Shown: positions 1 through 64,000 of the stretch, piece after piece | How the letters are laid out: each line of letters opens with the position of its first letter | Position numbering within the stretch: the stretch's first letter is position 1 | DNA from: Candidatus Wirthbacteria bacterium | Lineage (GTDB): Bacteria > Patescibacteriota > CG2-30-54-11 | DNA length: 64,000 nt | Assembly: GCA_903889905.1 (NCBI GenBank) | Contig: CAISZI010000028.1 | Span: forward strand, 4,156 to 68,155 | Direction of reading: 5' to 3' | Made by a program: the position numbers and the translations under genes | The notes under the pieces: generated by a model | Databases searched by the model: none | What the model was told of the DNA's origin: nothing | What the model saw: only the letters and a program-made list of their open reading frames with translations

Positions 1-64
1 TGACCAAAAAACAAACAAACTCTACTACACCAACAAAAACGGCAACAACAGAGTCATCAACACC

Positions 65-3000
65 ATGACATTAAGTGAAATTGCAGGACAGCTAAGCGGC
101 GCGATTGACAATCAGATCCTGACCCCTGGCTTTGCCGATTGGACCCCTCAGCACTTGATTGTCGATGCACCTGTATTGAACAATGTCACGCTTTACAATA
201 ACCTCTACATGAATTTCCGGGACAAGCAACAGGACAGTATTGGTATTGTGAACAATACCACCGGCAAGACGATGACGGTGCAGCTCCCGCTCCAAAATGG
301 CACCGACATCGCACCCGTTATTACCAACCTGACAATCAACCAGATCCAGAGTGCCGCTCGCACCGTCATCTATGCACTGGATGCCACGGCCCACAATGGC
401 GCTTATGGTTACTGGAAAATTGTCTACGACAACGCCACGACCAGTTTTGGCAGCATCCAGTTCATTGCCCTGCCACTGACCTCCACCAACCGCAATTTGA
501 CTGACCTGGTGATCGATGCCATTCATAATCGCCTCTATGTCAGTGACGCCGCCAACAATCAGGTGCTGGTACTGGATGCCATCAAAGACAGTGTAATCAC
601 GACATTAAATCTGGTGGAAAACAGCAACAATCCTGCTCCGACTGCACTTGCTTTTGATGCTGCCAACAACCGTGTCTTTACACTCAATGCTGCTACGCAC
701 CAAGTTGGCCAGATACGTAATGGCTATATTTCTACCGATAGCCAGGGTTTCTATATCTTCCAGAATGTTCTGGGTGGTGCCAACTATCAGGTACAGGAAA
801 CCAATCTGCCCAATTACGTTTCGACTACCTCAGACAGGATCAATGTCGCCCTGTTCCAGCAGAATTTGAGCACCGATAACGACTTTGGCGACCGCATCAG
901 CGGCAGCATCAGCGGCCGCGTAACTCTATCGGGAGGTTCTGGAACAGGAATTAACGGGACAACACTCGCGCTGGCAAATTACACCAATTTTAATCTCAAC
1001 ACGACTTCTGTTGCTGCCGGTCAAACTGTACCGAGTCAACAATCACGTGGCGTGAACAGAACCGTCAACATCCCCATCACCTCTGACGCTGGCTTCCCCT
1101 CCAGTGGTGACGTGATTGTCTTTGCCATAGATCCGATCACCCATGTGCGCAGCAACTTTGAAATGTTCCACTATGCCTCGATTGACCGCACTGCACAGCC
1201 CTACAAACTGGTTGCCGACAATCCTTCATACGCCGATATCGGCGCCATCAACGATCCGATTGATCCTACCACTGGCCATGCTGCTGGCGAAACAGTCAGT
1301 TTGCTCAAATTCACCCAAGTCCAGACCAACGCCCACGGTGACTTCCAGTTTAATGACTTGTCCGAAGGTGATTACGCCCTGATTGAAACCATACCAAATG
1401 GCTATGCCGCTGCGACGGACAGTTTCTATATGCGACTGCAGCTCAGCAGTTTAAACAGCAACATCAACAACGCCAATTTTGGCCTGACTGTCCTGCCCAG
1501 CTCCGTTTCCGGCTCAGTCTACTATGACCAGAATGGTAATGGTGTGCGTGAATCCACAGAATCGGTCTTCCCAGCTTTTGGCCAGATGACAACCATTGCC
1601 ATCAACTTATTCCAATCCACACAACTTGCAACCGATACCCCTTTCCGCCAGACCACCATCAACATTGATCCTTCGACCAATAGTGGCAATTTGAGCTACT
1701 CCTTCAATGATGTGCCGGTTGGGAATTATCATGTAACCCTAAGTGGCATGCCCACGAGCTGGACGACAAGCACCAATAATCCTCGTTCTACATTCAGTCT
1801 GGGAAATGCACTTTCCCAACAGGGTGAAGACTTCGGCATCTGGCTGCCCACCAGTATCTCCGGTGTGGTTTACAACGACAGCAATACGAACGGTCAGCTC
1901 GATAATGGCGAAACCGGAATTGCCTCCGTGCCACTCACACTGGCTGATCTGAATCTCTCTACGCTGTCGACATCGATCACAAATATCGAAGGCGTCAGCA
2001 CAAATACAGCCGCTCTAACGGTTAAATTTAATCAAAATGGGTATGACACGATCAGCAATTTCCCGCAAGCCGGACTCGCTCTGATCTACGGTGCTGCTGC
2101 TGCCCCCAAGACAGGCGAATTAGTCGCCTACACAACCCAGAATGGCACTCTGCATCTCACCCAACGTGGCATTGGTGCTGCTTCACCACAACTGGGCGTT
2201 GATCCAGCCACGGCAACGGTTGTCGATGGCAAAGGAACTGGCTTTATTACGTACAAAATTGCCAGCTGCCTGACCGAAACCTGTAACACACCCAATATTA
2301 GTCTGCCTTCGGCGTCGCTTTATGTGACCAAAATTGCTGATAGCACTCCAATCAAACTGATCTGGACCAACGTCCCGGGCGCCAAAGCCTATCGTATTTA
2401 CAAATCCATTGATGGTACGCATCAGGGCATACTGGCTACAGTGGTCGAAAACACCGACACCTTCACCAATCGTGTCTTTAGCGACAACAACACGGTACCC
2501 ACTGGTGGCAATAGTGCCTTTATTTCCGGCGTGGAAGCGTCTGCGGCCAAACCCATCGCCATTGGCGACAACATCATGCCAGTCGGCTCACGCACAACGA
2601 TCACCGACGTGAGTGGCCATTATGCCTTTGCCAATCTAGCTCAGGGCATCTATCGCGTCATCGAACAGCTCCCTTTTGGCTACTATGCCACCAACGATGC
2701 GGATCAATATGACATTGTCCAAAATACCCAAACCGACACCGGCAATAATCTGAATACCTACTTTGCTGATACTTCCAACCATTCAACCGACTACACCAAC
2801 ATCAACTTTGCCAATACACCTTATCTCTCCAGCCTCAACGGCATTGTTTTCAATGACCTCAATGCCAATGGTTTCTATAACAGCGGGATTGACGGGTTCT
2901 TGAACGGCGTACAAGTTGACCTCTTCAAAGGCACCCTCACCCAGGATCAAATCAATAACCAGACACCGTTTACCACGACGACAACCAACAGCAACAATCC

Positions 3001-6000
3001 TGGCACCTACACTTTTGCCAATCTGCCGACTGGCGCCTACACGATCTTTGAAGACCATGCCCATTCCGCAGTCCTGACCAGCTCGAACTATCTCTCAACC
3101 ACTGCCAATATCCTGTATGTTTATGTTGAACCCAATGCCAACCAGGATGGCCTTAACTTCGGCGATTACCTCCCCGCCAGCGGTACGATCAGCGGCATGG
3201 TTTACAATGACAATGGCACTGGAACTGGCGCTACAGCCGGAAATGGCGTGCGCGAGGGCAGTGAACCTGGTCTAGCCGGCGCTACCATTGAACTGCACAA
3301 CAATACCCAGAACGGCCCACTTTCCACCCTGCCGATGTTCTTTGATAATTTCCGTGATACCACCAACACCATCACCGCCAATCCGAACTACTACAAGGCA
3401 GTTGAAGACCAAGCCAATAACCGCATTTTTGTCTCTGACACCGCCAATAACCGGATCCTGATCATGGAGCGCGGAGCCGACTACGTCAGCCCGATCTTTA
3501 GTCAATTTGACCTGTCGCACCCACAGGTAAATCCAGCCGTTGCCGCTTGTCTCGCACCCAAAGGCATTGCTTTTGATGGCGCCCATACCCTGTACGTGGC
3601 TTGCTCCGGGTCAAACACAATTCAGACGATCAGTACACTGAATGGCGACCGTACGAGCTGGGCGCCCAATGATGAGCAATATCTGGTACCCACCGACCTT
3701 GCCTTGAGCAGTGACAATAGTCAATTGGCAATTATCTACGACGGAGCGACAGGGGCGATCCAATTCATCAACCCTGCCACACATACGATCCTCACTTCTC
3801 AAGTCAGTTTTTCCTTTAATGGCAGTAACAAGGCTACCCATATTGTGCGTGCGTCTGATACGGGTTGGGATCGTTACCTTGTCAGCTTTGATGCAATGGG
3901 CATCGATTCCGTGGCAATTTCCTATGATCAATCTGCAAACCCACCGTATTCCATTCACCACCAGACCGCTGCCACGCTGGGACTGACTACTGCTATGCCG
4001 GTCTCCAAGTTGGTGGTTGATAGCAGCGTCACGCCTCGCGTCATTTACGGCGTGACCGGTTCCGGCTATGTCAAAATCGTGCCGACTTATGCAAATGGCA
4101 ACTATACCAACGATGCCTACACCCTGACCAGCCATTCCTTCTCACCGATTAGCCAGGTTGTCGACCTCAGCCTGGACACGAATGCCAAACGCCTCTTCCT
4201 GCTGGACAGTAACCATGCAGTACATGTCGTGGACAGCACCAATGACACCTACGCTTTACTGGTGGGCGGGACCAATAGTGGCACACCACAACTGATCATT
4301 GCCTCGCCATTTATTACGGGTTCGAACTCGATCCTGCCTGATCCGGCCTATCATCAAGTCTTTGCCTTCATCAGCAGCAATCCCGCCAGCGTGGATATCT
4401 TTGCCGACAGCATCACCCACAGTGCTGCGGATGGCACATTTAATTTCCGCAATATCCCAACCCCGGCTAATTATTCGATCACTGAAATCAATCCCAATGG
4501 CTTTGCTTCCTCATCACCTGACACGATCGAAGTATCTTTGACCCTGGGTGGTAATTCCCTCAACAACAAGTTTGGTGACTGGCAACCACTGGGTGCCGCG
4601 CCCTTAAGTATTACCAAACATTACGACACCAACTACGACGCAATTCCCAATGGTACCGCAAGTGGCGCAACTGACTGGACAGCCAACAATAAGCCCGTTC
4701 GTGCTGGCGGCATCATCAGCTATGTGCTGCAAGCAACCAATAATTCCAGCCAGAGTACTTACAATTACTTCTTCCAGGAAACCATCCCCGCCAATGCAAC
4801 CGTGAATGCCAACAACGTCTTCTTGCTGCAGCCGATCAGCGGTGGTGCACCTTTGACTGCGCCTCTTAGCGGTCAACTCGGCCAACCGTTGACCTCGCCC
4901 ATCACCATTGGCAACACCAGCTATCAGATCTATGAACCCACCAGCAGTTCGATTACCATCACCGACTCCAACCGTGACGGGATTGTGGGTGACGCCGGTG
5001 ACAAGATTACCTGGAGTGTGCTCTCGGAAGGTATTCCTGCCAATGGTTCAGTCTATGCCGGCTTCCAGGCATTTGTATTGCCGGCACTTGCCGCCAATGT
5101 GACCTCGATCACCAATGCAAAAGACAATTACTTGGTGGATGTATCCAATCCCGACCTGCCCAAACAATCCGGCAGCATTGATGTCGTCACGCCAGTCGAT
5201 GAACTCGCATCCTTTGACGGAACCGGCAATGGTAAAGGGATTGAACTTGCTTACAGCAGTGACAATAAAACCTACACAGACAATGGCAGCGACATAACTC
5301 CAGGCCAGATCGCCGAATACCGCGTCGCGTTTAAGAATAATGGTAAAAAAGGTGCGACCAATGTTGCCATTACTGACAATCTACCCAGCCAGACACTCGC
5401 CTTTGTTGACCAAAATTTTCAGCTCACCATGTACCATGCCGCCAGCGGTACAGTTTCAACCAGCACTACGTCAACCAATGACGGCATTGCCACTATCAAT
5501 CAGGCCAACGGCGCCATTACCGCCAATGTCCACAATGTTCTGGTCGGCGACTACGGCTTCCTGACCTTCCAGGCCCGCGTCAATCGGTCCCTCGACAATG
5601 GAACGGCTGTTAACAACACCGCAACGCTCGTGGCAACAACACAAATTGATGCCACCCATACCAAAAACACGACCTGGACTTTCTCCACAACCAATACCGT
5701 TAAAAGCAATCCCAATTTGGAAGTAACCATTACCAATAATCCAACCAATCTCGTGGTGGCTGGCAACAATATTACCTACACAGTCAAAGTGGCCAATACC
5801 GGCACCATGACGTCTTACAATACCCAGGTCTTTGACGGTATCCCACTGGGGACGACTTATGTTGCTGGCTCAACGCAAATTTCTGATACCTGCAGCAGCG
5901 GCTATACCACGATTGCCGATGGCAATGGCGGTGCACCGCTTGCCCGCGCCGGTGACTGGCTCTTGCCCATCAACGGACAGCTCGATGCCGGCACCAGCAC

Positions 6001-9000
6001 TTGCTATCGCTTTACCGTTTCGACCAAAGCAACGTTACAACCGGGTTATTCGGTCAAAAATGACGCACTTGCGATTGGCTACAATCAATCTGGCAGTGCC
6101 AACTGGATTGATGCCAACAAAATCACGGCAAATGCTTCTATCCTCAATACCATTGGCCGTCCTGAATTTGACCAAAAATCTGCCAAAGCCGTGGCGTTTG
6201 CCCCCAATGGCGACATCCTTGGTGACGGCGCCTACAATCCTGGCGATACCGTGCGCTATACCATTCACCTCGAGAATACGGGTAATATGCCAGCGACGAA
6301 CGTGAGACTGATCGATCCACTACCGTCAGCACTAACCTTTGTGCCTCACAGTGTCACGCTCGACAAAATCGGCAAAGACGAAAGCCAGGCTGCAATCTGG
6401 GACAATACCAGCAAGACGCTGACGATTGCGATTGACGCCATGGCCCCGGATGGCAAGACGGATATCACCTTTGACGCAGTGATTAATTCCCCGCTCGATA
6501 ACGGCACAACCATTACCAACATTGCCTATGTCAGTGACACGGAACATTACAATATCAATCTAACCAATGACGCAAATGCCACGCCGCTTCCAGCACAAAT
6601 CAATAATATTGCCAATCCAGCCTTCACCAGTGCCATGAGCACCTCCTTCAAAGTCGCTTCCCGTCCGATCTTCACAGCCACCAAGACTGCCAGTCCTGAG
6701 CCCACATCGATTGTTCTCCAGGGCGACACATTGACTTATACGGTGACCATCACCAACACCGGCAACATGACCGCACATAATACTGTGGTCGCGGATGTGC
6801 TCGATGGCGCGCTGGTCAGCCCCAATTATTCCAGTTCGCCCTTTGCGACGCAGTTTGATACCATCACCCGTACCGAAATGTGGAATATCGGCGACCTGCT
6901 CCCGGGCGATGCCAACAAAGTCACCCTGATCTATAGTGCCCGCGTTTCCAGCCAGGCGCCAGACCTGACCCGTATCCACAATTTTGCGACCATGTATGCG
7001 GTGGGAGCTATCCCGACCAATACCAATACCGTCACCCACATCGTCCACCCGGCGCTGATTGTCAGCAATGCCAAACTTGTCCGCCTCGTCTGCGATACCT
7101 CCGGCGTCTGCAAACCCAACAATGACGGCGTCCTCAATCCCGGCGATATTGTCCAATACACCATCCGCATGGCCAACCGTGGTCTTGGCGTCGCCAGCAA
7201 TATTCACGTGGTTGACACGCTGCCTACCAACATGAGCTTTGTCGATGCCAATCCTGTCGCCCGCGTCACCGGCAATACGATTGACTGGGAGATTCCGAGC
7301 CTGAACGGTTTCAGCACCATGGACATCATCGTCAATGCCAAAGTGAACGCCGGTACCGAATGCAACACCACCGTCTCCAATGGCGCCCAGATCACCTACG
7401 TGGGTGCGGACAATACGGACAACACCACAACCGTCAACATCATTTCGCCACCCGTCAGCGTCTGCAGCCCGGTTGTCTCCTATGACCTGACCCAAAGCAG
7501 CATTACGGCAACCATGAAAACCGACGCCAATCACGACAGCAAACTAAACAGTGGCGACACCATCACCTTTAACGTCAATTTAAACAACACAGGCAATGGC
7601 GACGCTACCGGCATTAATGTAGCTGACGCTGTCCCGCTCTACACCACCATCGTCCCCAATTCGATCACCCAAAATGGCGCCTATGATGCCACCACCAACA
7701 AAATCAGCTGGACCAATGTGACGGTCCAAAGCGGTGGAGCCAACAAGGTTCTTTCCTTTGACGCCATGGTCAACCCTTCTGGTGTCTCGACCGACGCCAA
7801 CAATCCGACCGTCATCAAAGACAATGCAACCGTCCAGGGCAGCGTTGGCGACCAGAACATCCTGATCGGCCCCACGCTCTACAGTGAACGCCCACTGACC
7901 TATCCCGACTTCACGATATCGACCAAAAATGTCTCGATCAGCAGTGACCTCAACAAAGATGGCCAGGTAAACAATGGCGACACGCTGCTCTACACGATCG
8001 TTCTCAAAAACACAGGGAACGCCACCACCAACGTCGTGGTCTATGACACCCTCCCGCCGGGTCTGGATTGGGTCGCAGGCAGCCTCACGACCAATGACAA
8101 CATCAGCATTGACGCCAGCAATGGCAATGCTATCTTCTGGACGGTCAAAAACATGGCCGGTGGCAGTTCTTCTAACCCTGCGTTGCTCACCTTGACCGGT
8201 AACGCCCTGGTCAAAAATGTTGCCCCGGACAAACTGCTGCTCTGCAACAGCGCCCACATTACCGGTATTGACGAAGGCTCAATCGCCACCATCAATGACA
8301 AATGCATTTGTATCAATAACGTATCGAATATAACCGCCACCAAGACCGTGGCCAACATCACCCGCACCGACGGCCAGTACCGCATCGGCGACGTCGTCAG
8401 CTACACCATCACCGTCACCAACCATGGCGCCAATACGGCCAATAATATCAACATCGACGACACGGTGGACGGCAACCTGATTTACCAGAGTGGCTCGATC
8501 AAAGGCGGTGATAGTCGCAACGACAGCCAGGCACCCAATCTGCACTGGACCATCAATCAACTTGCCATTGGTGCCACCGCGACACTCACCTTTGACGCCT
8601 CCATCCGTTCCGGACTACCGGGCGGCACCGTCATCTCCAACAGCGCCAATGTCTCTTCCACCGACCAGAACAATCTCAAAGCGGCTGCACCAGATATTAC
8701 ACTCGCCGCCATGCCTTACTTTGGCGCCTCCAAAAAGTCCGCTGACCAAACTGCGGTCAAACCTGGTAATGTCATTACCTACACCATCAATGTCCAAAAC
8801 AGTGGCAATCTCGCTGCAACCGGTGTGAACTTCACGGATGCGATCCCGGCCAATGCCTCACTGGTAGCCGGCAGTGTCACCCTGGATGGTCAAGCCCAGG
8901 CCAATCCTACTGGTGCGATTGCCATCGGCCTCGGCAATATGGACATCAACGCCAGCCACACCATCACTTTCCAGGTACTCAGCGGCGCCAACGAAACCGG

Positions 9001-9220
9001 CTACAACCAAAAAATCATCAATACCGCGACCATCACTTCCACCGAAGCCGGTGCCAACAAGACCAATACTGTCACCATCACACTGAAGACGCCCAAATCC
9101 ACGGCGACGACGGGTAACGCCAACCTGATTCCGATTTTCCTCCTGGTCTTTAGCGTTATGGCAACGGTTTACATCGGTGGGAAGAGAATGCTCCGCAAGC
9201 TGCGGCAATCCAAATTGTGA
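65..9220 (+). CDS. Giant repeat-rich cell-surface protein of at least 3051 aa. It contains NHL/beta-propeller-like repeats, SdrD-B/Cna-B-like Ca-binding repeats, an FN3-like segment and at least 9 DUF11-type repeats, and ends in a TM helix plus basic tail. It is probably 5'-partial.
   Basis: The ORF is 9.2 kb. NHL-like motifs include NRLYVSDAANNQVLVLDA, ANNRIFVSDTANNRILIM and KRLFLLDSNHAVHVVDS. SdrD-B-like motifs include SGSVYYDQNGNGVRE, ISGVVYNDSNTNGQLDNGETG, DVSGHYAFANLAQGIYRVIEQLPFGY and NGIVFNDLNANGFYNSGIDG. DUF11-like motifs include NPGDTVRYTIHLENTGNMPATNVRLIDPLP, GDTLTYTVTITNTGNMTAHN, ITYTVKVANTGTMTSYN, PGDIVQYTIRMANRG, GDTLLYTIVLKNTGNATTN, IGDVVSYTITVTNHGANTANN and PGNVITYTINVQNSGNLAATG. 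The C-terminus is LIPIFLLVFSVMATVYIGGKRMLRKLRQSKL. There is no signal peptide after Met65, and the reading frame is open from nt 2 with no stop, so the true start is probably upstream of the window. Confidence 0.85.
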   Translation: MTLSEIAGQLSGAIDNQILTPGFADWTPQHLIVDAPVLNNVTLYNNLYMNFRDKQQDSIGIVNNTTGKTMTVQLPLQNGTDIAPVITNLTINQIQSAARTVIYALDATAHNGAYGYWKIVYDNATTSFGSIQFIALPLTSTNRNLTDLVIDAIHNRLYVSDAANNQVLVLDAIKDSVITTLNLVENSNNPAPTALAFDAANNRVFTLNAATHQVGQIRNGYISTDSQGFYIFQNVLGGANYQVQETNLPNYVSTTSDRINVALFQQNLSTDNDFGDRISGSISGRVTLSGGSGTGINGTTLALANYTNFNLNTTSVAAGQTVPSQQSRGVNRTVNIPITSDAGFPSSGDVIVFAIDPITHVRSNFEMFHYASIDRTAQPYKLVADNPSYADIGAINDPIDPTTGHAAGETVSLLKFTQVQTNAHGDFQFNDLSEGDYALIETIPNGYAAATDSFYMRLQLSSLNSNINNANFGLTVLPSSVSGSVYYDQNGNGVRESTESVFPAFGQMTTIAINLFQSTQLATDTPFRQTTINIDPSTNSGNLSYSFNDVPVGNYHVTLSGMPTSWTTSTNNPRSTFSLGNALSQQGEDFGIWLPTSISGVVYNDSNTNGQLDNGETGIASVPLTLADLNLSTLSTSITNIEGVSTNTAALTVKFNQNGYDTISNFPQAGLALIYGAAAAPKTGELVAYTTQNGTLHLTQRGIGAASPQLGVDPATATVVDGKGTGFITYKIASCLTETCNTPNISLPSASLYVTKIADSTPIKLIWTNVPGAKAYRIYKSIDGTHQGILATVVENTDTFTNRVFSDNNTVPTGGNSAFISGVEASAAKPIAIGDNIMPVGSRTTITDVSGHYAFANLAQGIYRVIEQLPFGYYATNDADQYDIVQNTQTDTGNNLNTYFADTSNHSTDYTNINFANTPYLSSLNGIVFNDLNANGFYNSGIDGFLNGVQVDLFKGTLTQDQINNQTPFTTTTTNSNNPGTYTFANLPTGAYTIFEDHAHSAVLTSSNYLSTTANILYVYVEPNANQDGLNFGDYLPASGTISGMVYNDNGTGTGATAGNGVREGSEPGLAGATIELHNNTQNGPLSTLPMFFDNFRDTTNTITANPNYYKAVEDQANNRIFVSDTANNRILIMERGADYVSPIFSQFDLSHPQVNPAVAACLAPKGIAFDGAHTLYVACSGSNTIQTISTLNGDRTSWAPNDEQYLVPTDLALSSDNSQLAIIYDGATGAIQFINPATHTILTSQVSFSFNGSNKATHIVRASDTGWDRYLVSFDAMGIDSVAISYDQSANPPYSIHHQTAATLGLTTAMPVSKLVVDSSVTPRVIYGVTGSGYVKIVPTYANGNYTNDAYTLTSHSFSPISQVVDLSLDTNAKRLFLLDSNHAVHVVDSTNDTYALLVGGTNSGTPQLIIASPFITGSNSILPDPAYHQVFAFISSNPASVDIFADSITHSAADGTFNFRNIPTPANYSITEINPNGFASSSPDTIEVSLTLGGNSLNNKFGDWQPLGAAPLSITKHYDTNYDAIPNGTASGATDWTANNKPVRAGGIISYVLQATNNSSQSTYNYFFQETIPANATVNANNVFLLQPISGGAPLTAPLSGQLGQPLTSPITIGNTSYQIYEPTSSSITITDSNRDGIVGDAGDKITWSVLSEGIPANGSVYAGFQAFVLPALAANVTSITNAKDNYLVDVSNPDLPKQSGSIDVVTPVDELASFDGTGNGKGIELAYSSDNKTYTDNGSDITPGQIAEYRVAFKNNGKKGATNVAITDNLPSQTLAFVDQNFQLTMYHAASGTVSTSTTSTNDGIATINQANGAITANVHNVLVGDYGFLTFQARVNRSLDNGTAVNNTATLVATTQIDATHTKNTTWTFSTTNTVKSNPNLEVTITNNPTNLVVAGNNITYTVKVANTGTMTSYNTQVFDGIPLGTTYVAGSTQISDTCSSGYTTIADGNGGAPLARAGDWLLPINGQLDAGTSTCYRFTVSTKATLQPGYSVKNDALAIGYNQSGSANWIDANKITANASILNTIGRPEFDQKSAKAVAFAPNGDILGDGAYNPGDTVRYTIHLENTGNMPATNVRLIDPLPSALTFVPHSVTLDKIGKDESQAAIWDNTSKTLTIAIDAMAPDGKTDITFDAVINSPLDNGTTITNIAYVSDTEHYNINLTNDANATPLPAQINNIANPAFTSAMSTSFKVASRPIFTATKTASPEPTSIVLQGDTLTYTVTITNTGNMTAHNTVVADVLDGALVSPNYSSSPFATQFDTITRTEMWNIGDLLPGDANKVTLIYSARVSSQAPDLTRIHNFATMYAVGAIPTNTNTVTHIVHPALIVSNAKLVRLVCDTSGVCKPNNDGVLNPGDIVQYTIRMANRGLGVASNIHVVDTLPTNMSFVDANPVARVTGNTIDWEIPSLNGFSTMDIIVNAKVNAGTECNTTVSNGAQITYVGADNTDNTTTVNIISPPVSVCSPVVSYDLTQSSITATMKTDANHDSKLNSGDTITFNVNLNNTGNGDATGINVADAVPLYTTIVPNSITQNGAYDATTNKISWTNVTVQSGGANKVLSFDAMVNPSGVSTDANNPTVIKDNATVQGSVGDQNILIGPTLYSERPLTYPDFTISTKNVSISSDLNKDGQVNNGDTLLYTIVLKNTGNATTNVVVYDTLPPGLDWVAGSLTTNDNISIDASNGNAIFWTVKNMAGGSSSNPALLTLTGNALVKNVAPDKLLLCNSAHITGIDEGSIATINDKCICINNVSNITATKTVANITRTDGQYRIGDVVSYTITVTNHGANTANNINIDDTVDGNLIYQSGSIKGGDSRNDSQAPNLHWTINQLAIGATATLTFDASIRSGLPGGTVISNSANVSSTDQNNLKAAAPDITLAAMPYFGASKKSADQTAVKPGNVITYTINVQNSGNLAATGVNFTDAIPANASLVAGSVTLDGQAQANPTGAIAIGLGNMDINASHTITFQVLSGANETGYNQKIINTATITSTEAGANKTNTVTITLKTPKSTATTGNANLIPIFLLVFSVMATVYIGGKRMLRKLRQSKL

Positions 9221-9233
9221 GGTGTTGGGTCAG

Positions 9234-9267
9234 GCCGGTCCGGCGGTTGAGGTCCGCCGGACTGGCC
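9234..9267 (+). terminator. GC-rich stem-loop just downstream of the giant gene's stop codon; intrinsic terminator or attenuator candidate
   Basis: The sequence is GGCCGGTCCGGCGG-ttgaggt-CCGCCGGACTGGCC, a 13-14 bp stem with a 7-nt loop, followed by aagcccttt (a weak U-tract). It lies between the giant gene's stop (9220) and the pilin-like start (9299). Confidence 0.45.
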
Positions 9268-9298
9268 AAGCCCTTTAGATAAATCCAAAGAAGCTGCC

Positions 9299-9649
9299 AT
9301 GAAACTCAAATCCACAATTTATCTCGCGCTTTTCCTCCTGCTGCCCCAGGTGGTTTTTGCTGATGACTGGCAGGTCAATACGGTCTTCGGCATGGTCAAC
9401 ACCCAAAACACAGCGCTTAGTGATTATCTCAATCTCATCCTCGATTTTCTCTACGGCATCATGGGATTGGTCGCGGTCATTCGAATTTTCTACGGTGCTT
9501 TCCAATATATTCAATCCAACGGCAATCCTGACCAGGCCCAAAAAGGCAAACGCATTATTCAGCATGCGGTTTATGGTTTACTCCTGGTCCTGTGCGCCGC
9601 TGTGATCACGGTTACTTTTGTCACTATCAAACTACCCACCATCAAATGA
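9299..9649 (+). CDS. VirB2/TrbC-like pilin-type small membrane protein (116 aa) with a signal peptide and two TM helices
   Basis: The protein reads MKLKSTIYLALFLLLPQVVFA|DD, then an ectodomain segment, then a hydrophobic helix LILDFLYGIMGLVAVIRIFYGAF, a charged loop QYIQSNGNPDQAQKGKRIIQH, and a second helix AVYGLLLVLCAAVITVTFVTI. This topology is typical of T4SS/conjugative pilin precursors. Its TGA stop overlaps the ATG of the downstream gene (ATGA at 9646-9649). Confidence 0.5.
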   Translation: MKLKSTIYLALFLLLPQVVFADDWQVNTVFGMVNTQNTALSDYLNLILDFLYGIMGLVAVIRIFYGAFQYIQSNGNPDQAQKGKRIIQHAVYGLLLVLCAAVITVTFVTIKLPTIK

Positions 9650-12600
9650 TCCAATTACACCAACCCAAAACCTGGCTGATCGTCCTGCTCCTCACACTCA
9701 CTTGTGTCGGGTTGGTCGGACAGGCACCAACGGCCGCAGCGGAACAGCTGAGTAGTATTCCCTATTGGTCCGACGCCACCAAGGAATCCGCTCTGCTCAC
9801 ACAAGCAAATAATCAGATTTATGGCAATCCACAGACCGATGCCAGTACCTACATCAAGGGTGCAACAGCCCTTGACAATGACGCCTCACAACTGGCCTCA
9901 ACCATTGAAAATGACGTTATCAGCGTCATCAAAGACACCAAACTGAAGCAACCAGCACAAGTGGCAGCCATCAAAGATATTGTCTACAAAATCTATCGTC
10001 CGGCCAATGCCTTTGTGAATGCATCCCCCAGCAACGGCGCCGACACCAAGGCTTATGTCGCTCAATTTGGCATTGTCAATTTTTTACGCATGTATTTGGG
10101 CCAGTGCACTGGCAGCCTGGGCAGTGACCCTTACTGTTCCAACCAAAGCTGGTATAGTGCTCCCAATGGCGACAATGCCTACAACTATACTGGGCCCAAT
10201 CAAAACGAAGTCCGCACTGCCACAGCCTATTATTTGCAGCAGGCAGCCGTCAAACAACCCTTTTACGATCGATTGAGCATCAACAACGATGGGACGCTCA
10301 CCGAAACGACTGGGATTGTCACCGAAATCAACCAGTTCCTCAAAAATTTGGATGACGCAACCTTGCAATCCAAAATGCTGACCCTGAAGACTTCTATGCT
10401 CGACCCGACTGACCCGACTAAAACTATTAACGTCCCCGAATATTCATTGGCTTCCAGCCAGCTTTACATGATTGTCTCCAAAAACCAAAGCCTGATCACC
10501 AACAAAGACTACACATTTTTCTGGACTTCTGATTATTTCCCCGGTGCGCCGGCTGCCAGCCTGACCACGCTGACTGACCTGACTGCTGATTTTCAATTGG
10601 TGGCCTACGTCCGCGCCAAGACCATTTATGAAAAAAATCGTTCCCAAAAACAGGCCCAATATAGCCTTGCTACCCAACTCACCAAGGAAGTCAGTGATGT
10701 TTACGGCACGCTCACGGCGTCACCCTATGATATGTCTACTGTCGTAAGCACTTTGAGCACCAAATTTGCAACAGTCAAAACATTAGGAAGTACCTGTAGT
10801 GCAGCGGAACAGGGGTACATTGGATGTACAAATAGCAACATTGAACCCATGAACATGGCGGACAATGCCAGTCAAGAAACTGTTATCCAAAACGCAATCG
10901 AAGCTGCCACGCAGGCGGTAGAGAATTACACCAAAACCTACCAAGGCAGCCCCAATCTGGGAGATCCCAATACGATTGCTGATATGGGCAAAGCTCGAGC
11001 CAGTATCTTGGCAGCACGTGATTCCATTTTGCGTTATTTGTCTGAAATGACCGACACCGCCAACCAACGCATCAATGAAGCTACGCTCAACATCGACCAG
11101 CTCGCCAATATCATTGGCAACCAGCTCTCGTCGCTCACCTCTGTCAATTCGCTCTGGACAGAGCTGCGCAAAGCCCTGATGAACCTGATCACCTGGTTAT
11201 TCAGCATTTTTGGCAAAATACTTAACTTTGGTATGACCTCGATCAACAACGAAGCGAGTTTGAATGCCATCTTCACGCTCACCGTCGGACTGGCCAACAT
11301 GATGTTTGTGCTCCTGGTGGCGCTTGCGGGACTCGCGATTGCGCTGGAGTGGAATGTGCAGACATACAGCATCCGCAACATTATCTGGCGCTTTATTGTG
11401 AGCGTCATCGCGGCTAATGCCAGTTTCCTGATTTCCCGCATTTTTGTCGACTTTTCCCTGATTTTTTCCAATGTTTTCCTCAGCATGGCATCCACTCTGA
11501 CCAGCAATACGACGGAATTGTTTATTCGCATGGGCACGGTTAACGGCACCTCCACGCTCGGACTTTCCAGTGCTGCCTTAAGTCATTTATTCGGTTCGCT
11601 GCTTACTTCCAATACCGCCGCGGTGGCCAATAATGTTTTTCAGAATGACATTTCCGCCGTGCTGGTCCTGGTCGTGATTATGCTGATTGTCGCGGCGGTT
11701 GACATCATGTTGATCGTGCGTACGGCAGCGATGTGGTTACTGATCATCGGTTCGCCCTTTATCCTGGCGCTCAATGTTCTGCCCAACACCCGCAGCATTT
11801 TGTCCAAATTCGCCAAAATTTTTGCCCAGCTGCTGGTGATCGCACCGATTGTAGCCATGATCTTCCTGATTGGTATTTCTCTGGCACAGTTGAGCGATGA
11901 TTTGCTCAAAATCCTGATTGGAATCGCCACCTTTACACTGATGTTGCTCTCGCCGTCGTTCCTGTCTTTTTTCAGCAACATTGTCAAAATCAACAAACGT
12001 TCGGATGCCCGCACGGCCATTGCCACCGCCTACAACAACAACTCCGCGCCGACATCTCCGCCCGGGAGCAGCGCCAAACCGAATTCCCCCACAGGGCCTG
12101 CTGGAACCAGTATCAAAAATACGTTTAATACCAATATCAAAAATTTCATCAACCGTCCCAAAAATGAAACCATGCCCGCAGGTCTGGGTGAACTGCCTCC
12201 GCAATCCATCCTGACTGCGGTCAAAAGCGGTGTGCTGAATAAACTGCCGCCCGAGGAACTGGACAAAGCTTTTAGCAAAATGAGCAAAGCCCAACGCGAA
12301 GCGCTGCTCTCGACCTTCAATGCCAAAGACCGAAATAGCGACCCGCTGTGGACCGAAGACCAGCAGGAACTGATCGGGAAACAGGTGAGCAAAAGCGATA
12401 TCAATGGCGCAGTACGCTCGAGTGAGTTGATTTCCAAAGCCTCGGTGGCCAAAGATTTCAATATCAACAAATTTGTCAAAACCGCAACGCCCTCAACGGG
12501 AGGAACCGAGCCCCTTGCCGATGAAATCAGCAACCAACTGGCGCAGGAACAAAACGATCAGCTCCAAAACAACTTACAGCATAAACTGGAAAGCAATAAA

Positions 12601-15387
12601 CTCTCTCCCCAGCTACTGCAGACGCTGTTCAGTCACGCACGCGGTGTTCCCTTTTTGGGTGGCCTGCTCAAATCCGGTACCGGCAGACCCCTGGGTGAAG
12701 CACTGGTCGGCAGCTACTATCAGAGCAATCCCCGCGAGATCACAGCGCTGGCCGGTGACATCAATGCTTCCGACTCTGTCCGTTCCGACGCCGCCAAAAC
12801 TGTGCTCAAAGTCGGTGTCGAAGCTTTGGGACAGGCACTCATGCAAAATCCCGATGATCCACAGCTCCGCGCCGCGGCCAAAGACCTGGTGACGATCATG
12901 CCCGAACAAATTGCCTCACTCTTAAGTGGCAATGACGACAAACAGTCACTGCGGGAATCCTTTGTCAATCAAGGCTTGTATCGCCAAGCTCCCTCGACCA
13001 CTGCCCCGGTCATGAGTTTTGATACAGCTCAGCCGCTCGGCACCTTCTCGACTCAACCGCTGCCGGCCAACGGCAACGGCCAGATTGACCAGAGCACCGC
13101 GAATGACATGAGTGGCTTGTACCGTCCCATACCCCCGGCCCATGTCCCGGTCATGAATTTTGATGGGGCGCAGCCGCTCGGTCCAGCCTCGGCTCAACAA
13201 CTGCAAGCCAAAATCAGTGGCCAGATCGACCAGATCACAGCGGGTGACGTGAGTGGACTGCTGGATAAAATGAACGAAATACCTACGCTTTACCGGAATT
13301 CACTGGGCAACCTCGTTGATCAATACAATCAGCAACTGGGTCATTTCGGTAACCAGGGCACACTAAGCCAATCCGCCGCCCAAACCATTAATCAAAATCG
13401 CGACCGTATCGCCCAGCTCGGCTTTAATTTAAAACAAACCGCCAATCAGGACATGGCTGCCGCGGGTGAATTAACGCGCATGAGTGGCCCCGAACTGCAG
13501 CAAGCCAGCGCCGATCTGCTGTCGGTTGGACTCCCGGCGATGATCGCCTCCAACCCTCAAGCCGTGAACGCTACTCTGATGGACCGTACGCTCCAGGGCT
13601 TGTCCCAAAACCCCGAAGTTTTCAAACCACTTATCTACTCCATGCTGTCGCCGCAGTCCGATATCCCGCCCGCCGTGTATGCCAATGGCTTGCAGGAACT
13701 GTTGCAGACCCATCCCGAAATGGTCATGCCCGAACATGTGGGTCACGCCATCAGCAATCTCAGCACCAATCCCGAAGCCTATTCACCTGTGGTCGGCGCC
13801 ATGGCCGAAATGTTTAATCAAAACAAAGACAAGATTGGTCAGACTGGACAACTTTCCATTCCTGCTGCCGCCGAACTGGCAGTCCACGCCGACGAACTTG
13901 CCACCCACAACGCCCCCTTGATCCTGAACGCCTTGCCCAATCCGACGCCGGAACTCAGTGCTGCCATTGCCAGCAAAGCTGCCAGTCAAGGGATCATGGG
14001 ATTACCCGATGGATTGATCCATGACGGTCTGGATTTCACACTCCAGAACCAATCCCTGGAATTCACCCCCGAGCAGTTTGCCCTGGTGGAAAATCGCGCC
14101 AGAGAAAATCCGGCAGAATACATGCCGCTTTTAAATCAAGTTGTTGAACATTTCAATGACTCCAATCTGGATGGCGCTGACCTTAAGCTCAACATGCCTG
14201 CCATGATGACCGTTGCCAGCCAGGAAAATTCACTGCGCGATCTTGGCTTTGAAATCAGCAGCCAGATCAGCGGACAACTCAAAAACCTGGCCTCCTCCCA
14301 AAACCTCGACCTCGGCAGCCTCGACAACATTGAAAAAGCGATTCGTGAAATTCCCAAAAACATGTCCCTGCCCAACCCCGGCGAAAACACCACAGAGAAT
14401 GCGGCCAAAAACACCAAATACGACGAACTTCCGGGCCTGGTGCACAAAACCGCCGCCGACCAGGACGAACTGGCGCGCGACAAAGTGGATATTGCCTCCA
14501 GCCTGGGCAAAAAGAACAGCCATTCTGACAATCTGGGCACGCTCGAGGATTATGCCCTCAATGTCCAAAGTGCGCTGATTGCCGGCGAAATGAGTCCGGA
14601 TTCGGCTTCGCCTGTCGACAAAAATGCCGAAATCGACGCGGTCAGTTTGCACGACCTGGCCAAATCGCTTGACCCCGGTACCGCAAGCTCGCTAATTCCC
14701 GAAAGCACGCAGTTTGTCCTGCCAGAGACAACTACCGGTGGCACTTTTGAAAGCCCAGCCGAACTCAGCGGCCAACCCGATCTGATGGCTGCAGTATCCA
14801 ACAATGAAGCGAACAACAAATCCAATGACTGGCCCCAGAAACCTTTTGCCTCTGATGCCATCCGCCCGGATGCGCCACTTGCGGACGACAAGGCCTCGAT
14901 CCAAAGCGGCATGAACGATCTCAACAAATTCCTCAGCAGCAAACCCCAGGCTATGCCCATTCCGACGGGTAACGCGGCAGCGCCCGCTGCAGCCGCCACC
15001 GATATGATGATCGATTATCAAGCCATCAAGGATTCCACGCTACCCAATGTACCTTTTCCTGAAACGATCGTCTCTGCCATCAGCGTAACGCCGGAATTGG
15101 AAAAAATCCTCAACCATAACCGCCTTGATGCTACCATTCCACCCAACACGTCGATCAAAATTGCGGAACCGCTGCAGGTTAAATCAGAATTATCAGCTGG
15201 CTCTGTCCAAAACCCGGCCAAACCGCTCAACCCATCCATTTTGCCTAATCAGAACAAGCTCAGCGACAATCTGCAGGATTTTGCCGCCAATGTCCAAAAC
15301 GCTGTCGGCCCGTCACCGGATGAAATTTTCCTCAACCCTGTCCCGGATGCCATCGCCGCTTTATCGCTCAAAGACCAAAAGGATTAA
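9646..15387 (+). CDS. Giant membrane protein (1913 aa) with a signal peptide, a ~480-aa extracytoplasmic N-domain, a ~7-TM bundle and a ~1150-aa Q/N/P/A/L-rich low-complexity C-terminal tail. It is a VirB6/TrbL-like candidate (an extended VirB6, as seen in Rickettsiales).
   Basis: The signal peptide MIQLHQPKTWLIVLLLTLTCVGLVGQAPTAAA begins at the ATG at 9646, which overlaps the pilin stop. The ORF-track start at 9592 is a GTG inside the pilin gene and is unlikely. TM helices span aa ~520-790 and include the motifs MLIVRTAAMWLLIIGSPF and LIGIATFTLMLLSPSFLSFFSNIV. These are clearly conserved in the paralog at 48791-52507. The assignment to the VirB6 family rests on architecture plus adjacency to the pilin-like gene and has not been verified by HMM. 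Confidence 0.5.
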   Translation: MIQLHQPKTWLIVLLLTLTCVGLVGQAPTAAAEQLSSIPYWSDATKESALLTQANNQIYGNPQTDASTYIKGATALDNDASQLASTIENDVISVIKDTKLKQPAQVAAIKDIVYKIYRPANAFVNASPSNGADTKAYVAQFGIVNFLRMYLGQCTGSLGSDPYCSNQSWYSAPNGDNAYNYTGPNQNEVRTATAYYLQQAAVKQPFYDRLSINNDGTLTETTGIVTEINQFLKNLDDATLQSKMLTLKTSMLDPTDPTKTINVPEYSLASSQLYMIVSKNQSLITNKDYTFFWTSDYFPGAPAASLTTLTDLTADFQLVAYVRAKTIYEKNRSQKQAQYSLATQLTKEVSDVYGTLTASPYDMSTVVSTLSTKFATVKTLGSTCSAAEQGYIGCTNSNIEPMNMADNASQETVIQNAIEAATQAVENYTKTYQGSPNLGDPNTIADMGKARASILAARDSILRYLSEMTDTANQRINEATLNIDQLANIIGNQLSSLTSVNSLWTELRKALMNLITWLFSIFGKILNFGMTSINNEASLNAIFTLTVGLANMMFVLLVALAGLAIALEWNVQTYSIRNIIWRFIVSVIAANASFLISRIFVDFSLIFSNVFLSMASTLTSNTTELFIRMGTVNGTSTLGLSSAALSHLFGSLLTSNTAAVANNVFQNDISAVLVLVVIMLIVAAVDIMLIVRTAAMWLLIIGSPFILALNVLPNTRSILSKFAKIFAQLLVIAPIVAMIFLIGISLAQLSDDLLKILIGIATFTLMLLSPSFLSFFSNIVKINKRSDARTAIATAYNNNSAPTSPPGSSAKPNSPTGPAGTSIKNTFNTNIKNFINRPKNETMPAGLGELPPQSILTAVKSGVLNKLPPEELDKAFSKMSKAQREALLSTFNAKDRNSDPLWTEDQQELIGKQVSKSDINGAVRSSELISKASVAKDFNINKFVKTATPSTGGTEPLADEISNQLAQEQNDQLQNNLQHKLESNKLSPQLLQTLFSHARGVPFLGGLLKSGTGRPLGEALVGSYYQSNPREITALAGDINASDSVRSDAAKTVLKVGVEALGQALMQNPDDPQLRAAAKDLVTIMPEQIASLLSGNDDKQSLRESFVNQGLYRQAPSTTAPVMSFDTAQPLGTFSTQPLPANGNGQIDQSTANDMSGLYRPIPPAHVPVMNFDGAQPLGPASAQQLQAKISGQIDQITAGDVSGLLDKMNEIPTLYRNSLGNLVDQYNQQLGHFGNQGTLSQSAAQTINQNRDRIAQLGFNLKQTANQDMAAAGELTRMSGPELQQASADLLSVGLPAMIASNPQAVNATLMDRTLQGLSQNPEVFKPLIYSMLSPQSDIPPAVYANGLQELLQTHPEMVMPEHVGHAISNLSTNPEAYSPVVGAMAEMFNQNKDKIGQTGQLSIPAAAELAVHADELATHNAPLILNALPNPTPELSAAIASKAASQGIMGLPDGLIHDGLDFTLQNQSLEFTPEQFALVENRARENPAEYMPLLNQVVEHFNDSNLDGADLKLNMPAMMTVASQENSLRDLGFEISSQISGQLKNLASSQNLDLGSLDNIEKAIREIPKNMSLPNPGENTTENAAKNTKYDELPGLVHKTAADQDELARDKVDIASSLGKKNSHSDNLGTLEDYALNVQSALIAGEMSPDSASPVDKNAEIDAVSLHDLAKSLDPGTASSLIPESTQFVLPETTTGGTFESPAELSGQPDLMAAVSNNEANNKSNDWPQKPFASDAIRPDAPLADDKASIQSGMNDLNKFLSSKPQAMPIPTGNAAAPAAAATDMMIDYQAIKDSTLPNVPFPETIVSAISVTPELEKILNHNRLDATIPPNTSIKIAEPLQVKSELSAGSVQNPAKPLNPSILPNQNKLSDNLQDFAANVQNAVGPSPDEIFLNPVPDAIAALSLKDQKD
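13006..13262 (+). repeat. Intragenic tandem repeat with two ~141-bp units, encoding PVM(S/N)FD(T/G)AQPLG...GQIDQ...SGL twice
   Basis: ccggtcatgagttttgat... at 13006 is repeated as ccggtcatgaattttgat... at 13147. The encoded peptide PVMSFDTAQPLGTFSTQPLPANGNGQIDQSTANDMSGL aligns with PVMNFDGAQPLGPASAQQLQAKISGQIDQITAGDVSGL. Confidence 0.7.
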
Positions 15388-16118
15388 CTCTCAGGCTGAA
15401 GCCAAAAAAGATACTCGTGATTGCCTTTATCCCCGACGAGCGGCGACTCGACAAAACCTTTTTCCAGCAAATGATTGGATTTGCACCACTGTCTGAAATC
15501 CTCCAGCAACCCGGCATGGATGGCCAGGTCCTTGATCACACCCTTGCAGCGTGCCACGATGTTGTCACTCGCCTCAAACTGTGGCTTGAACAAAACCACC
15601 AGATCACCCCCGGCAGCAAGCCATTTGGTTACATGCGGCAAAATTGATCGCAATGAGACAAAGGAAACATCCACAACAATTAAAGCCACCTGTTCCTCCA
15701 GCTTTTCAATTTGGCGGGCATCGTGCCGTTCCAGATTGATCACGCGCTCATCCTGCCTAAGTTTCGCATCCAGTTGCCCATAGCCCACGTCAATCGCATA
15801 AACCTTACGCGCCCCACGCCGCAGTACGGCATCGGTAAAACCACCGGTGGATGCGCCCACGTCTGCCACGACCAAATCACGGACGTCGAGCTGAAACAGC
15901 TGCAACGCATGGTCCAGTTTGTGGCCACCGCGCCCGACAAAACGAAGTGGCGCAGCTTCCACGATAATTGTCATTGGCTCACTCACCAATTGTCCGGGAC
16001 GCAATTCTTTTAGCCCATTCACCTTGACCAGACCCGATGTGATCGTTCGCTGGGCTTGATTGCGACTTTCGCTCAAGTGACGGGCGACCAGGGCATCGTC
16101 CAGACGCATTTTCTTCAT
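15384..16118 (-). CDS. tlyA: TlyA-family rRNA 2'-O-methyltransferase (hemolysin A-like; S4 domain plus FtsJ fold)
   Basis: The S4-like N-terminus reads MKKMRLDDALVARHLSESRNQAQRTITSGLVKVNG, and the methyltransferase motif is VVADVGASTGGFTDAVLRRGARKVYAIDVG. The stop overlaps the stop of the convergent 9646-15387 gene by 4 nt. Confidence 0.85.
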   Translation of the reverse strand: MKKMRLDDALVARHLSESRNQAQRTITSGLVKVNGLKELRPGQLVSEPMTIIVEAAPLRFVGRGGHKLDHALQLFQLDVRDLVVADVGASTGGFTDAVLRRGARKVYAIDVGYGQLDAKLRQDERVINLERHDARQIEKLEEQVALIVVDVSFVSLRSILPHVTKWLAAGGDLVVLFKPQFEASDNIVARCKGVIKDLAIHAGLLEDFRQWCKSNHLLEKGFVESPLVGDKGNHEYLFWLQPES

Positions 16119-16122
16119 GGTA

Positions 16123-16623
16123 TTAACCGACGAAATAATTGACAGAGAGTCCCAGCAATAGTCCCAGAACCGCACCCGCGATCACCTGCGGAAATGTGTG
16201 TCCAATACGCTGTTCGAGCATGACTTTATGTTCACGATGGTCAATATCGGCTTCAATATCGAGTAAATAATTCAACGCTTCAGCCTGTTCACCTGCCGCC
16301 CTCCGTACACCCCGAGCGTCATACATGACAATGATGGCAAAGGTCAGGGCAATCGCGAATAAATAGCTGTTAAACCCCGTACGCAGCCCGATCACCGTGG
16401 CCAGCGAACTAACGGAAGACGCATGCGTACTTGGCATGCCGCTCGCCGACCACACCAGTGACCAATCCCAGCGGCGGCGTCGCAGGTAAAAATACCCAAC
16501 CTTGATAAACTGCCCCACCACAAAGCTCAATAAAACGGCGAGCAGTGCTGGTGACGAAGTAATTTCCTGGCCAAAGTCCACGAGCGATTTCTGACTGAAT
16601 ATCTGCACCAACGTATGTAGCAT
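16123..16623 (-). CDS. Divergent PAP2 (DUF212, YuiD-like) membrane protein
   Basis: The motif SGMPSTHASSVSSLATVIG matches the GMPSSHSA signature of the divergent PAP2 family. There are several TM helices. The ATG at 16623 is preferred over the TTG at 16656. Confidence 0.6.
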   Translation of the reverse strand: MLHTLVQIFSQKSLVDFGQEITSSPALLAVLLSFVVGQFIKVGYFYLRRRRWDWSLVWSASGMPSTHASSVSSLATVIGLRTGFNSYLFAIALTFAIIVMYDARGVRRAAGEQAEALNYLLDIEADIDHREHKVMLEQRIGHTFPQVIAGAVLGLLLGLSVNYFVG

Positions 16624-16725
16624 TTTATGACCAACCCTCAAAAACAAGCCAGCCAAATACTATGGGATTTGTACTAAAAAAGCAAAGCAGGGGCAGATTG
16701 CAATACGCACTCCCCCGACCTGAAC

Positions 16726-17793
16726 CTACTGTTTAAATTCCGCCTTCGTCAACGTCTCTACTCCCTTTTCCGTCATCAACACCGTATCCTCGAGTCGTAT
16801 TCCAAACTCTCCCGGCAAATACACCGCTGGTTCCAACGTAAATACCATGCCCGGCAACAGTGGTTGTGCGGTGGGCATCAGCTGGTTCAGCGTTGGCGAT
16901 TCATGCACATGCGGATCCAACCCCACACCATGGCCTAAACCATGCGTAAAGGGTGGCAGACTATTTGCGGCGATTAAGTCTTTGGCCAGTTTGTCCAGCG
17001 TCCTGCCATCCACGCCCGGCTGACAAGCCGCACGCGCTGCTTGCAGTGATGCTTTGACACAATCATAAACCTGTGCCCATCTGGGCTGTGGCTCACCGAC
17101 AAACACCACACGGCTCAAGTCCGAACCATACCCCCCAATGCGGACGCCAATATCAAACTGCACGATGTCATTGACCTCAAGCCGACTCTCGCCGGGTTGA
17201 TGATGCGGGTTGGCTGAATTGGTGCCAAAGGCCACGATCGGTTCAAACGACAATTCGTGTCCGGCACCAAGGATAGATTGCTTAAGCATAATCGCCACCT
17301 GCTTTTCGCTCATGCCGGGCTTAAGCTGGGCAACAGCCAAGCGCAGTTGCTCGTCGGTCGCCCTGGAAGCCTGCCGCAGACATTCAATCTCATCGCTGTC
17401 CTTGACCAAACGTTGCTTCTCAATAACTCCCACAGCTGATGCTAATTCTGCTGACAGTGCTGTTGCCATGCGGTCGCGCAGGTGCACCGTGATGTGATCT
17501 GCTTCAAATAAAATCGTCTGCAACTGCCGCTCCGACACAATTGTTCCAAGTGTTTTGAGTAGCGGCCCAAGAAGTACTTCCAGGCCAAGTCGGGCTCCGA
17601 CCTGCTGCAGTTCATTTTCATAAAGTGGACTGCCCAGGATGAACGTCTTGTCAGTTGCCAGCAGTAAGACCACGTCAAAATCACTGTGGCCGCTTGCACC
17701 AATCAGATAAAAGACATTTTCCCGCCGCGTCACGAGCAATGACTGCCCTGCAAGTTGAGCCGTAACCTGATGGATACGCTGCAAATAGTTCAT
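16726..17793 (-). CDS. M24-family Xaa-Pro aminopeptidase / metallopeptidase
   Basis: Motifs HGLGHGVGLDPHVHESP and FTLEPAVYLPGEFGIRLEDTVLMTEKG. The start is MNYLQRIHQ at 17793. Confidence 0.85.
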   Translation of the reverse strand: MNYLQRIHQVTAQLAGQSLLVTRRENVFYLIGASGHSDFDVVLLLATDKTFILGSPLYENELQQVGARLGLEVLLGPLLKTLGTIVSERQLQTILFEADHITVHLRDRMATALSAELASAVGVIEKQRLVKDSDEIECLRQASRATDEQLRLAVAQLKPGMSEKQVAIMLKQSILGAGHELSFEPIVAFGTNSANPHHQPGESRLEVNDIVQFDIGVRIGGYGSDLSRVVFVGEPQPRWAQVYDCVKASLQAARAACQPGVDGRTLDKLAKDLIAANSLPPFTHGLGHGVGLDPHVHESPTLNQLMPTAQPLLPGMVFTLEPAVYLPGEFGIRLEDTVLMTEKGVETLTKAEFKQ

Positions 17794-17894
17794 GCGTAGT
17801 TCTCCACAAATCGATAGATACCAGTAGAGACGCAACCTGTTGCGTCTCTATCCTGCTGGCCCAAAAAATTGTTGCCGCTTGCGACCAACGAATC

Positions 17895-18173
17895 CTAGTA
17901 TTCCACCTTGACGGTGTAGGGCATGAGCGCCATGTAACGGGCACGTTTGATGGCATTGGCCACCGCGCGCTGGTGTTTGGCACACAGACCGGTTTTCTTG
18001 CGTCCGACAATTTTACCTACGTCCGTGGTGTATTTCTTGAGCGTGGACACGTCTTTGTAATCAATCTCGACGTCTTTGTCCTCGCAGAATTTGCAACAAC
18101 GTTTTTTGAACGTAAAGGTAGGACGGATCATGCCGGCGGAAGCACTTTTTCTGGCATCGTTCTCAGGTAACAT
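17895..18173 (-). CDS. rpsR: 30S ribosomal protein S18
   Basis: The sequence [60 protein letters not shown] is recognisable. An AGGAG Shine-Dalgarno lies 12 nt upstream of the ATG at 18173. Confidence 0.9.
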
Positions 18174-18211
18174 AAACTTATTTACTCCTATGGATTAAAA
18201 CGTCGGATGGA

Positions 18212-19162
18212 TTAGAAAGGAATTTCGTCATCGTTCTTGGACGAAGTGGAATTGGCATCGGTTTGGGATGAAGCATCGGTGTTCACTTTGCTGCCTGAGA
18301 AGGCGGCATCATGGGCAAGCAGTTCATCCACCGAACCGTAGACGACATTGCTGCTGGCCTGGGTTGGCGCGGGGGCAATGTTTTCCATGGCTGCAGCCGA
18401 GGATAATGGCGCAGCGGTTGGCACAGAAGGAGACTGCGACTGCATTTCATCGCGCACTGTGGAACCAATGATGTAGGCACCAACGGTTTCGGTCTTGTGG
18501 CGTTTGACACCATCTTCACCCTGCCAGGAACGGTTTTGGAGGCGGCCTTCGACAAACACTTTCTGGCTTTTCTTGATATCTTTGGAACTGGATTCGGCCA
18601 AGCCGTTCCAACAAACGATATTGTGAAATTCCGTCGATTCCTGGCGCTGGCCTTCGGAATTGGTCCAGACGCGATTGGTGGCAACGACAAAGGTTGTCAC
18701 GGCGGTACCGCTGGGCAAAAAGCGCAGTTCAGGTTCGCGCGCGACATTACCAATGATCTGGACACGGTTGAGGCATTCGGTGGAGGGCAACTTGATCTCG
18801 CCTTCGGTTGGCACACTGGGAGCGGATCCGGCGCGACCGCCCATCAACACCATGTCATCGGCCACGAGTTCGGTGCGGTAATGTTTGATACCTTCCTGGT
18901 CTTCCCAGCTGCGCGTCTGCAAACGGCCTTCGACAAACACTTTGCTGCCAGCCACGAGGAGTTGATTGCAAATCTCGGCTAACTTGCTCCAGGTGACAAC
19001 GTTGGTATATTCGGGTGATTCCTGCGCACTGTTTGCATCATCGGTCCAGCCACGGTAGGTCAGCACGGTAAAAGTGGTCACCGCTGTGCCACTGGGCATA
19101 TAACGCATTTCGGGATTACGAGGCAGCACACCAATCAGTTGAACACGGTTTAAAGCTTGCAT
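18212..19162 (-). CDS. ssb: Single-stranded DNA-binding protein with two tandem OB folds and an acidic DDEIPF C-terminal tip
   Basis: OB fold 1 is LNRVQLIGVLPRNPEMRYMPSGTAVTTFTV...KVFVEGRLQTRSWEDQEG. OB fold 2 is LNRVQIIGNVAREPELRFLPSGTAVTTFVV...KVFVEGRLQNRSWQGEDG. The C-terminus DDEIPF resembles the E. coli DDDIPF tail. The gene sits in the classic position between rpsF and rpsR. Confidence 0.85.
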   Translation of the reverse strand: MQALNRVQLIGVLPRNPEMRYMPSGTAVTTFTVLTYRGWTDDANSAQESPEYTNVVTWSKLAEICNQLLVAGSKVFVEGRLQTRSWEDQEGIKHYRTELVADDMVLMGGRAGSAPSVPTEGEIKLPSTECLNRVQIIGNVAREPELRFLPSGTAVTTFVVATNRVWTNSEGQRQESTEFHNIVCWNGLAESSSKDIKKSQKVFVEGRLQNRSWQGEDGVKRHKTETVGAYIIGSTVRDEMQSQSPSVPTAAPLSSAAAMENIAPAPTQASSNVVYGSVDELLAHDAAFSGSKVNTDASSQTDANSTSSKNDDEIPF

Positions 19163-19295
19163 TGTGGTTTACACCTAAACTACTGGATTAAACAACGAAA
19201 GGACACTCACAATCTTGGTATTACTTCACTTCCTCCTTGGTTAACTGGACAATGTCCGACCCCAAACAAATGGAGCGAATGACCAGTAATTGGAA

Positions 19296-19736
19296 CTATT
19301 CAGCCGTTACAGTTTCCTGTGCCGTGGCTTCGGCAGCGACAACCGGTGCAACTTCGGCAACTTCATCCGAAGTTCCACTTTTTGTCATTTTTTTCAATTC
19401 ATCATCGCCTGCCATGTCGGCAAACACGTCAATATCGCCACCTTCACGGTCGCCAGTCTTGAGCATGATGAAACGCAGCACTTTTTCAATGCTTTTGAGA
19501 CGGGTTTCAAATTCGGCAGCTTTTTCTTCACCAATCAACACCTGCATGATGACATAATATCCATAGTCAAATCCGCCGATATCATAAGCAAGCTCTCTCA
19601 GACCCCAGGGGCGCACACGCAGTACGCGGCCTTCGAGCTTTTCCACCAGGGCACGGATTTCTTCGACTTTGGCTTCGTGCGTACCTTCTTTGATATCTCT
19701 CTGGGCCACAATAAACATGAGTTCGTATTCCCGCAT
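19296..19736 (-). CDS. rpsF: 30S ribosomal protein S6 with an acidic C-terminal tail
   Basis: The protein begins MREYELMFIVAQRDIKEGTHEAKVEEIRALVEKLEGRVLRVRPWGLRELAYDI. An AAGGA Shine-Dalgarno lies 4 nt upstream of the ATG at 19736. The ORF-track start at 19775 is an N-terminal over-extension. Confidence 0.88.
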   Translation of the reverse strand: MREYELMFIVAQRDIKEGTHEAKVEEIRALVEKLEGRVLRVRPWGLRELAYDIGGFDYGYYVIMQVLIGEEKAAEFETRLKSIEKVLRFIMLKTGDREGGDIDVFADMAGDDELKKMTKSGTSDEVAEVAPVVAAEATAQETVTAE

Positions 19737-20035
19737 CGATGCGTTCCTTAAATGAAAATGAATCAAACAGGCCAAATTATACTAACGAAAACCACTTTTG
19801 GTCAACAATACAATAAAAGTGAGGTGTGGGTGATGAGTCTGAAACTGGGTAAGTGCCAACTTTGGCACCTCTCATCCCCGCTGCTCACTGAGGTGAATTT
19901 TTGTCTGAAAGAACGAGAAATTATGGTTTGGCGGTGGTAAAAAAAACCATCTGTGTCGCCAGTCCTCCTTCGCTGCCGCAGCTTCGGAGGACACTATTGC
20001 TGTCAAACCAAGCCCAGAGGCTTGGGACAGCAATG

Positions 20036-20110
20036 TGGAGGCGACGAGCGGATTCGAACCGCTGCATGAAGGTTTTGCAGACCTCTCCCTTACCACTTGG
20101 GTACGTCGCC
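20036..20110 (-). tRNA. tRNA-Cys (anticodon GCA) with an encoded CCA 3' end
   Basis: The reverse complement reads GGCGACG-UA-CCCAAGUGGUAAGGG-AG-AGGUC/GAGGU CUGCAAA ACCUU-CAUG-AGCGG UUCGAAU CCGCU-CGUCGCC-U-CCA. It has a 7-bp acceptor stem, a TΨC loop TTCGAAT, a 7-nt anticodon loop CUGCAAA with U33 and A37, and a CCA end. Palindromic hairpins at about 19965-20030, downstream of its 3' end, may be a terminator. Confidence 0.85.
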
Positions 20111-20200
20111 AATATTAAGCTTGGAGCATAGAGCTTTGAGCTTGGAGACAAAACATTAGTAGCTTTTGAGATATTAACGGGAAATGCCCAAAACGTCAAT

Positions 20201-21349
<1,149 letters not shown>

Positions 21350-21640
21350 CTAAATCTCCTCATACAAATCCTTCCAATTCGTGTTTGTAGAAATAATCAT
21401 ATCAACTTTCTTTTCTCTTGAACCAGCCTTAATCTGCTTCTCTCTCATAATTGCCATTTCAACATCATCAAAAACCTCAAAATAAACCAAACGACTAACG
21501 TTATATCGGGAAGTAAAACTCGCCACGAGCTTTTCTCTGTGCTCGTAGACTCGACGCTTCAAATCATTGGTAACGCCGGTATTAATAACTGTACGAGCGG
21601 GGTTGGTCAAAAGATAAACATAATATTGACGGTCTTCCAT
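21350..21640 (-). CDS. GIY-YIG nuclease-superfamily small protein (YhbQ/UPF0213-like)
   Basis: MEDRQYYVYLLTNPARTVINTGVTNDLKRRVYEHREK carries the GIY...YIG-type motif (YVYLL...GVTNDLKRRVYEH). Confidence 0.7.
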   Translation of the reverse strand: MEDRQYYVYLLTNPARTVINTGVTNDLKRRVYEHREKLVASFTSRYNVSRLVYFEVFDDVEMAIMREKQIKAGSREKKVDMIISTNTNWKDLYEEI

Positions 21641-21663
21641 TATTGGACTCCAAAATCAAGAAA

Positions 21664-21702
21664 GAGAGATTGCCGCGCCCCGCTGACGGGACTCGCAATG
21701 AC
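21664..21702 (-). repeat. Dispersed short repeat, copy C (reverse orientation)
   Basis: gagagattgccgcgccccgctgacgggactcgcaatgac; the reverse complement is GTCATTGCGAG-TCCCGTCAGCGGGGC-GCGGCAATCTCTC, with an internal hairpin CCCG-tcag-CGGG. Confidence 0.8.
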
Positions 21703-21714
21703 AGACACGAATGC

Positions 21715-23022
21715 TCAAACAAAATCGATCATCTCCTTTTCCACTCCCCCATACAACTCATCAATCTGCTTCTGCACCTCAATCGTCCGCTCCAGTGCCG
21801 TCACCACGCGGCAATAATGCCTGATATCATTGGCACTCAGGCTGCGGCCTTTACGGTCTTTGAGCCATTTGTCGCAGACCTGGTAGCCACCGATCTGGTA
21901 CTGCCAAACCTCGGCCGGTACGCAGTCAAAGTGCTGCGTGGCATTGATCCAAACCTTGCCAGCTTCAAACCGTGGTTTCTCTACTTTCCCGTCGCCGGTT
22001 CCCTCGAACTTGGCAATCGGCACCTCCAACACTGGCGACTTGAGCAAGTGCAAATCCACCAGTTGCTGCCCCAACCCGCCCAGTTTCACAAACAGTTCAT
22101 AATCCCTGGTAAACGGCACCCGCGGGAAATCCCGTTTCAGGAAGTCGGCGTACTTCTCGCGGTAGACATTGGAATACAATACGGCGTAGATGTAGTTAAA
22201 AATTGCTTCTGGCGCCAAAGGTTCCGTCCCTCCGTCATTGCGAGGAGTCTCCGACGTGGCAATCTCTCCGAGCATCTTCTGCAAGGCAACTATCAGCCGT
22301 GGATTAATGTTTGCCGTTTTTTCCGTAATTTCAACATCAAACATTGTCTTTTTCTTGGCGCTTGGATCGGGATACAAATAAAGTGGAAACATGCATGACT
22401 GCGTGGTTCGTTCACCACATTTTGTTTCCATAATTGCATCTGTGCAGAAAAAATGATCCATTTGTTGAGATTTATTACTTCTGGCAGTAATCAACGCAAC
22501 ATTAGCTTGCTGCATATGTGCCATTACTCGTCTAACAGTTCTCCAAACAACTGCATCGTGATAAAAAATATATCTATGATCAAAAGGTCGATACGATATT
22601 GACACAATGTTTTCATCGAGATTGATATTATCTAACTTCGCCAAAATCCGGTGTGCAACATCTATATCCCATCCAGTTTTTATATTAACTTGAAAGAAAG
22701 TATATAAATCATTACCAGAATAAATGCTAACTGAAAAACGTCGCATCCGGTTCACTAACTCCGTCTTGCTCATATCAATAACAAAATCATCATGTGCCGT
22801 CGTTATTCCCACCCCATTCACCGGAAACACATCCGTCACCTTCCAGAACCGCTCATAGTGTGCCAGAAGTTCCGTATTCTGCGGCACCAGCAAATACGAC
22901 TCACTCTGCGGATGAAGTTCCTGCCAGTCGGTGGTGCTCACATCGTGATGGTCGAGGTAGTCGTATTTCTGCTCCCGCAGTCCCCACACATCAGAGTAGA
23001 AGACTTTGGCCTGGTTTGACAT
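21715..23022 (-). CDS. C-terminal target-recognition-domain-like portion of an MmeI-like Type IIG RM enzyme, as a separate ORF. It contains an in-frame copy of the dispersed repeat.
   Basis: The N-terminus MSNQAKVFYSDVWGLREQKYDYLDHHDVSTTDWQELHPQSESYLLVPQ resembles the region following the methyltransferase domain in Type IIG/ISP/PglX-like enzymes. The ORF is separated from the upstream methyltransferase ORF by ~300 nt containing in-frame stops (a TAA at 23107-23109). Repeat copy B at 22234-22269 encodes EIATSETPRND within the ORF. Confidence 0.55.
   Translation of the reverse strand: MSNQAKVFYSDVWGLREQKYDYLDHHDVSTTDWQELHPQSESYLLVPQNTELLAHYERFWKVTDVFPVNGVGITTAHDDFVIDMSKTELVNRMRRFSVSIYSGNDLYTFFQVNIKTGWDIDVAHRILAKLDNINLDENIVSISYRPFDHRYIFYHDAVVWRTVRRVMAHMQQANVALITARSNKSQQMDHFFCTDAIMETKCGERTTQSCMFPLYLYPDPSAKKKTMFDVEITEKTANINPRLIVALQKMLGEIATSETPRNDGGTEPLAPEAIFNYIYAVLYSNVYREKYADFLKRDFPRVPFTRDYELFVKLGGLGQQLVDLHLLKSPVLEVPIAKFEGTGDGKVEKPRFEAGKVWINATQHFDCVPAEVWQYQIGGYQVCDKWLKDRKGRSLSANDIRHYCRVVTALERTIEVQKQIDELYGGVEKEMIDFV
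22234..22269 (+). repeat. Dispersed short repeat, copy B, located inside a CDS and in frame
   Basis: GTCATTGCGAG-GAGTCTCCGAC-GTGGCAATCTCTC, nearly identical to copy A. On the minus strand it translates as G-EIATSETPRND-G inside ORF 21715-23022 with no stop codon. Confidence 0.8.
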
Positions 23023-23320
23023 GGTTTGATTGCCTTGGTAAAATTGAAGCAGAAGTCCTCTGTAATGATATTCGGCGTCGAGCCGTGCTTCGCGCAAGCG
23101 AACTAGTTACAGAGGGCTTACTGTATTCAGATCAAATTTATGCTTGGAATTGTAATAATTTTTCCCATCGGCATAGTTAGATTTAGGCGCGTTTGACACT
23201 CTAAAGATTACCTTGATAAGATACTATCACAAAGATCCATTTTCCGAACTGTCACCGTAAGGTGGCGTGCCTGGGAGACACCAGGAGTAGGAAATGGATC
23301 GTTTTTTATACAGATGACAA

Positions 23321-25165
23321 TCATTTCTTCTCCCCCATCTTCACAAACAACGCGATCGCCACGCCGGCCTGGATGTCGAAGACGTTTTCGTCTTTGGAGC
23401 CGTCCGGGCATTTTTCTTTCTTGAGACTGTTGCCGTGCAGGTTGAGAATGTAGAGCTCGTCAAAACTCGTCATCAAGGACTGGCGCATACCGCGGAAGGT
23501 AGGGTTGTCTAGGTAGCTGTGGTTGGTAATAAAGCCAAGGATGCCTTCCCCGGCTTGGTCAATCTTCCACTGCGCGAAGCGGATGAATTTGACGTAGTCG
23601 TCCTGCAGCCACTTGGGATTGCGTTCGTTGAGTGAATGCCCATCAACCTGAAAATATTCCCGGATTTCCTTGGCAATCCACTCGCCATTGTTGTCGGAAT
23701 GACCGGAATACGGCGGATTGCCCATCACGACCATGATCGGGATTTCGCGCTTCACTTTGCCGGCAAGCTCGGACTCATGCGACAGTGACGTGAGGCCAGG
23801 TAAGGCAGATTGCTCGAGATCTTTCCATTCCAGCGTATTGGTGAGGTAAAGCTGGAACCGTTCATCATCCTTGAGCCGGTAGCCAAGTTCATCAAAGGTA
23901 ATCCCCGCCTTGAGATGCCCCACCGCATACGGCGCCATCATCAGTTCAAAGGCGAAGAAGTGCTTCAGGATGTGGTCATGAATCAAACTCGAAACCCCAC
24001 CGCTTCCATACTTGTTCTTGTATTCCTCTACCGCAAGGCGGATGGCGGCAACCGGAAAAGTAATGGTTCCGGCTGCTGGGTCTAGCACCGTCACAGTGTC
24101 GGAAGCAAACCCGTCAGCGCGGCCAAACCGGGTTTTGAGCAGGTGATGGATGGAACGCGTAATGTATGAAACAACCGGTTCCGGCGTGTAATAAACGCCA
24201 CGTTTTTCCCGTTCTTTGGGGTCGTATTCTGACAAAAACGTTTCGTAGAAATGAATAACCGGGTCGCGGCCTTTGCCTTCCTGATAGAAATTGTTGATGA
24301 TTTTATTGACGTCGCAATTGGCCAGTACTTCGGCGATATCATCGATGATCCATTCCATGTTGGGCGGCAAATCACCCAGTGAAATAAACTTGAACACGTC
24401 GCGCAAAATGCCGATGGTGTGCGGAATAAACTGGTAAGCCAGTGGACGGTTGAATTCCTTGTTTGCCCGGGTGCGCGCGGCAAACAATCCGTAAGTGATC
24501 GTCTGGGCAAACAAATTGGCAAAATCCTGTACCGTGAGTGTTGACAACAAGTGTTGCTTGAAGGCTTCCAAAAATGCTTCCAGAGTCTGCGTGCCCTCAA
24601 TTTTCTCTTCTTTCATTTCCTCGGCAATCACATTGTCGCGCAAAAACCGCGTGCGTTTGGCCAATTCGGTGGCGAGCTGTTTGGCGGTGAAGGTGCGGGG
24701 AATCGAAAAGGAAAAAAACTGGTCCAGTAGCTGACCAAATTCAGTTTCATTTTCCACCGGCGGCACAGCTTTGAGCTGTTGCAGGACAAACGGCCGGCCG
24801 ACCTCGGTTTTGGCAATCAACACGCCATTGCGGTACAGACGGAATTCCAGAAAATTGGTCAAGATCAAATTGGGAAAAGTCTGCCGATAACGCTTGAGTT
24901 GCTCGGATTCGGCAATCTCATCCAAATTCCCAACCGTCGGCGCCTTGGCTTCGATGTAACCGACGATTTTACTTTTGCCGTCCCAAATACGGAAATCGGG
25001 ATTGCCACCTTCGGTCTTGCGTGGCAACGTGATGACATCAAACTGCTTGTTCTGGTTTTGAATCCATAGCTTGAGCAGTTGTTTGAGGTCAGAATAAAAA
25101 CTCTCCTCCCGTGCGTCACCGTGCAGGCTGGTGGTATGAAGGGATTTGAGATAGTCAAAAAGCAT
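23321..25165 (-). CDS. MmeI-like Type IIG restriction-modification enzyme, N-terminal part: PD-ExK nuclease domain plus gamma-class N6-adenine methyltransferase (NPPY)
   Basis: The N-terminal PD-(D/E)xK-like motif is GNPDFRIWDG...IVGYIEAKAP. Methyltransferase motif I is VLDPAAGTITF and motif IV is MVVMGNPPYSGHS. The downstream region LGFITNHSYLDNPTFRGMRQSL...NVFDIQAGVAIALF is typical of Type IIG/ISP gamma-methyltransferases. Confidence 0.7.
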   Translation of the reverse strand: MLFDYLKSLHTTSLHGDAREESFYSDLKQLLKLWIQNQNKQFDVITLPRKTEGGNPDFRIWDGKSKIVGYIEAKAPTVGNLDEIAESEQLKRYRQTFPNLILTNFLEFRLYRNGVLIAKTEVGRPFVLQQLKAVPPVENETEFGQLLDQFFSFSIPRTFTAKQLATELAKRTRFLRDNVIAEEMKEEKIEGTQTLEAFLEAFKQHLLSTLTVQDFANLFAQTITYGLFAARTRANKEFNRPLAYQFIPHTIGILRDVFKFISLGDLPPNMEWIIDDIAEVLANCDVNKIINNFYQEGKGRDPVIHFYETFLSEYDPKEREKRGVYYTPEPVVSYITRSIHHLLKTRFGRADGFASDTVTVLDPAAGTITFPVAAIRLAVEEYKNKYGSGGVSSLIHDHILKHFFAFELMMAPYAVGHLKAGITFDELGYRLKDDERFQLYLTNTLEWKDLEQSALPGLTSLSHESELAGKVKREIPIMVVMGNPPYSGHSDNNGEWIAKEIREYFQVDGHSLNERNPKWLQDDYVKFIRFAQWKIDQAGEGILGFITNHSYLDNPTFRGMRQSLMTSFDELYILNLHGNSLKKEKCPDGSKDENVFDIQAGVAIALFVKMGEKK

Positions 25166-25184
25166 TTAAGACCTTATGAAGAAA

Positions 25185-25221
25185 GAGAGATTGCCGCGGT
25201 CGAGGACTCACTCGCAATGAC
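25185..25221 (-). repeat. Dispersed short repeat, copy D (reverse orientation)
   Basis: gagagattgccgcggtcgaggactcactcgcaatgac; the reverse complement is GTCATTGCGAG-TGAGTCCTCGAC-CGCGGCAATCTCTC. It lies between the RM gene start and the ruvB stop. Confidence 0.8.
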
Positions 25222-25241
25222 AGCCACAACCAATTTCCACT

Positions 25242-26264
25242 TTATATAAACTTCGTCTGCTCTTCCTGTGGCATCTCCAACCCCAGATGCTCCAGCGCCC
25301 GTCGTGTAATTTTGCGTCCACGCGGCGTGCGCTCCAAAAATCCGATTTGCATCAGATAAGGTTCATAAACATCTTCGAGTGTATCGGCTTCCTGGGCCGT
25401 GCTGGCTGCAAGTGTCTCAATCCCAACCGGTCCACCCGCGTATTTCTCAACAATGGCGAGGAGAAGCTTGCGATCAATTTCATCGAGTCCGAGCTCATCT
25501 ACTTGTAAATCAGCGAGCGCGCGTTCGGCAATAGCCAGCGTCACATTGCCGTCATGTTCCACCTGGGCAAAGTCGCGCACACGTTTCAGCAGGCGGTTGG
25601 CGATACGCGCTGTACCGCGGGCACGTTTACCGATTTCAGCAGCGGCTTCAGCCTCTACTTCCACATTCAAAATACGTGCTGATCGCTTCACGATCTGGGC
25701 ACATTCGGCCGGTGAGTAAAAATCCAGATGGTACGTTACGCCAAACCGGTCCCTTAGCGGCGAGCTCAGCAGTGACATGCGTGTCGTGGCACCAATGATC
25801 GTGAATTTGGCGAGGTCAATACGGAAGGTTCGTGCTGCCGGGCCTTTGCCTGTGACAATGTCCAAACGGTAATCTTCCATCGCCGGGTACAAGTATTCTT
25901 CCACCATTTTGTTGAGCCGGTGAATTTCATCGATAAACAGCACGTCGCCTTCATTCAAGTTGGTCAAAATCGCCGCCAGATCGCCGGCACGCTCAATCGC
26001 CGGACCGGTGGTGGTTTTGATCGCCACGCCCATTTCGTTGGCAATAATGTTGGCGAGCGTGGTTTTGCCCAGGCCGGGAGGACCATACAACAAAACATGC
26101 TCGAGCACATCGCTGCGTTTGCGGGCAGCACCCATAAAAATGCGCAGGTTTTTCTTGACCTGCTGCTGGCCAATGTATTCTTCCAGACTGCGTGGCCGAA
26201 GGGTTTGTTCAAAAACCTCTTCCCCACTGTCATCCACATGCGCTTCCACAACCCTGTCCGTCAT
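25242..26264 (-). CDS. ruvB: Holliday junction branch-migration ATPase RuvB
   Basis: The Walker A motif is [22 protein letters not shown], with overall RuvB similarity throughout. Confidence 0.92.
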
Positions 26265-26273
26265 TCGTTCTCC

Positions 26274-26855
26274 TTAGTCAAACTTGGTCTGGCCAATCAT
26301 TCTGAGCGCCTGCCGGATTTGTTCGGATGCGGGCAATGTCGCGTCAATCCGCAGCAAAACTTCACGAATCTGGGTATTCTGGTAACCCAGGCTGAGCAGC
26401 GCTTCATTCACTTCGGCCGCAACACTACCACTCACACTGGCCATCCCACCTGCACTCCAATCGTATTTGCCCTGCAGCTCCAGCACCACTTTTCCGGCAG
26501 TTTTTTTGCCAATGCCTTTGGCGGTACTTAAATACGAAGCATTTGCTCCCCCAATCGCGCCACGTAAATCATCCAGTGGACCCAGGTCCAGAATCGACAG
26601 TGCGCTTTTGGGGCCAACGCCACTCACGGTTAGCAAACGTTCAAACAATTCGACTTCATCGGCCGTGGGAAAACCATAGAGGGCAATCAAATTTTCACGC
26701 ACCACCATATGCGTGTACATCACGATTTCGGTTGATGACGACAACTCCAAACCCCGTCGACTGGTAAACACCTGATAGCCAACACCGGCTTTGGTTTCCA
26801 CCAAGGCCCAGGTCATTCCCCGCTCGACAATCATACCGCGAACTGTTCTGATCAC
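26274..26855 (-). CDS. ruvA: Holliday junction DNA helicase subunit RuvA
   Basis: MIRTVRGMIVERGMTWALVETKAGVGYQVF matches the OB-fold N-terminus, and HhH motifs follow. Confidence 0.88.
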   Translation of the reverse strand: MIRTVRGMIVERGMTWALVETKAGVGYQVFTSRRGLELSSSTEIVMYTHMVVRENLIALYGFPTADEVELFERLLTVSGVGPKSALSILDLGPLDDLRGAIGGANASYLSTAKGIGKKTAGKVVLELQGKYDWSAGGMASVSGSVAAEVNEALLSLGYQNTQIREVLLRIDATLPASEQIRQALRMIGQTKFD

Positions 26856-26867
26856 TTGTATCCCTCT

Positions 26868-27371
26868 TTAACGGAGCAACCGATTAATTTTCGATGAATT
26901 ACTGTGACAAACCGCCGCCGCCAGTGCATCAGCGGCATGGTCACTGGCGGGAATTTCCTTGAGCCCCAGCACCATTTTGACCATGCGCTGCACCTGCTGC
27001 TTATCCGCCCGGCCATAGCATGCAATAGAGAGTTTGATTTGTAAAGGCGTGTACTCGGCAAAATCCAGCCCCAGTTTCGCCGCAAGCAACGTGGCAATAC
27101 CGCAGACTTCCCCCACGCCATAAACCGATTTCATATTGTTTACGGCAAACAGTTGTTCCAGGGCCAAACTGGTGGCTCCGGCGTCGCGCGCCACTGTTTC
27201 CAGCTGGTTGTAGATAAGGTCAAGACGTTCAACTTTGGGCATCTCGGCAGCGGTTTTGATCACCCCCCACACGCTGGCCGAAAGTTTCCCCTTGGCATCC
27301 ACAGACACGATCCCGTAACCACAATTGGCCAACCCGGGATCCACACCCAAAACAACTTTGCTCGCTGTCAT
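26868..27371 (-). CDS. ruvC: Crossover junction endodeoxyribonuclease RuvC
   Basis: VLGVDPGLANCGYGIV is the RuvC N-terminal catalytic Asp motif. The start overlaps the stop of the upstream binding-protein gene. Confidence 0.9.
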   Translation of the reverse strand: MTASKVVLGVDPGLANCGYGIVSVDAKGKLSASVWGVIKTAAEMPKVERLDLIYNQLETVARDAGATSLALEQLFAVNNMKSVYGVGEVCGIATLLAAKLGLDFAEYTPLQIKLSIACYGRADKQQVQRMVKMVLGLKEIPASDHAADALAAAVCHSNSSKINRLLR

Positions 27372-29083
27372 TACAAGTCCTCATCGTGGTTGACAGTGAC
27401 CGGTTTTGCGGCAGCTTTGGTCGTCAGTTTGACCCGTTTGGTGTCCATATACCAGGCGCTCAGATCGCCAAAGCGGTCCTGGGAGTTGATCATGATGGGC
27501 AATGTCACGTTATGAATAGCACTGCTTACAACATAGGTATACCAGGGCGAATACAAAAAGGCAGCTGGCGCATCATCCCGAATCGCCTGTTGCAGCTCGG
27601 CGTATTTGTCCTGTCGCTTTTGCTGATCCGTGAGCTTGCGTGCATCTTCGAGCAGCTTGTCAACTTTGGTGTCATTCAGCAGCGAAATATTCAGGCCAGG
27701 GTCGTTGATCTGGCTCGAATGCCAGTAGGCATAGATGTCTGGGTCCCACGATAAGTTCTGGCCAAAAAGCACCGCATCATAATCCCGTTTGCGCAGGTAA
27801 GTATCGATAAAAACGCCGAGCAAAAACGATTTGGTGTTGGCTTGAACGCCAATTGCCGTCCACATGGTGGTCACATCCTTGGCGGTCTGGTAACGGTCAG
27901 CCTGGTCATCGGTCAGAATCGTGACTGCAAGTTTGACGTTGTTTTTTTCTAAAATGCCATCACCATCCGTGTCTTTCCAACCGTCATCGGCCAGAATTTG
28001 TCTGGCTTTGGCGACATCATAAGTTATGGCGTCTTTGGGAGGCGTATATGCCCAGGATGAGGACACGAGCGGGCCATCCACGGCATCACCGCGGCCACCC
28101 AAGACGTCCTTGATCAATTGCTTCCGATCAATTGCCAGACTAAGTGCCTGTCGGACTTTGACATCCTGCAAATAGGTCTTGTCACTTTTGGTATTAAAAA
28201 AAACCGCCTGATACTGTGGCAGCGTCGCATGCAGGATCTGGGCATTGTGCAGATCTTCAACCTGTTTGAAGGACGAAGATGGAACCTGCTGCATGCCCAA
28301 CACTTTGTGGCTGCGAAAATCAGACAGCATGTCATCAAAGTTGGAATAAAACCGCAACGTCAGCGTCCGGATATAAGGCGGCTTACCATAAAAATCTGAG
28401 AAATAGGGCAATGCGGCCGACACAGCCTGATCCCCCAATGATTTGACTTGTCCCAAACGGTAAGCGCCGGTACCAATCGGATTTTTATTGAAATCATTTT
28501 TGAGCAAATCCGCAATATTGACTTTGCTCAACAAGTGCTGTGGAACAATACCAATTGAGGTGTTTTCCAAAAAGGCGGCATAGGGGCCACTTAGTTTGAA
28601 TTGCACGGTGTAATCATCGGGAGCCTGCACGTCCACACCCAGCCAGTTGCCACGAATATTTAAGGGGCCTGGGTAGTTGGGGTCCTGAATGGTTTTGATC
28701 GTAAAAACGACGTCCTGGGCTGTGAAGGGCTGGCCGTCATGCCATTTGACATCGTGACGGAGGGCAAACGTATACGTCAGATTGTCTGCACTGATATCCC
28801 AATGCAGTGCCAGGTCTCCCACAATCTGGTTGTTGGCACCAATCTTAGTCAATCCCGAAAAAACCAGGGAACAAATATCCCGGTCAACATCAGAAATAGC
28901 AGTCAGCGGATTGAGGCTAACCGGTGCCCCCACCACACCCTCGACATATTCACCGCCGACATTGGGAACCACCGTGGTATTGGAGTAATATCGGTCCAAA
29001 GCCAAATACCCAATCAGAATGCAAACATTCACCACGAGGCCAATGAGCAGGATAACCCGGCCGCGGGTAAAGAGAAGTCGCAT
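27371..29083 (-). CDS. ABC transporter substrate-binding protein, family 5 (OppA/DppA/NikA-like), with an N-terminal TM anchor
   Basis: The N-terminal hydrophobic helix is VILLIGLVVNVCILIGYLAL. The following region PVSLNPLTAISDVDRDICSLVFSGLTK...KWHDGQPFTAQDVVFT is typical of SBP_bac_5. No permease or ATPase genes are adjacent. Confidence 0.8.
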   Translation of the reverse strand: MRLLFTRGRVILLIGLVVNVCILIGYLALDRYYSNTTVVPNVGGEYVEGVVGAPVSLNPLTAISDVDRDICSLVFSGLTKIGANNQIVGDLALHWDISADNLTYTFALRHDVKWHDGQPFTAQDVVFTIKTIQDPNYPGPLNIRGNWLGVDVQAPDDYTVQFKLSGPYAAFLENTSIGIVPQHLLSKVNIADLLKNDFNKNPIGTGAYRLGQVKSLGDQAVSAALPYFSDFYGKPPYIRTLTLRFYSNFDDMLSDFRSHKVLGMQQVPSSSFKQVEDLHNAQILHATLPQYQAVFFNTKSDKTYLQDVKVRQALSLAIDRKQLIKDVLGGRGDAVDGPLVSSSWAYTPPKDAITYDVAKARQILADDGWKDTDGDGILEKNNVKLAVTILTDDQADRYQTAKDVTTMWTAIGVQANTKSFLLGVFIDTYLRKRDYDAVLFGQNLSWDPDIYAYWHSSQINDPGLNISLLNDTKVDKLLEDARKLTDQQKRQDKYAELQQAIRDDAPAAFLYSPWYTYVVSSAIHNVTLPIMINSQDRFGDLSAWYMDTKRVKLTTKAAAKPVTVNHDEDL

Positions 29084-29108
29084 CAGGTTCGCCCCACTTT
29101 AAAAAAAC

Positions 29109-29342
29109 CTACTTCGCGTACAGTGACAAAAATGAACTGAGCAAAAATACCCCGCTGAAGACAATCGTCAGATTGAAGACAATTTTTTCCACGCCGCGTT
29201 TGCTGCGATAGACACCACCATCCCCGCCATAGAATGACGGCATGGCAGAACCCTTGGCCTGCATCATCACCAATACGATCATGACCACAGCCGACACGGC
29301 CTGCAAACCAAAAATAAATCCCTGGGAAAGCACAAAGTTCAT
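29109..29342 (-). CDS. secG: Preprotein translocase subunit SecG
   Basis: MNFVLSQGFIFGLQAVSAVVMIVLVMMQAKGSAMPSFYGGDGG has the SecG TM1 plus Gly-rich loop pattern. Confidence 0.8.
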   Translation of the reverse strand: MNFVLSQGFIFGLQAVSAVVMIVLVMMQAKGSAMPSFYGGDGGVYRSKRGVEKIVFNLTIVFSGVFLLSSFLSLYAK

Positions 29343-29473
29343 AGGATTAACCTGCTAAGATTTGAACGGCGACAGTATAACACAAATTTCATTTTTCGAA
29401 ATTCCCTTGTTCTATCATTGCAAGCCTTGCGCGGCCCAAGTCCGGCAGAACTGGGCAATCTAGCTTCTGAAAC

Positions 29474-29508
29474 GAAAGATTGCCACGTCGAAGACTCCTC
29501 GCAATGAC
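29474..29508 (-). repeat. Dispersed short repeat, copy E (reverse orientation)
   Basis: gaaagattgccacgtcgaagactcctcgcaatgac; the reverse complement is GTCATTGCGAG-GAGTCTTCGAC-GTGGCAATCTTTC. It lies between the tpiA stop and the secG start. Confidence 0.8.
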
Positions 29509-29514
29509 AGAAAA

Positions 29515-30288
29515 CTAACGCGCCCTGCTTTTCTCTGCTTCCGCAATCATCTTCGTAAATTTCTCTGTTTTCAGGCTGGCCCCACCCACGAGCGCACCAT
29601 CAATATCGGGCATGGCCATATATTCGGCGATGTTCTCCTCGGTTGTGCTACCACCGTACAGGATCAGCGTTTTGTCAGCAATCTCCGCCCCAAACATCGC
29701 GTTGACCAAATTGCGGAGTGCACCGATAACTTCTTCGGCTTGTTCCTTGGATGCGGCAAGCCCAGTACCAATCGCCCAGACCGGTTCATAAGCAATAACG
29801 AGATTTTCACCATTAATTGCCTGACCTGTTAACGCAACACGAGCTTGATTGAGGATGAAGTTAAGATAATCACCCCCCTGGCGCACATCCAGGAGTTCAC
29901 CCACGCAGACAATGGGAAGCAACCCGTTCGCCATGGCAATAGTTGTCTTCTTGTTGACGAGTTCGTTGGTTTCACCAAAGTACTGGCGGCGTTCGGAGTG
30001 GCCAATGATGACATATTTCACCAATCCGGCCAGCATTTTGGCGGAGATTTCACCGGTATATGCCCCTTTTTCTTCGGACCAGACATTTTGTGCGCCCACA
30101 GCAATGTCGCTGCCAACCACAGATTTCACCACTTCGCTCAAATGGGTAAACGGCGGACAGATGACCACCAGAGTTTTGGTAAACTTTCCACTTGAGCTCA
30201 CAAAACCGCTCAGATTGATGGCCAGATCAGAGCCTTCGGCGACTGTAGTGTTCATTTTCCAGTTACCCGCGATCATGGCTTTGCGCAT
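29515..30288 (-). CDS. tpiA: Triosephosphate isomerase
   Basis: Signature motifs AGNWKMN, IGHSERR, YEPVWAIGTG and LYGGS are all present. Confidence 0.93.
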   Translation of the reverse strand: MRKAMIAGNWKMNTTVAEGSDLAINLSGFVSSSGKFTKTLVVICPPFTHLSEVVKSVVGSDIAVGAQNVWSEEKGAYTGEISAKMLAGLVKYVIIGHSERRQYFGETNELVNKKTTIAMANGLLPIVCVGELLDVRQGGDYLNFILNQARVALTGQAINGENLVIAYEPVWAIGTGLAASKEQAEEVIGALRNLVNAMFGAEIADKTLILYGGSTTEENIAEYMAMPDIDGALVGGASLKTEKFTKMIAEAEKSRAR

Positions 30289-30356
30289 AGCTGTCTCCTA
30301 ATGGATTTAACCAACGAATTTATACCACAAAAATAGGGAGAATTTAACTCACCCTA

Positions 30357-30425
30357 CCCTCTCTTTAAAAAAAGAGAGGGTAAATACAAAAAAAATCTTC
30401 CTCCCCCTTTGTTCAAAGGGGGAGG
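30357..30425. terminator. Pair of palindromic hairpins (CCCTCTCTTT-aaaa-AAAGAGAGGG and CCTCCCCCTTT-gttc-AAAGGGGGAGG) between maf and tpiA; terminator-like
   Basis: Both are perfect inverted repeats read directly from the sequence. They lie downstream of the minus-strand maf gene and upstream of tpiA. Confidence 0.45.
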
Positions 30426-31072
30426 TTGGAGGGAGTTCTCTTTACCTTCCCCTTGTTCCAGCATTCCTCCCCCGGCTTCCATACTTCCCCAATATTATCC
30501 TCATGTGGCAACAACATTTCATACACCTGACAAAGTGGCATACCCACGATATTGTTGTAGCAGCCCTGGTACCAGGACACAAAGCTACGGGCGCCTTCCT
30601 GGATGCCGTAGGAACCGGCTTTGTCCAATGCATTTCCGGTGGCGACATACTCACTGATTTCATCTAGAGTTAAATCCCTCATCGCAACCAGTGTTTCAGT
30701 TAATGTTTGACCAACCAGTTCGCTGTCCACAACCAGTGCCATGGCCGTATAAACCTGCTGGATTTTGCCACTCTCAAACTGCAGCATTTTGACGGCATCA
30801 TCTGCGTCCAAAGGTTTGCCGAGAATCCTGCCCTCCAAAACAACAATTGTGTCGGCACCAAGGATAAAACAATCCGAATACTGTCTGGAAACGTCCATGG
30901 CTTTGGTCATCGCGAGCCGCTTGACCAAGGCAACTGAATCGACATTGGCACCCATTTCCGCTTCAATCGCTTCCTCGTTGACGCACGAAGGGACGACTTC
31001 AAAGCGAGGTACAACCTGTTTAAGCAACATTTGTCGCCGAGGTGACTGCGAAGCAAGAATTAATTTAATCAT
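30413..31072 (-). CDS. maf: Maf-like nucleoside triphosphate pyrophosphatase (septum formation protein)
   Basis: MIKLILASQSPRRQMLLKQVVPRFEVV matches the Maf N-terminal signature. The start at 31072 overlaps the uvrC stop by 8 nt, and the ORF-track N-terminus is over-extended. Confidence 0.85.
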   Translation of the reverse strand: MIKLILASQSPRRQMLLKQVVPRFEVVPSCVNEEAIEAEMGANVDSVALVKRLAMTKAMDVSRQYSDCFILGADTIVVLEGRILGKPLDADDAVKMLQFESGKIQQVYTAMALVVDSELVGQTLTETLVAMRDLTLDEISEYVATGNALDKAGSYGIQEGARSFVSWYQGCYNNIVGMPLCQVYEMLLPHEDNIGEVWKPGEECWNKGKVKRTPSNLPL

Positions 31073-33374
31073 ACGGTTTTTTGGCTCCCGTTTTCTGGGC
31101 ATCCCAAATCTTTTCGCGCACTTTGCCCTGATAGACATTGGCAAAACGGTGCGCCTCGTTGCGCGCTGCCTGAAGCAAAAGCGAACCATGGCTATCATTC
31201 TTGAGTGCCACCGGCTTAGTGTCCCACGGGACGAAGACTTCCTCGTGTTCCTTGGCCAAACCGACAATCGGGAAGGCGAAATTTTTCCAGGGGGAGGGTG
31301 ATTTGGATGATTTGGACAAAGTCTTTTTTTTCTTTTTTTTGGGCGATTCGTGAATCGCCCCTACGGGAACATCTTGCCGAATTAATCCCATTTGCTTCAA
31401 GATTGAAACAGCCACCGAGAGCTGTCCTTTGCCGCCATCCACCACGACGAGTTCAGGCAACGTCGTAAAGGAAACGTCCTCTTTTTTGCGAATGATTTTG
31501 TCGTAACGCAGCAGCACAGGTTTACCGTCGCCACAGATCGCACAGACCCGCGCCATTTTATCCAACAAGACCTGAGGTCCACTTTTAATAGGTTTAAAAG
31601 AAAATCCTTCATAATATTCCTGTAACTTTTCCCAAGTGGTCACATAGAATACCAAGCCCTTGGTGCGCTGGATCAGTTCGCTGATCAGCTGATAACCCAA
31701 CTTGCGACCGCGATAATCGGGATGGATCCACAGGCTGGCAATTTCACAAATAAACTTGTCATTGTCCTGGTACGTTTTCACCCGGCCAAAACCGATGATC
31801 TCGCTTTCAAATTTCATGGCCAGAAATTGTGCTGCTTCCAGATTATTGCCATCCAGTTTTTCTGCATCAATCTTGTCCTGGATAAATTTCATATCCTTAG
31901 GAGACGGTTGCCGCGTTTTGAGTCCTTCCAGGCCGATTTTTAGTCCTTTGAGATATTCAAAACGTCGGCTCAGCACTTCCTGCATGGCGGTATAATCATC
32001 GCCGCCGCTGACTTCCCTGATTTTGAAGTGGCGGTAATCCGCCTTTTTGGGTTCGGCATTCTGGAAAACCACCATCGACGCCACGGTGCCTTCACCACCC
32101 AGGTGCGAAATATCATAACATTCGATCCGTTCCGGTTTGTTGGGGAGTTGCAGCACGGTTTTGAGTTCTGCCATGGCGGCATTTTTGCGTTTCTGGTCAT
32201 TCATCCATTCGCCCACCAATTCGCGCAGGCGCTCTTCAGCATTCTGCTGCGCCAATTCCAATACCTGACGTTTATCGCCGCGTTCTGGCATCAACAATTC
32301 GAGCGCGCTCGGCTTTTCCATGGCTTTGGTGCGCTGGTCCTTGAGCCACTCGGCAAGAGCCGCCATGCCTTCAAGCTTGAACGGGATCAAAATTTCCGGA
32401 GGTATATCGGAGGTCTTGTCGTAATAATCGGCAAAGGTCATGGCCAGAACCTCCGCCTCTTCGCCATGCTCCACCCCTTCAAAGGTAAATTCTTCCTTGC
32501 CAATCAGGATGCCGCGTCGGATTTTGAACAGGTAAACACACGCCTTGTCGTCCATCACCGCCACCCCAAATACGTCGCGGCTAAGCTGGTCGGTCATGAC
32601 AGCCTGCTGCTTTTCGGTGGCGTGTTCCACTGCCATCAGCTGATCACGGATTTTGGCCGCACCTTCGAAGTTCTGGTCCATGGCTGCCTGCGTCATGCGA
32701 TCGGTTAATTCCTTGATAATCTCATCCGCCCGGCCTTCCAGGAATTTGCGCACCTGGCCAATGATCGCCTGGTGTTCCGATTGTGTGATTTCCGGCCCTT
32801 TGCACGGCGCAATGCATCGGCCCATCTGAAATTCGATGCAGGGACGAATTTGCTTGGGATTACGCGGTTTGCCCTCGCGTTCAAAGAATTCGTGCGTGCA
32901 TTTGCGGTAAGGAAAAATTTTCTGAATCAGATAAAGCAAATTCTTGACCGCGTAACCAGAGGTGTACGGACCATAATACTTGGCGCCGTCTTTGAGCATT
33001 TTGCGCACTACCACAACTTGCGGGAAATCCTCGGCGGTAATTTTGACATATTGGTAATTCTTGTCGTCCTTCATACGGATGTTGTAGCGCGGCCGGTGTT
33101 CCTTGATCAGGTTATTTTCCAAAATCAGTGCTTCCACCTCGCTCGACATGACAATGTGTTCCATGTCGGCAATATTCTTGACCAGAATTTTGGTTTTGAC
33201 ACTCAATTTGGGATCATTGCGAAAGTACGACCGCACTCGATCGCGGAGGCGAATGGCTTTGCCCACATAGATAATTTCGCCGGCACCGCTTTTGTAAATA
33301 TAAACGCCGGGTTTGAGCGGAAGTGCCTCAACTTTGTCTTTGACCACGTCGCTGGGATAGGTTGGACTGGGCAT
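31065..33374 (-). CDS. uvrC: Excinuclease ABC subunit C, atypical (769 aa), with a ~165-aa insertion carrying a GNAT acetyltransferase-like motif, a poly-Lys tract, and no C-terminal (HhH)2 domain
   Basis: The GIY-YIG N-terminus is LKPGVYIYKSGAGEIIYVGKAIRLRDRVRSYF. The endonuclease-domain start DISHLGGEGTVASMVVFQN...DYRHFKIRE is separated from its continuation LPELVVVDGGKGQLSVAVSILKQMGL by an insert that contains IASLWIHPDYRGRKLGYQLISELIQ, a GNAT motif-A-like sequence. A tract SPKKKKKKTLSKSSKSPSP follows. The protein ends about 25 aa after LLLQAARNEAHRFA. Confidence 0.85.
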   Translation of the reverse strand: MPSPTYPSDVVKDKVEALPLKPGVYIYKSGAGEIIYVGKAIRLRDRVRSYFRNDPKLSVKTKILVKNIADMEHIVMSSEVEALILENNLIKEHRPRYNIRMKDDKNYQYVKITAEDFPQVVVVRKMLKDGAKYYGPYTSGYAVKNLLYLIQKIFPYRKCTHEFFEREGKPRNPKQIRPCIEFQMGRCIAPCKGPEITQSEHQAIIGQVRKFLEGRADEIIKELTDRMTQAAMDQNFEGAAKIRDQLMAVEHATEKQQAVMTDQLSRDVFGVAVMDDKACVYLFKIRRGILIGKEEFTFEGVEHGEEAEVLAMTFADYYDKTSDIPPEILIPFKLEGMAALAEWLKDQRTKAMEKPSALELLMPERGDKRQVLELAQQNAEERLRELVGEWMNDQKRKNAAMAELKTVLQLPNKPERIECYDISHLGGEGTVASMVVFQNAEPKKADYRHFKIREVSGGDDYTAMQEVLSRRFEYLKGLKIGLEGLKTRQPSPKDMKFIQDKIDAEKLDGNNLEAAQFLAMKFESEIIGFGRVKTYQDNDKFICEIASLWIHPDYRGRKLGYQLISELIQRTKGLVFYVTTWEKLQEYYEGFSFKPIKSGPQVLLDKMARVCAICGDGKPVLLRYDKIIRKKEDVSFTTLPELVVVDGGKGQLSVAVSILKQMGLIRQDVPVGAIHESPKKKKKKTLSKSSKSPSPWKNFAFPIVGLAKEHEEVFVPWDTKPVALKNDSHGSLLLQAARNEAHRFANVYQGKVREKIWDAQKTGAKKPYD

Positions 33375-33391
33375 GACAAACCATTTATAAT
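33362..33391 (+). promoter_or_regulatory. Candidate sigma-70 promoter for truB (TTGGAC, 18-nt spacer, TATAAT)
   Basis: ttggac at 33362-33367 and tataat at 33386-33391, about 50 nt upstream of the truB ATG in the divergent uvrC/truB intergenic region. Confidence 0.35.
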
Positions 33392-33441
33392 CCGGTAAGC
33401 GAAATAAATTCTACCATTTAGCTGCAACGAGATAAACCGCT

Positions 33442-34167
33442 ATGATTGCCAAAGAACTCAAACGACAAATCGTGGACGAATGGTCGCTCACCCTGCCAGA
33501 AACTTTGCCATCAGACGGCATTCTGGTTCTCGACAAGCCCTCCGGCCCCACCTCGCACGACCTTGTTTATGCTGTACGGCGCCGTTACGGCAACCCGAAA
33601 GTTGGCCACACCGGCACGTTGGATCCGCTCGCCAGTGGCTTGATGATTCTGCTCGTGGACAATGCCACCAAACGTGCCAAGGAATTCGAAGGGCTGGACA
33701 AAACGTATGAAGTAGAGTGTGTGCTCGGCATTGAAACCGATACGTTTGACAGCGAGGGACAAGTCACGACAATGGCGTCGGTACCATTGCTTCAAGCGAT
33801 AACCCAAACACAAGTTGAAGCTGCGGTAATAACCTTTGTTGGCACCCAGCAACAGCAAGTCCCCGCCTTTTCCGCCGTCAAAGTCGGTGGCAAAGCGCTT
33901 TACAAAATGGCCCGACAAGGAACTGTGGATCAAGTGGCATTACCAGTCAAGACGATCACGATTTATGAACTGGACCTGCTCCATTTTCAACCGTACGACG
34001 CGGCTCAAACCGACAGCAACAATCGTCTTCCTCATCTCAAGTTGCGGGTGAGTTGCTCCAAGGGGACTTATGTGCGGTCGCTGATAAGTGATTTTGGCAA
34101 AAAAATCGGTGCGGGGGCATGTGTGACGATGCTCCGCAGGACCCACATTGGATTATATAGTTTGTAA
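33442..34167 (+). CDS. truB: tRNA pseudouridine(55) synthase TruB
   Basis: LVLDKPSGPTSHDLVYAVRRRYGNPKVGHTGTLDPLASGLMILLV includes the catalytic Asp motif HTGTLDP. Confidence 0.9.
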   Translation: MIAKELKRQIVDEWSLTLPETLPSDGILVLDKPSGPTSHDLVYAVRRRYGNPKVGHTGTLDPLASGLMILLVDNATKRAKEFEGLDKTYEVECVLGIETDTFDSEGQVTTMASVPLLQAITQTQVEAAVITFVGTQQQQVPAFSAVKVGGKALYKMARQGTVDQVALPVKTITIYELDLLHFQPYDAAQTDSNNRLPHLKLRVSCSKGTYVRSLISDFGKKIGAGACVTMLRRTHIGLYSL

Positions 34168-34240
34168 CGTGACTTAACTACAAGATATCATCGCTTTTCC
34201 AATTTGACTTAAAATTCTTTTTCAAAAACAGGCTTCAGTT

Positions 34241-37200
34241 TCAATCAGTATCTTTTGATTTCAACAATGGCTCCACAACATTTTTCCAATTATGCATTAT
34301 TGACTCAACATCATGCGCTTGTAATTCCACAAAGTGGTCAAAATCCATCAAATTTATCCACTGGTGGAAATCTCGCTGATACTCAGAAGTAAATCCTCTT
34401 TCCAGCTCAACCAGCAGTGTTTGATAAGCATCTGGAAAACGCTGTTGTAATTCCTTAACCTGGGCAGGGCTTAAATCAGCCTCAGGATTTGTTTCTACCC
34501 CTTCAACTGCCGCGGCGACGACGTCTCCATATTCAAAGCCATAGCAAATGATATCTAACACGAGACGACTGATGCCTTGTTCTATAGCGTCACGTACATT
34601 CTTGAGGACATATCGCTCATATAATGTTTTGCACAATTCACGAAATTCAAATTCCCTAGACAGGAATTCAGCATTGTAGGTTCCTACCAGCTCCCCAATT
34701 GATTTTTGGAGTTTTTGCAGCTCAAAAGCATAGGATTTATTGACTGGCATAAGTACTTTGGTACGGCTTAGCTTTGATACTAGTGGCAGCTCATCGTTTG
34801 CAGTGAAAATTTTGTCGGCTTTGGCCAATGTCTTTCGCAGTTTTTGCACTTCACTCGTGCTAAGAACTGCTCTATACCCAACATGTTTGAGGTAATCCAC
34901 GACTAAATAATTTCCCCTTGTTTCATCTGAGTTATTAGAATTACTGCTTGCTTCATCATCATGATAAATATTTGTAGAAGCTCTGGCTCGACCGACTTTG
35001 TTCAACACTGCTGCAGAGTCACGAAATATCAGCGAGGCATCAACTGTAAAGGCATCCTGTATGTTATTATCCCAGGCGACTTCCACTGGCCGGACTGCCT
35101 GTTGTAACTTTGCCCGCATATGTTCCAAGTTGCGGATCGAGACATCGTCGGGTCGGTGCATCGTGTGGCGCACCAGCACCCATTGTCCACTTCTATTTTC
35201 CTGACCAACTAAAACCCAGAGTAAAATAAATCCCGTTGCACTAGGATCGTTCTGCAGGGCCACTTCGCGGCCGACCAAATTATCAGCCGCCGGTATCAAA
35301 TATTTATCCAATCCGGGCCGCGATGCAGCAATATCTTGGCCTACCTTCGCTCTGTATCGGATACCTTGTCGCAATTTGGTTATAGTGGCCGGCGAATATA
35401 AATCAAATTTAGCGCCCAAATTGGCAGTAGGAGGTAATGGTACTTTATCAACTGAATCTTCTCCCAATTCTGATTCAGCGAAAACAATTCCGTCAGTGAA
35501 CACAATGGTTGTATCCGCCGGCATTTTTGTTTCAATAAAATGTCTATCGATGGCATCGACAATGCCATGCTGTATCCAATGTTGCAAGCGCCTATCTAGT
35601 TGATTGCGCTCAAGGATATTGATTAATTCGACAACCATTTGGTCGGGTTTGAAGGGCTGATTGGGATCAATTTGTCTTACCTGCCGGGATGATTCTGTTT
35701 GTCGCGCAGCACTGGCAATTCGCCCGCCAAAAAGTCGCTCAAATTCTTTTTGTATTAGCTGATAGTCGCAACTATCTACTATCAATTCCGGTTCCAACTG
35801 CTTGGCACTTTGAATATTTTTGGCCTGTAACCACGCTTCATATGCTTGCATAAAAAAAAGTTTCGCCTGATGTTCATCGCTAAAGCCATAAATTTCCGCT
35901 AAATGAATTTGCAAATCTTGAGAGACGACATAATGACGGTTGGGATGATTTAGTGCTAACAATTTACCACCCAAGTCGAAAGCGAATTCAATCGTTATCG
36001 AATTACCTAAATAACAAGAAATTGGTATCAGTCCATTCAGTTCTTTGCCGTCAGTATTGGTAATCGTCACTTTGTCTGACTGCGCGAAATCGAGACCACC
36101 GAATTTCCACTTTGGGAGCTGTCGCTGATTGGCTTTGGCCCAACGCTCAAGGGCATCACTTTGGATTGGGAGTGGAACATTAAAATCGGTACTGCCTTCG
36201 GTTACAGCACGCGTGCGGACCCATTGTGTCCAAATCTCTAGCTGTTTGTCGGACCGCGCCTGCAGGTATTCTTGATAACTTCTGAGTGAAGCAAAGATAA
36301 CCTCTGCTCTTGATTGATAATCACGCTCTGGTAAAGCCAGGAAGTCATCAATCGGTATGGGTAATGGCAGCTGCAACTGATCCAACGCTAACCAGGTAGT
36401 GGCACCCCAAGATACGTCACCAATAGTCCTAGGCGGGATATGTGAATCATGAAGCTCAATGGTAACTTTGCCATCGCCAAATCCGGCGCTCAGTTTGGCC
36501 TTTTGCTGCAACATGTTTGCGGCGACCAGACTAATCGCAAATACTCCCTCATTTACTTCCTGCACAGCGGCATGGCGACGCTCCTGTTCACTTAGTCTTG
36601 ATTTCAAAGCGGCCGTTGCCTGCTGTTCGGCAATATGCCTGGCAAGAGCTTCCTGTTTTGCGTTTTGAACAACTTGGGCACTTGCAGCAGCCCTTGCCAA
36701 TTCAATCTTCTCTTCACTCACGACCCGAGCGATGTATTGCTTAATCCCTAGCAGCCGATCGTCGATCTCTTTGACCGCTTTTTGCAAGCGTGCAAGCAAA
36801 TCCTGCAAAGCGCCTGCTTCCACATAGGCAATTTGTAACGGATGCATGAGCTGTTCGGCAGCCAATGTAAGTGAAAGACTGTCGTTTTGAGCAAGGTTGA
36901 AAGTCATTTTCATCTGATCCAGTTGCACTGACAAGGCATCAGCATTAAGTATGGAGCCCATGCCAATCTCGACCGATGCTGACAATTCTTCTTGACCATT
37001 AACCTGATCCTGGAGTAGGAACCAATCTGGTTCCTGCCTGTGCGGCAGGGCTAGTTGCTCAAATTGCTGCCGCATGAGCTCAGCGGTCTCATTGGTGTGG
37101 CGCTTGAACCATTCAGAAATGGTGACCGTCTTGTCTTTGACGTCAGTAACGGTTGCGCCTTGGATGGCTCTACGTAATCCGGCGGCTTGTTCCAATATTT

Positions 37201-40200
37201 GTTGCTTCAAACCGGCTAGTTCCGCCTCCATGGGTTTTGTCGCCAGATCTTCGCCAGCTGCAGAAGCCACTGCCCACGCATGCAGTTGCGGCCAGGGAGG
37301 TTGCTGGTCTTTTAAATCATGCCAATGGTAAATTTGGCTTCCACGTCGACAAATTAAGGGATTAGAAAAATTTTTGACAACAGCCCCACATTTATTTTCT
37401 AAGTTGTTGGTCCAATTACCAAAAGCAGTAACATTTTGTTGCCGCAAAATAAGCATAAAAGGCACCATGTCACTAATGGCAGGCAGCAACTCAGGTTTAG
37501 CCAATCGACTTATTTCTTCCAACCCACCCACGACTGCCTGTATTTGTACTATGTCCGGTGTGTCCGTTCCGCCCATAGCCTGATGCAGAGATTCTGTATC
37601 GATCCAGCCACCAATATCTATATCGCCCAAAGGTTGCCAAGTAAAGATTGCCTGCTCCAGCCGCTCGTTTTGCGCCAGAAGTCTAGTTTCCAGTTTACTT
37701 AACCACTGCCTGTATTCCTGCAACAGGTTTTGCAATCTGGGCTTGAGCTCCTGCATCACTCCGGCATCGGTCAACGTAGAATCGATAGTAGCGTCATTGT
37801 CGGAGAGCATAATCGCATAAGCAATGCCCCTTTCAAGCGCATCTAAATTATCGAATGCTTGATTGTCATCAAGCTGAGGCTTCACCGCAGCAAGGTTGTT
37901 TTCCATATCCAAAATCAAAGTCTGCATCGCGGGCGCCATTAGTTGCACCAATTGCTCAGGATGCCAGGGCTGATCCAAAGCCTCCAATTCCTGTTTGGCC
38001 CGGATTGATTTATTGGTTTCTCCGTTTTTCACCAGAGAATCCAAGACAGTCCACATCAAGTAAAAAAACATGACAATTTCACGCAAATTCTTGGTCTGAT
38101 CGAGCGGAAGATTCAGATCACTTCCCCAATCCCAGGACTTTTCCCGATGTTCGGCAAAGGCGCGTGCCAACTTGCGCATATTTTCAATTGGCAGAACAGT
38201 TGACACCTCATGATTGAGGTGCATTGCATCATCCCAGCGTTGGTCAATAACGTCTGATAATTCATGCAGCAAAGGATGATTTACCATTTCACCAGCCAGC
38301 AACACTTGCCACAGATACCCGGCATCAACCGGCATGGCGCCTGTCTGCAAGGTCTGCAATAATTCATCCACAATATCGCTGCTTGAGCTCGCTCCCAATT
38401 GCGATAACAAATCACGAATTTTTTGCTGACGGGCATAAGAATCCTGATCAGCAGCCACAAAAACTTCATTAAAGAGTGCATCCATCCCCATAAAAGTAGG
38501 GATGGATGGGATGATTTTTTGATCCATCAAATCCAGTAATGGGGCGCTGTCCTGTGTCAGGTTAATTTGCGCTATTGCATAGGCAAATTTGCGCGCTGCC
38601 GGCTTATCCGTTGCGCGCAAAGCCAAATGTAAATTTGCTGCCGCTGCGTTGAGGGCTGACGTGGCGCGATTTTGTAAAGGGGCTGCCAATTGCTCATAAT
38701 GAACTTTGATAGAAGGATCCACATTTTTGGTTAATAATTCCCAGCTGCGTACGGCTGCACCGGCGGCAAACGCATTTGACACATCCATGGCTGATGAAGT
38801 CGGCCGAAAACAATCCAACTGTTCCAGGACTGCAAACGGTTGCTCCAGTCGTTTCGAGACTTCATACCAGACTTTGGCAAGTCCTTCGTCGCGTTGTTTA
38901 CGCTTGCTCTCAACAAACTCTGAACTGGTTCTTATGTTGTTAATTCCTTTGGGGTCTGGTTGTGCAAAAGCTTCGATAATATATTGACCTAGCCACACAA
39001 CTTCTTGCCATGAAGCTCGACGCAGAACAACCAAATAGATCTCATCCAGTTCATTGCCTTGAATAAACGTAACGTCCTCTGGCACTTTCGCTGGCACTCC
39101 CTTCTTATACTTTTCTTTAGGAGAACCTTGTTCAAATCCGTCTCCCTTCTTCACTGTGACTGAGCCCTGCATCATTTGCTTCATTGCGACAATCAGATCA
39201 TCCGTCAATGGACCCATTAGCCAGAGGGCGGCTCTCAACTCCGTTAATAGTTTTAGTCTTTCGGAGGATGATTTACTTCCAATCGTTGCTTCAATTTCGC
39301 TCATAATTGGTACCAGACCACGCCGAAGTTGGGCGACGATCAGCAGTAGCTTTTCAGCGTTGATAATCTTGATCTCACTCCGATCCCGTGACGGTGCCTT
39401 CCGTACCAACCCTGTCCCATAATTCCTGTTATTATTTATTGCTGTAACGTTAGTCATCCCAAGCTCACGCAAAAATTTAACAATTGTCCCCAACCAACTG
39501 ATATACGTTGTCTCGTCGTAATCACCATCGCCGGCGGCACTGGTTTGGATATCCCTAAGCAAAAGGTCCCATTCCTCTGGATTAGAGGTGTGAAACACTT
39601 TAATAGCCGCCCGCTCTGTGCTGTTATGCTTGGTATCAGCCTGCAGCAGTTCCCAATAGAATGGTTGAAAAGCAGCACGCCAACGTTGGGCCTGAATTTG
39701 GTCAATATGTGTACCCGCTTGCACCACATTTTCGCCACCGTCAACAGGCATGCCCATGGTCATACGCATGGCTGCTTCAGACCATTCTGTCTCCGGGATC
39801 CACTTGAGGAAATAGTAGAGCTCCTGCCAATTGGGAATTTTGATCAAATCTTCATAAGTAATTGTCGATTTATCTGCTATCTGCGGCGGCAGAGCCGTCG
39901 CTGCTATTTCATATCCGGTGGAAGTTGCCCTGGCAAATCCGCATACAGGATTACTAACCGATGCCCCCAGATACATCTCAGCTCCAAGTTCAGGATTACG
40001 CGTTGCCAAATGATCAAAGCGTGAACCATGGATGCGAGCTATTGGAATTGAAGGCAACTGGCCACTAGCCCACTGACGCAAGGACAACCCCAGGACAAAA
40101 GCCTGTTTGAAGTCCTGATTCGCTCCTGCGAGCACCGCAGTAATTGCCTCTGGCTGCCATGCCATGGCTGCCCTGCCGGCCAAACGACCCAAAGCTTCCA

Positions 40201-41272
40201 CCAATACATGAGTATAATTACGTTCATCTGGCTTCACTGTTGTTTGATAATGGACAGGTTCAAACTTACTACGACTATTTACACGATCAGAATCACTTAG
40301 TCGCAGCATAAACTCCGTCTTTTCCACGTATGCCATCATTTTTTGCACAAATGCTAATGCGTTACCAGTATCGACGTCGGCAAGCAACTGTTCCATGGGA
40401 TTAAGCACCTGGCCATAATCCATACCCCGGGAAGCCAGTATGTACAGTAATGCTTCTGCGTAAACGAGTCGGGAATCCTCCCAATGACCCGCTAACCGAT
40501 TGAGCAGGATGTTGGCATCCCCGCCAGTGTGCAAGTATTGTTCAACAAATTGCGTTATTTCTTCAACTTTCTGGAGCCTGTTATTAGAATTTGCGGCATC
40601 CAATCCGACAAATCCGAGACACAGATCCAGCTGATCCAGATCTCCGCCTGGTTTTAGCTGCGTCAACGCATCAATTGTTGGCGACGCCTGCAATTGCATG
40701 TTAGCAGTGAGCAGCGGGTGCAGATAAACTTCCTGCAGGGCCAGTTTTGCCTCAGGAAAAAAAATGGAAGATTCAACGACTCCAGCGTAATTACTAATTG
40801 AGTCGGAGACTGACTTCTGAATTTGACGCAAAACATCAGGCTTCAAAGCTTTATTTTCCAGACGACCCAACCAGTTAAATGGAGCCAGGTTTGTCATCAG
40901 TACATAAGCAGCCGTGAGAATGCATTCACTTGGATGCTTAAATACTTTCAGCAGGTCGCTGTATTCACGCACTTCGTCTTTATCATTGTAGGAAGAAAGC
41001 ATCTTATCGAAAGCTGTGGCTTCCCCGGAAGCACTGACGATACGGGAGGACAATACTATTTGAGCTTCGATGGCCTGCAAAGCCAGCGCTAAACTCTCCG
41101 GATTCCGGGCATGGCGGAAAGCGTTGACAAGTTGGTGAAAAGTTGCCTCGGCTTGCGCCATTTCGCGCTCAAAAGCCGCCACGATCAAATCAGACAATTG
41201 ATCGCCACTGCCTTGTTCCATTCCCATCACATCTGCCATAGCGTCCCTGTGGTTACCTGATAAAGACAACAA
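34241..41272 (-). CDS. Giant (2343 aa) predicted cytoplasmic, largely alpha-helical protein of unknown function, with no signal peptide, no TM helix and no domain recognisable by eye
   Basis: It is a single uninterrupted 7-kb ORF. The composition is rich in L/A/Q/E, with no hydrophobic helices and no internal repeats that I can see. Confidence 0.6.
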   Translation of the reverse strand: MLSLSGNHRDAMADVMGMEQGSGDQLSDLIVAAFEREMAQAEATFHQLVNAFRHARNPESLALALQAIEAQIVLSSRIVSASGEATAFDKMLSSYNDKDEVREYSDLLKVFKHPSECILTAAYVLMTNLAPFNWLGRLENKALKPDVLRQIQKSVSDSISNYAGVVESSIFFPEAKLALQEVYLHPLLTANMQLQASPTIDALTQLKPGGDLDQLDLCLGFVGLDAANSNNRLQKVEEITQFVEQYLHTGGDANILLNRLAGHWEDSRLVYAEALLYILASRGMDYGQVLNPMEQLLADVDTGNALAFVQKMMAYVEKTEFMLRLSDSDRVNSRSKFEPVHYQTTVKPDERNYTHVLVEALGRLAGRAAMAWQPEAITAVLAGANQDFKQAFVLGLSLRQWASGQLPSIPIARIHGSRFDHLATRNPELGAEMYLGASVSNPVCGFARATSTGYEIAATALPPQIADKSTITYEDLIKIPNWQELYYFLKWIPETEWSEAAMRMTMGMPVDGGENVVQAGTHIDQIQAQRWRAAFQPFYWELLQADTKHNSTERAAIKVFHTSNPEEWDLLLRDIQTSAAGDGDYDETTYISWLGTIVKFLRELGMTNVTAINNNRNYGTGLVRKAPSRDRSEIKIINAEKLLLIVAQLRRGLVPIMSEIEATIGSKSSSERLKLLTELRAALWLMGPLTDDLIVAMKQMMQGSVTVKKGDGFEQGSPKEKYKKGVPAKVPEDVTFIQGNELDEIYLVVLRRASWQEVVWLGQYIIEAFAQPDPKGINNIRTSSEFVESKRKQRDEGLAKVWYEVSKRLEQPFAVLEQLDCFRPTSSAMDVSNAFAAGAAVRSWELLTKNVDPSIKVHYEQLAAPLQNRATSALNAAAANLHLALRATDKPAARKFAYAIAQINLTQDSAPLLDLMDQKIIPSIPTFMGMDALFNEVFVAADQDSYARQQKIRDLLSQLGASSSSDIVDELLQTLQTGAMPVDAGYLWQVLLAGEMVNHPLLHELSDVIDQRWDDAMHLNHEVSTVLPIENMRKLARAFAEHREKSWDWGSDLNLPLDQTKNLREIVMFFYLMWTVLDSLVKNGETNKSIRAKQELEALDQPWHPEQLVQLMAPAMQTLILDMENNLAAVKPQLDDNQAFDNLDALERGIAYAIMLSDNDATIDSTLTDAGVMQELKPRLQNLLQEYRQWLSKLETRLLAQNERLEQAIFTWQPLGDIDIGGWIDTESLHQAMGGTDTPDIVQIQAVVGGLEEISRLAKPELLPAISDMVPFMLILRQQNVTAFGNWTNNLENKCGAVVKNFSNPLICRRGSQIYHWHDLKDQQPPWPQLHAWAVASAAGEDLATKPMEAELAGLKQQILEQAAGLRRAIQGATVTDVKDKTVTISEWFKRHTNETAELMRQQFEQLALPHRQEPDWFLLQDQVNGQEELSASVEIGMGSILNADALSVQLDQMKMTFNLAQNDSLSLTLAAEQLMHPLQIAYVEAGALQDLLARLQKAVKEIDDRLLGIKQYIARVVSEEKIELARAAASAQVVQNAKQEALARHIAEQQATAALKSRLSEQERRHAAVQEVNEGVFAISLVAANMLQQKAKLSAGFGDGKVTIELHDSHIPPRTIGDVSWGATTWLALDQLQLPLPIPIDDFLALPERDYQSRAEVIFASLRSYQEYLQARSDKQLEIWTQWVRTRAVTEGSTDFNVPLPIQSDALERWAKANQRQLPKWKFGGLDFAQSDKVTITNTDGKELNGLIPISCYLGNSITIEFAFDLGGKLLALNHPNRHYVVSQDLQIHLAEIYGFSDEHQAKLFFMQAYEAWLQAKNIQSAKQLEPELIVDSCDYQLIQKEFERLFGGRIASAARQTESSRQVRQIDPNQPFKPDQMVVELINILERNQLDRRLQHWIQHGIVDAIDRHFIETKMPADTTIVFTDGIVFAESELGEDSVDKVPLPPTANLGAKFDLYSPATITKLRQGIRYRAKVGQDIAASRPGLDKYLIPAADNLVGREVALQNDPSATGFILLWVLVGQENRSGQWVLVRHTMHRPDDVSIRNLEHMRAKLQQAVRPVEVAWDNNIQDAFTVDASLIFRDSAAVLNKVGRARASTNIYHDDEASSNSNNSDETRGNYLVVDYLKHVGYRAVLSTSEVQKLRKTLAKADKIFTANDELPLVSKLSRTKVLMPVNKSYAFELQKLQKSIGELVGTYNAEFLSREFEFRELCKTLYERYVLKNVRDAIEQGISRLVLDIICYGFEYGDVVAAAVEGVETNPEADLSPAQVKELQQRFPDAYQTLLVELERGFTSEYQRDFHQWINLMDFDHFVELQAHDVESIMHNWKNVVEPLLKSKDTD

Positions 41273-41330
41273 ATTATCAAATTAAGGCATTATTGTACCA
41301 ATAATTGACCAAATTTACCACGTACCCAAA

Positions 41331-41358
41331 GGAGCACTCGCGTGAACGCGGGTGCTCC
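41331..41358 (-). terminator. Hairpin GGAGCACTCGCG-tgaa-CGCGGGTGCTCC downstream of the S41 peptidase cluster
   Basis: A ~12-bp imperfect inverted repeat. On the minus strand it is followed by TTTGGG. It lies between the stop of ctp copy 1 (41384) and the giant gene start (41272). Confidence 0.45.
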
Positions 41359-41383
41359 CAGGGAATGCAGCTTGGACAGTAAA

Positions 41384-42655
41384 TTATTTGACGATGTCTT
41401 TCATTGCCTGATCCATGACCTGATCCTGCTTGGCGTCATAAGCGGCCTGCGTCAATTTGATGACAGTGTCCGGTTTGATGCCAATATCCTGAATCCAGGT
41501 ACCGCTTGGGGTGTACCACTTATCGGTCACAACACGCACGGAGCCGGGCGCGGTGGAACCAGGGACATTAATCGAGAAAATTTCCTGAATCACGCCCTTG
41601 CCAAAGGTTTGTTCGCCATAAACTTTGGCGCGCTTGTGATCCTGCAGTGCGCCAGTTACCATTTCGGCTGCACTTGCAGTGCCACCATTGGTGAGCACGA
41701 GCATGGGAACGTCCAGCAGTTTGCCTTTGCCATCCACGGTCGAGACCTGTTTGTTGTCAGCGCCAAAATCCTGGGTGATCGAAATGCCGCTACGCACCAG
41801 GTCATTGATCACATGCTCGGCCGCGTCCACATACCCGCCCGGATTGTTGCGCAGGTCGAGGATCACGCCCTTGGGTTTCTTGCTGACCAAATCTTTGACG
41901 ACTGCGTCCCATTCCGCAATGGTATCGGCGGTGAAACTATGAATCGACAAGTCAAAAATTCCATTACCTTTGTCAGCCAGCTCCACGCTTTTGACATTGA
42001 TCACGGCGCGCGTCAGAGTTTTGTCAAACGTATCGAGCGTACCATCGTCCTTGATACGCTGGATCGACAGCGTCACTTTGGACCCGACATCGCCACGGAT
42101 TTTGGCAACCGCGTCAGTCACGGTGAGTTCCTGGACTGAAGCTCCGTCCACTTTCTTGATCACATCACCGGCCAGAATGCCAGCCAGGTCACCGGGAGTA
42201 CCATTGAGCGGAGCCACGACCATCAGTTCGCCATTGCGTTTTTCCAGTTCCAGTCCAACCCCGCCAAAATTCCCCTGCAAATCCTGCGTTGCCAGCGTAT
42301 TGATCGCCGGTGGCAAAAAGGTTGAGAACTGGTCATTAAAACCGTACTGCAGCATGCCATTGATGGCACCAAACATCAGCTTCTGCGGATCCCCCGGACG
42401 ATCGACGTGTTTGGCTTTGGCCAGATTGTAAACTTCCCAAAACAATCCCAGATATTTCTCCGCAGCTGGATCCGGGGTGGAATCCGTTGCTGTGATGGCC
42501 GTGCTGAGGGTATCCTTTAAACCTAATTTCGCCGTCTGCCCGGCAGCGAGACCAAACCACTCGGGGTCATAATGCCCAGCCAAAACGCCACTTAGAAACA
42601 AGCTGCAAGCAAGTCCTGCTGCCACAAATCCCAGTGCTAATTTACGTACGGACAT
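41384..42655 (-). CDS. S41-family C-terminal processing peptidase (Ctp/tail-specific protease-like) with an N-terminal TM anchor and PDZ domain, copy 1
   Basis: S41 catalytic region motifs ILDLRNNPGGYVDAAEHV and VLTNGGTASAAEMVTGALQD. The N-terminal TM helix is LALGFVAAGLACSLFLSGVLAG. Confidence 0.8.
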   Translation of the reverse strand: MSVRKLALGFVAAGLACSLFLSGVLAGHYDPEWFGLAAGQTAKLGLKDTLSTAITATDSTPDPAAEKYLGLFWEVYNLAKAKHVDRPGDPQKLMFGAINGMLQYGFNDQFSTFLPPAINTLATQDLQGNFGGVGLELEKRNGELMVVAPLNGTPGDLAGILAGDVIKKVDGASVQELTVTDAVAKIRGDVGSKVTLSIQRIKDDGTLDTFDKTLTRAVINVKSVELADKGNGIFDLSIHSFTADTIAEWDAVVKDLVSKKPKGVILDLRNNPGGYVDAAEHVINDLVRSGISITQDFGADNKQVSTVDGKGKLLDVPMLVLTNGGTASAAEMVTGALQDHKRAKVYGEQTFGKGVIQEIFSINVPGSTAPGSVRVVTDKWYTPSGTWIQDIGIKPDTVIKLTQAAYDAKQDQVMDQAMKDIVK

Positions 42656-42965
42656 ACCTCGTCTCCTGCAAAATCTAACTTGTGAAAAAGTGAGCCAATC
42701 CTAGCCCATCGCTGCCCAAGCTGCAAGTCGGAAACCGCTAAAGCCCTCCATCACATTTCCCCCAACGCCCAACCCAACGGTCGTCGGGGAAGACTTTTTC
42801 TCCTGTCGCCACTCCTGAACCTGACACTCCAAGTGGCACCGCCAACCTCAGGTTGAAAATACATTAACATCAAAACACCCCGTGCAAGCGCTTCCACCCG
42901 TGAAATCAAAAACGGGCACCTGATTGGCGTCAGGAGAAAAAATCTTCCCCGACGAACAAGCTGCA

Positions 42966-44258
42966 CTATCTTCCAATCGCCTTGAGCAGTTCCAGCGCCT
43001 TCAAAACAACCGGATCCTGTGCCAAAGGCAGAGGCTGACTGGGCCGATCCAGCAAAAAGTCAGGTTGCAGGCCAAGTCCCGTAAGATCGCGCCCTTTGGG
43101 CGTAAACCATTTGGAGGTCACAAGCCGCACCGAAGCGTCATTGCTTTCCCCTGCGATCTGTACGTTAAAAATCTGTTGAATCACGCCTTTGCCAAATGTA
43201 CGTTCGCCCACCAGCGGCCCGCGGTCATAATCCTGCAGGGCCGCAGCCACCATTTCAGCCGCGCTCGCCGTACCGCGGTTCACCAACACAACGAGCGGCA
43301 AACCAAACCATTTGCCACTGCCAGACACTTCAAATTTCTTTTCCGTGCCGTCGTTGAACTTCTGGTCCAGCACCAGGCCGCTTTTAACAAATTCACTGAC
43401 AATATGCGGCGTATCGGTTACATAGCCACCGGCATTGTCACGCAAGTCCAGGATGATAGCTTTGGGCTTGGTGAGCTGAATTTCATTGACGATTTTGTCC
43501 CACTGATCCGGTGTATCCTGCGCCATGGTCGTAACCTGCACATAAACCACTTTGTTGGCGAGCCCTTGCCAGTAAACACTCGGGATATTTATCTGCTGCC
43601 GGGTAAGCGTGGCATCGATCACGACCGCACCCTGTTCACGGCCGTGCTGGTATTTGAGTTTGACCGTGGACCCGACCGCGCCACGCAGGGCACTGATTTC
43701 CTCAACGGATGACTTGCCATCCGTGGGCTGCTCCCCGATCTGCAAAATCACATCCCCGGCCAATAGGCCAGCTTTGTCCGCGGGTGAGCCGGGTGTCACG
43801 GAAGCAATCGTCAAGTAACCATTCAGTGTTTCCAATTCCACCCCAATCCCGCCAAAACTGCCATCCAGATTGGTCTGAGCGACATGATTGACAACCGGTG
43901 GCAAAAAAGATGAAAAGGGATCATTAAAACCAAACTGCAGCATGCCGTTGATCGCACCGTAAAGCAGCTCGTTAAACACGGGATGTGTTGTCAGCGAATT
44001 CATTTGCACTATTTTCCAGACATTGGCAAAGAGCGTGAAATTAATTTTATCAGTGGCCGCGAGACTCGACTGATTGGCCAGGTTCGCATTGTTCTGACTG
44101 GTCGCCGCTACATCAACCAGTACCCGTGGTGATTGCAAACCAAACAACGCCGGAAACTGATAACCGACCTCAATTCCAACGCCAAGCACAATCACGAAAG
44201 CCCCGCCCCAAAGCAATGCGAACAAGGGCAACCGCAAGCGTTTAAAAAGCTTTGTCAT
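42966..44258 (-). CDS. S41-family C-terminal processing peptidase, copy 2
   Basis: Motifs IILDLRDNAGGYVTDTPHIV and VLVNRGTASAAEMVAAALQD. It is paralogous to copies 1 and 3. Confidence 0.8.
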   Translation of the reverse strand: MTKLFKRLRLPLFALLWGGAFVIVLGVGIEVGYQFPALFGLQSPRVLVDVAATSQNNANLANQSSLAATDKINFTLFANVWKIVQMNSLTTHPVFNELLYGAINGMLQFGFNDPFSSFLPPVVNHVAQTNLDGSFGGIGVELETLNGYLTIASVTPGSPADKAGLLAGDVILQIGEQPTDGKSSVEEISALRGAVGSTVKLKYQHGREQGAVVIDATLTRQQINIPSVYWQGLANKVVYVQVTTMAQDTPDQWDKIVNEIQLTKPKAIILDLRDNAGGYVTDTPHIVSEFVKSGLVLDQKFNDGTEKKFEVSGSGKWFGLPLVVLVNRGTASAAEMVAAALQDYDRGPLVGERTFGKGVIQQIFNVQIAGESNDASVRLVTSKWFTPKGRDLTGLGLQPDFLLDRPSQPLPLAQDPVVLKALELLKAIGR

Positions 44259-45559
44259 GGCGTACCCCCGCTTGCCTGGTCGATTTTGGCACGCAACAGT
44301 TCTTTGGCCTTGAACATGACGGTATCCTTGTTTGCTGCCCAGTCAGCCGCGGTTGGCGTCACCACTGAATCCGGTGTCAGGCCCACCCCTTCTACGGATT
44401 TACCATTGGGTGTGTACCACTTCAGATGTTCGAGGCTGAGTACGGCTGGCGCAATTTCGCCCGGAATGGCAAACGTATAAAGCTGCTGGATCACACCTTT
44501 ACCAAAGGTATTGGTTCCAACCAGCGTTGCTCTGGCGTGATCCTGCAAAGCCGCTGCGACCATTTCGGCGGCGCTGGCGGTACCACGATTGACGAGTACG
44601 ACCACGGGGACGTCGGTTAATTTGCCATGCCTGGTTACCGACCAGTTTTTGCGGTCACCATTGCGGTCGGCCTGGGTAAACACCACCCCGGCCGGCACAA
44701 AGTCGCTGACCATGGGCACGACGGCTTGTGTTAGACCGCCGCCATTGCCACGCAAATCCAGAATAATACCTTTGAGGTCCTTGTTGGCAATGACGTTGAC
44801 AGTATTGCCCCATTGTTTCAGTGTCTGATCAGAAAAACGGTCCACGTTAATGTCATAAACGCCTTTTTCCAATTCGGTCCAATTCAACGTCTCGGTTTTG
44901 ACCGGCGCGCGTACCAGGTCGTAATCTTTTTCTACCCACTGGTTATTCTGCATGCGCAGAGTGACAATGTGGACCTTGCTGCTGACCTTGCCCAGCAGTT
45001 CCAGTTGTGCATCCATCAGTGACATCCCTTGTACCGATTTGCCACTTAAACTGACAATCAAATCCCCATCCTGGATGCCAGCGTTACCAGCGGGACCATC
45101 CGGAACGACATTGACGATCACCAGATCGCTGCTGCTCAGATCCATTTCAATGCCAATGTCTCCCACCGTGGTCGCCAGCTGGTCAAGTTGGTAAAAATCT
45201 TTTTCCGGCGGCAGAAAATACGAATATTTGTCTTTGAGGCCAAAGCGCAGCATCCCGTTGATCGCACCATAAATCATCTCCGTGGTGTTGGCCGGCGCGT
45301 CAAAGTGCTTGCTTTGGGCCAGTTCCCACACTTTCCAAAACAGGTCGAACGTCTGCGTTGGCTGCCTGTTTTTGGCCAGATAAATCAAATTGTCACTGCT
45401 GCCTCGCCCCAGACTCTGAAATTCCAGATTCCAATTCTTCAACCCGATTGTTTCCGGCCGCGCAAAACCCACATAAACACCCAGCCCAAAGGCGAGGCCC
45501 AGGCTGAGCACAACTGCAATCACAATCAACCGTTTGGTTTTGGGATGGGTCATGAGCAC
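44255..45559 (-). CDS. S41-family C-terminal processing peptidase, copy 3
   Basis: Motifs IILDLRGNGGGLTQAVVPMV and VLVNRGTASAAEMVAAALQD. Its stop overlaps the start of copy 2 by 4 nt (44255-44258). Confidence 0.8.
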   Translation of the reverse strand: MLMTHPKTKRLIVIAVVLSLGLAFGLGVYVGFARPETIGLKNWNLEFQSLGRGSSDNLIYLAKNRQPTQTFDLFWKVWELAQSKHFDAPANTTEMIYGAINGMLRFGLKDKYSYFLPPEKDFYQLDQLATTVGDIGIEMDLSSSDLVIVNVVPDGPAGNAGIQDGDLIVSLSGKSVQGMSLMDAQLELLGKVSSKVHIVTLRMQNNQWVEKDYDLVRAPVKTETLNWTELEKGVYDINVDRFSDQTLKQWGNTVNVIANKDLKGIILDLRGNGGGLTQAVVPMVSDFVPAGVVFTQADRNGDRKNWSVTRHGKLTDVPVVVLVNRGTASAAEMVAAALQDHARATLVGTNTFGKGVIQQLYTFAIPGEIAPAVLSLEHLKWYTPNGKSVEGVGLTPDSVVTPTAADWAANKDTVMFKAKELLRAKIDQASGGTP

Positions 45560-45629
45560 TCAATAAAATACGCCACCCATGATAACCGCAAATGGTATTT
45601 AAGCCAATAAGGACCAACGTTATTGGTAT

Positions 45630-47750
45630 TCAATGCCACAGCATCAATTCACTTCCTGCCGCAACAATTTGTCTCCCCAAAACAGGCATTTCCGCCAGGC
45701 GCGGGAGCCAGGCCAAGGCAGCCGTTCGAGTTCGTTTTAGAAGTCGTACATCCAGCAATGATGCCATCTTGAGGTCTGGCATGCCGGATTGACGCGCCCC
45801 AAAGACTTCACCGGGGCCGCGCAATTTGAGGTCGGCTTCGGCCAGTTCAAAACCATTCTGGGTACGGGCAAACGCCGTGAGTCGCTCAGCAGATTCCGGA
45901 TTTTCACTTTCACTCAGGAGGAAGCAATACGATTGAGCCTGTCCGCGACCAACCCGTCCACGAAACTGGTGCAATTGCGACAAGCCAAAACGATCCGCAC
46001 CCTCGATCATCATCACGGTGGCGTTGGGAATATCCACACCAACTTCGACCACAGAGGTGCTCACCAGCACATCGAGTTCATGTCGCCGAAAAGCCTCAAT
46101 CACACCGTCTTTTTCCCTGGTTTTGAGCCGGCCATGCAGCAACCCGACTTTCCATTCACGCAATGGTCCGTTTTGCAAAAAAGCAAACGTTTCAGTCGCG
46201 GCCTTGACTTCGAGTGTCTCCGATTCATCGATCAACGGACAGACGACAAACGTCTGGTGGCCTTCCTGCAGTTGCTGAATGACAAAGGTGTAAGCCGAAG
46301 CGCGTTTGGGTTCCGGAACAATTTTAGTGACTATCGGTTTGCGACCTGCTGGCATTTCTTCTAAAATCGACAGATCCAAATCGCCATACAGTGCTAGCGC
46401 CAACGTTCGCGGAATTGGTGTCGCGGTCATCACCAGGACGTCGGGATTACCGCCTTTTTGGGTTAATTCCGTGCGTTGCATCACCCCAAAGCGGTGCTGC
46501 TCGTCGATCACGACCAGGGCCAAGCTGTCGAATTTCACTTCACCCCCGATCAAGGCATGGGTCCCGATCAGAACGTCAATCTGATGTGTTTTGATCAATT
46601 CCAGCATCTGCGTCCGTGGCACCCGCACGCAAGTCTCTTCCTCACTTTTTTCCAGCAAACCAAGCTGCACTCCAGTTTCCGGCAAGCCCGCCACCAGATT
46701 TTTGGTACCAGTAATCAATCCAATTTTAAATTTAAGCGGCAGTAATAACTTATTGAGTCCACGAAAATGCTGTTCAGCCAGGATTTCCGTTGGTGCCATC
46801 AATGCCGCCTGGTGGCCATTGGCTACGGTATTCACCAGCGCCGTCGCCGCAACGACCGTTTTACCCGACCCGACATCACCCTCCAACAGTCTTGCCATGG
46901 GGGCATCGGCGCAGATGGCTTGCAGAATTTCCCTGACCGCCACACGTTGCCCCTGGGTCAATTCAAATGGCAGTTGTGATTTAAATTCCGACAGTTTGCC
47001 GGTTTGGATCCGCTGGCCAAACGCTTTGCCTTTTAGTTCCCACTGCTGCCGCTGCCAGAGTGATTTGAGTTGCCAGATAAACAATTCTTCAAAACCCACA
47101 CGTTCTTTGGCGCGCTTCAAGTTGTCATTGGACGAGGGGAAATGTAATTCCTCGATCGCCGCCTGCATCCCGACCAGTTGTTCGGCAACGACAAGCGCAG
47201 ACGGCAGCCGCTCCACCAGCTGCGGTTTTACCAGATCCAGCGCCGTGCGGATTTTCTGCCGCAACCATTTGGAGGTCAATCCTTCGGTTTCGGCGTAAAT
47301 CGGGACAATGCGCCCGACGTGCAATGATGAACCATCCGGCGCCTTTTCCAGCACCTCAAAGGATGGATTGGAAAAACTGGTATACCCGCGATAAAGCTGT
47401 ACTTCGCCTGAAACCACGATTTCGGCGCCCTCCAGGAGCTGATCCTTGAGGTACATCTGATTGAACCAGGTCAGCCGCACCACGCCCGTACCATCAATCA
47501 AACTCGCCTGGATCATTTTGAGCCCACGGCGGCTGTCTGTCGCTTTGACCTGCCACAGCGTTCCACGCACAGTTTGCCGCGAACCCACCACCAGATCCCG
47601 CACCGGGACGGTCTGGCTGTAATCTTCGTAACGTCGCGGGAAATAAAAAACAAGATCGCCCACAGTGCTCAGCATGAGGCGATCTAATTTGGCTTTGAGC
47701 TTGGGCCCAACTCCATAAAGTTCAGAAACTGGTGACTTGAGTGTGATCAC
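45630..47750 (-). CDS. recG: ATP-dependent DNA helicase RecG
   Basis: Walker A motif LLEGDVGSGKTVVAATAL, motif II VIDEQHRFGV, and a helicase C-terminal region. Confidence 0.9.
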   Translation of the reverse strand: MITLKSPVSELYGVGPKLKAKLDRLMLSTVGDLVFYFPRRYEDYSQTVPVRDLVVGSRQTVRGTLWQVKATDSRRGLKMIQASLIDGTGVVRLTWFNQMYLKDQLLEGAEIVVSGEVQLYRGYTSFSNPSFEVLEKAPDGSSLHVGRIVPIYAETEGLTSKWLRQKIRTALDLVKPQLVERLPSALVVAEQLVGMQAAIEELHFPSSNDNLKRAKERVGFEELFIWQLKSLWQRQQWELKGKAFGQRIQTGKLSEFKSQLPFELTQGQRVAVREILQAICADAPMARLLEGDVGSGKTVVAATALVNTVANGHQAALMAPTEILAEQHFRGLNKLLLPLKFKIGLITGTKNLVAGLPETGVQLGLLEKSEEETCVRVPRTQMLELIKTHQIDVLIGTHALIGGEVKFDSLALVVIDEQHRFGVMQRTELTQKGGNPDVLVMTATPIPRTLALALYGDLDLSILEEMPAGRKPIVTKIVPEPKRASAYTFVIQQLQEGHQTFVVCPLIDESETLEVKAATETFAFLQNGPLREWKVGLLHGRLKTREKDGVIEAFRRHELDVLVSTSVVEVGVDIPNATVMMIEGADRFGLSQLHQFRGRVGRGQAQSYCFLLSESENPESAERLTAFARTQNGFELAEADLKLRGPGEVFGARQSGMPDLKMASLLDVRLLKRTRTAALAWLPRLAEMPVLGRQIVAAGSELMLWH

Positions 47751-47783
47751 TTGAGTAGCAAATACAAACTAATCCAGACGTGT

Positions 47784-47897
47784 CTAACGCACAAAGGAGG
47801 CAGCAATCAAAGTCGAAAACATCGAAATGATCATCAAAACAGCCAGGGCAATCCAGACGGCTTTGTACTTTTTGCTAATTTTACGGGCTGATGACAT
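47784..47897 (-). CDS. Small (37 aa) single-TM peptide MSSARKISKKYKAVWIALAVLMIISMFSTLIAASFVR, not in the ORF track because it is under 60 aa
   Basis: An ATG at 47897 is preceded by GAGGAA 7 nt upstream. It has a basic N-terminus plus one hydrophobic helix and lies between rpe and recG on the same strand. Confidence 0.35.
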   Translation of the reverse strand: MSSARKISKKYKAVWIALAVLMIISMFSTLIAASFVR

Positions 47898-47929
47898 GAT
47901 GGGTTCCTCATTGCTTGACTAACTGCCAG

Positions 47930-48586
47930 CTAGATTATCATATTCGAAAGTTGCTTAAAAGCTTCGCCAATCCCAAGTGGAGACTTAAAAATAGCACTGG
48001 ACACCACAAACCAGTTCGCCCCTGCGGCACGTGCCGCAACAATCGTCTCCTCAGTAATCCCGATATCTACCATAATGTTGAGTCGATCCCCACCCATTTT
48101 CCGCAGCGCACGCACTTTATCAAATTGGGCAGGATCCAGCGGTCGTCCTGATTCCCCTACTTTACCGGTGGCGACAAGCACGACTTCCAGATCGTCCAGG
48201 TTGGCCTCAATTTCGCACAAATCCAGCGTTGGGGTATCAATGGCGATACCCGCCTTTTTGCCCGTCGCCCGAATCAAGGCAATATGCTTTGGAATATGGT
48301 CGACCGCTTCGGCGTGAAACGTAATAATATCGGCCCCGCATGCGGCAAACACAGGATAATGTCGTTCTGGATGGACGATCATCAGATGGGTGTCCATCGT
48401 GCCACGAAACAATCGACGGGCGCCGCTTATAACCTTTTCGCCATAGGTAATCTGTGGCACAAAACTGCCATCCATGATGTCCAGGTGCAAATGGGTGCAC
48501 CCCGCTGCCTGAAGCGCATGGATATCCTGTCCAAAAGCCATAAAATCCGCGGCCAGAATTGACGGACAGACCTGGTATTGAAGCAT
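47930..48586 (-). CDS. rpe: Ribulose-phosphate 3-epimerase
   Basis: MLQYQVCPSILAADFMAFGQD aligns with E. coli Rpe (MKQYLIAPSILSADFARLGED). The ORF-track start at 48649 is over-extended. Confidence 0.85.
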   Translation of the reverse strand: MLQYQVCPSILAADFMAFGQDIHALQAAGCTHLHLDIMDGSFVPQITYGEKVISGARRLFRGTMDTHLMIVHPERHYPVFAACGADIITFHAEAVDHIPKHIALIRATGKKAGIAIDTPTLDLCEIEANLDDLEVVLVATGKVGESGRPLDPAQFDKVRALRKMGGDRLNIMVDIGITEETIVAARAAGANWFVVSSAIFKSPLGIGEAFKQLSNMII

Positions 48587-48712
48587 CCACGACTCCATGA
48601 TTAAATGGTTCAGCCAAACCATCATACTCAAATTCATACCAGTTTCCAACCAAAGTATGCTACTTTAGAAGCATACTTTGATGGCATACCTGAGGGCATC
48701 CTTGGGACAGGG

Positions 48713-48741
48713 TTGTTAATTTGGGGCAGCTTTGTTATAAT
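48713..48741 (+). promoter_or_regulatory. Near-consensus sigma-70 promoter (TTGTTA, 17-nt spacer, TATAAT) upstream of the second VirB6-like gene
   Basis: ttgtta at 48713-48718, spacer atttggggcagctttgt, and tataat at 48736-48741, about 50 nt upstream of the TTG start at 48791. Confidence 0.5.
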
Positions 48742-48790
48742 AAATAGAATTACTTTGGATAAAATCGTTTAACCTTAAGAAGTATTTCCT

Positions 48791-51700
48791 TTGCCACAAG
48801 CCAAACCAAAACCAAAACTGATTCTCTCGCTGCTCGCTGCCCTGCTGGTTGCGGTGGCTGTGCTTGGCTTCGCGCCTGCATCAAGTCATGCCGCCAATAG
48901 CCCCACCATTGAACCCAATGAAGGCTACGCCGGCATTCCGGTTTCGATCAACGCATCCGGTTTGGGTACGATTGTTGACAAGTACGATGACACCAAAATG
49001 TACGTTGAATTCGTCGACGCAATGGGCACCAAAACCAAAGCTACTGTCACCTATCCGGTAGCCCAAAACTGGAACGATACCAACGTCAATTTTACCGTTC
49101 CCAGCGGCCTTCCCAACAACGCCTATGATGTCTTTGTCGTGAGCAACGGCAACCGGATTGGCCCGCTGAAATTTCACATCATCGCCTATGCCACGCCCGC
49201 CAACGTCAATGGCACGCCGGATTATACATCCGACTACATCATCGCCAACACCCAGAGCATTAACGTGTCTGACGCCATTCGACAGATTGCCCAGGGCTTT
49301 CTGCTACCCAGCAAAGACACCATTATAGAATTGGGCAGCTACCTGCAGGATGCGCTGGTTTTGAAACTAGACCTGGGGTCCTCCGACACGGATGGCAGTG
49401 CTTACAAAAAACTGGAGCCCATCTGGTCAATCAGCCACAACCTCGTCAATAGTCTTTTTTTGCTGGCGATTGTCTTCATTGGCATCATGATCACTCTCCG
49501 CATGCAGAACCGCATCAACCGCTACTGGCTGCGCAACATTATCCCCCGTGGCATTCTGGCACTGGTGCTGATCAATCTCAGCCTGCTCCTGAGCCAGGCG
49601 CTGATGGATTTCTTTGTCATCTTTACCCATGTCATCCGTGATTCATTCTCCACCATGCCTTCGGGCCAGCAGTTTGCGACCGCTTTACTGGGTGATTTGC
49701 GCTTAAACATTTTCGTGCTCGCCATGCTGGCTTTTTATTTGCTCACCATTGCCCTGATGTCATGCGCCCTTGTAATGATGATCCTGCGTACTATTGCCAT
49801 CTGGCTGATGGTCGCGATCGCGCCTTTTGTCTTCATGGGCGTCTTGTTTCCATTTACGAGCCACGCGCCAATTGTCTGGTTGAAACGATTTATGCAAATG
49901 CTGCTGGTGGGTCCAATCGCAACCTTTTTACTATTTATTGGTTACCAACTGAGTATCTCGGTCAAAGCGGATTTTGAAAATGCCGACCTGATCCGGGCTT
50001 TTATTGGTATCGCCACCCTGACATTGCTGTTGTTTATTCCTTCGTTCATTGGCAGCATTTTTGACTATGTCCAAAAAGTTCTCCCAACGAACAAAAATAC
50101 CACCAATAATACCAGCACAACCACCAAAACCTCGAACCAGAACAATCAGGACAACTCTACCTCCATCAAGAATAAAATCGGGCTCCAGGATGGCAGCCTG
50201 GCCGACAAAATCCAGACCATCAAAATTCCGCTCACTGACCAGTTCCAAAAACGCTTCCAGTCGCTGATCAGCGGTAAACCAAACATCAGCACCCCAGCCG
50301 ATTCCGGCACGGCGGCAGTCAATTCCGCCGCATCAGACGCCAGACAGACCGCGACCAATGCCAGCACTGCAAGCTCCAGCGAAGCGACGACGACCGAACG
50401 CAAGCAAGGGCCCAGCCGCGACGACTCCGCCGGCAAACCCCAGATTGACCTGGACCGGGCCAAAGAACAGGCACGCGCCAAGAACAACGTATTGTTTGAC
50501 CAGGCCACCCCCAACAAACTGTTTGATACTGCACCACCGCAACTGGTGATTAACTGGCTGAACGACAAAGGCAAAATCAAAATCGTCAGCGCCGGGCTCG
50601 TGGCAAGCAAAGGCAACCTTGAAAACAACAAAGCCAACGCCATCATCGACAGCCAGCCTGGCAAACAGTTACTTTCCGACATGTATGGCAACGGCAGTAA
50701 AGACGAAAAAAATGCCTCATCGAATTTGATTTCCAATATCTTCCTGGCTTCACCGGACCGGATCAAAACGATCGTTGATGCAACCGGCAACAACGCGCCC
50801 CCGATCAAACAGGCTGCACAAACGGTACTCGAAGCTGGCATCGTTCGTCTGGGCCAACGCCTCCAGGAAAACCCAGGCGATGAAAAACTGCAGAAAGCTG
50901 CCGAACGCGTTGTCATGTCTGCGCCTCATCTGCTCAGTTCCACTCTGGCCAATGTTCCCGACCAGGGTCCTGTGCTAATCAATGCCGGCATTATGGAGCT
51001 GGCGGCAACGCTGGGTGCCACCCTGGCAAAACTGACGGACAGGATTTCACCCCGAGTGATGTTTGCAAACCCGACACCAGACTCCAAGGAATATTTCGAC
51101 GTCGGACAGCTGGCATCACAGATTGTCGTTTATCCCGCATTGCAACTTTCACGACTTGGAACCAGCCATGCCGGCGCCCAGTTCGTGGCCTCTGCCGCAC
51201 TGTCCAACACGCCGCAAAGCACTGAAGTCAAACAAAAACTCGTCGGTGAACTCGAGCAATCCCCCAGTAATATTTCGCTGCAAGCGATTGCCGCCGAAAT
51301 TTTCAAACACACTCCTCCTGCTGCGGTCGCTGCACTGCCTGTCCCCATTGCCACCGCTGCCCGTGAATATTTGAAGTCACCGGCCATGCAGCAAAAACCT
51401 GATCCGGAATTGATCCAGCAATACCTGACTGCGACCAGCGGTCCCGATCTGTTGCAGCACGAATCCCTGAGTGGCAATTTGCTCAAACAACTTAACCTGC
51501 CTGATTTGCTCAAACACATCGGCATTGAAAATCATGACAAAAACACACTTGAATTGCCCAGCAAAATCGTCATGGCTTCCCCGGTTGTCGAGTTGGTAGA
51601 AAAACAAAAAGATTTATTTAATGAATCCCAAAAAACACTTCCCTATCTTGAACCCCAGAATCCCGCACTGGCAGCTGCGACAGCGGTCAAACTGGTCGCC

Positions 51701-52507
51701 GACACGCCAGCTAATTTTCAGCCTGATTTGCATGAGGGCACCCGCGCGCTGGCCAAAAAAACGCTGCAGCATGAAGGTAACCAGGAAAACCTGCCTACCA
51801 CCATGAAGGCCAATGCCGCCCGGAACCTGGGATTGCCTGTAACGGACAGTGCTAACAATACCAATACGCCGGCAGCTGTGCAGGCACTCAAGCAATCGCC
51901 CATGTCCCAACCCAACCCACTTGATACCCAACAATCCGCTGATTTACTCCAATCTGCCAATGCGATTTCCACTGATTTGGCCGCCAAAATAAAGGCTAAT
52001 GCCGCCCGGAACCAGGGATTGCCTGCGACGGACAACACCGAAATTGCCAAAACGCCGGATGCATTGCAGACACTCAAGAATACGCCCATGTCCCAACTCA
52101 AACCACTTGATACCAAACAATCCGCTGATTTACTCCAATACGCGAATGCCAATCCTAATGCGATTTCCCCTGACATGGCTGCAAAAATGGTGATGACTCT
52201 ACCGATCGAAGACCTGGGACGCATACCCCAAACTGTCTCCGCCATGGCCGAGAATCAACTGCAGCACAAAGATTCTTCGCAGCTCACGCATGCAGACATC
52301 GAACTCGCTGCCCGCGTAATTGCCGCCACGCCCAAACCCACGCTCTCCAGCCTCCAGTCAAACACGTTCAAAGTTGGTGCGCAGCTTTCTGGCCAGGATT
52401 TAAGCCAGGCCACCCGCGACCAGGTGCAGATTACCCTCTCCGCAGAACTTGAAAAAATGATCGCCCCCCAGAAGTCGCCATTGAACGATCCCGAACTCAA
52501 CACTTAA
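48791..52507 (+). CDS. Paralog of the VirB6/TrbL-like giant membrane protein (1238 aa), with a signal peptide, an IPT/TIG-like Ig-fold N-domain, a ~7-TM bundle and a ~780-aa low-complexity C-terminal tail. It has a TTG start.
   Basis: The signal peptide is LILSLLAALLVAVAVLGFAPASSHA. The N-domain motifs PTIEPNEGYAGIPVSINASGLG...VTYPV...FTVPSGLPNNAYDVFVVSNG fit an IPT/TIG fold. The TM motifs MMILRTIAIWLMVAIAPF and FIGIATLTLLLFIPSFIGSIF match MLIVRTAAMWLLIIGSPF and LIGIATFTLMLLSPSFLSFF in the protein at 9646-15387. Confidence 0.5.
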   Translation: MPQAKPKPKLILSLLAALLVAVAVLGFAPASSHAANSPTIEPNEGYAGIPVSINASGLGTIVDKYDDTKMYVEFVDAMGTKTKATVTYPVAQNWNDTNVNFTVPSGLPNNAYDVFVVSNGNRIGPLKFHIIAYATPANVNGTPDYTSDYIIANTQSINVSDAIRQIAQGFLLPSKDTIIELGSYLQDALVLKLDLGSSDTDGSAYKKLEPIWSISHNLVNSLFLLAIVFIGIMITLRMQNRINRYWLRNIIPRGILALVLINLSLLLSQALMDFFVIFTHVIRDSFSTMPSGQQFATALLGDLRLNIFVLAMLAFYLLTIALMSCALVMMILRTIAIWLMVAIAPFVFMGVLFPFTSHAPIVWLKRFMQMLLVGPIATFLLFIGYQLSISVKADFENADLIRAFIGIATLTLLLFIPSFIGSIFDYVQKVLPTNKNTTNNTSTTTKTSNQNNQDNSTSIKNKIGLQDGSLADKIQTIKIPLTDQFQKRFQSLISGKPNISTPADSGTAAVNSAASDARQTATNASTASSSEATTTERKQGPSRDDSAGKPQIDLDRAKEQARAKNNVLFDQATPNKLFDTAPPQLVINWLNDKGKIKIVSAGLVASKGNLENNKANAIIDSQPGKQLLSDMYGNGSKDEKNASSNLISNIFLASPDRIKTIVDATGNNAPPIKQAAQTVLEAGIVRLGQRLQENPGDEKLQKAAERVVMSAPHLLSSTLANVPDQGPVLINAGIMELAATLGATLAKLTDRISPRVMFANPTPDSKEYFDVGQLASQIVVYPALQLSRLGTSHAGAQFVASAALSNTPQSTEVKQKLVGELEQSPSNISLQAIAAEIFKHTPPAAVAALPVPIATAAREYLKSPAMQQKPDPELIQQYLTATSGPDLLQHESLSGNLLKQLNLPDLLKHIGIENHDKNTLELPSKIVMASPVVELVEKQKDLFNESQKTLPYLEPQNPALAAATAVKLVADTPANFQPDLHEGTRALAKKTLQHEGNQENLPTTMKANAARNLGLPVTDSANNTNTPAAVQALKQSPMSQPNPLDTQQSADLLQSANAISTDLAAKIKANAARNQGLPATDNTEIAKTPDALQTLKNTPMSQLKPLDTKQSADLLQYANANPNAISPDMAAKMVMTLPIEDLGRIPQTVSAMAENQLQHKDSSQLTHADIELAARVIAATPKPTLSSLQSNTFKVGAQLSGQDLSQATRDQVQITLSAELEKMIAPQKSPLNDPELNT
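51806..52190 (+). repeat. Intragenic tandem repeat with two ~186-bp units, in the tail of the second VirB6-like protein
   Basis: aaggccaatgccgcccggaacctgggattgcct... at 51806 is repeated at 51992 as aaggctaatgccgcccggaaccagggattgcct.... The encoded unit is KANAARN(L/Q)GLP(V/A)TD...(L/K)PLDT(Q/K)QSADLLQ(S/Y)AN. Confidence 0.75.
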
Positions 52508-52531
52508 GCATCCATCTAAACACACGTTGCT

Positions 52532-52587
52532 CACAAACACTGGTTTGGTTTTTTCCATAACGCGGAAAAACCAAACCAGTGTTTGTG
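52532..52587 (+). terminator. Near-perfect 24-bp stem-loop (CACAAACACTGGTTTGGTTTTTTCC-ataacgc-GGAAAAACCAAACCAGTGTTTGTG) between the two genes of module 2; terminator or attenuator
   Basis: The inverted repeat can be read directly from the sequence and differs between arms only by one extra T in the left arm. It begins 25 nt after the stop at 52507 and lies upstream of a candidate promoter and the GGGAG Shine-Dalgarno of the next gene. Confidence 0.55.
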
Positions 52588-52606
52588 ATTGGCAATGAAA
52601 GGACAT

Positions 52607-52634
52607 TGCAGGTTCCCCTCAGCTATGAAATAAT
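52607..52634 (+). promoter_or_regulatory. Weak candidate promoter (TTGCAG, 16-17-nt spacer, AATAAT) plus an AAAGGGAG Shine-Dalgarno for the 52670 gene
   Basis: ttgcag at 52607-52612 and aataat at about 52629-52634. The Shine-Dalgarno aaagggag ends 6 nt before the ATG at 52670. Confidence 0.3.
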
Positions 52635-52669
52635 CCCTTTTGGCTGGTTATCAAAAAGGGAGAAACTAA

Positions 52670-55600
52670 ATGGGTTTCAAGAAATGTCTTTATCTTGCCT
52701 GCAGCGTTTGCATAGCCGGGTCCATTGCTGCCACTTTTTGGGTAACCAATCCTTTTGCGACAGAAGCGGCCAGCACGTCGGCTTACCGTTGCCAGATCAC
52801 GACCATCACTGGCAAAATCTTCAGCAGTACCAATTTGGATGGAGTGTCAGGCCAATTCAAACTTCATCTCTCCGACGACACCCATGAATTGGTCAATGCC
52901 ACGGCGCTAACCGGAAATAGCTACACAATCCCACTCACCGGCCCGGGCATCACAGCTGATACAGCCAACCAATGGTACTTGTCGCTGGCTTCAGAGGATA
53001 ATACGCCACTCCCGATTCGAATCAGCAACGAAGGACTGTTCGAAGAAATGCAAATCAGCTCTGAAGCCGACCTCAAATACAAACTCTCCCAGGAAGTACT
53101 GAATTTCTGGTGTACAAGTCAGGTTTACAACAATGGCAAACTTACCCTGAACATCAAAATTCCCGGCCTGGTGCAGGGCTGGAAACTGGACAAACCCGAT
53201 ATCACCGTCAACCTGATCAGCCGTTACAACAATCTCACCCCGGACTTGATTGCCGCCCAGCATGGCAGCATCGCCAACAAAACCGACACCAATGGCAATG
53301 CCGTCACCGCGCTGTGGGATTTTGATCCAGCGCTGGATTACTACACGATTTTACGTGACAAAAGCGGCACGTATTACCACATCAACCCGACGGGGGCGGA
53401 GGCACAAGCCATTTTTGGCACGCCACTAAGTGAAGTACTGCCAGGGCAGTATCGTATTGCGCATATCTCAAACTGGATGGTCAACAACAATCTGGTCAAA
53501 ACCAAACCGCTCGAAATCACGCTGGGTGAAGCGGTCAACACCGGTAGCGTCACCGGTACCGTGGACTCGACATCGAACTTCACCGCCAACACGCGCCTCA
53601 AAGCCTACATTGGCAACATTTTTGCCCAAAACAGTGCCCCACTTGGGACCTCGCTCAAGTCCAGCAATTATACACTGAATCCTTTGGCCAAGAGTAATAA
53701 CTATACCTTTCTGGTTTCCAGTAAAGTTAATAACACTTTCCAGTGCTACGCCATCACCCAGTACAAACTGCAGGGCACCGCTCACACCGTCCCTGCGACC
53801 CAGCCAGACCCCTGGAAATTGAATCTGAGTGGCGCTGACATGACCACTGCCGCAATCCTCGACTTGAGCATTGATGCCAACAAAACTACCGATTGCAGCA
53901 GCTATGTCAAAACAGGAAACGATAACGCACCCGGCAGCCCAGATCCGGACGATCAGGCGGGCAAACCAACCGTCCTGCCCATTTCCATACCCATGACCTC
54001 ACCTCTTGGCGAAAACCGCCAGTGCAATCCCCTGCCTGACACTGCCTATGACTGGGGGACATGGAGTGGTTTCACCAACCCGATGGGTATTCATTTGCTC
54101 AATCAAGACGACCAATCACTCCTCAATCAGGATCTCACGGCTGCCGCTCAAGTAGTCGGCCCCCGGGGTTTTATGAAAAACATCTGGTATCCGATCATGG
54201 GTTTCGTGGGTGGGAGTTGCCCGTTTGGTGACTGCGGCGTGTGGCGTAATGGCAGCGCTCCTGCCGGACAGGTTTGTGCCAGCTGGGGTGTGCGCTTTGC
54301 CGCCGTCTCGCTGTTGAGCGGTGAAATCCCCCTGATTCGCCTGGCGACCCAAAACCTCCCTGCCGGTTATTGGCAGTCCCCATCTCAGGCTGGTCTGATT
54401 CCACGTGATATCGGCAGCAATATTATTTTTTACACTGCCAACAAAGAGTTTTTGCCTGAGCGTTATAGTGGCGGTCGCCAGGGTGGAATCGAAAAAGCAC
54501 CCATCCTGTTTGAGGTATTTAACGAAGTCAACCTGCCGGGTGAATGGGGCAATGCTATTGATGCCAAAGGGTATGCCGATTTCCTGGTTGGCACGTACCA
54601 GACTTTGCATGATGCCATCAACATCGGCCGCAACCCCTTTGACGGCACCAAGCAGGATCACGATGCCAACGCCGAATACCAGAACGTTTATGTCCTAAAT
54701 GCAGGGCTCACCCCATTTAATGGCACGAATGGCAAGACGTCATTGGACTACATTCTTGACATGTACAACGCCAATAGATCATTCCTGAGTTCCTTTGACA
54801 TCTGGGCCAGCCAGGGCAAACTGAGTTCCGATGCCTCCCATTTTGTGCCACTGGAAGGTGTTTCCTATCCAAGCATCCTGACCCCCAGCGTAACCGTCAC
54901 CAACCCATTTACCGATCCCGACTACAACTGCAACAATTATCCTGCCACCGCTTCAGCTACTGACCTGCCTGGCCTGGTGGCCAAGATGAACAGCGTCATG
55001 TTGCGCGGTGGTTTTGGTTCTACCGAATACCATCCCCTGGAATACAAACTCGAACTCTGTCTGCTCAAACGCATGATGAAAATTGAAAGCCTTGGCCAAC
55101 CCCGGATTGATAACCTCAAAGCGTTCCTGGTCGAAGCCGGTTATGCCAACACAGTACCCAATGCCGCGAGCTGGACCCGCAAAGCTGCTGACGCCTGGGC
55201 GACCCAATCCGACCTAGTGGGTTGGACATTCTGGATGTGGAAACAAACCACCCTGACCCATGTCACCAACTGGGGTGACTGGGCGTGGACGGCTCCGATG
55301 ATCGCGGCGATGAATGGATTCCAGGGAGCCAAAACAACTGGGATGACGATCGTCAAAGGTGACGGCAGAAGCCAACAGTTCAGTGCTGCTACGACTCCTC
55401 CCCCGGGGGCGCCAGCGGTCAGCTCAGGCCCGGCGATTCAGCCCGACAATGCCAGCGCTCCGGCGCTGGGTACAGGCCAGGGTGCCAATAGCGGCCAGCA
55501 GGAAACACTTACCATCAACCTCGTCAATCAGACCAACAACGCTTTGAATGTGCGCCCACTCGAAGGCAACGGTACTGTTCCTAACAACGTCAACTGCAGT

Positions 55601-57142
55601 TTATTCTCGGCAAGCGGCATGCGAGTGACAGCTCAAAGCAACCCAACTAACGCCGTGGCTGTCATCAATATCACCAAAGCCAACCTTGCCTCCACGCAAA
55701 TCAGTGTGCAGCCACTAGTCGCAGCAACAGGAACCATTGGCTATGTTTACAGTCTGAGCAACCTGAGCAATGTTACAGGAACATCGTTAACGCTGACCTT
55801 CAGCCAAAGTGGTAATAGCTGGAGCCTCACTCCACCTGCGGCTAACGGAAGCCAGTTGCAGCCGCTCACACCCACTTGTACCGGACTTACCGTAGGCACC
55901 CAGACCGGCAATCTGTTGATCTCCACTTTACGCAACTTGCCCCATCTGTTTGACACAGCCTTTGCCGATATCAATCAAGCCGCACGCATGCCCTGGGGAA
56001 CGACCGCCAGTGGTGAACTGTTTTTACAACCAACAGACAAAGCCGTTGTCCTGGAACTCAAACAATCCAAGTCCGCCTTCAAAACTCTCGATTTTGACTA
56101 TCGGGCACCGCTTGCAACGAGTCCTGCCATGACATTTCAGGTACTTATTTCCACGGCTGACTCAACCAGCATTGCCTACACACCCAAAACCGGCAGCACT
56201 TCACCGGGCCTCTGGATCAGTGCCAATGACCAAAACGGCACCTCCAAGTCTGGCTTTACCCAGGATGGCAAAATCGACTTGTCTTCCTTTCTGGGCCAGG
56301 ACATTGCGATTCGCTTTGTGGCATCCTACCCGGACAAACATGCACCCACTTCTATAGATCTCCCCAATCATGCTCTTTTCCTGCGCCAGGTTCTTTTTCA
56401 TGCCAATGATGCCAGCACCGGTCTTGCCTACTTCAACACCACCAGCAGCCTGCAAACCATTAGCCTCTTTAACAGCCAGGTACGGTCTTACTTGAGTACT
56501 GATCCAACCTTACCCGGCGACGCGGCGGTGACAACCCTTGATGACCTCGTGTCTGCAGGCATTGGTACTCCTGATGGCGCGGGCAAAAACCAGCATGGTC
56601 AGGTGAGCCATCAAATGACAGGTTCTCTCTGCGATCAGGTACATGAGAATGTCTGGGGCCTTACGCCCAACACCTCAACGGACGCGACGTACATTGATTT
56701 TGATTTCAGCAAACAATCCGGTTCCACAGTACAGGGCATGTCCTTTGGTACTGGCGGTGATTGCGGGAGTGGCCCCACAGACAACACCAAACTGACGATC
56801 GCAGCCATCATGCTCGACAACAATGGTATTCCTGACCCGACCCAGACACACATTCTCTGGAGCCGTGACCGTTTCAGCTCCTGGCAATCTGACTACCTTG
56901 ATTTGCAGCAGTATCAGGGCCACAAATTCATCCTGCGCATCTCCGCCGCTGCCCTTAGTGACACTAAGGTTACGACCGCCTTTATTGACAAACTGCGCAT
57001 CAGCCACGGAGACCTCTCTGGTGCTGTGGGGGCGCTCATCCCGAGTCTTGGCATTGTCACGTTTATCCTGCCCATCATCGGGTTGATCCTGCTGGTTGGC
57101 CTGTTGGCCGGTTGGTTGATCACACGCCGCAAACGCAAATAA
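52670..57142 (+). CDS. Giant (1490 aa) secreted surface protein with an N-terminal signal peptide, a C-terminal TM helix plus RRKRK tail, and a possible clan GH-A glycoside-hydrolase-like segment
   Basis: The signal peptide is MGFKKCLYLACSVCIAGSIAATFWVTNPFATEAAS. The C-terminus is ALIPSLGIVTFILPIIGLILLVGLLAGWLITRRKRK. The motif APILFEVFNEVNLPGEWG at nt ~54500-54550 resembles the strand-4 NEP acid/base motif of clan GH-A hydrolases; this is weak evidence from pattern only. Confidence 0.8.
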   Translation: MGFKKCLYLACSVCIAGSIAATFWVTNPFATEAASTSAYRCQITTITGKIFSSTNLDGVSGQFKLHLSDDTHELVNATALTGNSYTIPLTGPGITADTANQWYLSLASEDNTPLPIRISNEGLFEEMQISSEADLKYKLSQEVLNFWCTSQVYNNGKLTLNIKIPGLVQGWKLDKPDITVNLISRYNNLTPDLIAAQHGSIANKTDTNGNAVTALWDFDPALDYYTILRDKSGTYYHINPTGAEAQAIFGTPLSEVLPGQYRIAHISNWMVNNNLVKTKPLEITLGEAVNTGSVTGTVDSTSNFTANTRLKAYIGNIFAQNSAPLGTSLKSSNYTLNPLAKSNNYTFLVSSKVNNTFQCYAITQYKLQGTAHTVPATQPDPWKLNLSGADMTTAAILDLSIDANKTTDCSSYVKTGNDNAPGSPDPDDQAGKPTVLPISIPMTSPLGENRQCNPLPDTAYDWGTWSGFTNPMGIHLLNQDDQSLLNQDLTAAAQVVGPRGFMKNIWYPIMGFVGGSCPFGDCGVWRNGSAPAGQVCASWGVRFAAVSLLSGEIPLIRLATQNLPAGYWQSPSQAGLIPRDIGSNIIFYTANKEFLPERYSGGRQGGIEKAPILFEVFNEVNLPGEWGNAIDAKGYADFLVGTYQTLHDAINIGRNPFDGTKQDHDANAEYQNVYVLNAGLTPFNGTNGKTSLDYILDMYNANRSFLSSFDIWASQGKLSSDASHFVPLEGVSYPSILTPSVTVTNPFTDPDYNCNNYPATASATDLPGLVAKMNSVMLRGGFGSTEYHPLEYKLELCLLKRMMKIESLGQPRIDNLKAFLVEAGYANTVPNAASWTRKAADAWATQSDLVGWTFWMWKQTTLTHVTNWGDWAWTAPMIAAMNGFQGAKTTGMTIVKGDGRSQQFSAATTPPPGAPAVSSGPAIQPDNASAPALGTGQGANSGQQETLTINLVNQTNNALNVRPLEGNGTVPNNVNCSLFSASGMRVTAQSNPTNAVAVINITKANLASTQISVQPLVAATGTIGYVYSLSNLSNVTGTSLTLTFSQSGNSWSLTPPAANGSQLQPLTPTCTGLTVGTQTGNLLISTLRNLPHLFDTAFADINQAARMPWGTTASGELFLQPTDKAVVLELKQSKSAFKTLDFDYRAPLATSPAMTFQVLISTADSTSIAYTPKTGSTSPGLWISANDQNGTSKSGFTQDGKIDLSSFLGQDIAIRFVASYPDKHAPTSIDLPNHALFLRQVLFHANDASTGLAYFNTTSSLQTISLFNSQVRSYLSTDPTLPGDAAVTTLDDLVSAGIGTPDGAGKNQHGQVSHQMTGSLCDQVHENVWGLTPNTSTDATYIDFDFSKQSGSTVQGMSFGTGGDCGSGPTDNTKLTIAAIMLDNNGIPDPTQTHILWSRDRFSSWQSDYLDLQQYQGHKFILRISAAALSDTKVTTAFIDKLRISHGDLSGAVGALIPSLGIVTFILPIIGLILLVGLLAGWLITRRKRK

Positions 57143-57167
57143 ATCTCCTCTGCCTCTCCGTCTGTCC

Positions 57168-57201
57168 AAAAAAGTCCACCAATAGTATTGGTGGACTTTT
57201 T
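57168..57201. terminator. Bidirectional intrinsic terminator between the convergent 52670-57142 gene and tal
   Basis: aaaaaaGTCCACCAATAgtATTGGTGGACttttt is a perfect 10-bp stem flanked by an A6 run and a T5 run. Confidence 0.7.
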
Positions 57202-57223
57202 GATTAACCTGACTAAGTGGCGG

Positions 57224-57871
57224 CTATTTTTTGGTTTTGTTCCAGTCAGCCAAAAATTTTTCCAGTCCGGCGTCGGTCAACTGATGTTTAATCATTTGTT
57301 TAAACACTTTGTATGGGATGGTAGCCACGTGTGAGCCAACCAAAGCGGCATCGGTGACATGTTTGACGGAACGGATACTGGCGGCGATCACCTGGGTATC
57401 CAAATCATGGGTTTCAAAAATCGCCACAATATCCGATACAAGTTGAATGCCGTCTTCACCAATATCCTCCATCCGCCCCAGGAACGGGCTGCAATACGTC
57501 GCTCCGGCTCGCGCCACCAGCAACGCCTGGGCAGGCGAAAAAATCAGTGTTGCATTGATCTTGATTCCTTCTTTGGACAATACGGCAATGGCTTTGAGGC
57601 CTTCGGGAATGGTCGGAATTTTGACCACAATATTGGGGTGCCACTTGGCGTACTCGCGGCCTTCTTTGATCATGCCAGCGGCATCCGTACTTACCACTTC
57701 CGCACTGATAGCACCATCCACAATTCCGGTAATTTCCGTGATCAGTGTCTTGAAATCTTTACCCGATTCCTTGGAGATCAACGACGGATTAGTCGTTACC
57801 CCGGCGAGCACTCCCCAGCTGGCAATTTCCTTGATCTCGTCGATGTTGGCTGTGTCGATGAAGAATTTCAT
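57224..57871 (-). CDS. tal: Transaldolase / fructose-6-phosphate aldolase family (short Tal)
   Basis: [34 protein letters not shown] is the typical N-terminus of the FSA/TalC subfamily. Confidence 0.88.
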
Positions 57872-57899
57872 CCTACGCTCCGATTAAAAAATAAAATCT

Positions 57900-57985
57900 T
57901 CCTCTCCCCCTTGGGGGGAAAGCCAGAGAGAGGGAAAAAGACTTAAGCATTCCCCTCTCCTTATTTCTCCCCCAAAGGGGCAGAC
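57900..57985. terminator. Cluster of C-run/G-run hairpins (TCCCCC-ttgg-GGGGGA and CTCCCCC-aaa-GGGG) between tal and cvpA
   Basis: Inverted repeats read directly from the sequence. They belong to the same hairpin style as those at 30357-30425 and 61690-61765. Confidence 0.4.
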
Positions 57986-57995
57986 AATTGAGGGA

Positions 57996-58508
57996 CTACT
58001 TTCCCTGCTTCACCAGCGTGATCACCTCTTTCCAATCCTTGGGCAATAACGGTTCCATGAATGCCGTGGCATTCAGACTGATTTTGACAATCTGCGACTG
58101 GCTTGCTTGTTCTTTCTGGCCGTTCCACAATGGGAAATTGGCCATAATAAACGTCAGCGTCCCCACCACAATCAAACCAATCAGCAACCCCAGCAATGCT
58201 CCACCGACATGTTTCAAAAACCCCACCAGCGGTATCTCAGTCAGTACGTTGACCAAGCCCAATAGTAAATTTCCCACGATGTTGAGCACGACAAAAAACA
58301 ACAAAAAAATCACCTGATGAAACACATTGCTGGTCCCCTGGTTTGCCCCGCCCAGGCCTGCGCCGATGATGCTGGAAGCGTGGGAAGCAATCAGCGCCGA
58401 CAGCACCACGACAACCACCCCGCCAATCATCAGCAGTAGTCCCCGCCAGAATCCCCAGAGCACAGCAATCGTAATAATCAGCATAAATACAACATCGAAC
58501 AAGTTCAT
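57996..58508 (-). CDS. cvpA: CvpA-family membrane protein
   Basis: MNLFDVVFMLIITIAVLWGFWRGLL plus four predicted TM helices and the family's Gly-rich loop. Confidence 0.7.
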   Translation of the reverse strand: MNLFDVVFMLIITIAVLWGFWRGLLLMIGGVVVVVLSALIASHASSIIGAGLGGANQGTSNVFHQVIFLLFFVVLNIVGNLLLGLVNVLTEIPLVGFLKHVGGALLGLLIGLIVVGTLTFIMANFPLWNGQKEQASQSQIVKISLNATAFMEPLLPKDWKEVITLVKQGK

Positions 58509-58634
58509 TTTGGTTTCCTCAATAGGCTGACCCGATCATATCGGTTTTGGGATGTTTGGGCAAATATCCCACGTTTACGCTCCTGTCATTTGGGCTTATA
58601 CTAAGATAGCTTTGTTTTTGACCGAACTGACCGC

Positions 58635-59399
58635 ATGCCTTTTTTGACCCATCTATTATTCTCCCTCTGTTACCAGCCGTTTGCCAATTTGCTGGTTTGG
58701 TTGCAGTCGCTGTTGCCGTCAAATGCCAGTTTTGGCTGGACCGTGATTCTGGTTGCAGTGGTGATCAAGCTGTTCACCAGCCCGTATCTGCTGGAACGCA
58801 GCCTCAGCCTGAGCCAACGTGAAGCCCTGGCCAAAGCGATTGAGGACATTGACGCCCGCTATGCCAAAGACCCCGACATGCGCCGCAAGCTGACCCGCCA
58901 TCTGATCAACGAAAACCGTTTTTCGGTGTTTGTCTCGGGCTTTATTTTTGTCATTCAACTGCTGGTGGGGATTGCCATCCTGGAACTATTTGCCAATGAC
59001 TTGTTTCACACTGACCGTTTTCTCTACAGTTACATGACCCAACCCGACAGTATTGTCTCCAAGTTCCTGTGGGCTGATCTCACGCAACCCAACTTTATTT
59101 TTGCCATTATCGCCTCTATCACCCTGCTTTTGCAACTGACTTCCAATCAGCTCCTGGCTGGCATTGGCTTTGGCCGCAATGACAAATTTCTGCAATACGC
59201 CGTACCGGTTGCCGCGTACATCATCCTGATCCAAACACCCGCGGCGCTTAGCCTGTTTGTTTTCACCAACGCCTTTACGACGCTGCTTACGCTGTTTGGT
59301 TACCAGACAATCAGGGGATTTGGCGCCAAACCCAGCCAAGCCGATACGGATGAGTTCGACAAACTGTTTCCTCAGGAATCTGTTCCACCCAAACTCTAA
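58635..59399 (+). CDS. yidC: YidC/Oxa1-family membrane protein insertase (short form), putative
   Basis: GWTVILVAVVIKLFTSPYLLERSLSLSQREALAKAIEDIDARYAKDPDMRRKL resembles the YidC TM1 plus amphipathic helix region (ILPLT.KQ..S...MQ...P....I..KYK.D). Five hydrophobic helices are predicted. Confidence 0.55.
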   Translation: MPFLTHLLFSLCYQPFANLLVWLQSLLPSNASFGWTVILVAVVIKLFTSPYLLERSLSLSQREALAKAIEDIDARYAKDPDMRRKLTRHLINENRFSVFVSGFIFVIQLLVGIAILELFANDLFHTDRFLYSYMTQPDSIVSKFLWADLTQPNFIFAIIASITLLLQLTSNQLLAGIGFGRNDKFLQYAVPVAAYIILIQTPAALSLFVFTNAFTTLLTLFGYQTIRGFGAKPSQADTDEFDKLFPQESVPPKL

Positions 59400-59410
59400 G
59401 ATTACCACCT

Positions 59411-60133
59411 ATGCAAATTCTGGCGTTTTCCGACCTCCACGGTCGTCATGAAATTTTTGACAAACTGACCCCCCGCCTTAACTGGTCAACACTCGACGTG
59501 ATTGCAGCCTGTGGTGATTTGACTCAATTTGGTGACTTTGCCGATGCGACAGCGATCGTCAATAAACTGCAAACCCTTAGCCAGGCCGAGGTATTTACCA
59601 TCCACGGCAACTGCGATCCAAGTGAAGTACTACTCGCGATGCAGGCCTCGGGTACAGCTTTACACCAGCGAACTACCCATGTTCAAAACCAGCGTTTCTT
59701 TGGCTACGGCAATGTGCCTCCCACGCCCTTTGGCACACGCAACGAACTGTTGGAATCAGACATCCTGCGCGACCTCGAAAATGTTGAGCCCTTTGACATC
59801 GGCCTCTTTCACGCACCTGCCTACCAGATCAATGACGAACCACGTCCTGGCCTGCACGGAGGCTGTCACGCCATCCGCGACCTGATTCAACGCGCCAAAC
59901 CAAAACTCATGCTGCACGGCCATATCCACGAAGGATGCGGATACACGATTTATGATTATGCAAAACAAAAGGTAATCGAAGCACACAAATTCAGCGACCA
60001 AAACGAGATTCACCCCTTGCAGCTACTCCCGCACTGGGGCGTCATTATCAATCTGGCGGCTGCCAAAAATGGCGCGGTGCAGGTGATTGAGCTTGAGGGT
60101 GATCGGGTGAGCATTGAACGGATCGTGGTCTAA
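59411..60133 (+). CDS. Calcineurin-like metallophosphoesterase
   Basis: Motifs MQILAFSDLHGRHE, GDLTQFGD, HGNCD and LHGHIHEG are the metallophosphoesterase signatures. Confidence 0.8.
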   Translation: MQILAFSDLHGRHEIFDKLTPRLNWSTLDVIAACGDLTQFGDFADATAIVNKLQTLSQAEVFTIHGNCDPSEVLLAMQASGTALHQRTTHVQNQRFFGYGNVPPTPFGTRNELLESDILRDLENVEPFDIGLFHAPAYQINDEPRPGLHGGCHAIRDLIQRAKPKLMLHGHIHEGCGYTIYDYAKQKVIEAHKFSDQNEIHPLQLLPHWGVIINLAAAKNGAVQVIELEGDRVSIERIVV

Positions 60134-60138
60134 CGTTA

Positions 60139-61671
60139 CTACTTTTGCTGGCTACCCAACTGTAATTTTTTCAATGATTTGTTACCCCCTGGTGTCGGGT
60201 ACCTGCCCGTGAAGCAACCCAGACAAAAATCTTCTTTTCTGAGCCCATGTGCACCGGCCACGCCACGCACCATATCATCGACGGTATTGTAGGCCAGTGA
60301 GTCCGCACCGATTTCTTTGCGGATTTCCTCCAGCGGCCGGTTGTTGGACGCGATCAATTCGCTCAGTGTGGGCATGTTGATACCATAAAAACACGGGAAA
60401 CGGCTCGGTGCTGCGGCGACTCGCATGTGCACTTTGGTGGCTTTGGTCTGTTCACGGATGTACTGGATCAGTTGTTTGGAGGTGCTGCCACGCACGATGC
60501 TGTCGTCGACCAGGATCAGTTCCTTGCCCTCGAGGTAGTGCGGCGTCAGGTCAAACTTGCCGCGAATTACCTGGTGTCGGCTATGATACCCAAAGTCCGC
60601 GATAAACGACCTGGACTCGCTGACTTTGACCAGCGCATCAAAACGTGGCAAAAATTTACCCGTCCGGTCAAATGTCCCGTGCTGATAGCCATCACACATG
60701 CCAATCGCTGTCCCCGGAACCGGTGCCGTGACCATATCATCATTAATCGTCATTTTCTCCGCCTTGGCCAGATGATAACCCAGTGAACCGCGGGCGCGCT
60801 GCACCAGTCGGTCACCAAACGTGGATGCGGCATTCATGAAATAAACGTATTCAAAAATGCAGTGCGCCTTGCGCGGTGAGGTGGCGTACTTCACTTTTTT
60901 GACCGTCTTGCCATCGCTGTAGATGAAATACCCTGGTGGAACTTCGTGGACATCGTCAATCGAAATACCCCGGATGGCACTGTCTTCACCACTTACGACC
61001 AGCGTGTTTTCGTGTACGGCATAGCTCAGAGGATGAAAACCCATGGGATCCCTGAGCGCGATGAAATGGCCGTTGGCATCCATGAACAAAATATTGTAAG
61101 CACCATCAAAAGTCTCAGCCAGCGTGGCAAAAATACGTTTAAAATCGAGCAGTGTGGTGGGTTTCTTGAGTTTGTTGAGTTCGAGCGAGAGGAAAATTTT
61201 GATCATCTCGGTATCGACATCAGTCTTGAAATAGTAGTTGCCGTCTTTTTTGTCCATGATCTTTTGTTTGATTTCGTCGTCGTTGTTGATGTTGCCGTTG
61301 AAACAAAAAGTGAACTCCTTCCATTTACGGTTGTGTTCGCGCACATACGGCTGGGCAAAGTTACGGATGGCATTGTCATCGTTGGTCTGGCCCGAGGTGG
61401 CATAGCGATTATGGCCAATGGCTGCGACAGATTTGAAATCATCCAGAAATTTTTCATTGCGATAACTACCCATTTCGCCAAAAAATTCCTTGACCGTGCC
61501 GCGCCCTTTGTGGACCTCAAGTCGATTAAAACCACTCGGGTTGTACCGCGCCATGCCGGTCGACAGGTCACCCCGGTTCTGCAGCCGCGCCAGCAGCATG
61601 TTCACCATCATCGGCGTACGCTTGGATGGTTCGTCAGAATTCAATAGGTAAACGCCAGCGATTCCGCACAT
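60139..61671 (-). CDS. purF: Amidophosphoribosyltransferase
   Basis: The N-terminal nucleophile is MCGIAGVY. Motifs GHNRYATSG and the PRPP-binding LVDDSIVRGSTSKQ are present. The start is at 61671. Confidence 0.9.
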   Translation of the reverse strand: MCGIAGVYLLNSDEPSKRTPMMVNMLLARLQNRGDLSTGMARYNPSGFNRLEVHKGRGTVKEFFGEMGSYRNEKFLDDFKSVAAIGHNRYATSGQTNDDNAIRNFAQPYVREHNRKWKEFTFCFNGNINNDDEIKQKIMDKKDGNYYFKTDVDTEMIKIFLSLELNKLKKPTTLLDFKRIFATLAETFDGAYNILFMDANGHFIALRDPMGFHPLSYAVHENTLVVSGEDSAIRGISIDDVHEVPPGYFIYSDGKTVKKVKYATSPRKAHCIFEYVYFMNAASTFGDRLVQRARGSLGYHLAKAEKMTINDDMVTAPVPGTAIGMCDGYQHGTFDRTGKFLPRFDALVKVSESRSFIADFGYHSRHQVIRGKFDLTPHYLEGKELILVDDSIVRGSTSKQLIQYIREQTKATKVHMRVAAAPSRFPCFYGINMPTLSELIASNNRPLEEIRKEIGADSLAYNTVDDMVRGVAGAHGLRKEDFCLGCFTGRYPTPGGNKSLKKLQLGSQQK

Positions 61672-61689
61672 AAGAAAACCCTCCTTTAT

Positions 61690-61765
61690 CCTCCCTTGCA
61701 AGGAGGAAAGACAAAATGCTCCTACCCCCTATGTAAAGGGGGTGCAGGGGGATTTATCCCCGCCT
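61690..61765. terminator. Three C-run/G-run hairpins (CCTCC-cttgcaa-GGAGG, CCCCC-tatgtaaa-GGGGG and GGGGG-atttat-CCCC) upstream of purF that overlap the 3' end of ORF 61722-62348
   Basis: Inverted repeats read directly from the sequence. Confidence 0.4.
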
Positions 61766-62348
61766 GATTAATTGCCTCATACTTCCAGATCACCCCCGCA
61801 TTGGGACTGAACTCAAGCCGCAGCAACTGCCCGTCCTGGTATTGCTGGCTGATTGCTGCTATTTCAACGGGCGACACCAGGCTACTAAACCTACGGCCCT
61901 GCACATCAATCGCCTGTTGAAATTCTGGCTTCAACCATGTTTTCCAATTGGGTGAGAATAACCAGAATAAACGTTGAAAATTGGCAAGACTAAAAGTCGG
62001 CAAATGCATATTTTCAACAGGAACTTTGACCATACTTCCCTCCATTGCAAATACCGGCGCATCGATATCCAATGCCAAAGATTGATCCGGACGATTGGTG
62101 GTATAACTGCGACTAATCGCCACCATAAAGGCAATCAGACTCAAAAACCAAATGAGTAAAAATGAAAATATCATCGCCATAATTAGCAACACAACCAGCA
62201 AACCCATTGCCAGCTGAATACTACTTTTCCGTTCCATCACAGCATGCTCGTGTAGAACGATCAACTGTTGCTTTTCGGTTGGTTGCAGGTCTCTCAAGAC
62301 TTTGCCAGGAGGTAACGGTTTGACGAGATTTTCAACGGACTTCTGCAT
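61722..62348 (-). CDS. Hypothetical membrane protein (one or two TM helices) inserted between purN and purF
   Basis: The hydrophobic segment is LAMGLLVVLLIMAMIFSFLLIWFLSLIAFMVAI. There are no recognisable motifs. Its 3' end runs into the hairpin cluster, so the last ~15 codons may not be real. Confidence 0.45.
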   Translation of the reverse strand: MQKSVENLVKPLPPGKVLRDLQPTEKQQLIVLHEHAVMERKSSIQLAMGLLVVLLIMAMIFSFLLIWFLSLIAFMVAISRSYTTNRPDQSLALDIDAPVFAMEGSMVKVPVENMHLPTFSLANFQRLFWLFSPNWKTWLKPEFQQAIDVQGRRFSSLVSPVEIAAISQQYQDGQLLRLEFSPNAGVIWKYEAINQAGINPPAPPLHRG

Positions 62349-62978
62349 TTATGCATCCTTGAGAAAAACGATATTGTTGTTGATCACAATTCTTCCCTCT
62401 GCCCACGCCTCCAGCACCGCGACAAATCCTTCCACCTCCAATTGCTGCACCTTATCCTTCAAACTCTCCACCGTTTCGTCATGTTCAACCGGAATTGCCT
62501 TTTGCCAGATGATCGGGCCACTGTCGGTGCCTTCATCGACAAAATGCAGTGTACACCCTGTGACCTTGACTCCCGCATCCAGTATCGCCTGGTGCACATT
62601 GAGATCCATGCCACCCCCAAAAGCAGGGAGCAGCGACGGGTGGACATTGATAATACGACTCTGAAAGTGCTGCACAAACCATGGACTCAAAATCCGCATG
62701 TAACCAATCAGCAGAATCAACTCCACGCCAAGTTTATCAAAAATTGCCGCCACTGCGCGATCAAATTCTTCACGTGTCGCAAAGGCAGTTGGATCGACAA
62801 ACTGGCATGACAAATGATGCTGATGGCAACGCTCAATAACAGGTGCATCCGCTTTGTTGGTGAGCACCATCGCGACCTCAACCTGGGTAAGTTTCCCGCT
62901 TGCCTGCGCCTCAAGAATGCCTTGCAGGTCGGAACCGCGGGTGGAAGCCATGACACCGATTTTGAATGTCTGTTGCAT
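62349..62978 (-). CDS. purN: Phosphoribosylglycinamide formyltransferase
   Basis: MQQTFKIGVMASTRGSDLQGIL, the catalytic region NVHPSLLPAFGG, and D at the active site. The start is at 62978. Confidence 0.88.
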   Translation of the reverse strand: MQQTFKIGVMASTRGSDLQGILEAQASGKLTQVEVAMVLTNKADAPVIERCHQHHLSCQFVDPTAFATREEFDRAVAAIFDKLGVELILLIGYMRILSPWFVQHFQSRIINVHPSLLPAFGGGMDLNVHQAILDAGVKVTGCTLHFVDEGTDSGPIIWQKAIPVEHDETVESLKDKVQQLEVEGFVAVLEAWAEGRIVINNNIVFLKDA

Positions 62979-63058
62979 CTTTGCCTCTCGATCTATCATT
63001 GCGAATCCTGTTTCGGGATGTGGCAATCTAGTGTATTGGATCCTGTGACCGATAAAGA

Positions 63059-63089
63059 TGAAAGATTGCCGCGCATGGCTCGCAATGAC
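63059..63089 (-). repeat. Dispersed short repeat, copy F (reverse orientation, shortest copy)
   Basis: gaaagattgccgcgcatggctcgcaatgac; the reverse complement is GTCATTGCGAG-CCATGC-GCGGCAATCTTTC. It lies between the purN start and the purM stop. Confidence 0.75.
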
Positions 63090-63132
63090 TGCTGAAAACT
63101 GAATAAAGATATAATGTCTTTGTTCAAAAAAA

Positions 63133-64000
63133 TTACTCTCTCACTTTTAAACTTTCCCCGCCAAACGTCACTCCGATTGATCGCAGCTCCACCTGTTTAG
63201 GTCCTGCCTGCAGAAAACCCACATCATAGGCCATAATCTGCTGCTCGGCTGCCAGCTTGATTGTTGCGGCCACATCCTTTGCCGCGACAAAAGCCGCAAA
63301 CCCGGCGCCCATGTTAAAATTGCCGTACATTTCTTCATCTCCCAGCCCAGATTGCTGCTGGATAAAATTCAAAACCGCAGGGACTGGTGGCAAATCCGTG
63401 ATGATATACTGCCAGTCCTCTGAACGTCGCATCAACTTGCGCCAGCCGTGGCCAGTGATGTTGACGAGGTATCGCAGATCCACTTTGGCTGCGAGCAATG
63501 ACTCGACCAGGCGTGCGTAAATAATCGTTGGATCAAGTAAAGCGTCACCATAGTGGCGACCATCGTCCATTCGCGTCAAAAATCCTTCCGGCAACTGCTC
63601 GGCCAGCTTACGCGCCAATGTCAGTCCATTGGCATGAATGCCGCTGCTTGCAAACACCACGATGCGTAATCCAGCGGCAAGCGGTTTGCCAATGAGCAGA
63701 TTTTCGCGCGGACGGATGATGCCCATGCAAGCACCCGCCAAATCGATCGATTCAGCGTTAACGAGACCAGAAAGTGTCGGTGTTTCGCCACCACCCCAAA
63801 CCGCTCCCGCGAGGTCGCAGGCATAGGCCCAACCATCGAGCAGCTGATGCACCTGTTCCTCATGCGCAAACCATTCACTGCTGCCCACTGCCCAATAAGC
63901 GTGTACCACCAACGGTTTGGCACCAACCGTGATCAGATCATTGACCATCATCGCCACCGTGTCCTGGGCAATTGCTGCATAGTGGTGTTTACCGGTGAGT
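63133..64000 (-). CDS. purM: Phosphoribosylformylglycinamidine cyclo-ligase (AIR synthetase), 5'-partial; the reading frame continues past the window end
   Basis: It encodes the PurM C-terminal two-thirds, including VNDLITVGAKPL and GGETPTLSGL. The frame is open from 63958 to 64000 with no stop. Confidence 0.85.
   Translation of the reverse strand, partial: LTGKHHYAAIAQDTVAMMVNDLITVGAKPLVVHAYWAVGSSEWFAHEEQVHQLLDGWAYACDLAGAVWGGGETPTLSGLVNAESIDLAGACMGIIRPRENLLIGKPLAAGLRIVVFASSGIHANGLTLARKLAEQLPEGFLTRMDDGRHYGDALLDPTIIYARLVESLLAAKVDLRYLVNITGHGWRKLMRRSEDWQYIITDLPPVPAVLNFIQQQSGLGDEEMYGNFNMGAGFAAFVAAKDVAATIKLAAEQQIMAYDVGFLQAGPKQVELRSIGVTFGGESLKVRE

Follow-up and report, generated by a model that had tools for sequence, protein, structure and literature searches.

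Two loci in the window (the whole 64 kb stretch of DNA analysed here) probably encode the envelope parts of a monoderm contact machine like the type IV secretion systems (T4SSs) of Patescibacteria, dispersed and located away from the motor genes, a reading to which we give a probability of roughly 0.6. The loci would represent an unusually extended, dispersed form of a T4SS-like machine that has already been described in this group. Sequence and fold searches show that both long membrane proteins carry a VirB6-fold core and that each locus is conserved in relatives along with its adjoining surface protein, and the 116-aa protein of the first locus is, judged by its profile match, a member of the T4SS_pilin family. 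Module 1 contains a giant surface adhesin, the pilin and VirB6-like protein 1, and module 2 contains VirB6-like protein 2 and a 1490-aa surface protein (Table 1). All five open reading frames reported in an earlier note on this DNA are present.

Table 1. Features of modules 1 and 2, with positions in the 64 kb window
Feature	Position	Strand	Basis
Giant surface adhesin, at least 3072 aa, N-terminus beyond window start	2..9220	+	Pfam domains, C-terminal helix
GC-rich hairpin, 14-bp stem, between adhesin and pilin genes	9233..9267	+	dG -40.7 kcal/mol, z -4.05
VirB2-like T4SS pilin, 116 aa	9299..9649	+	PF18895 match, topology, orthologue position
Extended VirB6-like protein 1, 1913 aa	9646..15387	+	ATGA overlap, paralogy, full-length orthologues P0002-P0008
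VirB6/TrbL-like helical core, protein 1	11221..12003	+	Alignment with family members
Conserved tail motif, protein 1, ~56 aa, residues 1040-1095	12763..12930	+	One copy per protein
Promoter-like site, TTGTTA / 17 nt / TG-TATAAT, 5' of VirB6-like gene 2	48713..48741	+	Consensus match only, 10/12
Extended VirB6-like protein 2 (P0001), 1238 aa	48791..52507	+	TrbL_3 match, fold matches, orthologues P0009 and P0010
VirB6/TrbL-like helical core, protein 2 (modelled region)	49403..50080	+	
Conserved tail motif, protein 2, residues 672-719	50804..50947	+	Paralogue alignment, relatives
Very strong hairpin, perfect ~25-bp stem, between VirB6-like gene 2 and surface-protein gene	52525..52597	+	dG -44.8 kcal/mol, z -9.46
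Membrane-anchored surface protein, 1490 aa	52670..57142	+	Signal peptide, C-terminal membrane helix
Bidirectional terminator-like hairpin, between surface-protein gene and convergent transaldolase gene	57169..57201	.	15-bp stem

The 116-aa protein matches the T4SS_pilin profile PF18895 with 43.9 bits (cut-off 26.6, E 2.6e-11) over profile positions 4-70 of 71, and its orthologues in the relatives L004 and L006 reach 41.9 bits. A signal peptide with predicted cleavage near VVFA/DDW is followed by two hydrophobic helices with a polar, basic loop (QSNGNPDQAQKGKR) between them, and the hydropathy segments comprise residues 3-21, 43-68 and 85-115. The canonical TrbC/VirB2 family (PF04956) gave no match to this protein at E<=0.1, and in the L009 orthologue it is represented by a 'faint' precomputed match only. 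The pilin call of the earlier note was correct, judged by the PF18895 match. Within an ATGA at 9646-9649, the stop codon of the pilin gene shares bases with the start codon of the 1913-aa gene, and hence the two proteins are probably made together. Pilin orthologues occupy the same place beside a VirB6-like gene in L004, L006, L009 and L010, the two genes overlapping by 4 bp in L010 and lying 11-18 bp apart in L004 and L009. Moreover, a single 422-aa ORF (P0151) is a natural fusion of a pilin and a VirB6 core with a TrbL match at 8e-4, and such fusions support the direct cooperation of both proteins.

The VirB6-like identity of the two long membrane proteins, as previously proposed, is upheld by a chain of homology to relatives that match TrbL. 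Direct comparison with Pfam TrbL (PF04610), the family to which the earlier note had pointed, left protein 2 at 13-15 bits (E 0.07 and 0.022), below the cut-off of 25.9, and gave no match for protein 1. For PF19590 (TrbL_3), the matches are precomputed ones, listed for protein 2 and, at E<=1e-5, for its orthologue P0009. When representative proteins were searched exhaustively with a profile built from both window cores, 9466 clusters were recovered; TrbL was matched at E<=1e-3 by 14 of the 49 relatives sampled (best 3.6e-6), no rival membrane family was seen among these 49, and the core alignment has invariant N, Y, N.S, R, P, P and P columns in common with the relatives matching TrbL. Ten clusters among 1.84 billion representative proteins reached E<=1e-30, namely protein 2 itself and nine relatives. 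Genome and metagenome locus scans returned four loci, and a word-index homologue search returned the query itself for the full-length protein, nothing for the core alone and one protein for the family profile.

The hydrophobic helical core has the VirB6 fold, and its AlphaFold model contains five long hydrophobic helices and one short one, in agreement with the hydropathy profile, rather than the approximately seven transmembrane helices suggested earlier. TrwI was still recovered with the low-confidence model of the protein 1 core (8rt9_F, probability 0.82). At the sequence level, the best that the core profile found for TrwI among PDB sequences was an E of 0.78, which is not significant, and matches of the full-length alignment to Xrn2, Snf5 and others in the PDB are spurious, arising from low-complexity or coiled regions. 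A transporter or ComEC-like bundle has also been considered for the core, and the family and fold searches gave no such signal.

Both VirB6-like proteins are unusually long. Protein 1 consists of a signal peptide (residues 1-32), a helical ectodomain (33 to ~500), the core (~526-786) and an acidic tail (787-1913), while in protein 2 a signal peptide is followed by a beta-rich ectodomain of ~170 aa, the core (~205-430) and a tail of ~800 aa. The ectodomain of protein 1 is modelled with pLDDT values mostly between 75 and 95, and a comparison of this model with the PDB gave no convincing analogue, the best hits being GPCR-BRIL chimeras and weak matches to flagellar junction proteins. The two proteins are homologous in the core (BLASTP 4e-20, 27% identity), where the membrane-core motifs quoted in the earlier note proved real, and their tails have another conserved block in common (BLASTP 8e-7). 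The tails had been described as low-complexity, but they align with those of orthologues along most of their length, and each paralogue contains a single conserved motif of ~50 aa located ~250 residues past the core, which is also found once per protein in P0002-P0005, P0009 and P0010. No internal repeats were detected when the tails were searched for them. The promoter postulated 5' of VirB6-like gene 2 has a counterpart in the site listed in Table 1.

The adhesin gene of module 1 had been placed from position 65 onward. However, frame 2 is free of stop codons from base 2 to the ATG at 65, so that the ORF runs past the window start and position 65 is probably not the gene start; the lack of a visible signal peptide is explained by the N-terminus lying outside the window. 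Its description as a giant anchored protein otherwise holds, with SpaA, SdrD_B, NHL and nine stretches of DUF11 domains detected by Pfam and a C-terminus composed of 'TGNAN', a membrane helix and a basic tail. L004, L009 and L010 each encode an orthologue, 41-49% identical, upstream of their pilin genes. The hairpin between the adhesin and pilin genes was confirmed, and 0 of 200 shuffled sequences folded as well; it lacks a T-run and does not have the form of a canonical intrinsic terminator.

In module 2, the predicted signal peptide and C-terminal membrane anchor of the 1490-aa protein were likewise confirmed, and this protein has no Pfam domain and no sequence match in the PDB. It is homologous to a 1710-aa protein encoded 3' of the VirB6-like gene in L008 (1e-47 and 7e-29), with which it shares FNE[VP]N ... 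[LV]EAGY motifs in its central region. In the window protein, these read FNEVN ... VEAGY and are a possible signature of a clan-A (GH-A) glycosidase. The L008 orthologue additionally contains an SLT-like, VirB1-like insert, scoring below threshold, which is absent from the window protein. The strong hairpin that separates VirB6-like gene 2 from the surface-protein gene, previously given a stem of 24 bp, lacks a T-run, whereas the one downstream of the surface-protein gene has an A-run on one side and a T-run on the other (dG -32.1, z -6.45). The two loci had been described as paralogous modules, which is correct for the membrane proteins but not for the surface proteins, between which no similarity was detectable and homology is ruled out, nor for the gene order, which differs. 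Homology of the 1490-aa protein to a 2343-aa protein was also rejected on sequence comparison.

Gene order and housekeeping neighbours of both loci are kept in relatives at roughly 30-50% identity. The module 1 trio recurs with its FtsJ, M24, S18, SSB and S6 neighbours in L009 and L010, and the trio is also found in L004 and L006, while the module 2 pair recurs with its Tal and YidC neighbours in L008. Alignments of the VirB6-like orthologues span most of the proteins, with identities of roughly 25-40% overall and 29-59% in the core. The joint conservation of the module genes, the pilin profile match and the lack of a rival membrane family thus all agree with the earlier proposal.

VirB4-family ATPases are the signature proteins of all T4SSs. 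As stated in the earlier note, neither VirB4 nor VirD4 is encoded in the window: profile scans of the 64 kb gave no match to AAA_10, CagE_TrbE_VirB or the TraG P-loop, and the only convincing Walker A/P-loop proteins are RecG and RuvB. Nor did the window ORFs of at least 100 aa give any Pfam match to VirB3/PrgI, VirB8-like, VirB1-like or coupling proteins. One could hence envisage an autonomous apparatus, in which the pilin is inserted by Sec/YidC and, together with a platform of super-extended VirB6-like proteins, forms a short filament or contact pad independently of a VirB4/VirD4 motor, the adjoining giant surface proteins being its functional partners. The ATPase-free 64 kb around either locus, the conserved housekeeping neighbourhoods instead of a T4SS cluster across relatives, the large domains added to an ordinary VirB6 and the YidC gene that accompanies module 2 at a distance of 1.5 kb, in L008 as well as in the window, are consistent with this idea, which we nevertheless consider unlikely. 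To our knowledge, no VirB2-type pilus assembles without VirB4, the contigs of the relatives (<=15 kb) are too short to judge the absence of a motor, and in L007 a distant family member is found in a cluster of VirB6-like, PrgI/VirB3, VirB4 and pilin-domain genes, with VirB4 three genes away. Furthermore, T4SS genes are commonly dispersed in Patescibacteria that do possess VirB4 (PMC12102498). The minimal or novel apparatus suggested in the earlier note is therefore unsupported, given that 64 kb were read and that a distant relative has the full cluster.

The conserved position of each VirB6-like gene beside a gene for a very large membrane-anchored surface protein invites another explanation, namely that the VirB6-like proteins are membrane scaffolds or export or anchoring helpers for these surface proteins, or that their own tails are the functional product, and that the pilin is a small accessory protein that forms no filament. 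Tails as the product have been proposed for some Rickettsiales VirB6 paralogues, and the conservation of the tails and their shared motif in orthologues, as well as the pairing of the two paralogues with different surface proteins, would fit such a role. We regard it as doubtful, however, as each surface-protein gene is set apart from its VirB6-like or pilin neighbour by a strong hairpin, suggesting separate regulation, and both the P0151 fusion and the ATGA coupling point to the pilin, not the adhesin, as the partner of VirB6. In addition, neither surface protein needs a special exporter, as both are anchored C-terminally and an ordinary Sec signal peptide is present in the 1490-aa protein; the N-terminus of the giant protein lies beyond the window start.

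A more far-reaching proposal is that a small uncultured clade has uncoupled a VirB2-like pilin and a VirB6 platform from the T4SS motor, with two platform proteins of 1.2-1.9 kaa that carry new domains and are each genetically tied to a giant adhesin or wall-active surface protein, yielding an ATPase-independent or remotely powered contact organelle in which the 470-residue ectodomain replaces the VirB5 stalk. This seems quite improbable. That the loci are decaying, non-functional remnants of an old integrated conjugative element is very improbable, since the finding of just two T4SS gene families of the usual set in the window is outweighed by intact ORFs of 1238 and 1913 aa, orthologues that align over most of their length with gene order kept in several lineages, and a window that has no integrase, relaxase or repeat boundaries and the same base composition in the loci as in their surroundings. 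The housekeeping neighbours and the absence of an integrase or relaxase also speak against a mobile element in general.

If the loci indeed encode envelope parts of a dispersed, T4SS-like contact machine, the VirB6-like cores would oligomerise in the membrane and serve as the platform for pilin extraction and polymerisation, by analogy with R388 TrwI and Agrobacterium VirB6. The N-terminal ectodomains would face outward, and the ~470-residue helical ectodomain of protein 1 may take the position of the VirB5/VirB6 stalk. The C-terminal tails are predicted to be cytoplasmic, with the ~50-aa motif as a potential docking point for partners such as a VirB4-type ATPase or substrates, and energy would be supplied by a VirB4-type ATPase whose gene is assumed to lie outside the window. 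We infer the topology of the tails, the oligomeric state and the formation of a pilus from these analogies. The giant DUF11/SdrD adhesin might keep a partner cell, or the bacterium's own surface layer, near the machine, and the 1490-aa protein may act on cell-wall polysaccharide by cleaving or binding it. The strong hairpins would set separate expression levels for the surface-protein genes and the adjacent pilin and VirB6-like genes.

The closest known systems are likely to be found among Patescibacteria, in which T4SSs with a pilin and VirB6 are widespread and many of these genes are located away from virB4 (PMC12102498). Pilin-bearing monoderm T4SSs have already been described and are essential in Saccharibacteria (PMC10633639, PMC12857230), and in Southlakia the T4SS is essential for epibiotic growth (PMC10633639). 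Like the Southlakia epibionticum system (SEML1_0006-0019, PMC10633639) and those of the survey (PMC12102498), the loci described here combine a PF18895 pilin with a VirB6 homologue in a monoderm-type, chromosomal arrangement that lacks a relaxase and in which pilin and VirB6 are often separated from virB4. In contrast to the arrays of up to 11 pilins in those systems, the 64 kb window contains a single pilin gene, there is no VirB4, PrgI or TrsD nearby, and the two VirB6 paralogues (1238 and 1913 aa) have large ectodomains and tails of 800-1100 aa. Also, each paralogue is conserved beside a giant surface protein, whereas no adhesins were detected in the survey (PMC12102498).

Extended VirB6 proteins are a recognised subfamily, of which the MPF-FA members have 700-900 aa (PMC12857230). 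The MPF-FA VirB6, Rickettsiales RvhB6 and Ehrlichia VirB6 paralogues resemble the proteins described here in having a core of at least five hydrophobic helices and large hydrophilic extensions, and in the occurrence of several paralogues per genome. The extensions differ in that those in the window include an N-terminal ectodomain behind a cleaved signal peptide. In Rickettsiales, the paralogues are arranged in tandem next to further vir genes, whereas each paralogue here is located in its own housekeeping neighbourhood. R388 TrwI/VirB6 (PDB 7o3v, 8rtd) shares 12-15% sequence identity, but it has 342 aa, lacks both a signal-peptide ectodomain and a tail, and works with VirB5 in a diderm envelope. 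More distant still is DotA of the Legionella Dot/Icm system (PDB 9ngy), with 8% identity, which belongs to a diderm, type IVB system and whose partner IcmX has no counterpart here. The location of a large adhesin beside T4SS membrane parts is reminiscent of Gram-positive systems with the PrgB adhesin and the VirB1-like wall hydrolases PrgK/TraG, to which the SLT-like motif of the L008 protein can be likened, their roles here being suggested by that likeness; PrgB has no homology to the window surface proteins.

The loci bear on the open question of what T4SSs do in ultrasmall, host-dependent bacteria. In the one species tested, the T4SS is essential, its pilins differ from those of the remaining monoderm systems, and parts for DNA transfer are not obvious. 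To the survey that reported no adhesins (PMC12102498), the loci add a conserved genetic link between a pilin/VirB6 pair and giant surface proteins. They also add VirB6 proteins whose large extra domains are conserved, among them a tail motif and a helical ectodomain modelled with confidence, and these domains could show how a VirB6 platform connects outward and inward; the loci alone reveal no new kind of machine. The purF, purN and purM genes in the window are unusual for Patescibacteria and count against the Patescibacteria-type reading of the loci.

All five genes named in the earlier note are present in the ORF list, and the intergenic hairpins described there are real and strong as judged by dG and z (Table). 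The window has a single pilin gene, which encodes a 116-aa protein with a signal peptide and two hydrophobic helices by hydropathy. This protein scores 43.9 bits against Pfam T4SS_pilin (PF18895, cut-off 26.6), matches the mycoplasma ICE pilin-like family NF045849 below threshold, and, at E ≤ 0.1, gives no hit to the canonical TrbC/VirB2 family (PF04956). By sequence, it is thus a T4SS pilin, and the pilin homology proposed earlier is upheld by the PF18895 match above cut-off. The TGA stop codon of the pilin gene (9647–9649) overlaps the ATG (9646–9648) of the next gene, which encodes VirB6-like protein 1. Stop/start overlaps of this type usually accompany coupled translation, and the two proteins are probably co-translated. 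By hydropathy, both long membrane proteins, proteins 1 and 2, start with a signal peptide and an outward domain, followed by a hydrophobic core and then a long hydrophilic tail.

Table. Coordinates and sizes of features in the window and in related loci (L numbers; window unless a locus is named)
Feature	Coordinates (strand)	Size	Remarks
Giant adhesin ORF	ends 9220	at least 3072 aa	frame 2
Adhesin C-terminus	9100–9220		
Adhesin orthologues	L004 49–591; L009 2–3628; L010 1–3066		
Hairpin	9233–9267		dG −40.7, z −4.05
Pilin ORF	9299–9649	116 aa	
VirB6-like protein 1	ATG at 9646	1913 aa	
SSB protein	18212–19162 (−)	316 aa	
SSB protein	L009 12010–12921	303 aa	
Type_ISP_C specificity-domain gene	21715–23097		
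DUF3800-IX RNA motif	23234–23304 (+)		61.3 bits, gathering score 36.8
N6_Mtase/Eco57I methylase gene	23321–25165		
UvrC-like ORF	31065–33374 (−)	769 aa	GNAT at residues ~496–597
Large ORF between modules	34241–41272 (−)	2343 aa	
PDZ + S41 peptidase genes	41384–45559 (−)	423, 430, 434 aa	three in tandem
Promoter-like site	48713–48741		best of module 2 region
VirB6-like protein 2	48791–52507	1238 aa	
Hairpin	52525–52597		dG −44.8, z −9.5
Surface protein	52670–57142	1490 aa	
Bidirectional terminator	57169–57201		
purF-, purN-, purM-like genes	60139–63957 (−)		
Orthologue of 1490-aa protein	L008 4866–9998		SLT-like insert, residues ~936–1028
T4SS cluster	L007 1748–9779		
VirB6-like family member	in L007 cluster	635 aa	
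PrgI/VirB3	in L007 cluster	141 aa	
VirB4-type ATPase	in L007 cluster	611 aa	TraG P-loop and AAA_10
T4SS_pilin-domain protein	in L007 cluster	298 aa	

Direct Pfam support for the membrane cores is weak, as protein 2 reaches 13–15 bits with TrbL and protein 1 has no match; a precomputed TrbL_3 (PF19590) match is listed for protein 2 and its orthologue. An exhaustive search with the two cores as profile retrieves 9466 clusters at E ≤ 1e-3 and only 10 at E ≤ 1e-30. TrbL is matched at E ≤ 1e-3 by 14 of the 49 relatives scanned, and no competing membrane family is found among these 49. The AlphaFold2 model built for the core of protein 2 (19-sequence alignment, pLDDT 75.6, pTM 0.67) has five long helices and one short helix, not the roughly seven transmembrane helices counted previously. 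When this model is compared with solved structures using Foldseek, the top three matches are all chains of TrwI/VirB6 from the R388 T4SS (probability 0.97–0.99, TM-score 0.44–0.48; all others ≤ 0.2). A transporter or ComEC as a better match is ruled out, with TrwI/VirB6 on top and no rival family, and therefore the VirB6-like assignment stands, at the level of predicted fold and through a homology chain rather than by the curated TrbL threshold. The tails had been regarded as low-complexity sequence; instead, they align with their orthologues over most of their length, and a motif of ~50 aa is found once per protein, ~250 residues past the core, in both paralogue types. The ~470-residue helical ectodomain of protein 1 is confidently modelled, and no PDB analogue of this model was found.

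The ten clusters at E ≤ 1e-30 are protein 2 itself and nine relatives, which fall into two orthologue groups matching the two window proteins: P0002–P0008 (1617–1812 aa, with the ectodomain start PYWSD conserved) and P0009 and P0010 (1305–1360 aa). The module genes are conserved together. In module 1, a giant DUF11 adhesin, a T4SS_pilin and an extended VirB6-like protein are kept side by side in four related loci (L004, L006, L009 and L010), with collinear adhesin orthologues of 41–49% identity. The downstream FtsJ/TlyA gene is present in both L009 and L010, and L009 also has the M24 peptidase, S18, SSB and S6 genes. Module 2 is found in L008, in the order VirB6-like gene, large surface protein, transaldolase and YidC, and its surface protein is homologous to that of the window (1e-47). 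Neither an integrase nor a relaxase is seen in the window, and its composition has no anomaly. By this recurring gene order, the genes are kept together and passed on vertically in a housekeeping setting.

The designation 'paralogous modules' holds for the membrane proteins, which align over the core (BLASTP 4e-20) and share a second block in their tails (8e-7). The two surface proteins have no mutual similarity, and hence the term is true of the membrane protein only. Sequence comparison also reveals no similarity between the 1490-aa and 2343-aa proteins. Each of the two surface proteins ends in a membrane anchor by hydropathy, and the one of 1490 aa has an N-terminal signal peptide; the giant protein has no apparent signal peptide because its gene, open from window base 2, is cut by the window edge. 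The C-termini of the adhesin orthologues (TGN[QAT]N, hydrophobic helix, basic tail) resemble a tripartite signal for sortase- or exosortase-type sorting. In the 1490-aa protein, the conserved motifs FNE[VP]N and [LV]EAGY resemble those of clan-A glycosidases, a lead and not a finding. The same applies to an SLT-like insert in the L008 orthologue, absent from the window protein, which has motifs of lytic-transglycosylase type (ENG in VIENG, GLGQLMP, and AGYF in GAGYF) and sub-threshold Pfam matches (SLT_2 E 0.003, SLT E 0.009).

The window thus co-encodes a T4SS pilin and a VirB6-fold membrane protein and contains a second VirB6 paralogue, each locus being conserved beside a giant surface protein. 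We favour, at a probability of about 60%, the reading that these are envelope parts of a T4SS-like machine whose VirB4 ATPase is encoded elsewhere. By analogy with R388 and Agrobacterium VirB6, the cores would oligomerise as a membrane platform at which the pilin is extracted and polymerised, and the N-terminal ectodomains would face outward, that of protein 1 possibly standing in for the VirB5/VirB6 stalk. The tails would be cytoplasmic, with the conserved motif docking a motor or substrates. The DUF11/SdrD adhesin would grip the surface of the partner, and wall polysaccharide may be the target of the 1490-aa protein.

Among ORFs of ≥ 100 aa in the 64-kb window, there is no match to VirB4, VirD4, VirB3, VirB8, VirB1 or VirB11, as the earlier note had reported for VirB4, VirD4 and VirB8, and a Walker A scan returns only RecG, RuvB and chance matches. 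An autonomous apparatus operating without a motor would fit this result and is considered unlikely; in L007, a distant member of the VirB6-like family lies in a compact cluster with a VirB4-type ATPase. Involvement in the handling of the adjacent surface proteins, to which the conserved pairing could point, is equally doubtful. In P0151, a 422-aa JGI metagenome protein, a T4SS_pilin domain (39.7 bits) is joined in one ORF to a VirB6/TrbL core (TrbL E 8e-4; precomputed TrbL_3 match), by sequence a naturally occurring fusion of the two kinds of protein adjacent in the window, and this fusion and the L007 cluster tie the family to T4SS biology. That the genes are decaying remnants, as the missing components might suggest, is very improbable beside their conserved order.

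In Patescibacteria, pilin-bearing monoderm T4SSs are known and are essential to the epibiotic growth of Southlakia epibionticum, where they lack recognisable relaxase or coupling proteins (PMC10633639). Among 3,035 genomes surveyed, 1,948 assemblies had PF18895/VirB2-like pilins, and only 1,135 of these had them close to virB4; of the 480 VirB6 homologues detected, 304 lay close to virB4, and no adhesins were reported (PMC12102498). VirB6 proteins extended by large hydrophilic domains form an acknowledged subfamily of unknown function (PMC12857230). Hence, the kind of system is already known; the earlier observation is largely right and its homology interpretation is right. What is new is that the two VirB6 paralogues are extreme in size and domain make-up, restricted to a small clade, dispersed among housekeeping locations and conservedly paired with giant surface proteins.

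The window has several other features. The very large 2343-aa protein has no membrane segment, Pfam or NCBIfam match, or Walker A motif and is apparently cytoplasmic. The SSB proteins of the window and L009 both carry two SSB/OB domains in one chain, a layout best known from Deinococcus-Thermus. The UvrC-like ORF contains a GNAT acetyltransferase domain, and the match to the RNase H endonuclease domain of UvrC comes in two stretches. The three S41 peptidases are paralogous and CtpA-like. The DUF3800-IX motif (Rfam) lies between the Type_ISP_C and N6_Mtase/Eco57I genes, an arrangement suggestive of a split Type ISP restriction-modification system. Lastly, genes resembling purF, purN and purM, which belong to de novo purine synthesis, are present, and this is unusual for Patescibacteria.

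What the first reader, a model, noticed from the sequence alone, without database searches (positions are those of the whole stretch)
21350..25165. MmeI-like Type IIG RM enzyme split into a nuclease+methyltransferase ORF and a target-recognition ORF, next to a GIY-YIG nuclease, forming a small defense islet between tgt and ruvB
The ORF 23321-25165 has a PD-ExK motif (PDF...IEAKAP) and a gamma-class NPPY methyltransferase, and it ends exactly where the specificity region normally begins. About 300 nt later, with in-frame stops between, ORF 21715-23022 encodes the rest.

This could be a pseudogene, a phase-variable or frameshift-controlled gene, or an unusual two-polypeptide Type IIG system. The region is bracketed by the dispersed repeats and a stand-alone GIY-YIG gene, which suggests it is the accessory or mobile part of the window.
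Basis: partly seen in the sequence, partly recalled or inferred. Interest (0 to 1): 0.55.

Follow-up and report, generated by a model that had tools for sequence, protein, structure and literature searches.

The report
Restriction gene split by small-RNA cassette
A single-chain restriction-modification gene has been cut into a nuclease/methylase half and a DNA-recognition half by a 300-base insert carrying two small structured RNA genes, and relatives elsewhere carry other small defence-type modules at the same spot.

Summary
ORF1 (23321-25165, minus strand) carries PD-X14-EAK, DPAAGT and NPPY. ORF2 (21715-23022, minus strand) is a Type_ISP_C recognition domain. Joined, they match thousands of single-chain ~1040-aa Type IIG enzymes end to end with no residues missing. 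The TRD fold matches DrdV/LlaGI/LlaBIII, not MmeI.

The 298-nt gap is an insertion in the variable methylase-TRD linker, not a frameshift, deletion or phase-variable tract. It carries two promoter-equipped small RNA genes antisense to the RM gene:
- Rfam DUF3800-IX (23234-23304, 61 bits).
- "RNA-A" (23048-23135), absent from Rfam and found twice elsewhere beside DUF3800 genes.

It also holds the last 22 codons of a DUF3800 gene, so it is a decayed DUF3800+RNA guest. ORF2 additionally carries an in-frame 39-nt copy of a dispersed hairpin repeat.

Stand-alone TRDs starting in this linker are scattered through the family tree. Three cleanly split homologues (L017, L018, L025) carry guests there: HEPN-MNT, DUF3800 with its IX RNA, and DUF1828/PDC-M24.

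I rate a working two-chain (RM + S) enzyme as somewhat more likely than a young pseudogene; methylome or expression data would decide.

The parts
23321..25165 (-). ORF1: the RM half (PD-X14-EAK nuclease motif, helical connector, gamma-class N6-adenine methyltransferase), 614 aa. It ends in the methylase-TRD linker.
   Evidence: PADLOC REase_MTase_IIG PDLC03610 at 3.7e-172. PD..EAK at residue 56, DPAAGT at 362, NPPY at 483.
23023..23320 (.). Guest cassette: a 298-nt insertion in the linker (GC 0.42 against 0.51 for the window). On the protein alignment the inserted DNA runs roughly 23014-23323.
   Evidence: no residues missing compared with 29 single-chain homologues; GC content.
23234..23304 (+). 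DUF3800-IX small RNA (Rfam RF02968), antisense to the RM gene. It is followed by a U tract up to about 23311, 16 nt short of the ORF1 stop codon.
   Evidence: 61.3 bits against a gathering score of 36.8, E 6.5e-11 over the whole window. Closest to the Saccharibacteria copies L005, L008 and L011.
23193..23222 (+). Sigma-70-like promoter (TTGACA-18-TAAGAT with an extended TG) placed to start transcription just before the DUF3800-IX motif.
   Evidence: The same TTGACA/-10 arrangement sits in front of the motif in most of the other loci, in several phyla.
23107..23175 (-). Stump of a DUF3800 gene: the last 22 codons plus the stop ('GKNYYNSKHKFDLNTVSPL*'), preceded by in-frame stops.
   Evidence: 59% identity to the C-terminus of the 264-aa DUF3800 protein of L019 (E 8e-4). 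The stop overlaps the 3' end of RNA-A by 29 nt, exactly as in L019.
23048..23135 (+). 'RNA-A': a second structured small RNA (13-bp closing stem and two internal hairpins, one capped by a GNRA loop). It matches no Rfam family.
   Evidence: -35.4 kcal/mol, z -6.9, against -28.5 on the other strand; homologues in L015 and L019, both convergent with a DUF3800 gene; 98% of cells paired, 3 pairs with compensatory changes. No Rfam hit at E<=10 in the window spacer, E<=0.1 in L015 or E<=1 in L019.
23016..23044 (+). Sigma-70-like promoter (TTGACA-17-TAAAAT, 11 of 12 matches) in front of RNA-A. Its -35 box overlaps the ORF2 start codon.
21715..23022 (-). ORF2: the target-recognition (S-like) half, 435 aa. 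It starts 3-4 residues before the conserved 'KVFYSDVWGLR'.
   Evidence: Type_ISP_C, 1.7e-83; PDLC03610 positions 656-1067; model matches the LlaGI, DrdV and LlaBIII TRDs.
22231..22269 (+). A 39-nt copy of the dispersed hairpin repeat inserted in frame in ORF2. It encodes 'GEIATSETPRNDG' (residues 252-264).
   Evidence: the repeat; absent from 29 of 29 homologues; also present in the independent contig L003; falls at a helix end and a low-confidence loop.
21350..21640 (-). Stand-alone 96-aa GIY-YIG gene (GC 0.38), flanked by inverted copies of the hairpin repeat.
21312..21350 (+). Hairpin-repeat copy between the GIY-YIG stop codon and the tgt start.
21655..21705 (-). Hairpin-repeat copy between the ORF2 stop codon and the GIY-YIG start.
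25185..25225 (-). Hairpin-repeat copy between the ruvB stop codon and the ORF1 start.

Best explanation
Shown. The locus is one gene of a very common single-chain Type IIG family: PD-(D/E)xK nuclease, gamma N6-adenine methyltransferase and a Type-ISP/DrdV-type recognition domain, about 1040 aa in total. It has been split exactly in its short, variable methylase-TRD linker by a guest cassette.

Shown. The guest is the decayed remains of DUF3800+RNA modules. Two small RNA genes survive, each with its own sigma-70-like promoter and each transcribed antisense to the RM gene. One is DUF3800-IX; the other is an uncatalogued DUF3800-associated RNA I call 'RNA-A'. The last 22 codons of one DUF3800 gene also survive. 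The insert supplies the stop codon of ORF1 and the ATG of ORF2.

Inferred, about 55%. The two halves still work together as a non-covalent RM subunit plus S subunit, in the way Type I HsdM/HsdS or Type IIB BcgI/BsaXI enzymes assemble. ORF2 would be translated from read-through of the ORF1 transcript. The antisense RNAs and their hairpin/U-tract terminator would probably lower the amount of TRD made.

Inferred. The linker is a recurrent docking place for small toxin-antitoxin-like or defence-candidate modules, analogous to PrrC and other guests inside Type I hsd operons.

Inferred. In this window the DUF3800 protein genes (RNase-H-fold, presumed effectors) have been lost while their RNAs were kept, as an antidote or regulator typically outlives a toxin.
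For: The two ORFs are one gene.
The best matches are 1030-1090 aa, up to 63% identical and cover 100% of the query.
- One PADLOC Type IIG profile spans both ORFs.
- The closest solved structures are DrdV, LlaGI and LlaBIII.

Clean insertion. The junction alignment shows that no residue is lost.

Guest content.
- Rfam DUF3800-IX at 61.3 bits.
- Promoters lie directly upstream of both RNAs, and most IX copies elsewhere have the same promoter layout.
- RNA-A recurs next to DUF3800 genes in L015 and L019, with compensatory changes in one hairpin.
- The DUF3800 stump has its stop codon in the same register relative to RNA-A as in L019.
- In at least eight loci the IX RNA converges on, and lies beside, the 3' end of a DUF3800 gene.

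Recurrence of the split.
- 18 of 111 near-complete TRD representatives are stand-alone proteins that begin in this linker. They are scattered among full-length forms in an NJ tree, and ORF2 itself groups with full-length proteins.
- L017: RM half | HEPN+MNT | TRD.
- L018: RM half | DUF3800 + antisense DUF3800-IX RNA | TRD.
- L025: RM half | unknown gene + DUF1828 (PDC-M24B) | TRD.
- L016: the tail of an MNT gene overlaps the TRD start.
- The RM halves of L017, L018 and L025 keep PD..ExK and NPPY.

Intact halves despite an old split.
- At least two DUF3800 ORFs have been deleted from the guest, and a 39-nt repeat has entered ORF2. Even so, neither half has a frameshift or stop codon, and all catalytic motifs are kept.
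- The repeat is in frame and lies in a predicted loop.
Against: - ORF2 has only a weak AAGG about 11-14 nt upstream of its ATG, and no minus-strand promoter was predicted in the spacer.
- Two strong-looking convergent promoters and the IX hairpin/U tract lie between ORF1 and ORF2. They could block read-through, so the TRD may not be made.
- The concatenated protein departs from 20 of 319 family-invariant positions. The next most divergent intact homologues depart from 6-13. This is mild evidence of relaxed constraint.
- Decayed relatives exist: L020 is multiply frameshifted, and the L024 methylase fragment lacks NPPY.
- The recurrence at the linker could reflect insertion-site preference rather than selection for function.
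- No close relative with an empty site was found (the best homologue is 63% identical).
- The spacer is seen in only one assembly.
- The roles proposed for the DUF3800 proteins and RNAs are inference. Their function is unknown in the literature (PMC5737381).
Confidence: 0.6

Rival explanations
1. Young pseudogene. The DUF3800/RNA cassette landed in the gene and killed it. The halves look intact only because too little time has passed, and the in-frame repeat and the decayed guest are further signs of a locus in decline.
For: - ORF2 has a weak ribosome-binding site and no predicted promoter.
- A terminator-like hairpin and two antisense promoters lie between the halves.
- The protein departs from 20 of 319 invariant sites, against 6-13 in comparably divergent intact homologues.
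- A repeat has inserted in the TRD.
- Decayed relatives L020 and L024 exist.
- The guest itself has lost its protein genes.
Against: - There are 1049 codons without a single stop or frameshift, although enough time has passed for at least two large deletions in the guest and one repeat insertion.
- The repeat is in frame and lies in a loop.
- All catalytic motifs are kept.
- Independent lineages keep intact halves around guests at the same linker, with operon-like overlaps of stop and start codons.
Confidence: 0.33
2. Regulatory guest. The antisense small RNAs are kept because they control the split enzyme or a layered defence. They might set the RM:S ratio through antisense pairing with the inter-ORF mRNA, through RNase III cleavage or through transcriptional interference. 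Alternatively they might act as an antidote against incoming DUF3800 elements.
For: - Both RNAs keep near-consensus promoters and intact structures while the adjacent DUF3800 genes are gone.
- The same antisense placement of the IX RNA between the halves is seen in L018.
- Intact IX RNAs without an intact DUF3800 gene occur elsewhere: L004, L010, L011, L013.
Against: There are no expression data. The function of DUF3800 RNAs is unknown (PMC5737381). The arrangement is equally what passive decay of a toxin gene beside a small, hard-to-hit RNA would leave.
Confidence: 0.12
3. Assembly artefact or chimera. The real gene is uninterrupted, and the 298 nt was joined in by the assembler.
For: The spacer is not covered by the three independent ENA contigs recovered. 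This population assembles in fragments around the repeats.
Against: - Both flanks are the two halves of the same gene, in order and in the same orientation.
- The insert holds coherent biological units that occur in the same architecture in L018 and L019.
- The repeat inside ORF2 is reproduced in the independent contig L003.
Confidence: 0.03
4. Programmed recoding, splicing or phase variation that restores a single chain.
For: None beyond the proximity of the two ORFs.
Against: - No tandem or simple repeats.
- No intron or ribozyme family in Rfam at E<=10 on either strand of the spacer.
- The structured RNAs are on the opposite strand.
- The ORFs are 301 nt out of register, with several stops between them.
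Confidence: 0.02

Closest known systems
DrdV (PDB 7LO5/7LVV), a single-chain Type IIL/IIG restriction-modification enzyme
   Same: Same domain order and size (N-terminal nuclease, gamma methyltransferase, C-terminal TRD, about 1030 aa). It is the best solved-structure sequence match to a full-length homologue (3.8e-48), and the ORF2 model matches its TRD (E about 3e-13).
   Different: DrdV is one polypeptide. Here the chain is cut at the methylase-TRD linker, with a guest between the halves. Identity to the ORF2 model is only about 18% in the structural alignment.
Type ISP enzymes LlaGI and LlaBIII (PDB 5FFJ, 4XQK)
   Same: Methyltransferase and Type_ISP_C TRD are homologous. NCBI names several full-length homologues 'type ISP restriction/modification enzyme'.
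   Different: There is no helicase-like ATPase module. The proteins are about 1040 aa rather than about 1570 aa, and the LlaBIII match covers only its residues 844-1521. The helicase is a defining feature of the family.
MmeI (PDB 5HR4)
   Same: General Type IIL logic: nuclease, methylase and TRD in one chain. This is described in PMC2582602 and PMC2731913.
   Different: No MmeI-specific Pfam domain is found in ORF1 or ORF2. The fold match to MmeI is not significant (E about 5).
Type IIB two-subunit enzymes BcgI and BsaXI (RM subunit plus separate S subunit)
   Same: They are a precedent for a nuclease-methylase polypeptide that works with a separate specificity polypeptide (PMC2731913; (RM)2S for BsaXI, PMC11997821 abstract).
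   Different: Their S subunit is Type-I-like, has two TRDs and reads a bipartite site. Here the S-like half is a single Type_ISP_C domain that is normally fused.
EcoprrI-PrrC and other guest genes embedded in Type I hsd operons
   Same: A small TA-like or abortive-infection module nested inside an RM locus. HEPN-family guests in R-M operons are documented in PMC3710099.
   Different: Those guests sit between separate genes of a multi-subunit system. Here the guest splits what is normally one open reading frame, and in this window the guest consists of RNA genes only.
DUF3800-associated RNA motifs (Weinberg et al. 2017, PMC5737381; Rfam RF02968)
   Same: The 23234-23304 element is a full-length, high-scoring DUF3800-IX RNA with the usual promoter and U tract.
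   Different: No DUF3800 gene lies beside it, and it sits inside an RM gene. RNA-A has the same genomic habit but matches no Rfam family.
Type I toxin-antitoxin pairs with convergent, 3'-overlapping transcripts (for example txpA/RatA and bsrG/SR4 of Bacillus subtilis), and the type III pair ToxIN. These are cited from my own knowledge.
   Same: A small RNA converges on, and overlaps, the 3' end of a gene for a presumed nuclease; the overlap for RNA-A is 29 nt. Tandem RNA copies occur in L012. The RNA survives after the protein gene decays.
   Different: No toxicity or antidote activity has been shown for DUF3800 or its RNAs. This is an analogy only.

Membership tests
Type IIG/IIL single-chain RM enzymes (PADLOC REase_MTase_IIG PDLC03610; DrdV-like) | N-terminal PD-(D/E)xK nuclease motif | tested here: met
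   P56-D57-X14-E72-A73-K74. The block NPDFR.WDG...GY.EAK.P is nearly invariant in homologues.
Type IIG/IIL single-chain RM enzymes (PADLOC REase_MTase_IIG PDLC03610; DrdV-like) | Gamma-class N6-adenine methyltransferase (motif I, and motif IV NPPY) | tested here: met
   Pfam N6_Mtase and Eco57I; DPAAGT at 362 and NPPY at 483.
Type IIG/IIL single-chain RM enzymes (PADLOC REase_MTase_IIG PDLC03610; DrdV-like) | C-terminal target-recognition domain of the same family | tested here: met
   Type_ISP_C at 1.7e-83; PDLC03610 positions 656-1067; Foldseek matches to the DrdV, LlaGI and LlaBIII TRDs.
Type IIG/IIL single-chain RM enzymes (PADLOC REase_MTase_IIG PDLC03610; DrdV-like) | All three activities in one polypeptide | tested here: not met
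   Two ORFs in different frames, separated by 298 nt.
Type IIG/IIL single-chain RM enzymes (PADLOC REase_MTase_IIG PDLC03610; DrdV-like) | Sequence-specific m6A methylation and cleavage at a fixed distance from the site | not testable with these tools
   Needs methylome data or enzyme assays.
Type ISP (LlaGI/LlaBIII) | Helicase-like (SF2) ATPase translocase between the nuclease and the methylase | tested here: not met
   No helicase domain in Pfam. The total is 1049 aa. The match to LlaBIII covers only its residues 844-1521.
MmeI family proper | MmeI-type domains (Pfam MmeI_N, MmeI_hel, MmeI_Mtase, MmeI_TRD, MmeI_C) and the MmeI TRD fold | tested here: not met
   None of these is reported for ORF1 or ORF2 at E<=0.01. 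MmeI 5HR4 scores E about 5 in Foldseek.
Type IIB two-subunit RM+S enzymes (BcgI-like) | Separate Type-I-like S subunit with two TRDs | tested here: not met
   ORF2 is a single Type_ISP_C domain. No other Pfam family was reported for it at E<=0.01.
DUF3800-IX RNA (Rfam RF02968) | Covariance-model score above the gathering threshold, over the full length of the model | tested here: met
   61.3 bits against 36.8, model positions 1-67 of 67.
DUF3800-IX RNA (Rfam RF02968) | Adjacent DUF3800 (PF12686) gene | tested here: not met
   tblastn with 7 IX-type DUF3800 proteins, and with three further DUF3800 proteins (L015, L018, L019), finds no gene in the 64-kb window. Only a 22-codon stump of the RNA-A-type gene is found.
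Toxin-antitoxin module (type I or type III-like) for DUF3800 plus RNA | Toxicity of the protein and neutralisation by the RNA | not testable with these tools
   Only the gene arrangement and the decay pattern are available.

The most novel reading that the evidence does not exclude
The methylase-TRD linker of this Type IIG family is a dedicated 'guest slot'. Splitting the enzyme into RM and S chains lets small second-line modules (HEPN-MNT, DUF1828/PDC-M24, DUF3800 plus RNA) ride inside the RM operon and be held in check by it, in the style of PrrC. The DUF3800-associated RNAs, whose role has been open since 2017, would be the antidote or regulator half of such modules. In this window an RNA-only remnant would be retained because it tunes the split enzyme through antisense action, or immunises the cell against DUF3800 elements.
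Probability: 0.12. Interest if true: 0.8.

Novelty: new variant of a known kind. Interest (0 to 1): 0.62.

Why it matters
- It turns an apparent broken gene into a recurring pattern. A common single-chain restriction enzyme is repeatedly split at one linker, and small toxin-antitoxin-like or defence-candidate modules sit in the gap. If the halves still work, this is natural evidence that Type IIG enzymes tolerate separation of the recognition domain. That bears on engineering new specificities, and it extends the idea of guests inside RM operons from Type I to Type IIG systems.
- It gives the orphan DUF3800 RNA motifs a concrete, testable context: convergent 3' overlap with the DUF3800 gene, their own promoters, survival after the protein gene is lost, and nesting in RM genes.
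- It adds a candidate twelfth DUF3800-associated RNA, RNA-A.

Tried and rejected
- Phase variation: no tandem or simple repeats in 21300-25300.
- Intron or ribozyme in the spacer: Rfam at E<=10 on both strands returns only DUF3800-IX.
- Deletion at the junction: rejected by the alignment.
- DUF3800 gene elsewhere in the window: none found.
- Terminal inverted repeats or target-site duplication around the insert: only 6-10-nt matches at chance level, so the insertion mechanism remains unknown.
- Homology of the rest of the spacer to the Saccharibacteria IX loci: none beyond the promoter, RNA and terminator.
- Exact-protein look-ups of ORF1 and ORF2 for other assemblies: not on record. The ENA contigs L001-L003 cover ruvCAB, GIY-YIG and the ORF2 C-terminus, but not the spacer.
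- Supplement of Weinberg 2017: not held in the library.
- NCBIfam: no model matches.
- RNA-A in viral contigs: none. The RNA-A covariance model finds only the three known copies.
- Organism: RuvB gives only a loose placement. The best hits (71-74% identity) are unnamed; the first named hits, at about 65%, are Patescibacteria, with Firmicutes at the same identity level.
- dN/dS was not attempted, because the nearest homologue is 63% identical and synonymous sites would be saturated.

Full report
**1. Observation**

- tgt, 20201-21343. Its first 18 codons are really a repeat copy, and the likely true ATG is at 21289.
- A 96-aa GIY-YIG gene, 21350-21640.
- ORF2, 21715-23022 from the ATG.
- ORF1, 23321-25165.
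- ruvB, 25242-26264.

Pfam finds N6_Mtase and Eco57I in ORF1, Type_ISP_C (1.7e-83) in ORF2 and GIY-YIG in the small ORF. ORF1 carries P56-D57-X14-E72-A-K74, DPAAGT at 362 and NPPY at 483. The spacer is 298 nt, contains stops, and the two ORFs are 301 nt out of register.

**2. One gene in two pieces**

The listed best hits are nearly all 1030-1090 aa, up to 63% identical, and cover 100% of the query. A single PADLOC Type IIG profile (PDLC03610, 1096 positions) covers ORF1 and ORF2 in order.

The junction alignment reads as follows:
- Window: '...GVAIALFVKMGEKK*' then 'MSNQAKVFYSDVWGLRE'.
- Homologues: '...GVAIALFIKRKGEKKGCKVYHSEIWGLRE'.

No residues are missing. The gap is therefore extra DNA inserted in a short linker of variable length.

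A full-length homologue matches DrdV (7LO5), LlaGI and LlaBIII among solved structures. An AlphaFold model of ORF2 (pLDDT 71.8) matches the TRDs of LlaGI, DrdV and LlaBIII at E about 1e-13. It matches MmeI only at E about 5. There is no helicase module. The enzyme is thus a DrdV-like Type IIG/IIL enzyme with a Type-ISP-type TRD. It is not a Type ISP enzyme and not a member of the MmeI family proper.

**3. What fills the gap**

Rfam places a full-length DUF3800-IX RNA (RF02968, 61.3 bits against a gathering score of 36.8) at 23234-23304 on the plus strand, antisense to the RM gene. A TTGACA-18-TAAGAT promoter lies at 23193-23222, immediately upstream. The motif's closing stem is followed by a U tract that ends about 10 nt from the ORF1 stop codon.

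A second promoter-like site (TTGACA-17-TAAAAT, 11 of 12 matches) lies at 23016-23044, and its -35 box overlaps the ORF2 ATG. It precedes a very stable hairpin-junction element at 23048-23135. That element folds at -35.4 kcal/mol (z -6.9) on the plus strand and at -28.5 kcal/mol on the minus strand. I call it RNA-A. It matches no Rfam family at E<=10.

A metagenome scan with its core found L015, an 83-nt match at 89% identity in an unrelated context. BLAST then found a third copy in L019. In both loci RNA-A converges on the 3' end of a DUF3800 gene (Pfam; the two proteins are 91% identical). Across the three copies the structure is 98% paired. Three of the four pairs of the GNRA-capped hairpin show compensatory changes, but with only three sequences this is modest support.

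The window keeps the last 22 codons and the stop of an L019-type DUF3800 gene on the minus strand, at 23175-23107:
- Window: 'GKNYYNSKHKFDLNTVSPL*'.
- L019: 'GGNYYNRKNPFDVNKISPL*'.

The match has E 8e-4, and the stop overlaps RNA-A by the same 29 nt as in L019. No other DUF3800 coding sequence exists in the 64-kb window. The spacer is therefore the decayed remnant of DUF3800+RNA modules in which the RNAs survived and the protein genes did not.

**4. The normal habitat of these RNAs**

A pattern scan of one genome per species found 10 true DUF3800-IX loci. They come from Saccharibacteria, Acidobacteria (Pyrinomonadaceae, Acidoferrales), KSB1, Phycisphaerae and Hyphomonadaceae. Three more matches to the core pattern were found in viral contigs.
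- In at least eight loci (L005, L006, L007, L008, L012, L014 and the viral contigs L021 and L022) the RNA converges on the stop codon of a DUF3800 gene of about 208 aa. In the six genomic loci the gap or overlap is 0-3 nt.
- A TTGACA/-10 promoter sits just upstream of most copies.
- L012 has three tandem copies.
- Intact RNAs beside missing or broken DUF3800 genes also occur: L004, L010, L011, L013 and L018.
- The window's copy is most like the Saccharibacteria ones.
- PADLOC labels the IX-type DUF3800 proteins as defence candidate PDC-M04A, and the L019 protein as the retron type VII DUF3800 model.

The literature gives no function for these RNAs (PMC5737381). DUF3800 is described as an RNase-H-like fold (PMC7736814, PMC10910872).

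**5. The split is recurrent, and it is occupied**

A full HMMER scan of 1.84 billion representatives with ORF2 gave 8156 hits. Of 111 nearly complete TRDs among the top hits, 18 are stand-alone proteins that begin in the same linker, most of them with a Met. In an NJ tree they are scattered among 93 full-length forms. ORF2 itself sits next to the full-length protein P0037. This points to many independent splits.

Gene contexts of the stand-alone TRDs I could look up:

| Locus | Layout |
|---|---|
| L017 | RM half (617 aa) / HEPN + MNT / TRD, with overlapping stop and start codons |
| L018 | RM half (610 aa) / DUF3800 gene / DUF3800-IX RNA on the opposite strand with its promoter / TRD. This is the window's layout with the protein gene still present, although frameshifted at a poly-A run |
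| L025 | RM half (613 aa) / unknown gene + DUF1828 (PDC-M24B) / TRD |
| L016 | The tail of an MNT-like gene overlaps the TRD start; AbiE genes lie downstream |
| L019 | Unknown 183-aa gene / TRD / 192-aa gene / DUF3800 / RNA-A |
| L020 | A multiply frameshifted copy |
| L024 | TA-like DUF433/DUF5615 genes lie before the TRD, but the methylase fragment lacks NPPY |

The RM halves of L017, L018 and L025 keep PD..ExK and NPPY, and they end within the same 6-10-residue linker.

**6. Other damage, and the neighbourhood**

ORF2 carries a 39-nt in-frame insertion (22231-22269) that encodes GEIATSETPRNDG. It is absent from 29 of 29 homologues and present in an independent contig. In the model it lies at a helix end and a low-confidence loop.

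The insertion is one copy of a hairpin repeat family with six copies in the window against 0 expected. Inverted copies flank the low-GC GIY-YIG gene (GC 0.38). Another copy sits between ruvB and ORF1. So the tgt-ruvB interval is indeed the accessory part of the window.

**7. Functional or dead?**

For a working two-chain enzyme:
- There are 1049 codons with no stop or frameshift, even though the guest has had time to lose at least two ORFs and a repeat has entered the TRD.
- All catalytic motifs are present.
- The repeat is in frame and in a loop.
- Independent lineages keep intact halves around guests.
- There is precedent for a separate S polypeptide in BcgI and BsaXI and in Type I enzymes (PMC2731913, PMC11997821).

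Against:
- ORF2 has a weak ribosome-binding site and no predicted promoter.
- A terminator-like hairpin and two convergent promoters lie between the halves.
- The protein departs from 20 of 319 invariant sites, against 6-13 for the most divergent intact homologues.
- Decayed relatives exist.

I put a working split enzyme at roughly 55% and a young pseudogene at roughly 33%. The description of the anatomy itself I hold at about 90%.

**8. Comparison and novelty**

The enzyme family, the DUF3800-IX motif and the idea of guests inside RM operons (PrrC, HEPN; PMC3710099) are all known. In the literature I searched I found no description of the following:
- A normally fused Type IIG gene repeatedly split at its methylase-TRD linker with TA-like or defence-candidate guests inside.
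- A DUF3800/RNA module in that position.
- RNA-A.

I therefore rate this a new variant of a known kind. It is of moderate to good interest, mainly because it gives the unexplained DUF3800 RNAs a testable context.

Noticed in passing
window 23048-23135 (+); L015 3744-3829 (-); L019 3328-3413 (-): 'RNA-A' is a candidate new DUF3800-associated structured RNA (13-bp stem plus two hairpins, one GNRA-capped). It has no Rfam match, and its 3' end overlaps the stop region of a DUF3800 gene by 29 nt. Only three copies were found, so covariation support is thin.
   Followed up: partly
window 21317-21346 (+), 21667-21700 (-), 22236-22265 (+), 25188-25219 (-), 29477-29506 (-), 63063-63087 (-): A dispersed hairpin repeat family (CATTGCGAG...GGCAATCT, about 40-50 nt) has six copies in the window, four of them within the 4-kb tgt-ruvB interval. 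Inverted copies flank the low-GC 96-aa GIY-YIG gene, making a possible 394-bp mobile unit. One copy is translated in frame inside ORF2.
   Followed up: partly
L012 1522-1588 and 4825-5067 (KSB1 MAG JAKEEU010000047.1): Three tandem DUF3800-IX copies lie next to a DUF3800 gene. A DUF3800-VIII RNA lies 3.3 kb away, and a 946-aa ORF between them has a TIR-like N-terminus (judged by eye). The RNA array is reminiscent of antitoxin RNA repeats.
   Followed up: no
L021 and L022 (IMG/VR contigs IMGVR_UViG_3300045988_146007 and _143860): Both contigs carry a match to the DUF3800-IX core pattern next to a convergent DUF3800 gene, so these modules are also found on predicted viral contigs. These matches were not rescored with Rfam.
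   Followed up: partly
L010, L013, L015, L018: DUF3800 genes beside intact RNAs are often truncated, fragmented or frameshifted. L015 lacks about 185 nt that L019 has, and L018 is frameshifted at a poly-A run. The RNA seems to outlive the protein gene.
   Followed up: partly
P0043: This 1285-aa homologue of the RM enzyme carries a Y1_Tnp (IS200-type transposase, PF01797) domain hit. It may be another insertion read through as a fusion.
   Followed up: no
window 20201-21343 (-): The longest tgt ORF starts at a TTG inside a repeat copy ('[11 protein letters not shown]...'). The real start is probably the ATG at 21289 ('MSFEILK').
   Followed up: partly
window 18212-19162 (-): The SSB protein is 316 aa and appears to hold two OB-fold repeats in tandem, followed by a long low-complexity tail. 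This was judged by eye from the translation.
   Followed up: no
window 20039-20110 (-): A tRNA gene (65 bits) lies immediately downstream of tgt, at the edge of the accessory interval.
   Followed up: no

Follow-up and report, generated by a model that had tools for sequence, protein, structure and literature searches.

Small GIY-YIG nucleases called Ssn, together with the hairpin repeats on which they act, the SRMs (NTS or dRS3 in Neisseria), were defined by Chenal et al. (Nat Commun 2025; PMC11893778). Ssn binds the hairpin solely as single-stranded DNA, on one strand only, and cuts a few nucleotides upstream of it; bases 5' of the palindrome are needed for cutting and the C immediately 3' of it is needed for binding, and the RNA form is not bound by SsnA (PMC11893778). 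In N. meningitidis, transforming DNA that carries NTS is integrated less, and this effect depends on SsnA. NTS are rarely found inside genes (2%), and in-frame peptide insertions were not discussed in that study (PMC11893778). The other closest kind of element is the Rickettsia palindromic elements, RPE-1 to RPE-10, beside which the Wolbachia palindromic elements (WPE) are also named. The origin of the RPEs and the enzyme that mobilizes them have been open questions since 2000. [quoted passage not shown] Here we analyzed a 39-nt segment that is read in-frame inside a restriction-enzyme gene. Very probably, this segment is an SRM copy belonging to the published Ssn system, which multiplied in the genome and of which one copy landed in a recognition-domain gene. 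It is a real example of a kind of element that is already known, and a puzzling in-frame repeat can now be placed within a recently characterized system.

The window, by which we mean the whole 64-kb stretch of DNA analyzed, contains eight copies of a repeat of approximately 35 to 39 nt, built of CTGTCATTGCGAG, a variable hairpin, and CGYGGCAATCTCT. Copy B (22231-22269) is one of them, and one of the eight is intragenic. With copy B as the pattern and up to 3 mismatches allowed, three copies were found (21313-21348, plus strand; 22232-22267, plus strand; 29475-29510, minus strand), compared to none in 100 shuffles. A looser box pattern, ATTGCGAG..GCAAT, gave six copies in the window where 0.12 was expected, and adding the pattern CATTGC..GGCAAT brought the family to its total of eight. 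TCATTGC and GCAATC are present in 8/8 copies, and the G that precedes TCATTGC and completes GTC is an A in the two plus-strand copies of the inverted pairs. The copies and the genes around copy B are the following.

21312-21350, plus strand: copy A, running antisense to ssn and starting directly behind the stop codon of that gene; the true tgt start (21289) follows 23 nt downstream
21350-21640, minus strand: ssn homolog, a single-domain GIY-YIG nuclease of 96 aa with PF01541 as its sole domain, the presumed protein partner of the repeat
21665-21704, minus strand: sense copy upstream of ssn, about 28 nt before its start codon, forming with copy A the inverted pair of an SRM-ssn-SRM unit
21715-23022, minus strand: host gene of copy B, encoding a Type ISP/IIG C-terminal target-recognition domain protein (start at the ATG at 23022, giving 435 aa; the TTG-started ORF reaches 23097)
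22231-22269, plus strand: copy B, an SRM-type hairpin with a conserved core at 22233-22266 (C-GTCATTGC...GCAAT-CTC); the plus strand would be the recognized "top" strand, and the minus strand encodes GEIATSETPRNDG in-frame
23321-25165, minus strand: ORF with N6_Mtase/Eco57I domains, the upstream half of the restriction-modification enzyme to which the recognition domain belongs, about 300 nt from the recognition-domain ORF and in a different frame
25186-25223, minus strand: solo copy, with the ruvB stop codon on one side and the methyltransferase ORF on the other
29412-29514, both strands: inverted pair directly 3' of the tpiA stop codon (29416-29459 plus, 29479-29506 minus, 19-nt spacer)
62993-63091, both strands: inverted pair between purN-like and purM-like ORFs (62997-63027 plus, 63065-63087 minus, 37-nt spacer)

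The inverted pairs in the window span 91 to 99 nt. Nearest-neighbor folding of copy B was weak (-2.5 kcal/mol as DNA, z-score +0.6), and among nine folds (eight copies, with copy B on both strands) two clearly beat their shuffles, copy B not being among them; the copy at 21665-21704 folded as DNA with -9 kcal/mol and a z-score of -2.7. The hairpin character of copy B is derived from the comparison of the whole family and not from copy B alone. Standard folding parameters under-rate GNA mini-hairpins (PMC13037366). A full-text literature search with the repeat sequence returned PCR primers only.

The GIY-YIG gene lies about 600 nt from copy B and is flanked by two inverted copies of the repeat. 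Its product and the N. gonorrhoeae SsnA homolog (94 aa) share 43% identity over 92 aa without gaps (E 6e-28), and tblastn against N. gonorrhoeae gave an E value of 4e-18, the homology threshold in the Ssn study being a tblastn E value below 1e-10 (PMC11893778). The gonococcal gene is flanked by NTS/dRS3 repeats, GTCATTCCCGC..GCGGGAATC. The closest PDB entry is 1zg2 (UPF0213), and no homolog was found in phage records. In N. meningitidis numbering, the catalytic residues Y6 and E64 correspond to Y9 and E67 of the window protein, and Y17 corresponds to N20. The catalytic tyrosine of the "YIG" motif, which is Tyr in 79 of 80 homologs, is thus replaced by Asn. As the Y17A mutant of the meningococcal enzyme binds without cutting (PMC11893778), the window Ssn may be an inactive enzyme.

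The original prediction also placed copy A in a possible N-terminal extension of tgt. A TTG-started ORF (20201-21343) indeed crosses copy A, and the public gene call (P0121) begins at an ATG inside it. This is misleading, as the real gene starts downstream. Ten TGT homologs (53 to 69% identity) start at or within one or two residues of the MSFEIL of the window (ATG at 21289) and 0/10 have the extension, which is why we place copy A some 23 nt ahead of the real start. In practice, little changes for the window itself: tgt should be annotated as starting at 21289, and a 13-residue loop insert is present in the recognition-domain protein. The TGT of the window is 69 to 70% identical to that of Candidatus Wirthbacteria, indicating a Wirthbacteria-like host. 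In the syntenic 11-kb locus of a relative, ruvB adjoins tgt and there are no copies of the repeat. Copy A and the copy at 25186-25223 bound the segment of about 3.9 kb that is missing there between ruvB and tgt (L204). Judged by this synteny, the spread of the repeat is lineage specific, as both the copies and the ruvB-tgt insert are missing in the relative.

As originally predicted, one repeat copy sits in-frame inside a protein-coding gene; the coordinates first given for it, 22234-22269, were right to within 3 nt. The ORF at 21715-23022 reads copy B as GEIATSETPRNDG, within the stretch ...QKMLGEIATSETPRNDGGTEPLAPE..., with no stops and no frameshifts, and the 39 nt code for exactly 13 aa. 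The Type_ISP_C domain in this ORF is complete (PF18135, E 1.7e-83, one stretch covering profile positions 1-339 of 342). The match is continuous through the repeat, and no gene model that omits this region was found. The search with the recognition-domain protein gave 1,584 homologs, 26 of which, at 46 to 57% identity, are compared in alignment A1. All 26 show a 14-column gap opposite the IATSETPRNDGG... of the window, so that an ancestral origin of the segment is not supported; it is carried otherwise only by a 100%-identical fragment (P0001) from the same population. PDB relatives of the protein are DrdV, LlaGI, and LlaBIII. That the insert would map to a loop agrees with an AlphaFold model (mean pLDDT of 83), in which the pLDDT of residues 254-266 drops below 50; these residues are coil and join two confidently modeled helices (241-252 and 271-282). 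On the evidence of the alignment, copy B is a 13-residue insertion in a loop of the recognition-domain protein. The databases searched hold no close relative with an empty site, the nearest further homolog being 57% identical; the insertion is thus deduced from distant homologs only, and the exact ends of the insertion and any target duplication cannot be read from this comparison. The in-frame state needs no special mechanism. One insertion length in three preserves the frame, and the conserved boxes are open in five of their six frames; the in-frame copy is thus accounted for by survivorship.

The two halves of the enzyme are contiguous in a fused homolog (P0006). The approximately 300 nt between them in the window contain an unrelated RNA motif, no terminal repeats bounding this insert were found, and DUF3800-IX RNA was not found at the equivalent junction in two homologous restriction loci.

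It is conceivable, but in our view unlikely, that the restriction-enzyme gene is a decaying pseudogene and that the in-frame repeat is an accidental, recent insertion into dead DNA. The coding sequence of the enzyme is broken up into two ORFs that differ in frame, the neighboring ssn lacks a catalytic tyrosine, and the entire ruvB-tgt insert looks acquired and dispensable. Moreover, roughly one-quarter to one-third of random insertions of the element would be in-frame and stop-free. However, the recognition-domain ORF runs uninterrupted for 435 aa and covers nearly the full length of the profile, and it keeps all 33 invariant columns of a 28-sequence alignment. Layouts in which methyltransferase and recognition domain are split by intervening DNA also recur in homologs on long contigs (L208 and L210), so the split need not mean inactivation. 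Being split by the 300-nt insert, the gene may be decaying, and a tolerated insertion would then say little.

Improbable, to a further degree, is that copy B owes its retention to a benefit for the host, either as an Ssn cleavage or binding site that restrains incoming single-stranded DNA from recombining across the restriction-modification island (the "NTS-gene-NTS" logic known from Neisseria) or as a variant loop that alters DNA recognition. Hairpins do bracket the island (21317, plus strand, and 25219, minus strand), with more copies inside, the insert lies within the DNA-recognition domain, and there is the precedent of the SsnA-mediated effect of NTS on transformation in N. meningitidis (PMC11893778). 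Natural transformability of this organism, however, is without evidence, and the local Ssn may be catalytically dead. In addition, the insert is present in one population only, which leaves no argument from conservation, and it is predicted to be disordered.

The association between the hairpin and the nuclease gene is also found in relatives. In 80 metagenomic loci encoding GIY-YIG proteins at 53 to 71% identity, a hairpin is present within 150 nt upstream of the gene in 58/78 loci (53 in sense orientation), downstream in 62/74 loci (58 antisense), and on both sides in 51 of the 72 loci for which both flanks are available. Elsewhere there are only 49 hairpins in 254 kb. The antisense copy lies 0 to 9 nt past the stop codon in 35 loci. 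The reverse search, for a GIY-YIG gene near hairpins found by pattern, was positive in 3 of 119 8-kb loci, even with an iterated profile; the association is visible only in the reciprocal, gene-first test, as for REP/RAYT. Of 151 copies in other genomes, 16 are found well inside long ORFs. Among these are copies in GuaA, AroA, TilS, HypF, and a portal protein, where Pfam domains are matched to either side of the hairpin; the in-frame copies in guaA, aroA, tilS, and hypF are of the same class and come from other phyla. At 371 solo hairpins and 31 hairpin-gene-hairpin units, direct repeats were no commoner than in shuffled pairings, so a target-site duplication was not detected.

In a set of 207 copies that was not selected for these bases, G, T, and C precede the palindrome in 204, 206, and 204 copies, and a C directly follows it in 205. 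The near invariance of GTC and of the 3' C means that the bases reported as critical are kept in the ATTGC class. GTCAT as a whole is near-invariant across the family, and the family has sharp conserved borders. The variable tips hold 4.3 Watson-Crick pairs, compared to 2.0 in shuffles, and tandem G.A mismatches occur in 99/267 tips; G.T pairs show no excess over A.C mismatches (15 versus 10). DNA mini-hairpins of the type GCGN(1-2)AGC make up 17 to 18% of the top-strand tips and are rare on the bottom strand (0/166 and 7/243) (PMC13037366). The hairpin thus bears a DNA-level, single-strand, strand-asymmetric signature, and the strand asymmetry of the G.A tandems and of the mini-hairpins lends indirect support to an action on the single-stranded top strand. 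We dropped the idea that the palindromic tips arose as "P-nucleotides", since the loops are of GNA type, odd in length, and imperfect as palindromes.

There is very little chance that the hairpin acts as RNA, for instance as an mRNA stabilizer, an attenuator, or a small RNA, and that its position in the ORF reflects such a function. The repeat can fold as RNA, and E. coli REP elements act on mRNA 3' ends, but no Rfam family was matched at the repeats, neither at gathering thresholds nor at E values up to 10, the copies lie both ways relative to transcription, G.U pairs are not enriched over A.C mismatches, and SsnA leaves the RNA form unbound (PMC11893778). That the segment is ancestral coding sequence merely resembling the repeat can be practically dismissed, since nothing but the open reading frame speaks for it, whereas the segment is missing in 26/26 aligned homologs, copy B is 95% identical over 39 nt to the non-coding copy A (21312-21350), 919 nt away, and it has the sharp borders of the family.

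We return to the Ssn system as the preferred explanation. SRMs are oriented DNA hairpin repeats made of a conserved 5' box YGTCATTGCGA, a variable stem-loop, and a conserved 3' box CGNRGCAATCTC, and it is their top strand, as single-stranded DNA, to which the small GIY-YIG nuclease Ssn binds. The family has multiplied in this Wirthbacteria-like genome (eight copies per 64 kb, mostly intergenic and often in inverted pairs), and one copy landed in the gene for the target-recognition domain of a type IIG/ISP restriction enzyme. This copy probably survived owing to its length, a multiple of three, its stop-free frame, and its site in a loop between two helices, and the restriction enzyme would tolerate the insert. 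The copies might be spread by Ssn itself, or by host repair that Ssn provokes, without target-site duplication. GIY-YIG enzymes carry out DNA hydrolysis only, and we know of no demonstrated mechanism by which the hairpin is copied to new sites. The published degenerate SRM search sequence, HGTCWYN(0-2)YYVSBRHN(0-5)WNVSBRGN(0-2)RNCYNB, matches the canonical NTS and gave no match in the 64-kb window, including 0/8 copies. By their sequence, the window repeats are an ATTGC...GCAAT variant class of SRM. Because they fail the published search, we infer recognition of ATTGC-class hairpins by the window Ssn as an extrapolation to a new sequence class.

Such a specificity escapes the published SRM searches, which would mean that the family is substantially under-counted. 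The ATTGC class also occurs in Chloroflexi, Firmicutes, Planctomycetes, Nitrospirota, Proteobacteria, Bacteroidota, and many CPR lineages. Hairpins of this type repeatedly make small in-frame insertions in conserved enzymes, causing variation in protein length as well as spurious gene starts and extensions in annotation. The chances are about even that in-frame insertion of Ssn hairpins is pan-bacterial, that RPE-4, RPE-6, RPE-7, and WPE are doublets of such hairpins, and that Ssn is their missing protein partner. If this is true, a small GIY-YIG single-stranded DNA nuclease would be the long-missing partner of the "transposase-less" Rickettsia and Wolbachia elements. Through these data, some of the Rickettsia palindromic elements can be linked to Ssn hairpins in a concrete and testable way.

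How does this repeat compare with the known systems? Classical insertion sequences and MITEs of the DDE type were rejected, as no target-site duplication was found at the element borders (371 solo hairpins and 31 units). With REP/REPIN-RAYT elements the repeat shares short imperfect palindromes that are mostly extragenic and often form inverted pairs, inverted copies on either side of a small nuclease gene, recognition of a single-stranded DNA hairpin, and the lack of target-site duplication. It differs in having no GTAG/CGTC tag, its 5' box being GTCATTGC, and in its partner, which is a GIY-YIG hydrolase and not a Y1/HUH tyrosine transposase; for this reason, covalent strand-transfer chemistry is not available to it.

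The likeness to the RPEs in the original prediction was apt as far as in-frame insertion at a loop is concerned, with palindromic repeats in-frame in unrelated genes at exposed loops, here in the window and elsewhere in GuaA, AroA, TilS, and HypF. It did not extend to the size or to the system, as copy B is 39 nt and not 100 to 150 bp, the family is about 35 to 39 nt long and part of the published Ssn/SRM system, copy B is a single hairpin and not a doublet, and the host lies outside the Rickettsiales. [quoted passage not shown] In the IleS of a Rickettsia endosymbiont, an in-frame insert of 53 aa is an inverted pair of NTS-type hairpins. [quoted passage not shown] NCBIfam models gave no matches to the peptides from the Rickettsia-locus hairpins and copy B, the presence of RPE models in that library being unconfirmed.

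The closest system is Ssn/SRM. The differences are the base stem, ATTGC/GCAAT with a GA..GNR internal loop, compared to the published ATTCCCGC/GCGGGAAT, the Asn of the window protein at the catalytic Tyr17, and the Wirthbacteria-like host lineage. In both cases, the protein is a single-domain GIY-YIG nuclease of about 95 aa (about 94 to 100 aa being expected of an Ssn, and that of the window being 43% identical to a Neisseria homolog) and its gene is flanked on both sides by inverted hairpin repeats of 20 to 50 nt (SRM-ssn-SRM). The repeat is multicopy, mostly intergenic, and oriented by GTC 5' and C 3' of the palindrome, and the family is widespread over the phyla.

With the pattern of copy B, the hairpin repeat at 22231-22269, and up to three mismatches, three copies were found in the window and none in 100 shuffles, and looser box patterns gave eight family copies in the 64 kb, where 0.12-1.2 were expected. 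Placed in one orientation, the eight copies have the form CTGTCATTGCGAG-[8-30 variable nt]-CGYGGCAATCTCT. The matches to the copy B pattern are listed first, followed by two inverted pairs and the solo copies, so that some copies are named twice:

21313-21348, plus strand, match to the copy B pattern (three mismatches or fewer)
22232-22267, plus strand, match to the copy B pattern (three mismatches or fewer)
29475-29510, minus strand, match to the copy B pattern (three mismatches or fewer)
29416/29506, inverted pair with a short spacer
62997/63087, inverted pair with a short spacer
22236, solo copy (copy B)
25219, solo copy

Over 39 nt, copy A (21312-21350) and copy B share 95% identity. Two inverted copies flank the ssn open reading frame (ORF) (96 amino acids [aa], GIY-YIG domain, 21350-21640, minus strand); the upstream copy is in sense orientation and lies about 28 nt before the start codon, and the downstream copy is antisense and begins directly past the stop codon. 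The window also contains unrelated repeats, namely, a 141-nt tandem duplication (12973-13254), a 177-nt near-tandem pair (51798-52160), and three paralogous gene segments spaced by about 1.3-1.6 kb (41577-45279).

As the original prediction had stated, copy B is read through in frame by the ORF at 21715-23022 (minus strand), with the translation ...QKMLGEIATSETPRNDGGTEPLAPE.... The product of this ORF is a Type ISP C-terminal specificity domain in full, as PF18135 matches it (E 1.7e-83) in a single stretch over 339 of the 342 profile positions. A search of 5.8 billion proteins yielded 1584 homologs of the recognition-domain protein; the closest, beyond a 100%-identical fragment (P0001), shows 57% identity. 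When the window protein and P0001 were aligned with 26 homologs (46-57% identity), all 26 showed a 14-column gap at exactly the repeat-encoded residues. Copy B codes for 13 residues, GEIATSETPRNDG (39 nt), and their excision gives ...QKML-GTEPLAPE..., which aligns to the family sequence ...YKKxPTPE... with one residue over. In an AlphaFold model built from this alignment (mean pLDDT 83, pTM 0.82), residues 254-266 form a coil with pLDDT below 50 between helices 241-252 and 271-282. Because of the homolog gap and this low-pLDDT coil, neither of the tests proposed with the prediction speaks against insertion: the segment was not found in the homologs, and the gene model includes the region. It is very probable that copy B is a hairpin of the Ssn-related motif (SRM) type that was inserted into the recognition-domain gene. 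Its persistence is explained by its 39-nt length, by the absence of a stop in the frame used, and by its position in a loop.

The placement of copy A inside a possible N-terminal extension of tgt did not hold biologically. Ten TGT homologs begin at or within 1-2 residues of MSFEIL (ATG at 21289), the homolog-supported start, and therefore copy A sits in the tgt leader. The public tgt gene call (P0121) starts at the internal ATG of copy A (..LAMTEKKK..; 21289-21343), 10 codons upstream of the homolog-supported start. Translated hairpins (VIAS..KQS, LAMT, SRND) also appear as 25-75-aa extensions on many database Ssn homologs.

The closest named TGT to that of the window is from Candidatus Wirthbacteria (69-70% identity). 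In a relative (L204), ruvB is directly followed by tgt, 127 nt apart and without a hairpin (3845-6131), and no copies of the repeat family were found in 11 kb of its syntenic sequence. The window interval between ruvB and tgt (21290-25241, about 3.9 kb) holds the ssn unit and a two-part restriction-modification gene, and each end of this insert has a hairpin, the two being inverted (21317, plus; 25219, minus), as in a composite element. As L204 has neither the repeats nor the island, both were acquired in a lineage-specific manner. About 300 nt (gap 23023-23320) split the restriction gene past ...FVKMGEKK*, and this stretch between the methyltransferase and recognition-domain halves carries a strong match to an RNA family:

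23234-23304, plus strand (opposite the restriction gene), DUF3800-IX RNA, Rfam 61.3 bits versus a gathering threshold of 36.8

No DUF3800 gene was found near this RNA. At the equivalent junction, two homologous loci on long contigs (L208 and L210) carry an extra ORF (284 and 222 aa, respectively), and the DUF3800-IX RNA was not found at these junctions. That the split restriction-enzyme gene of the window is a pseudogene is an explanation that carries some weight next to the insertion of a hairpin into a gene in use.

Other small GIY-YIG elements were seen in related settings. On the contig of the database protein P0028 (L201, 25-309), a different GIY-YIG mini-element of 285 nt, with no stop codon and with terminal inverted repeats CCTGCCTGCGCCGCG / CGCGGCAGGCAGG, lies in frame in a homologous restriction enzyme, near the equivalent junction, with ..KKEKCPD ahead of it and GSKDENVF... 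behind it, resulting in a three-part fusion protein. In Candidatus Wirthbacteria CG2_30_54_11 (L202, 4330-4800), two tRNA-Cys copies, one with an altered 3' half, enclose a small GIY-YIG gene that belongs to a different subfamily, an apparent gene insertion into a tRNA gene with partial duplication; no ATTGC hairpins were found at this gene.

When one genome per species was scanned with the pattern, at least 119 loci proved to carry the motif. Among the matches listed, the hosts are Chloroflexi, Firmicutes, Planctomycetes, Nitrospirota, Bacteroidota, Rickettsiales, many CPR lineages, and Alpha-, Gamma-, and Deltaproteobacteria, and the GIY-YIG gene was present in only 3 of the 119 listed 8-kb loci. 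The reciprocal test, which started from relatives of the GIY-YIG protein (53-71% identity) encoded at 80 metagenomic loci, is decisive for the association. Upstream of the gene, 58 of 78 loci have a hairpin no more than 150 nt away (sense in 53). At the same distance downstream, 62 of 74 loci have one (antisense in 58), and 51 of 72 have hairpins on both sides; the rest of the 254 kb contains only 49 hairpins. In 35 loci, the antisense copy begins 0-9 nt past the stop codon; in 33, the end of the sense copy is 0-30 nt from the start codon that follows. The hairpin-gene-hairpin unit measures 340-440 nt.

Hairpin spread correlates with the presence of ssn. GIY-YIG enzymes hydrolyze without strand transfer. 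Hairpin insertion sites carry no duplication, and no target-site duplication was found around either solo hairpins or whole hairpin-gene-hairpin units. The hairpins probably spread via host repair following the action of Ssn on single-stranded DNA.

The flanks were analyzed in 207 copies chosen solely by ATTGC...GCAAT with inner GA. Their limits are sharp: the stem is preceded by Y-G-T-C (204-206 of 207 copies) and followed by C-T/C-C, with the C in 205 of 207; no sequence information was found beyond these flanks. The stem encloses a variable stem-loop with a closing G-C, and these tips form a mean of 4.3 Watson-Crick pairs versus 2.0 when shuffled. G.T pairs (15) show no excess over A.C mismatches (10), a point against selection at the RNA level. 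A tandem G.A/A.G mismatch occurs in 99 of 267 unique tips, and GCGN(1-2)AGC, known as a "mini-hairpin DNA" motif (PMC13037366), in 17-18% of top-strand tips, compared with 0/166 and 7/243 on the bottom strand; the tandems and this strand bias mark one DNA strand as functional. The base stem covaries between lineages. On plasmid p1 of Planktothrix agardhii (L206, 1170-2070), an ssn homolog with 57% identity is flanked by GTCATTCTGAG...AGAATCTC and GTCATCCTGAA...AGGATCTC repeats, and the base stems of these arrays vary in a compensatory way (ATTCT/AGAAT, ATCCT/AGGAT). The gene of this homolog has that of an MmeI-type restriction enzyme on one side and the DISARM gene drmA on the other, so that ssn is again beside defense genes.

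Copy B is not the only in-frame hairpin. In the genome sample, 16 of 151 hairpins among the matches listed are situated inside long ORFs at a depth of 60 codons or more. Several of the genes concerned are conserved, and Pfam domains match to either side of the hairpin:

GMP synthase, longer than PDB 7sbc by about 22 residues, these starting VIARP
EPSP synthase, hairpin-encoded QIATGEALAMT
TilS, two hairpin copies
HypF, hairpin inside the gene
P22-type portal protein, hairpin inside the gene

The original prediction compared copy B with Rickettsia palindromic elements (RPEs). The in-frame behavior is indeed alike, and kinship with RPEs is possible. Matsutani et al. (PMC3767692) found ATGAC to be characteristic of the palindromes of RPE-4, -6, and -7 and of Wolbachia elements, and list RPE-7 in isoleucyl-tRNA synthetase. 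Read on the opposite strand, ATGAC gives GTCAT, the SRM 5' box. In a Rickettsia endosymbiont of Polydrusus tereticollis (L072, 1642-1769), comparison of the IleS ORF with solved IleS structures shows an insertion of 53 residues, consisting of an inverted GTCATTCCCGCGAAGGCGGGAATC hairpin pair read in frame (...VCHSREGGNPE...LDSRLRGNDT...). Elsewhere in this 8-kb locus there are three further GTCATTCCCGCGAAGGCGGGAATC-type elements, either pairs or singles, and one copy of the ATTGC class. NCBIfam scans for RPE models gave no match, and no publication containing both Ssn and RPE terms was found in the literature searched. For RPE-7-like elements, with the RPE side taken from its published description, a link with SRMs is probable.

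The system to which the window element compares most directly is Ssn, described in 2025 (Chenal et al., PMC11893778). SsnA of Neisseria meningitidis, a single-domain GIY-YIG protein (cd10448), binds the NTS hairpin as single-stranded DNA only and on one strand only, cuts a few nucleotides upstream of it, and is inactive on double-stranded DNA and RNA; ssn homologs across phyla are flanked by SRMs in an SRM-ssn-SRM layout remarked to be IS-like (PMC11893778). The NTS is rarely intragenic (2%), and peptide insertions are not discussed in that paper (PMC11893778). The Neisseria gonorrhoeae homolog of the window protein (94 aa) is 43% identical without gaps (E 6e-28), and repeats of the form GTCATTCCCGC..GCGGGAATC, the classical dRS3, flank its gene. 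In mutagenesis of the NTS, cutting was affected by the three bases on the 5' side of the palindrome, and binding most of all by the C adjoining it on the 3' side (PMC11893778). As these critical bases are exactly those conserved in the ATTGC class, the window element is, on sequence grounds, an SRM and the adjoining 96-aa gene an ssn homolog. There are two differences. The published degenerate SRM pattern, which matches the canonical NTS, has 0 hits in the 64-kb window and thus matches none of its copies, and the window protein has Asn at the position of SsnA Tyr17 (codon 20, TVINTGVT), a "YIG" tyrosine kept in 79 of 80 relatives. Since the Y17A mutant of N. meningitidis SsnA retains binding of single-stranded DNA and loses cutting (PMC11893778), the window homolog may be a binding-only or decaying enzyme. 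The window element is new by its sequence class and host lineage, and its kind has been known since 2025.
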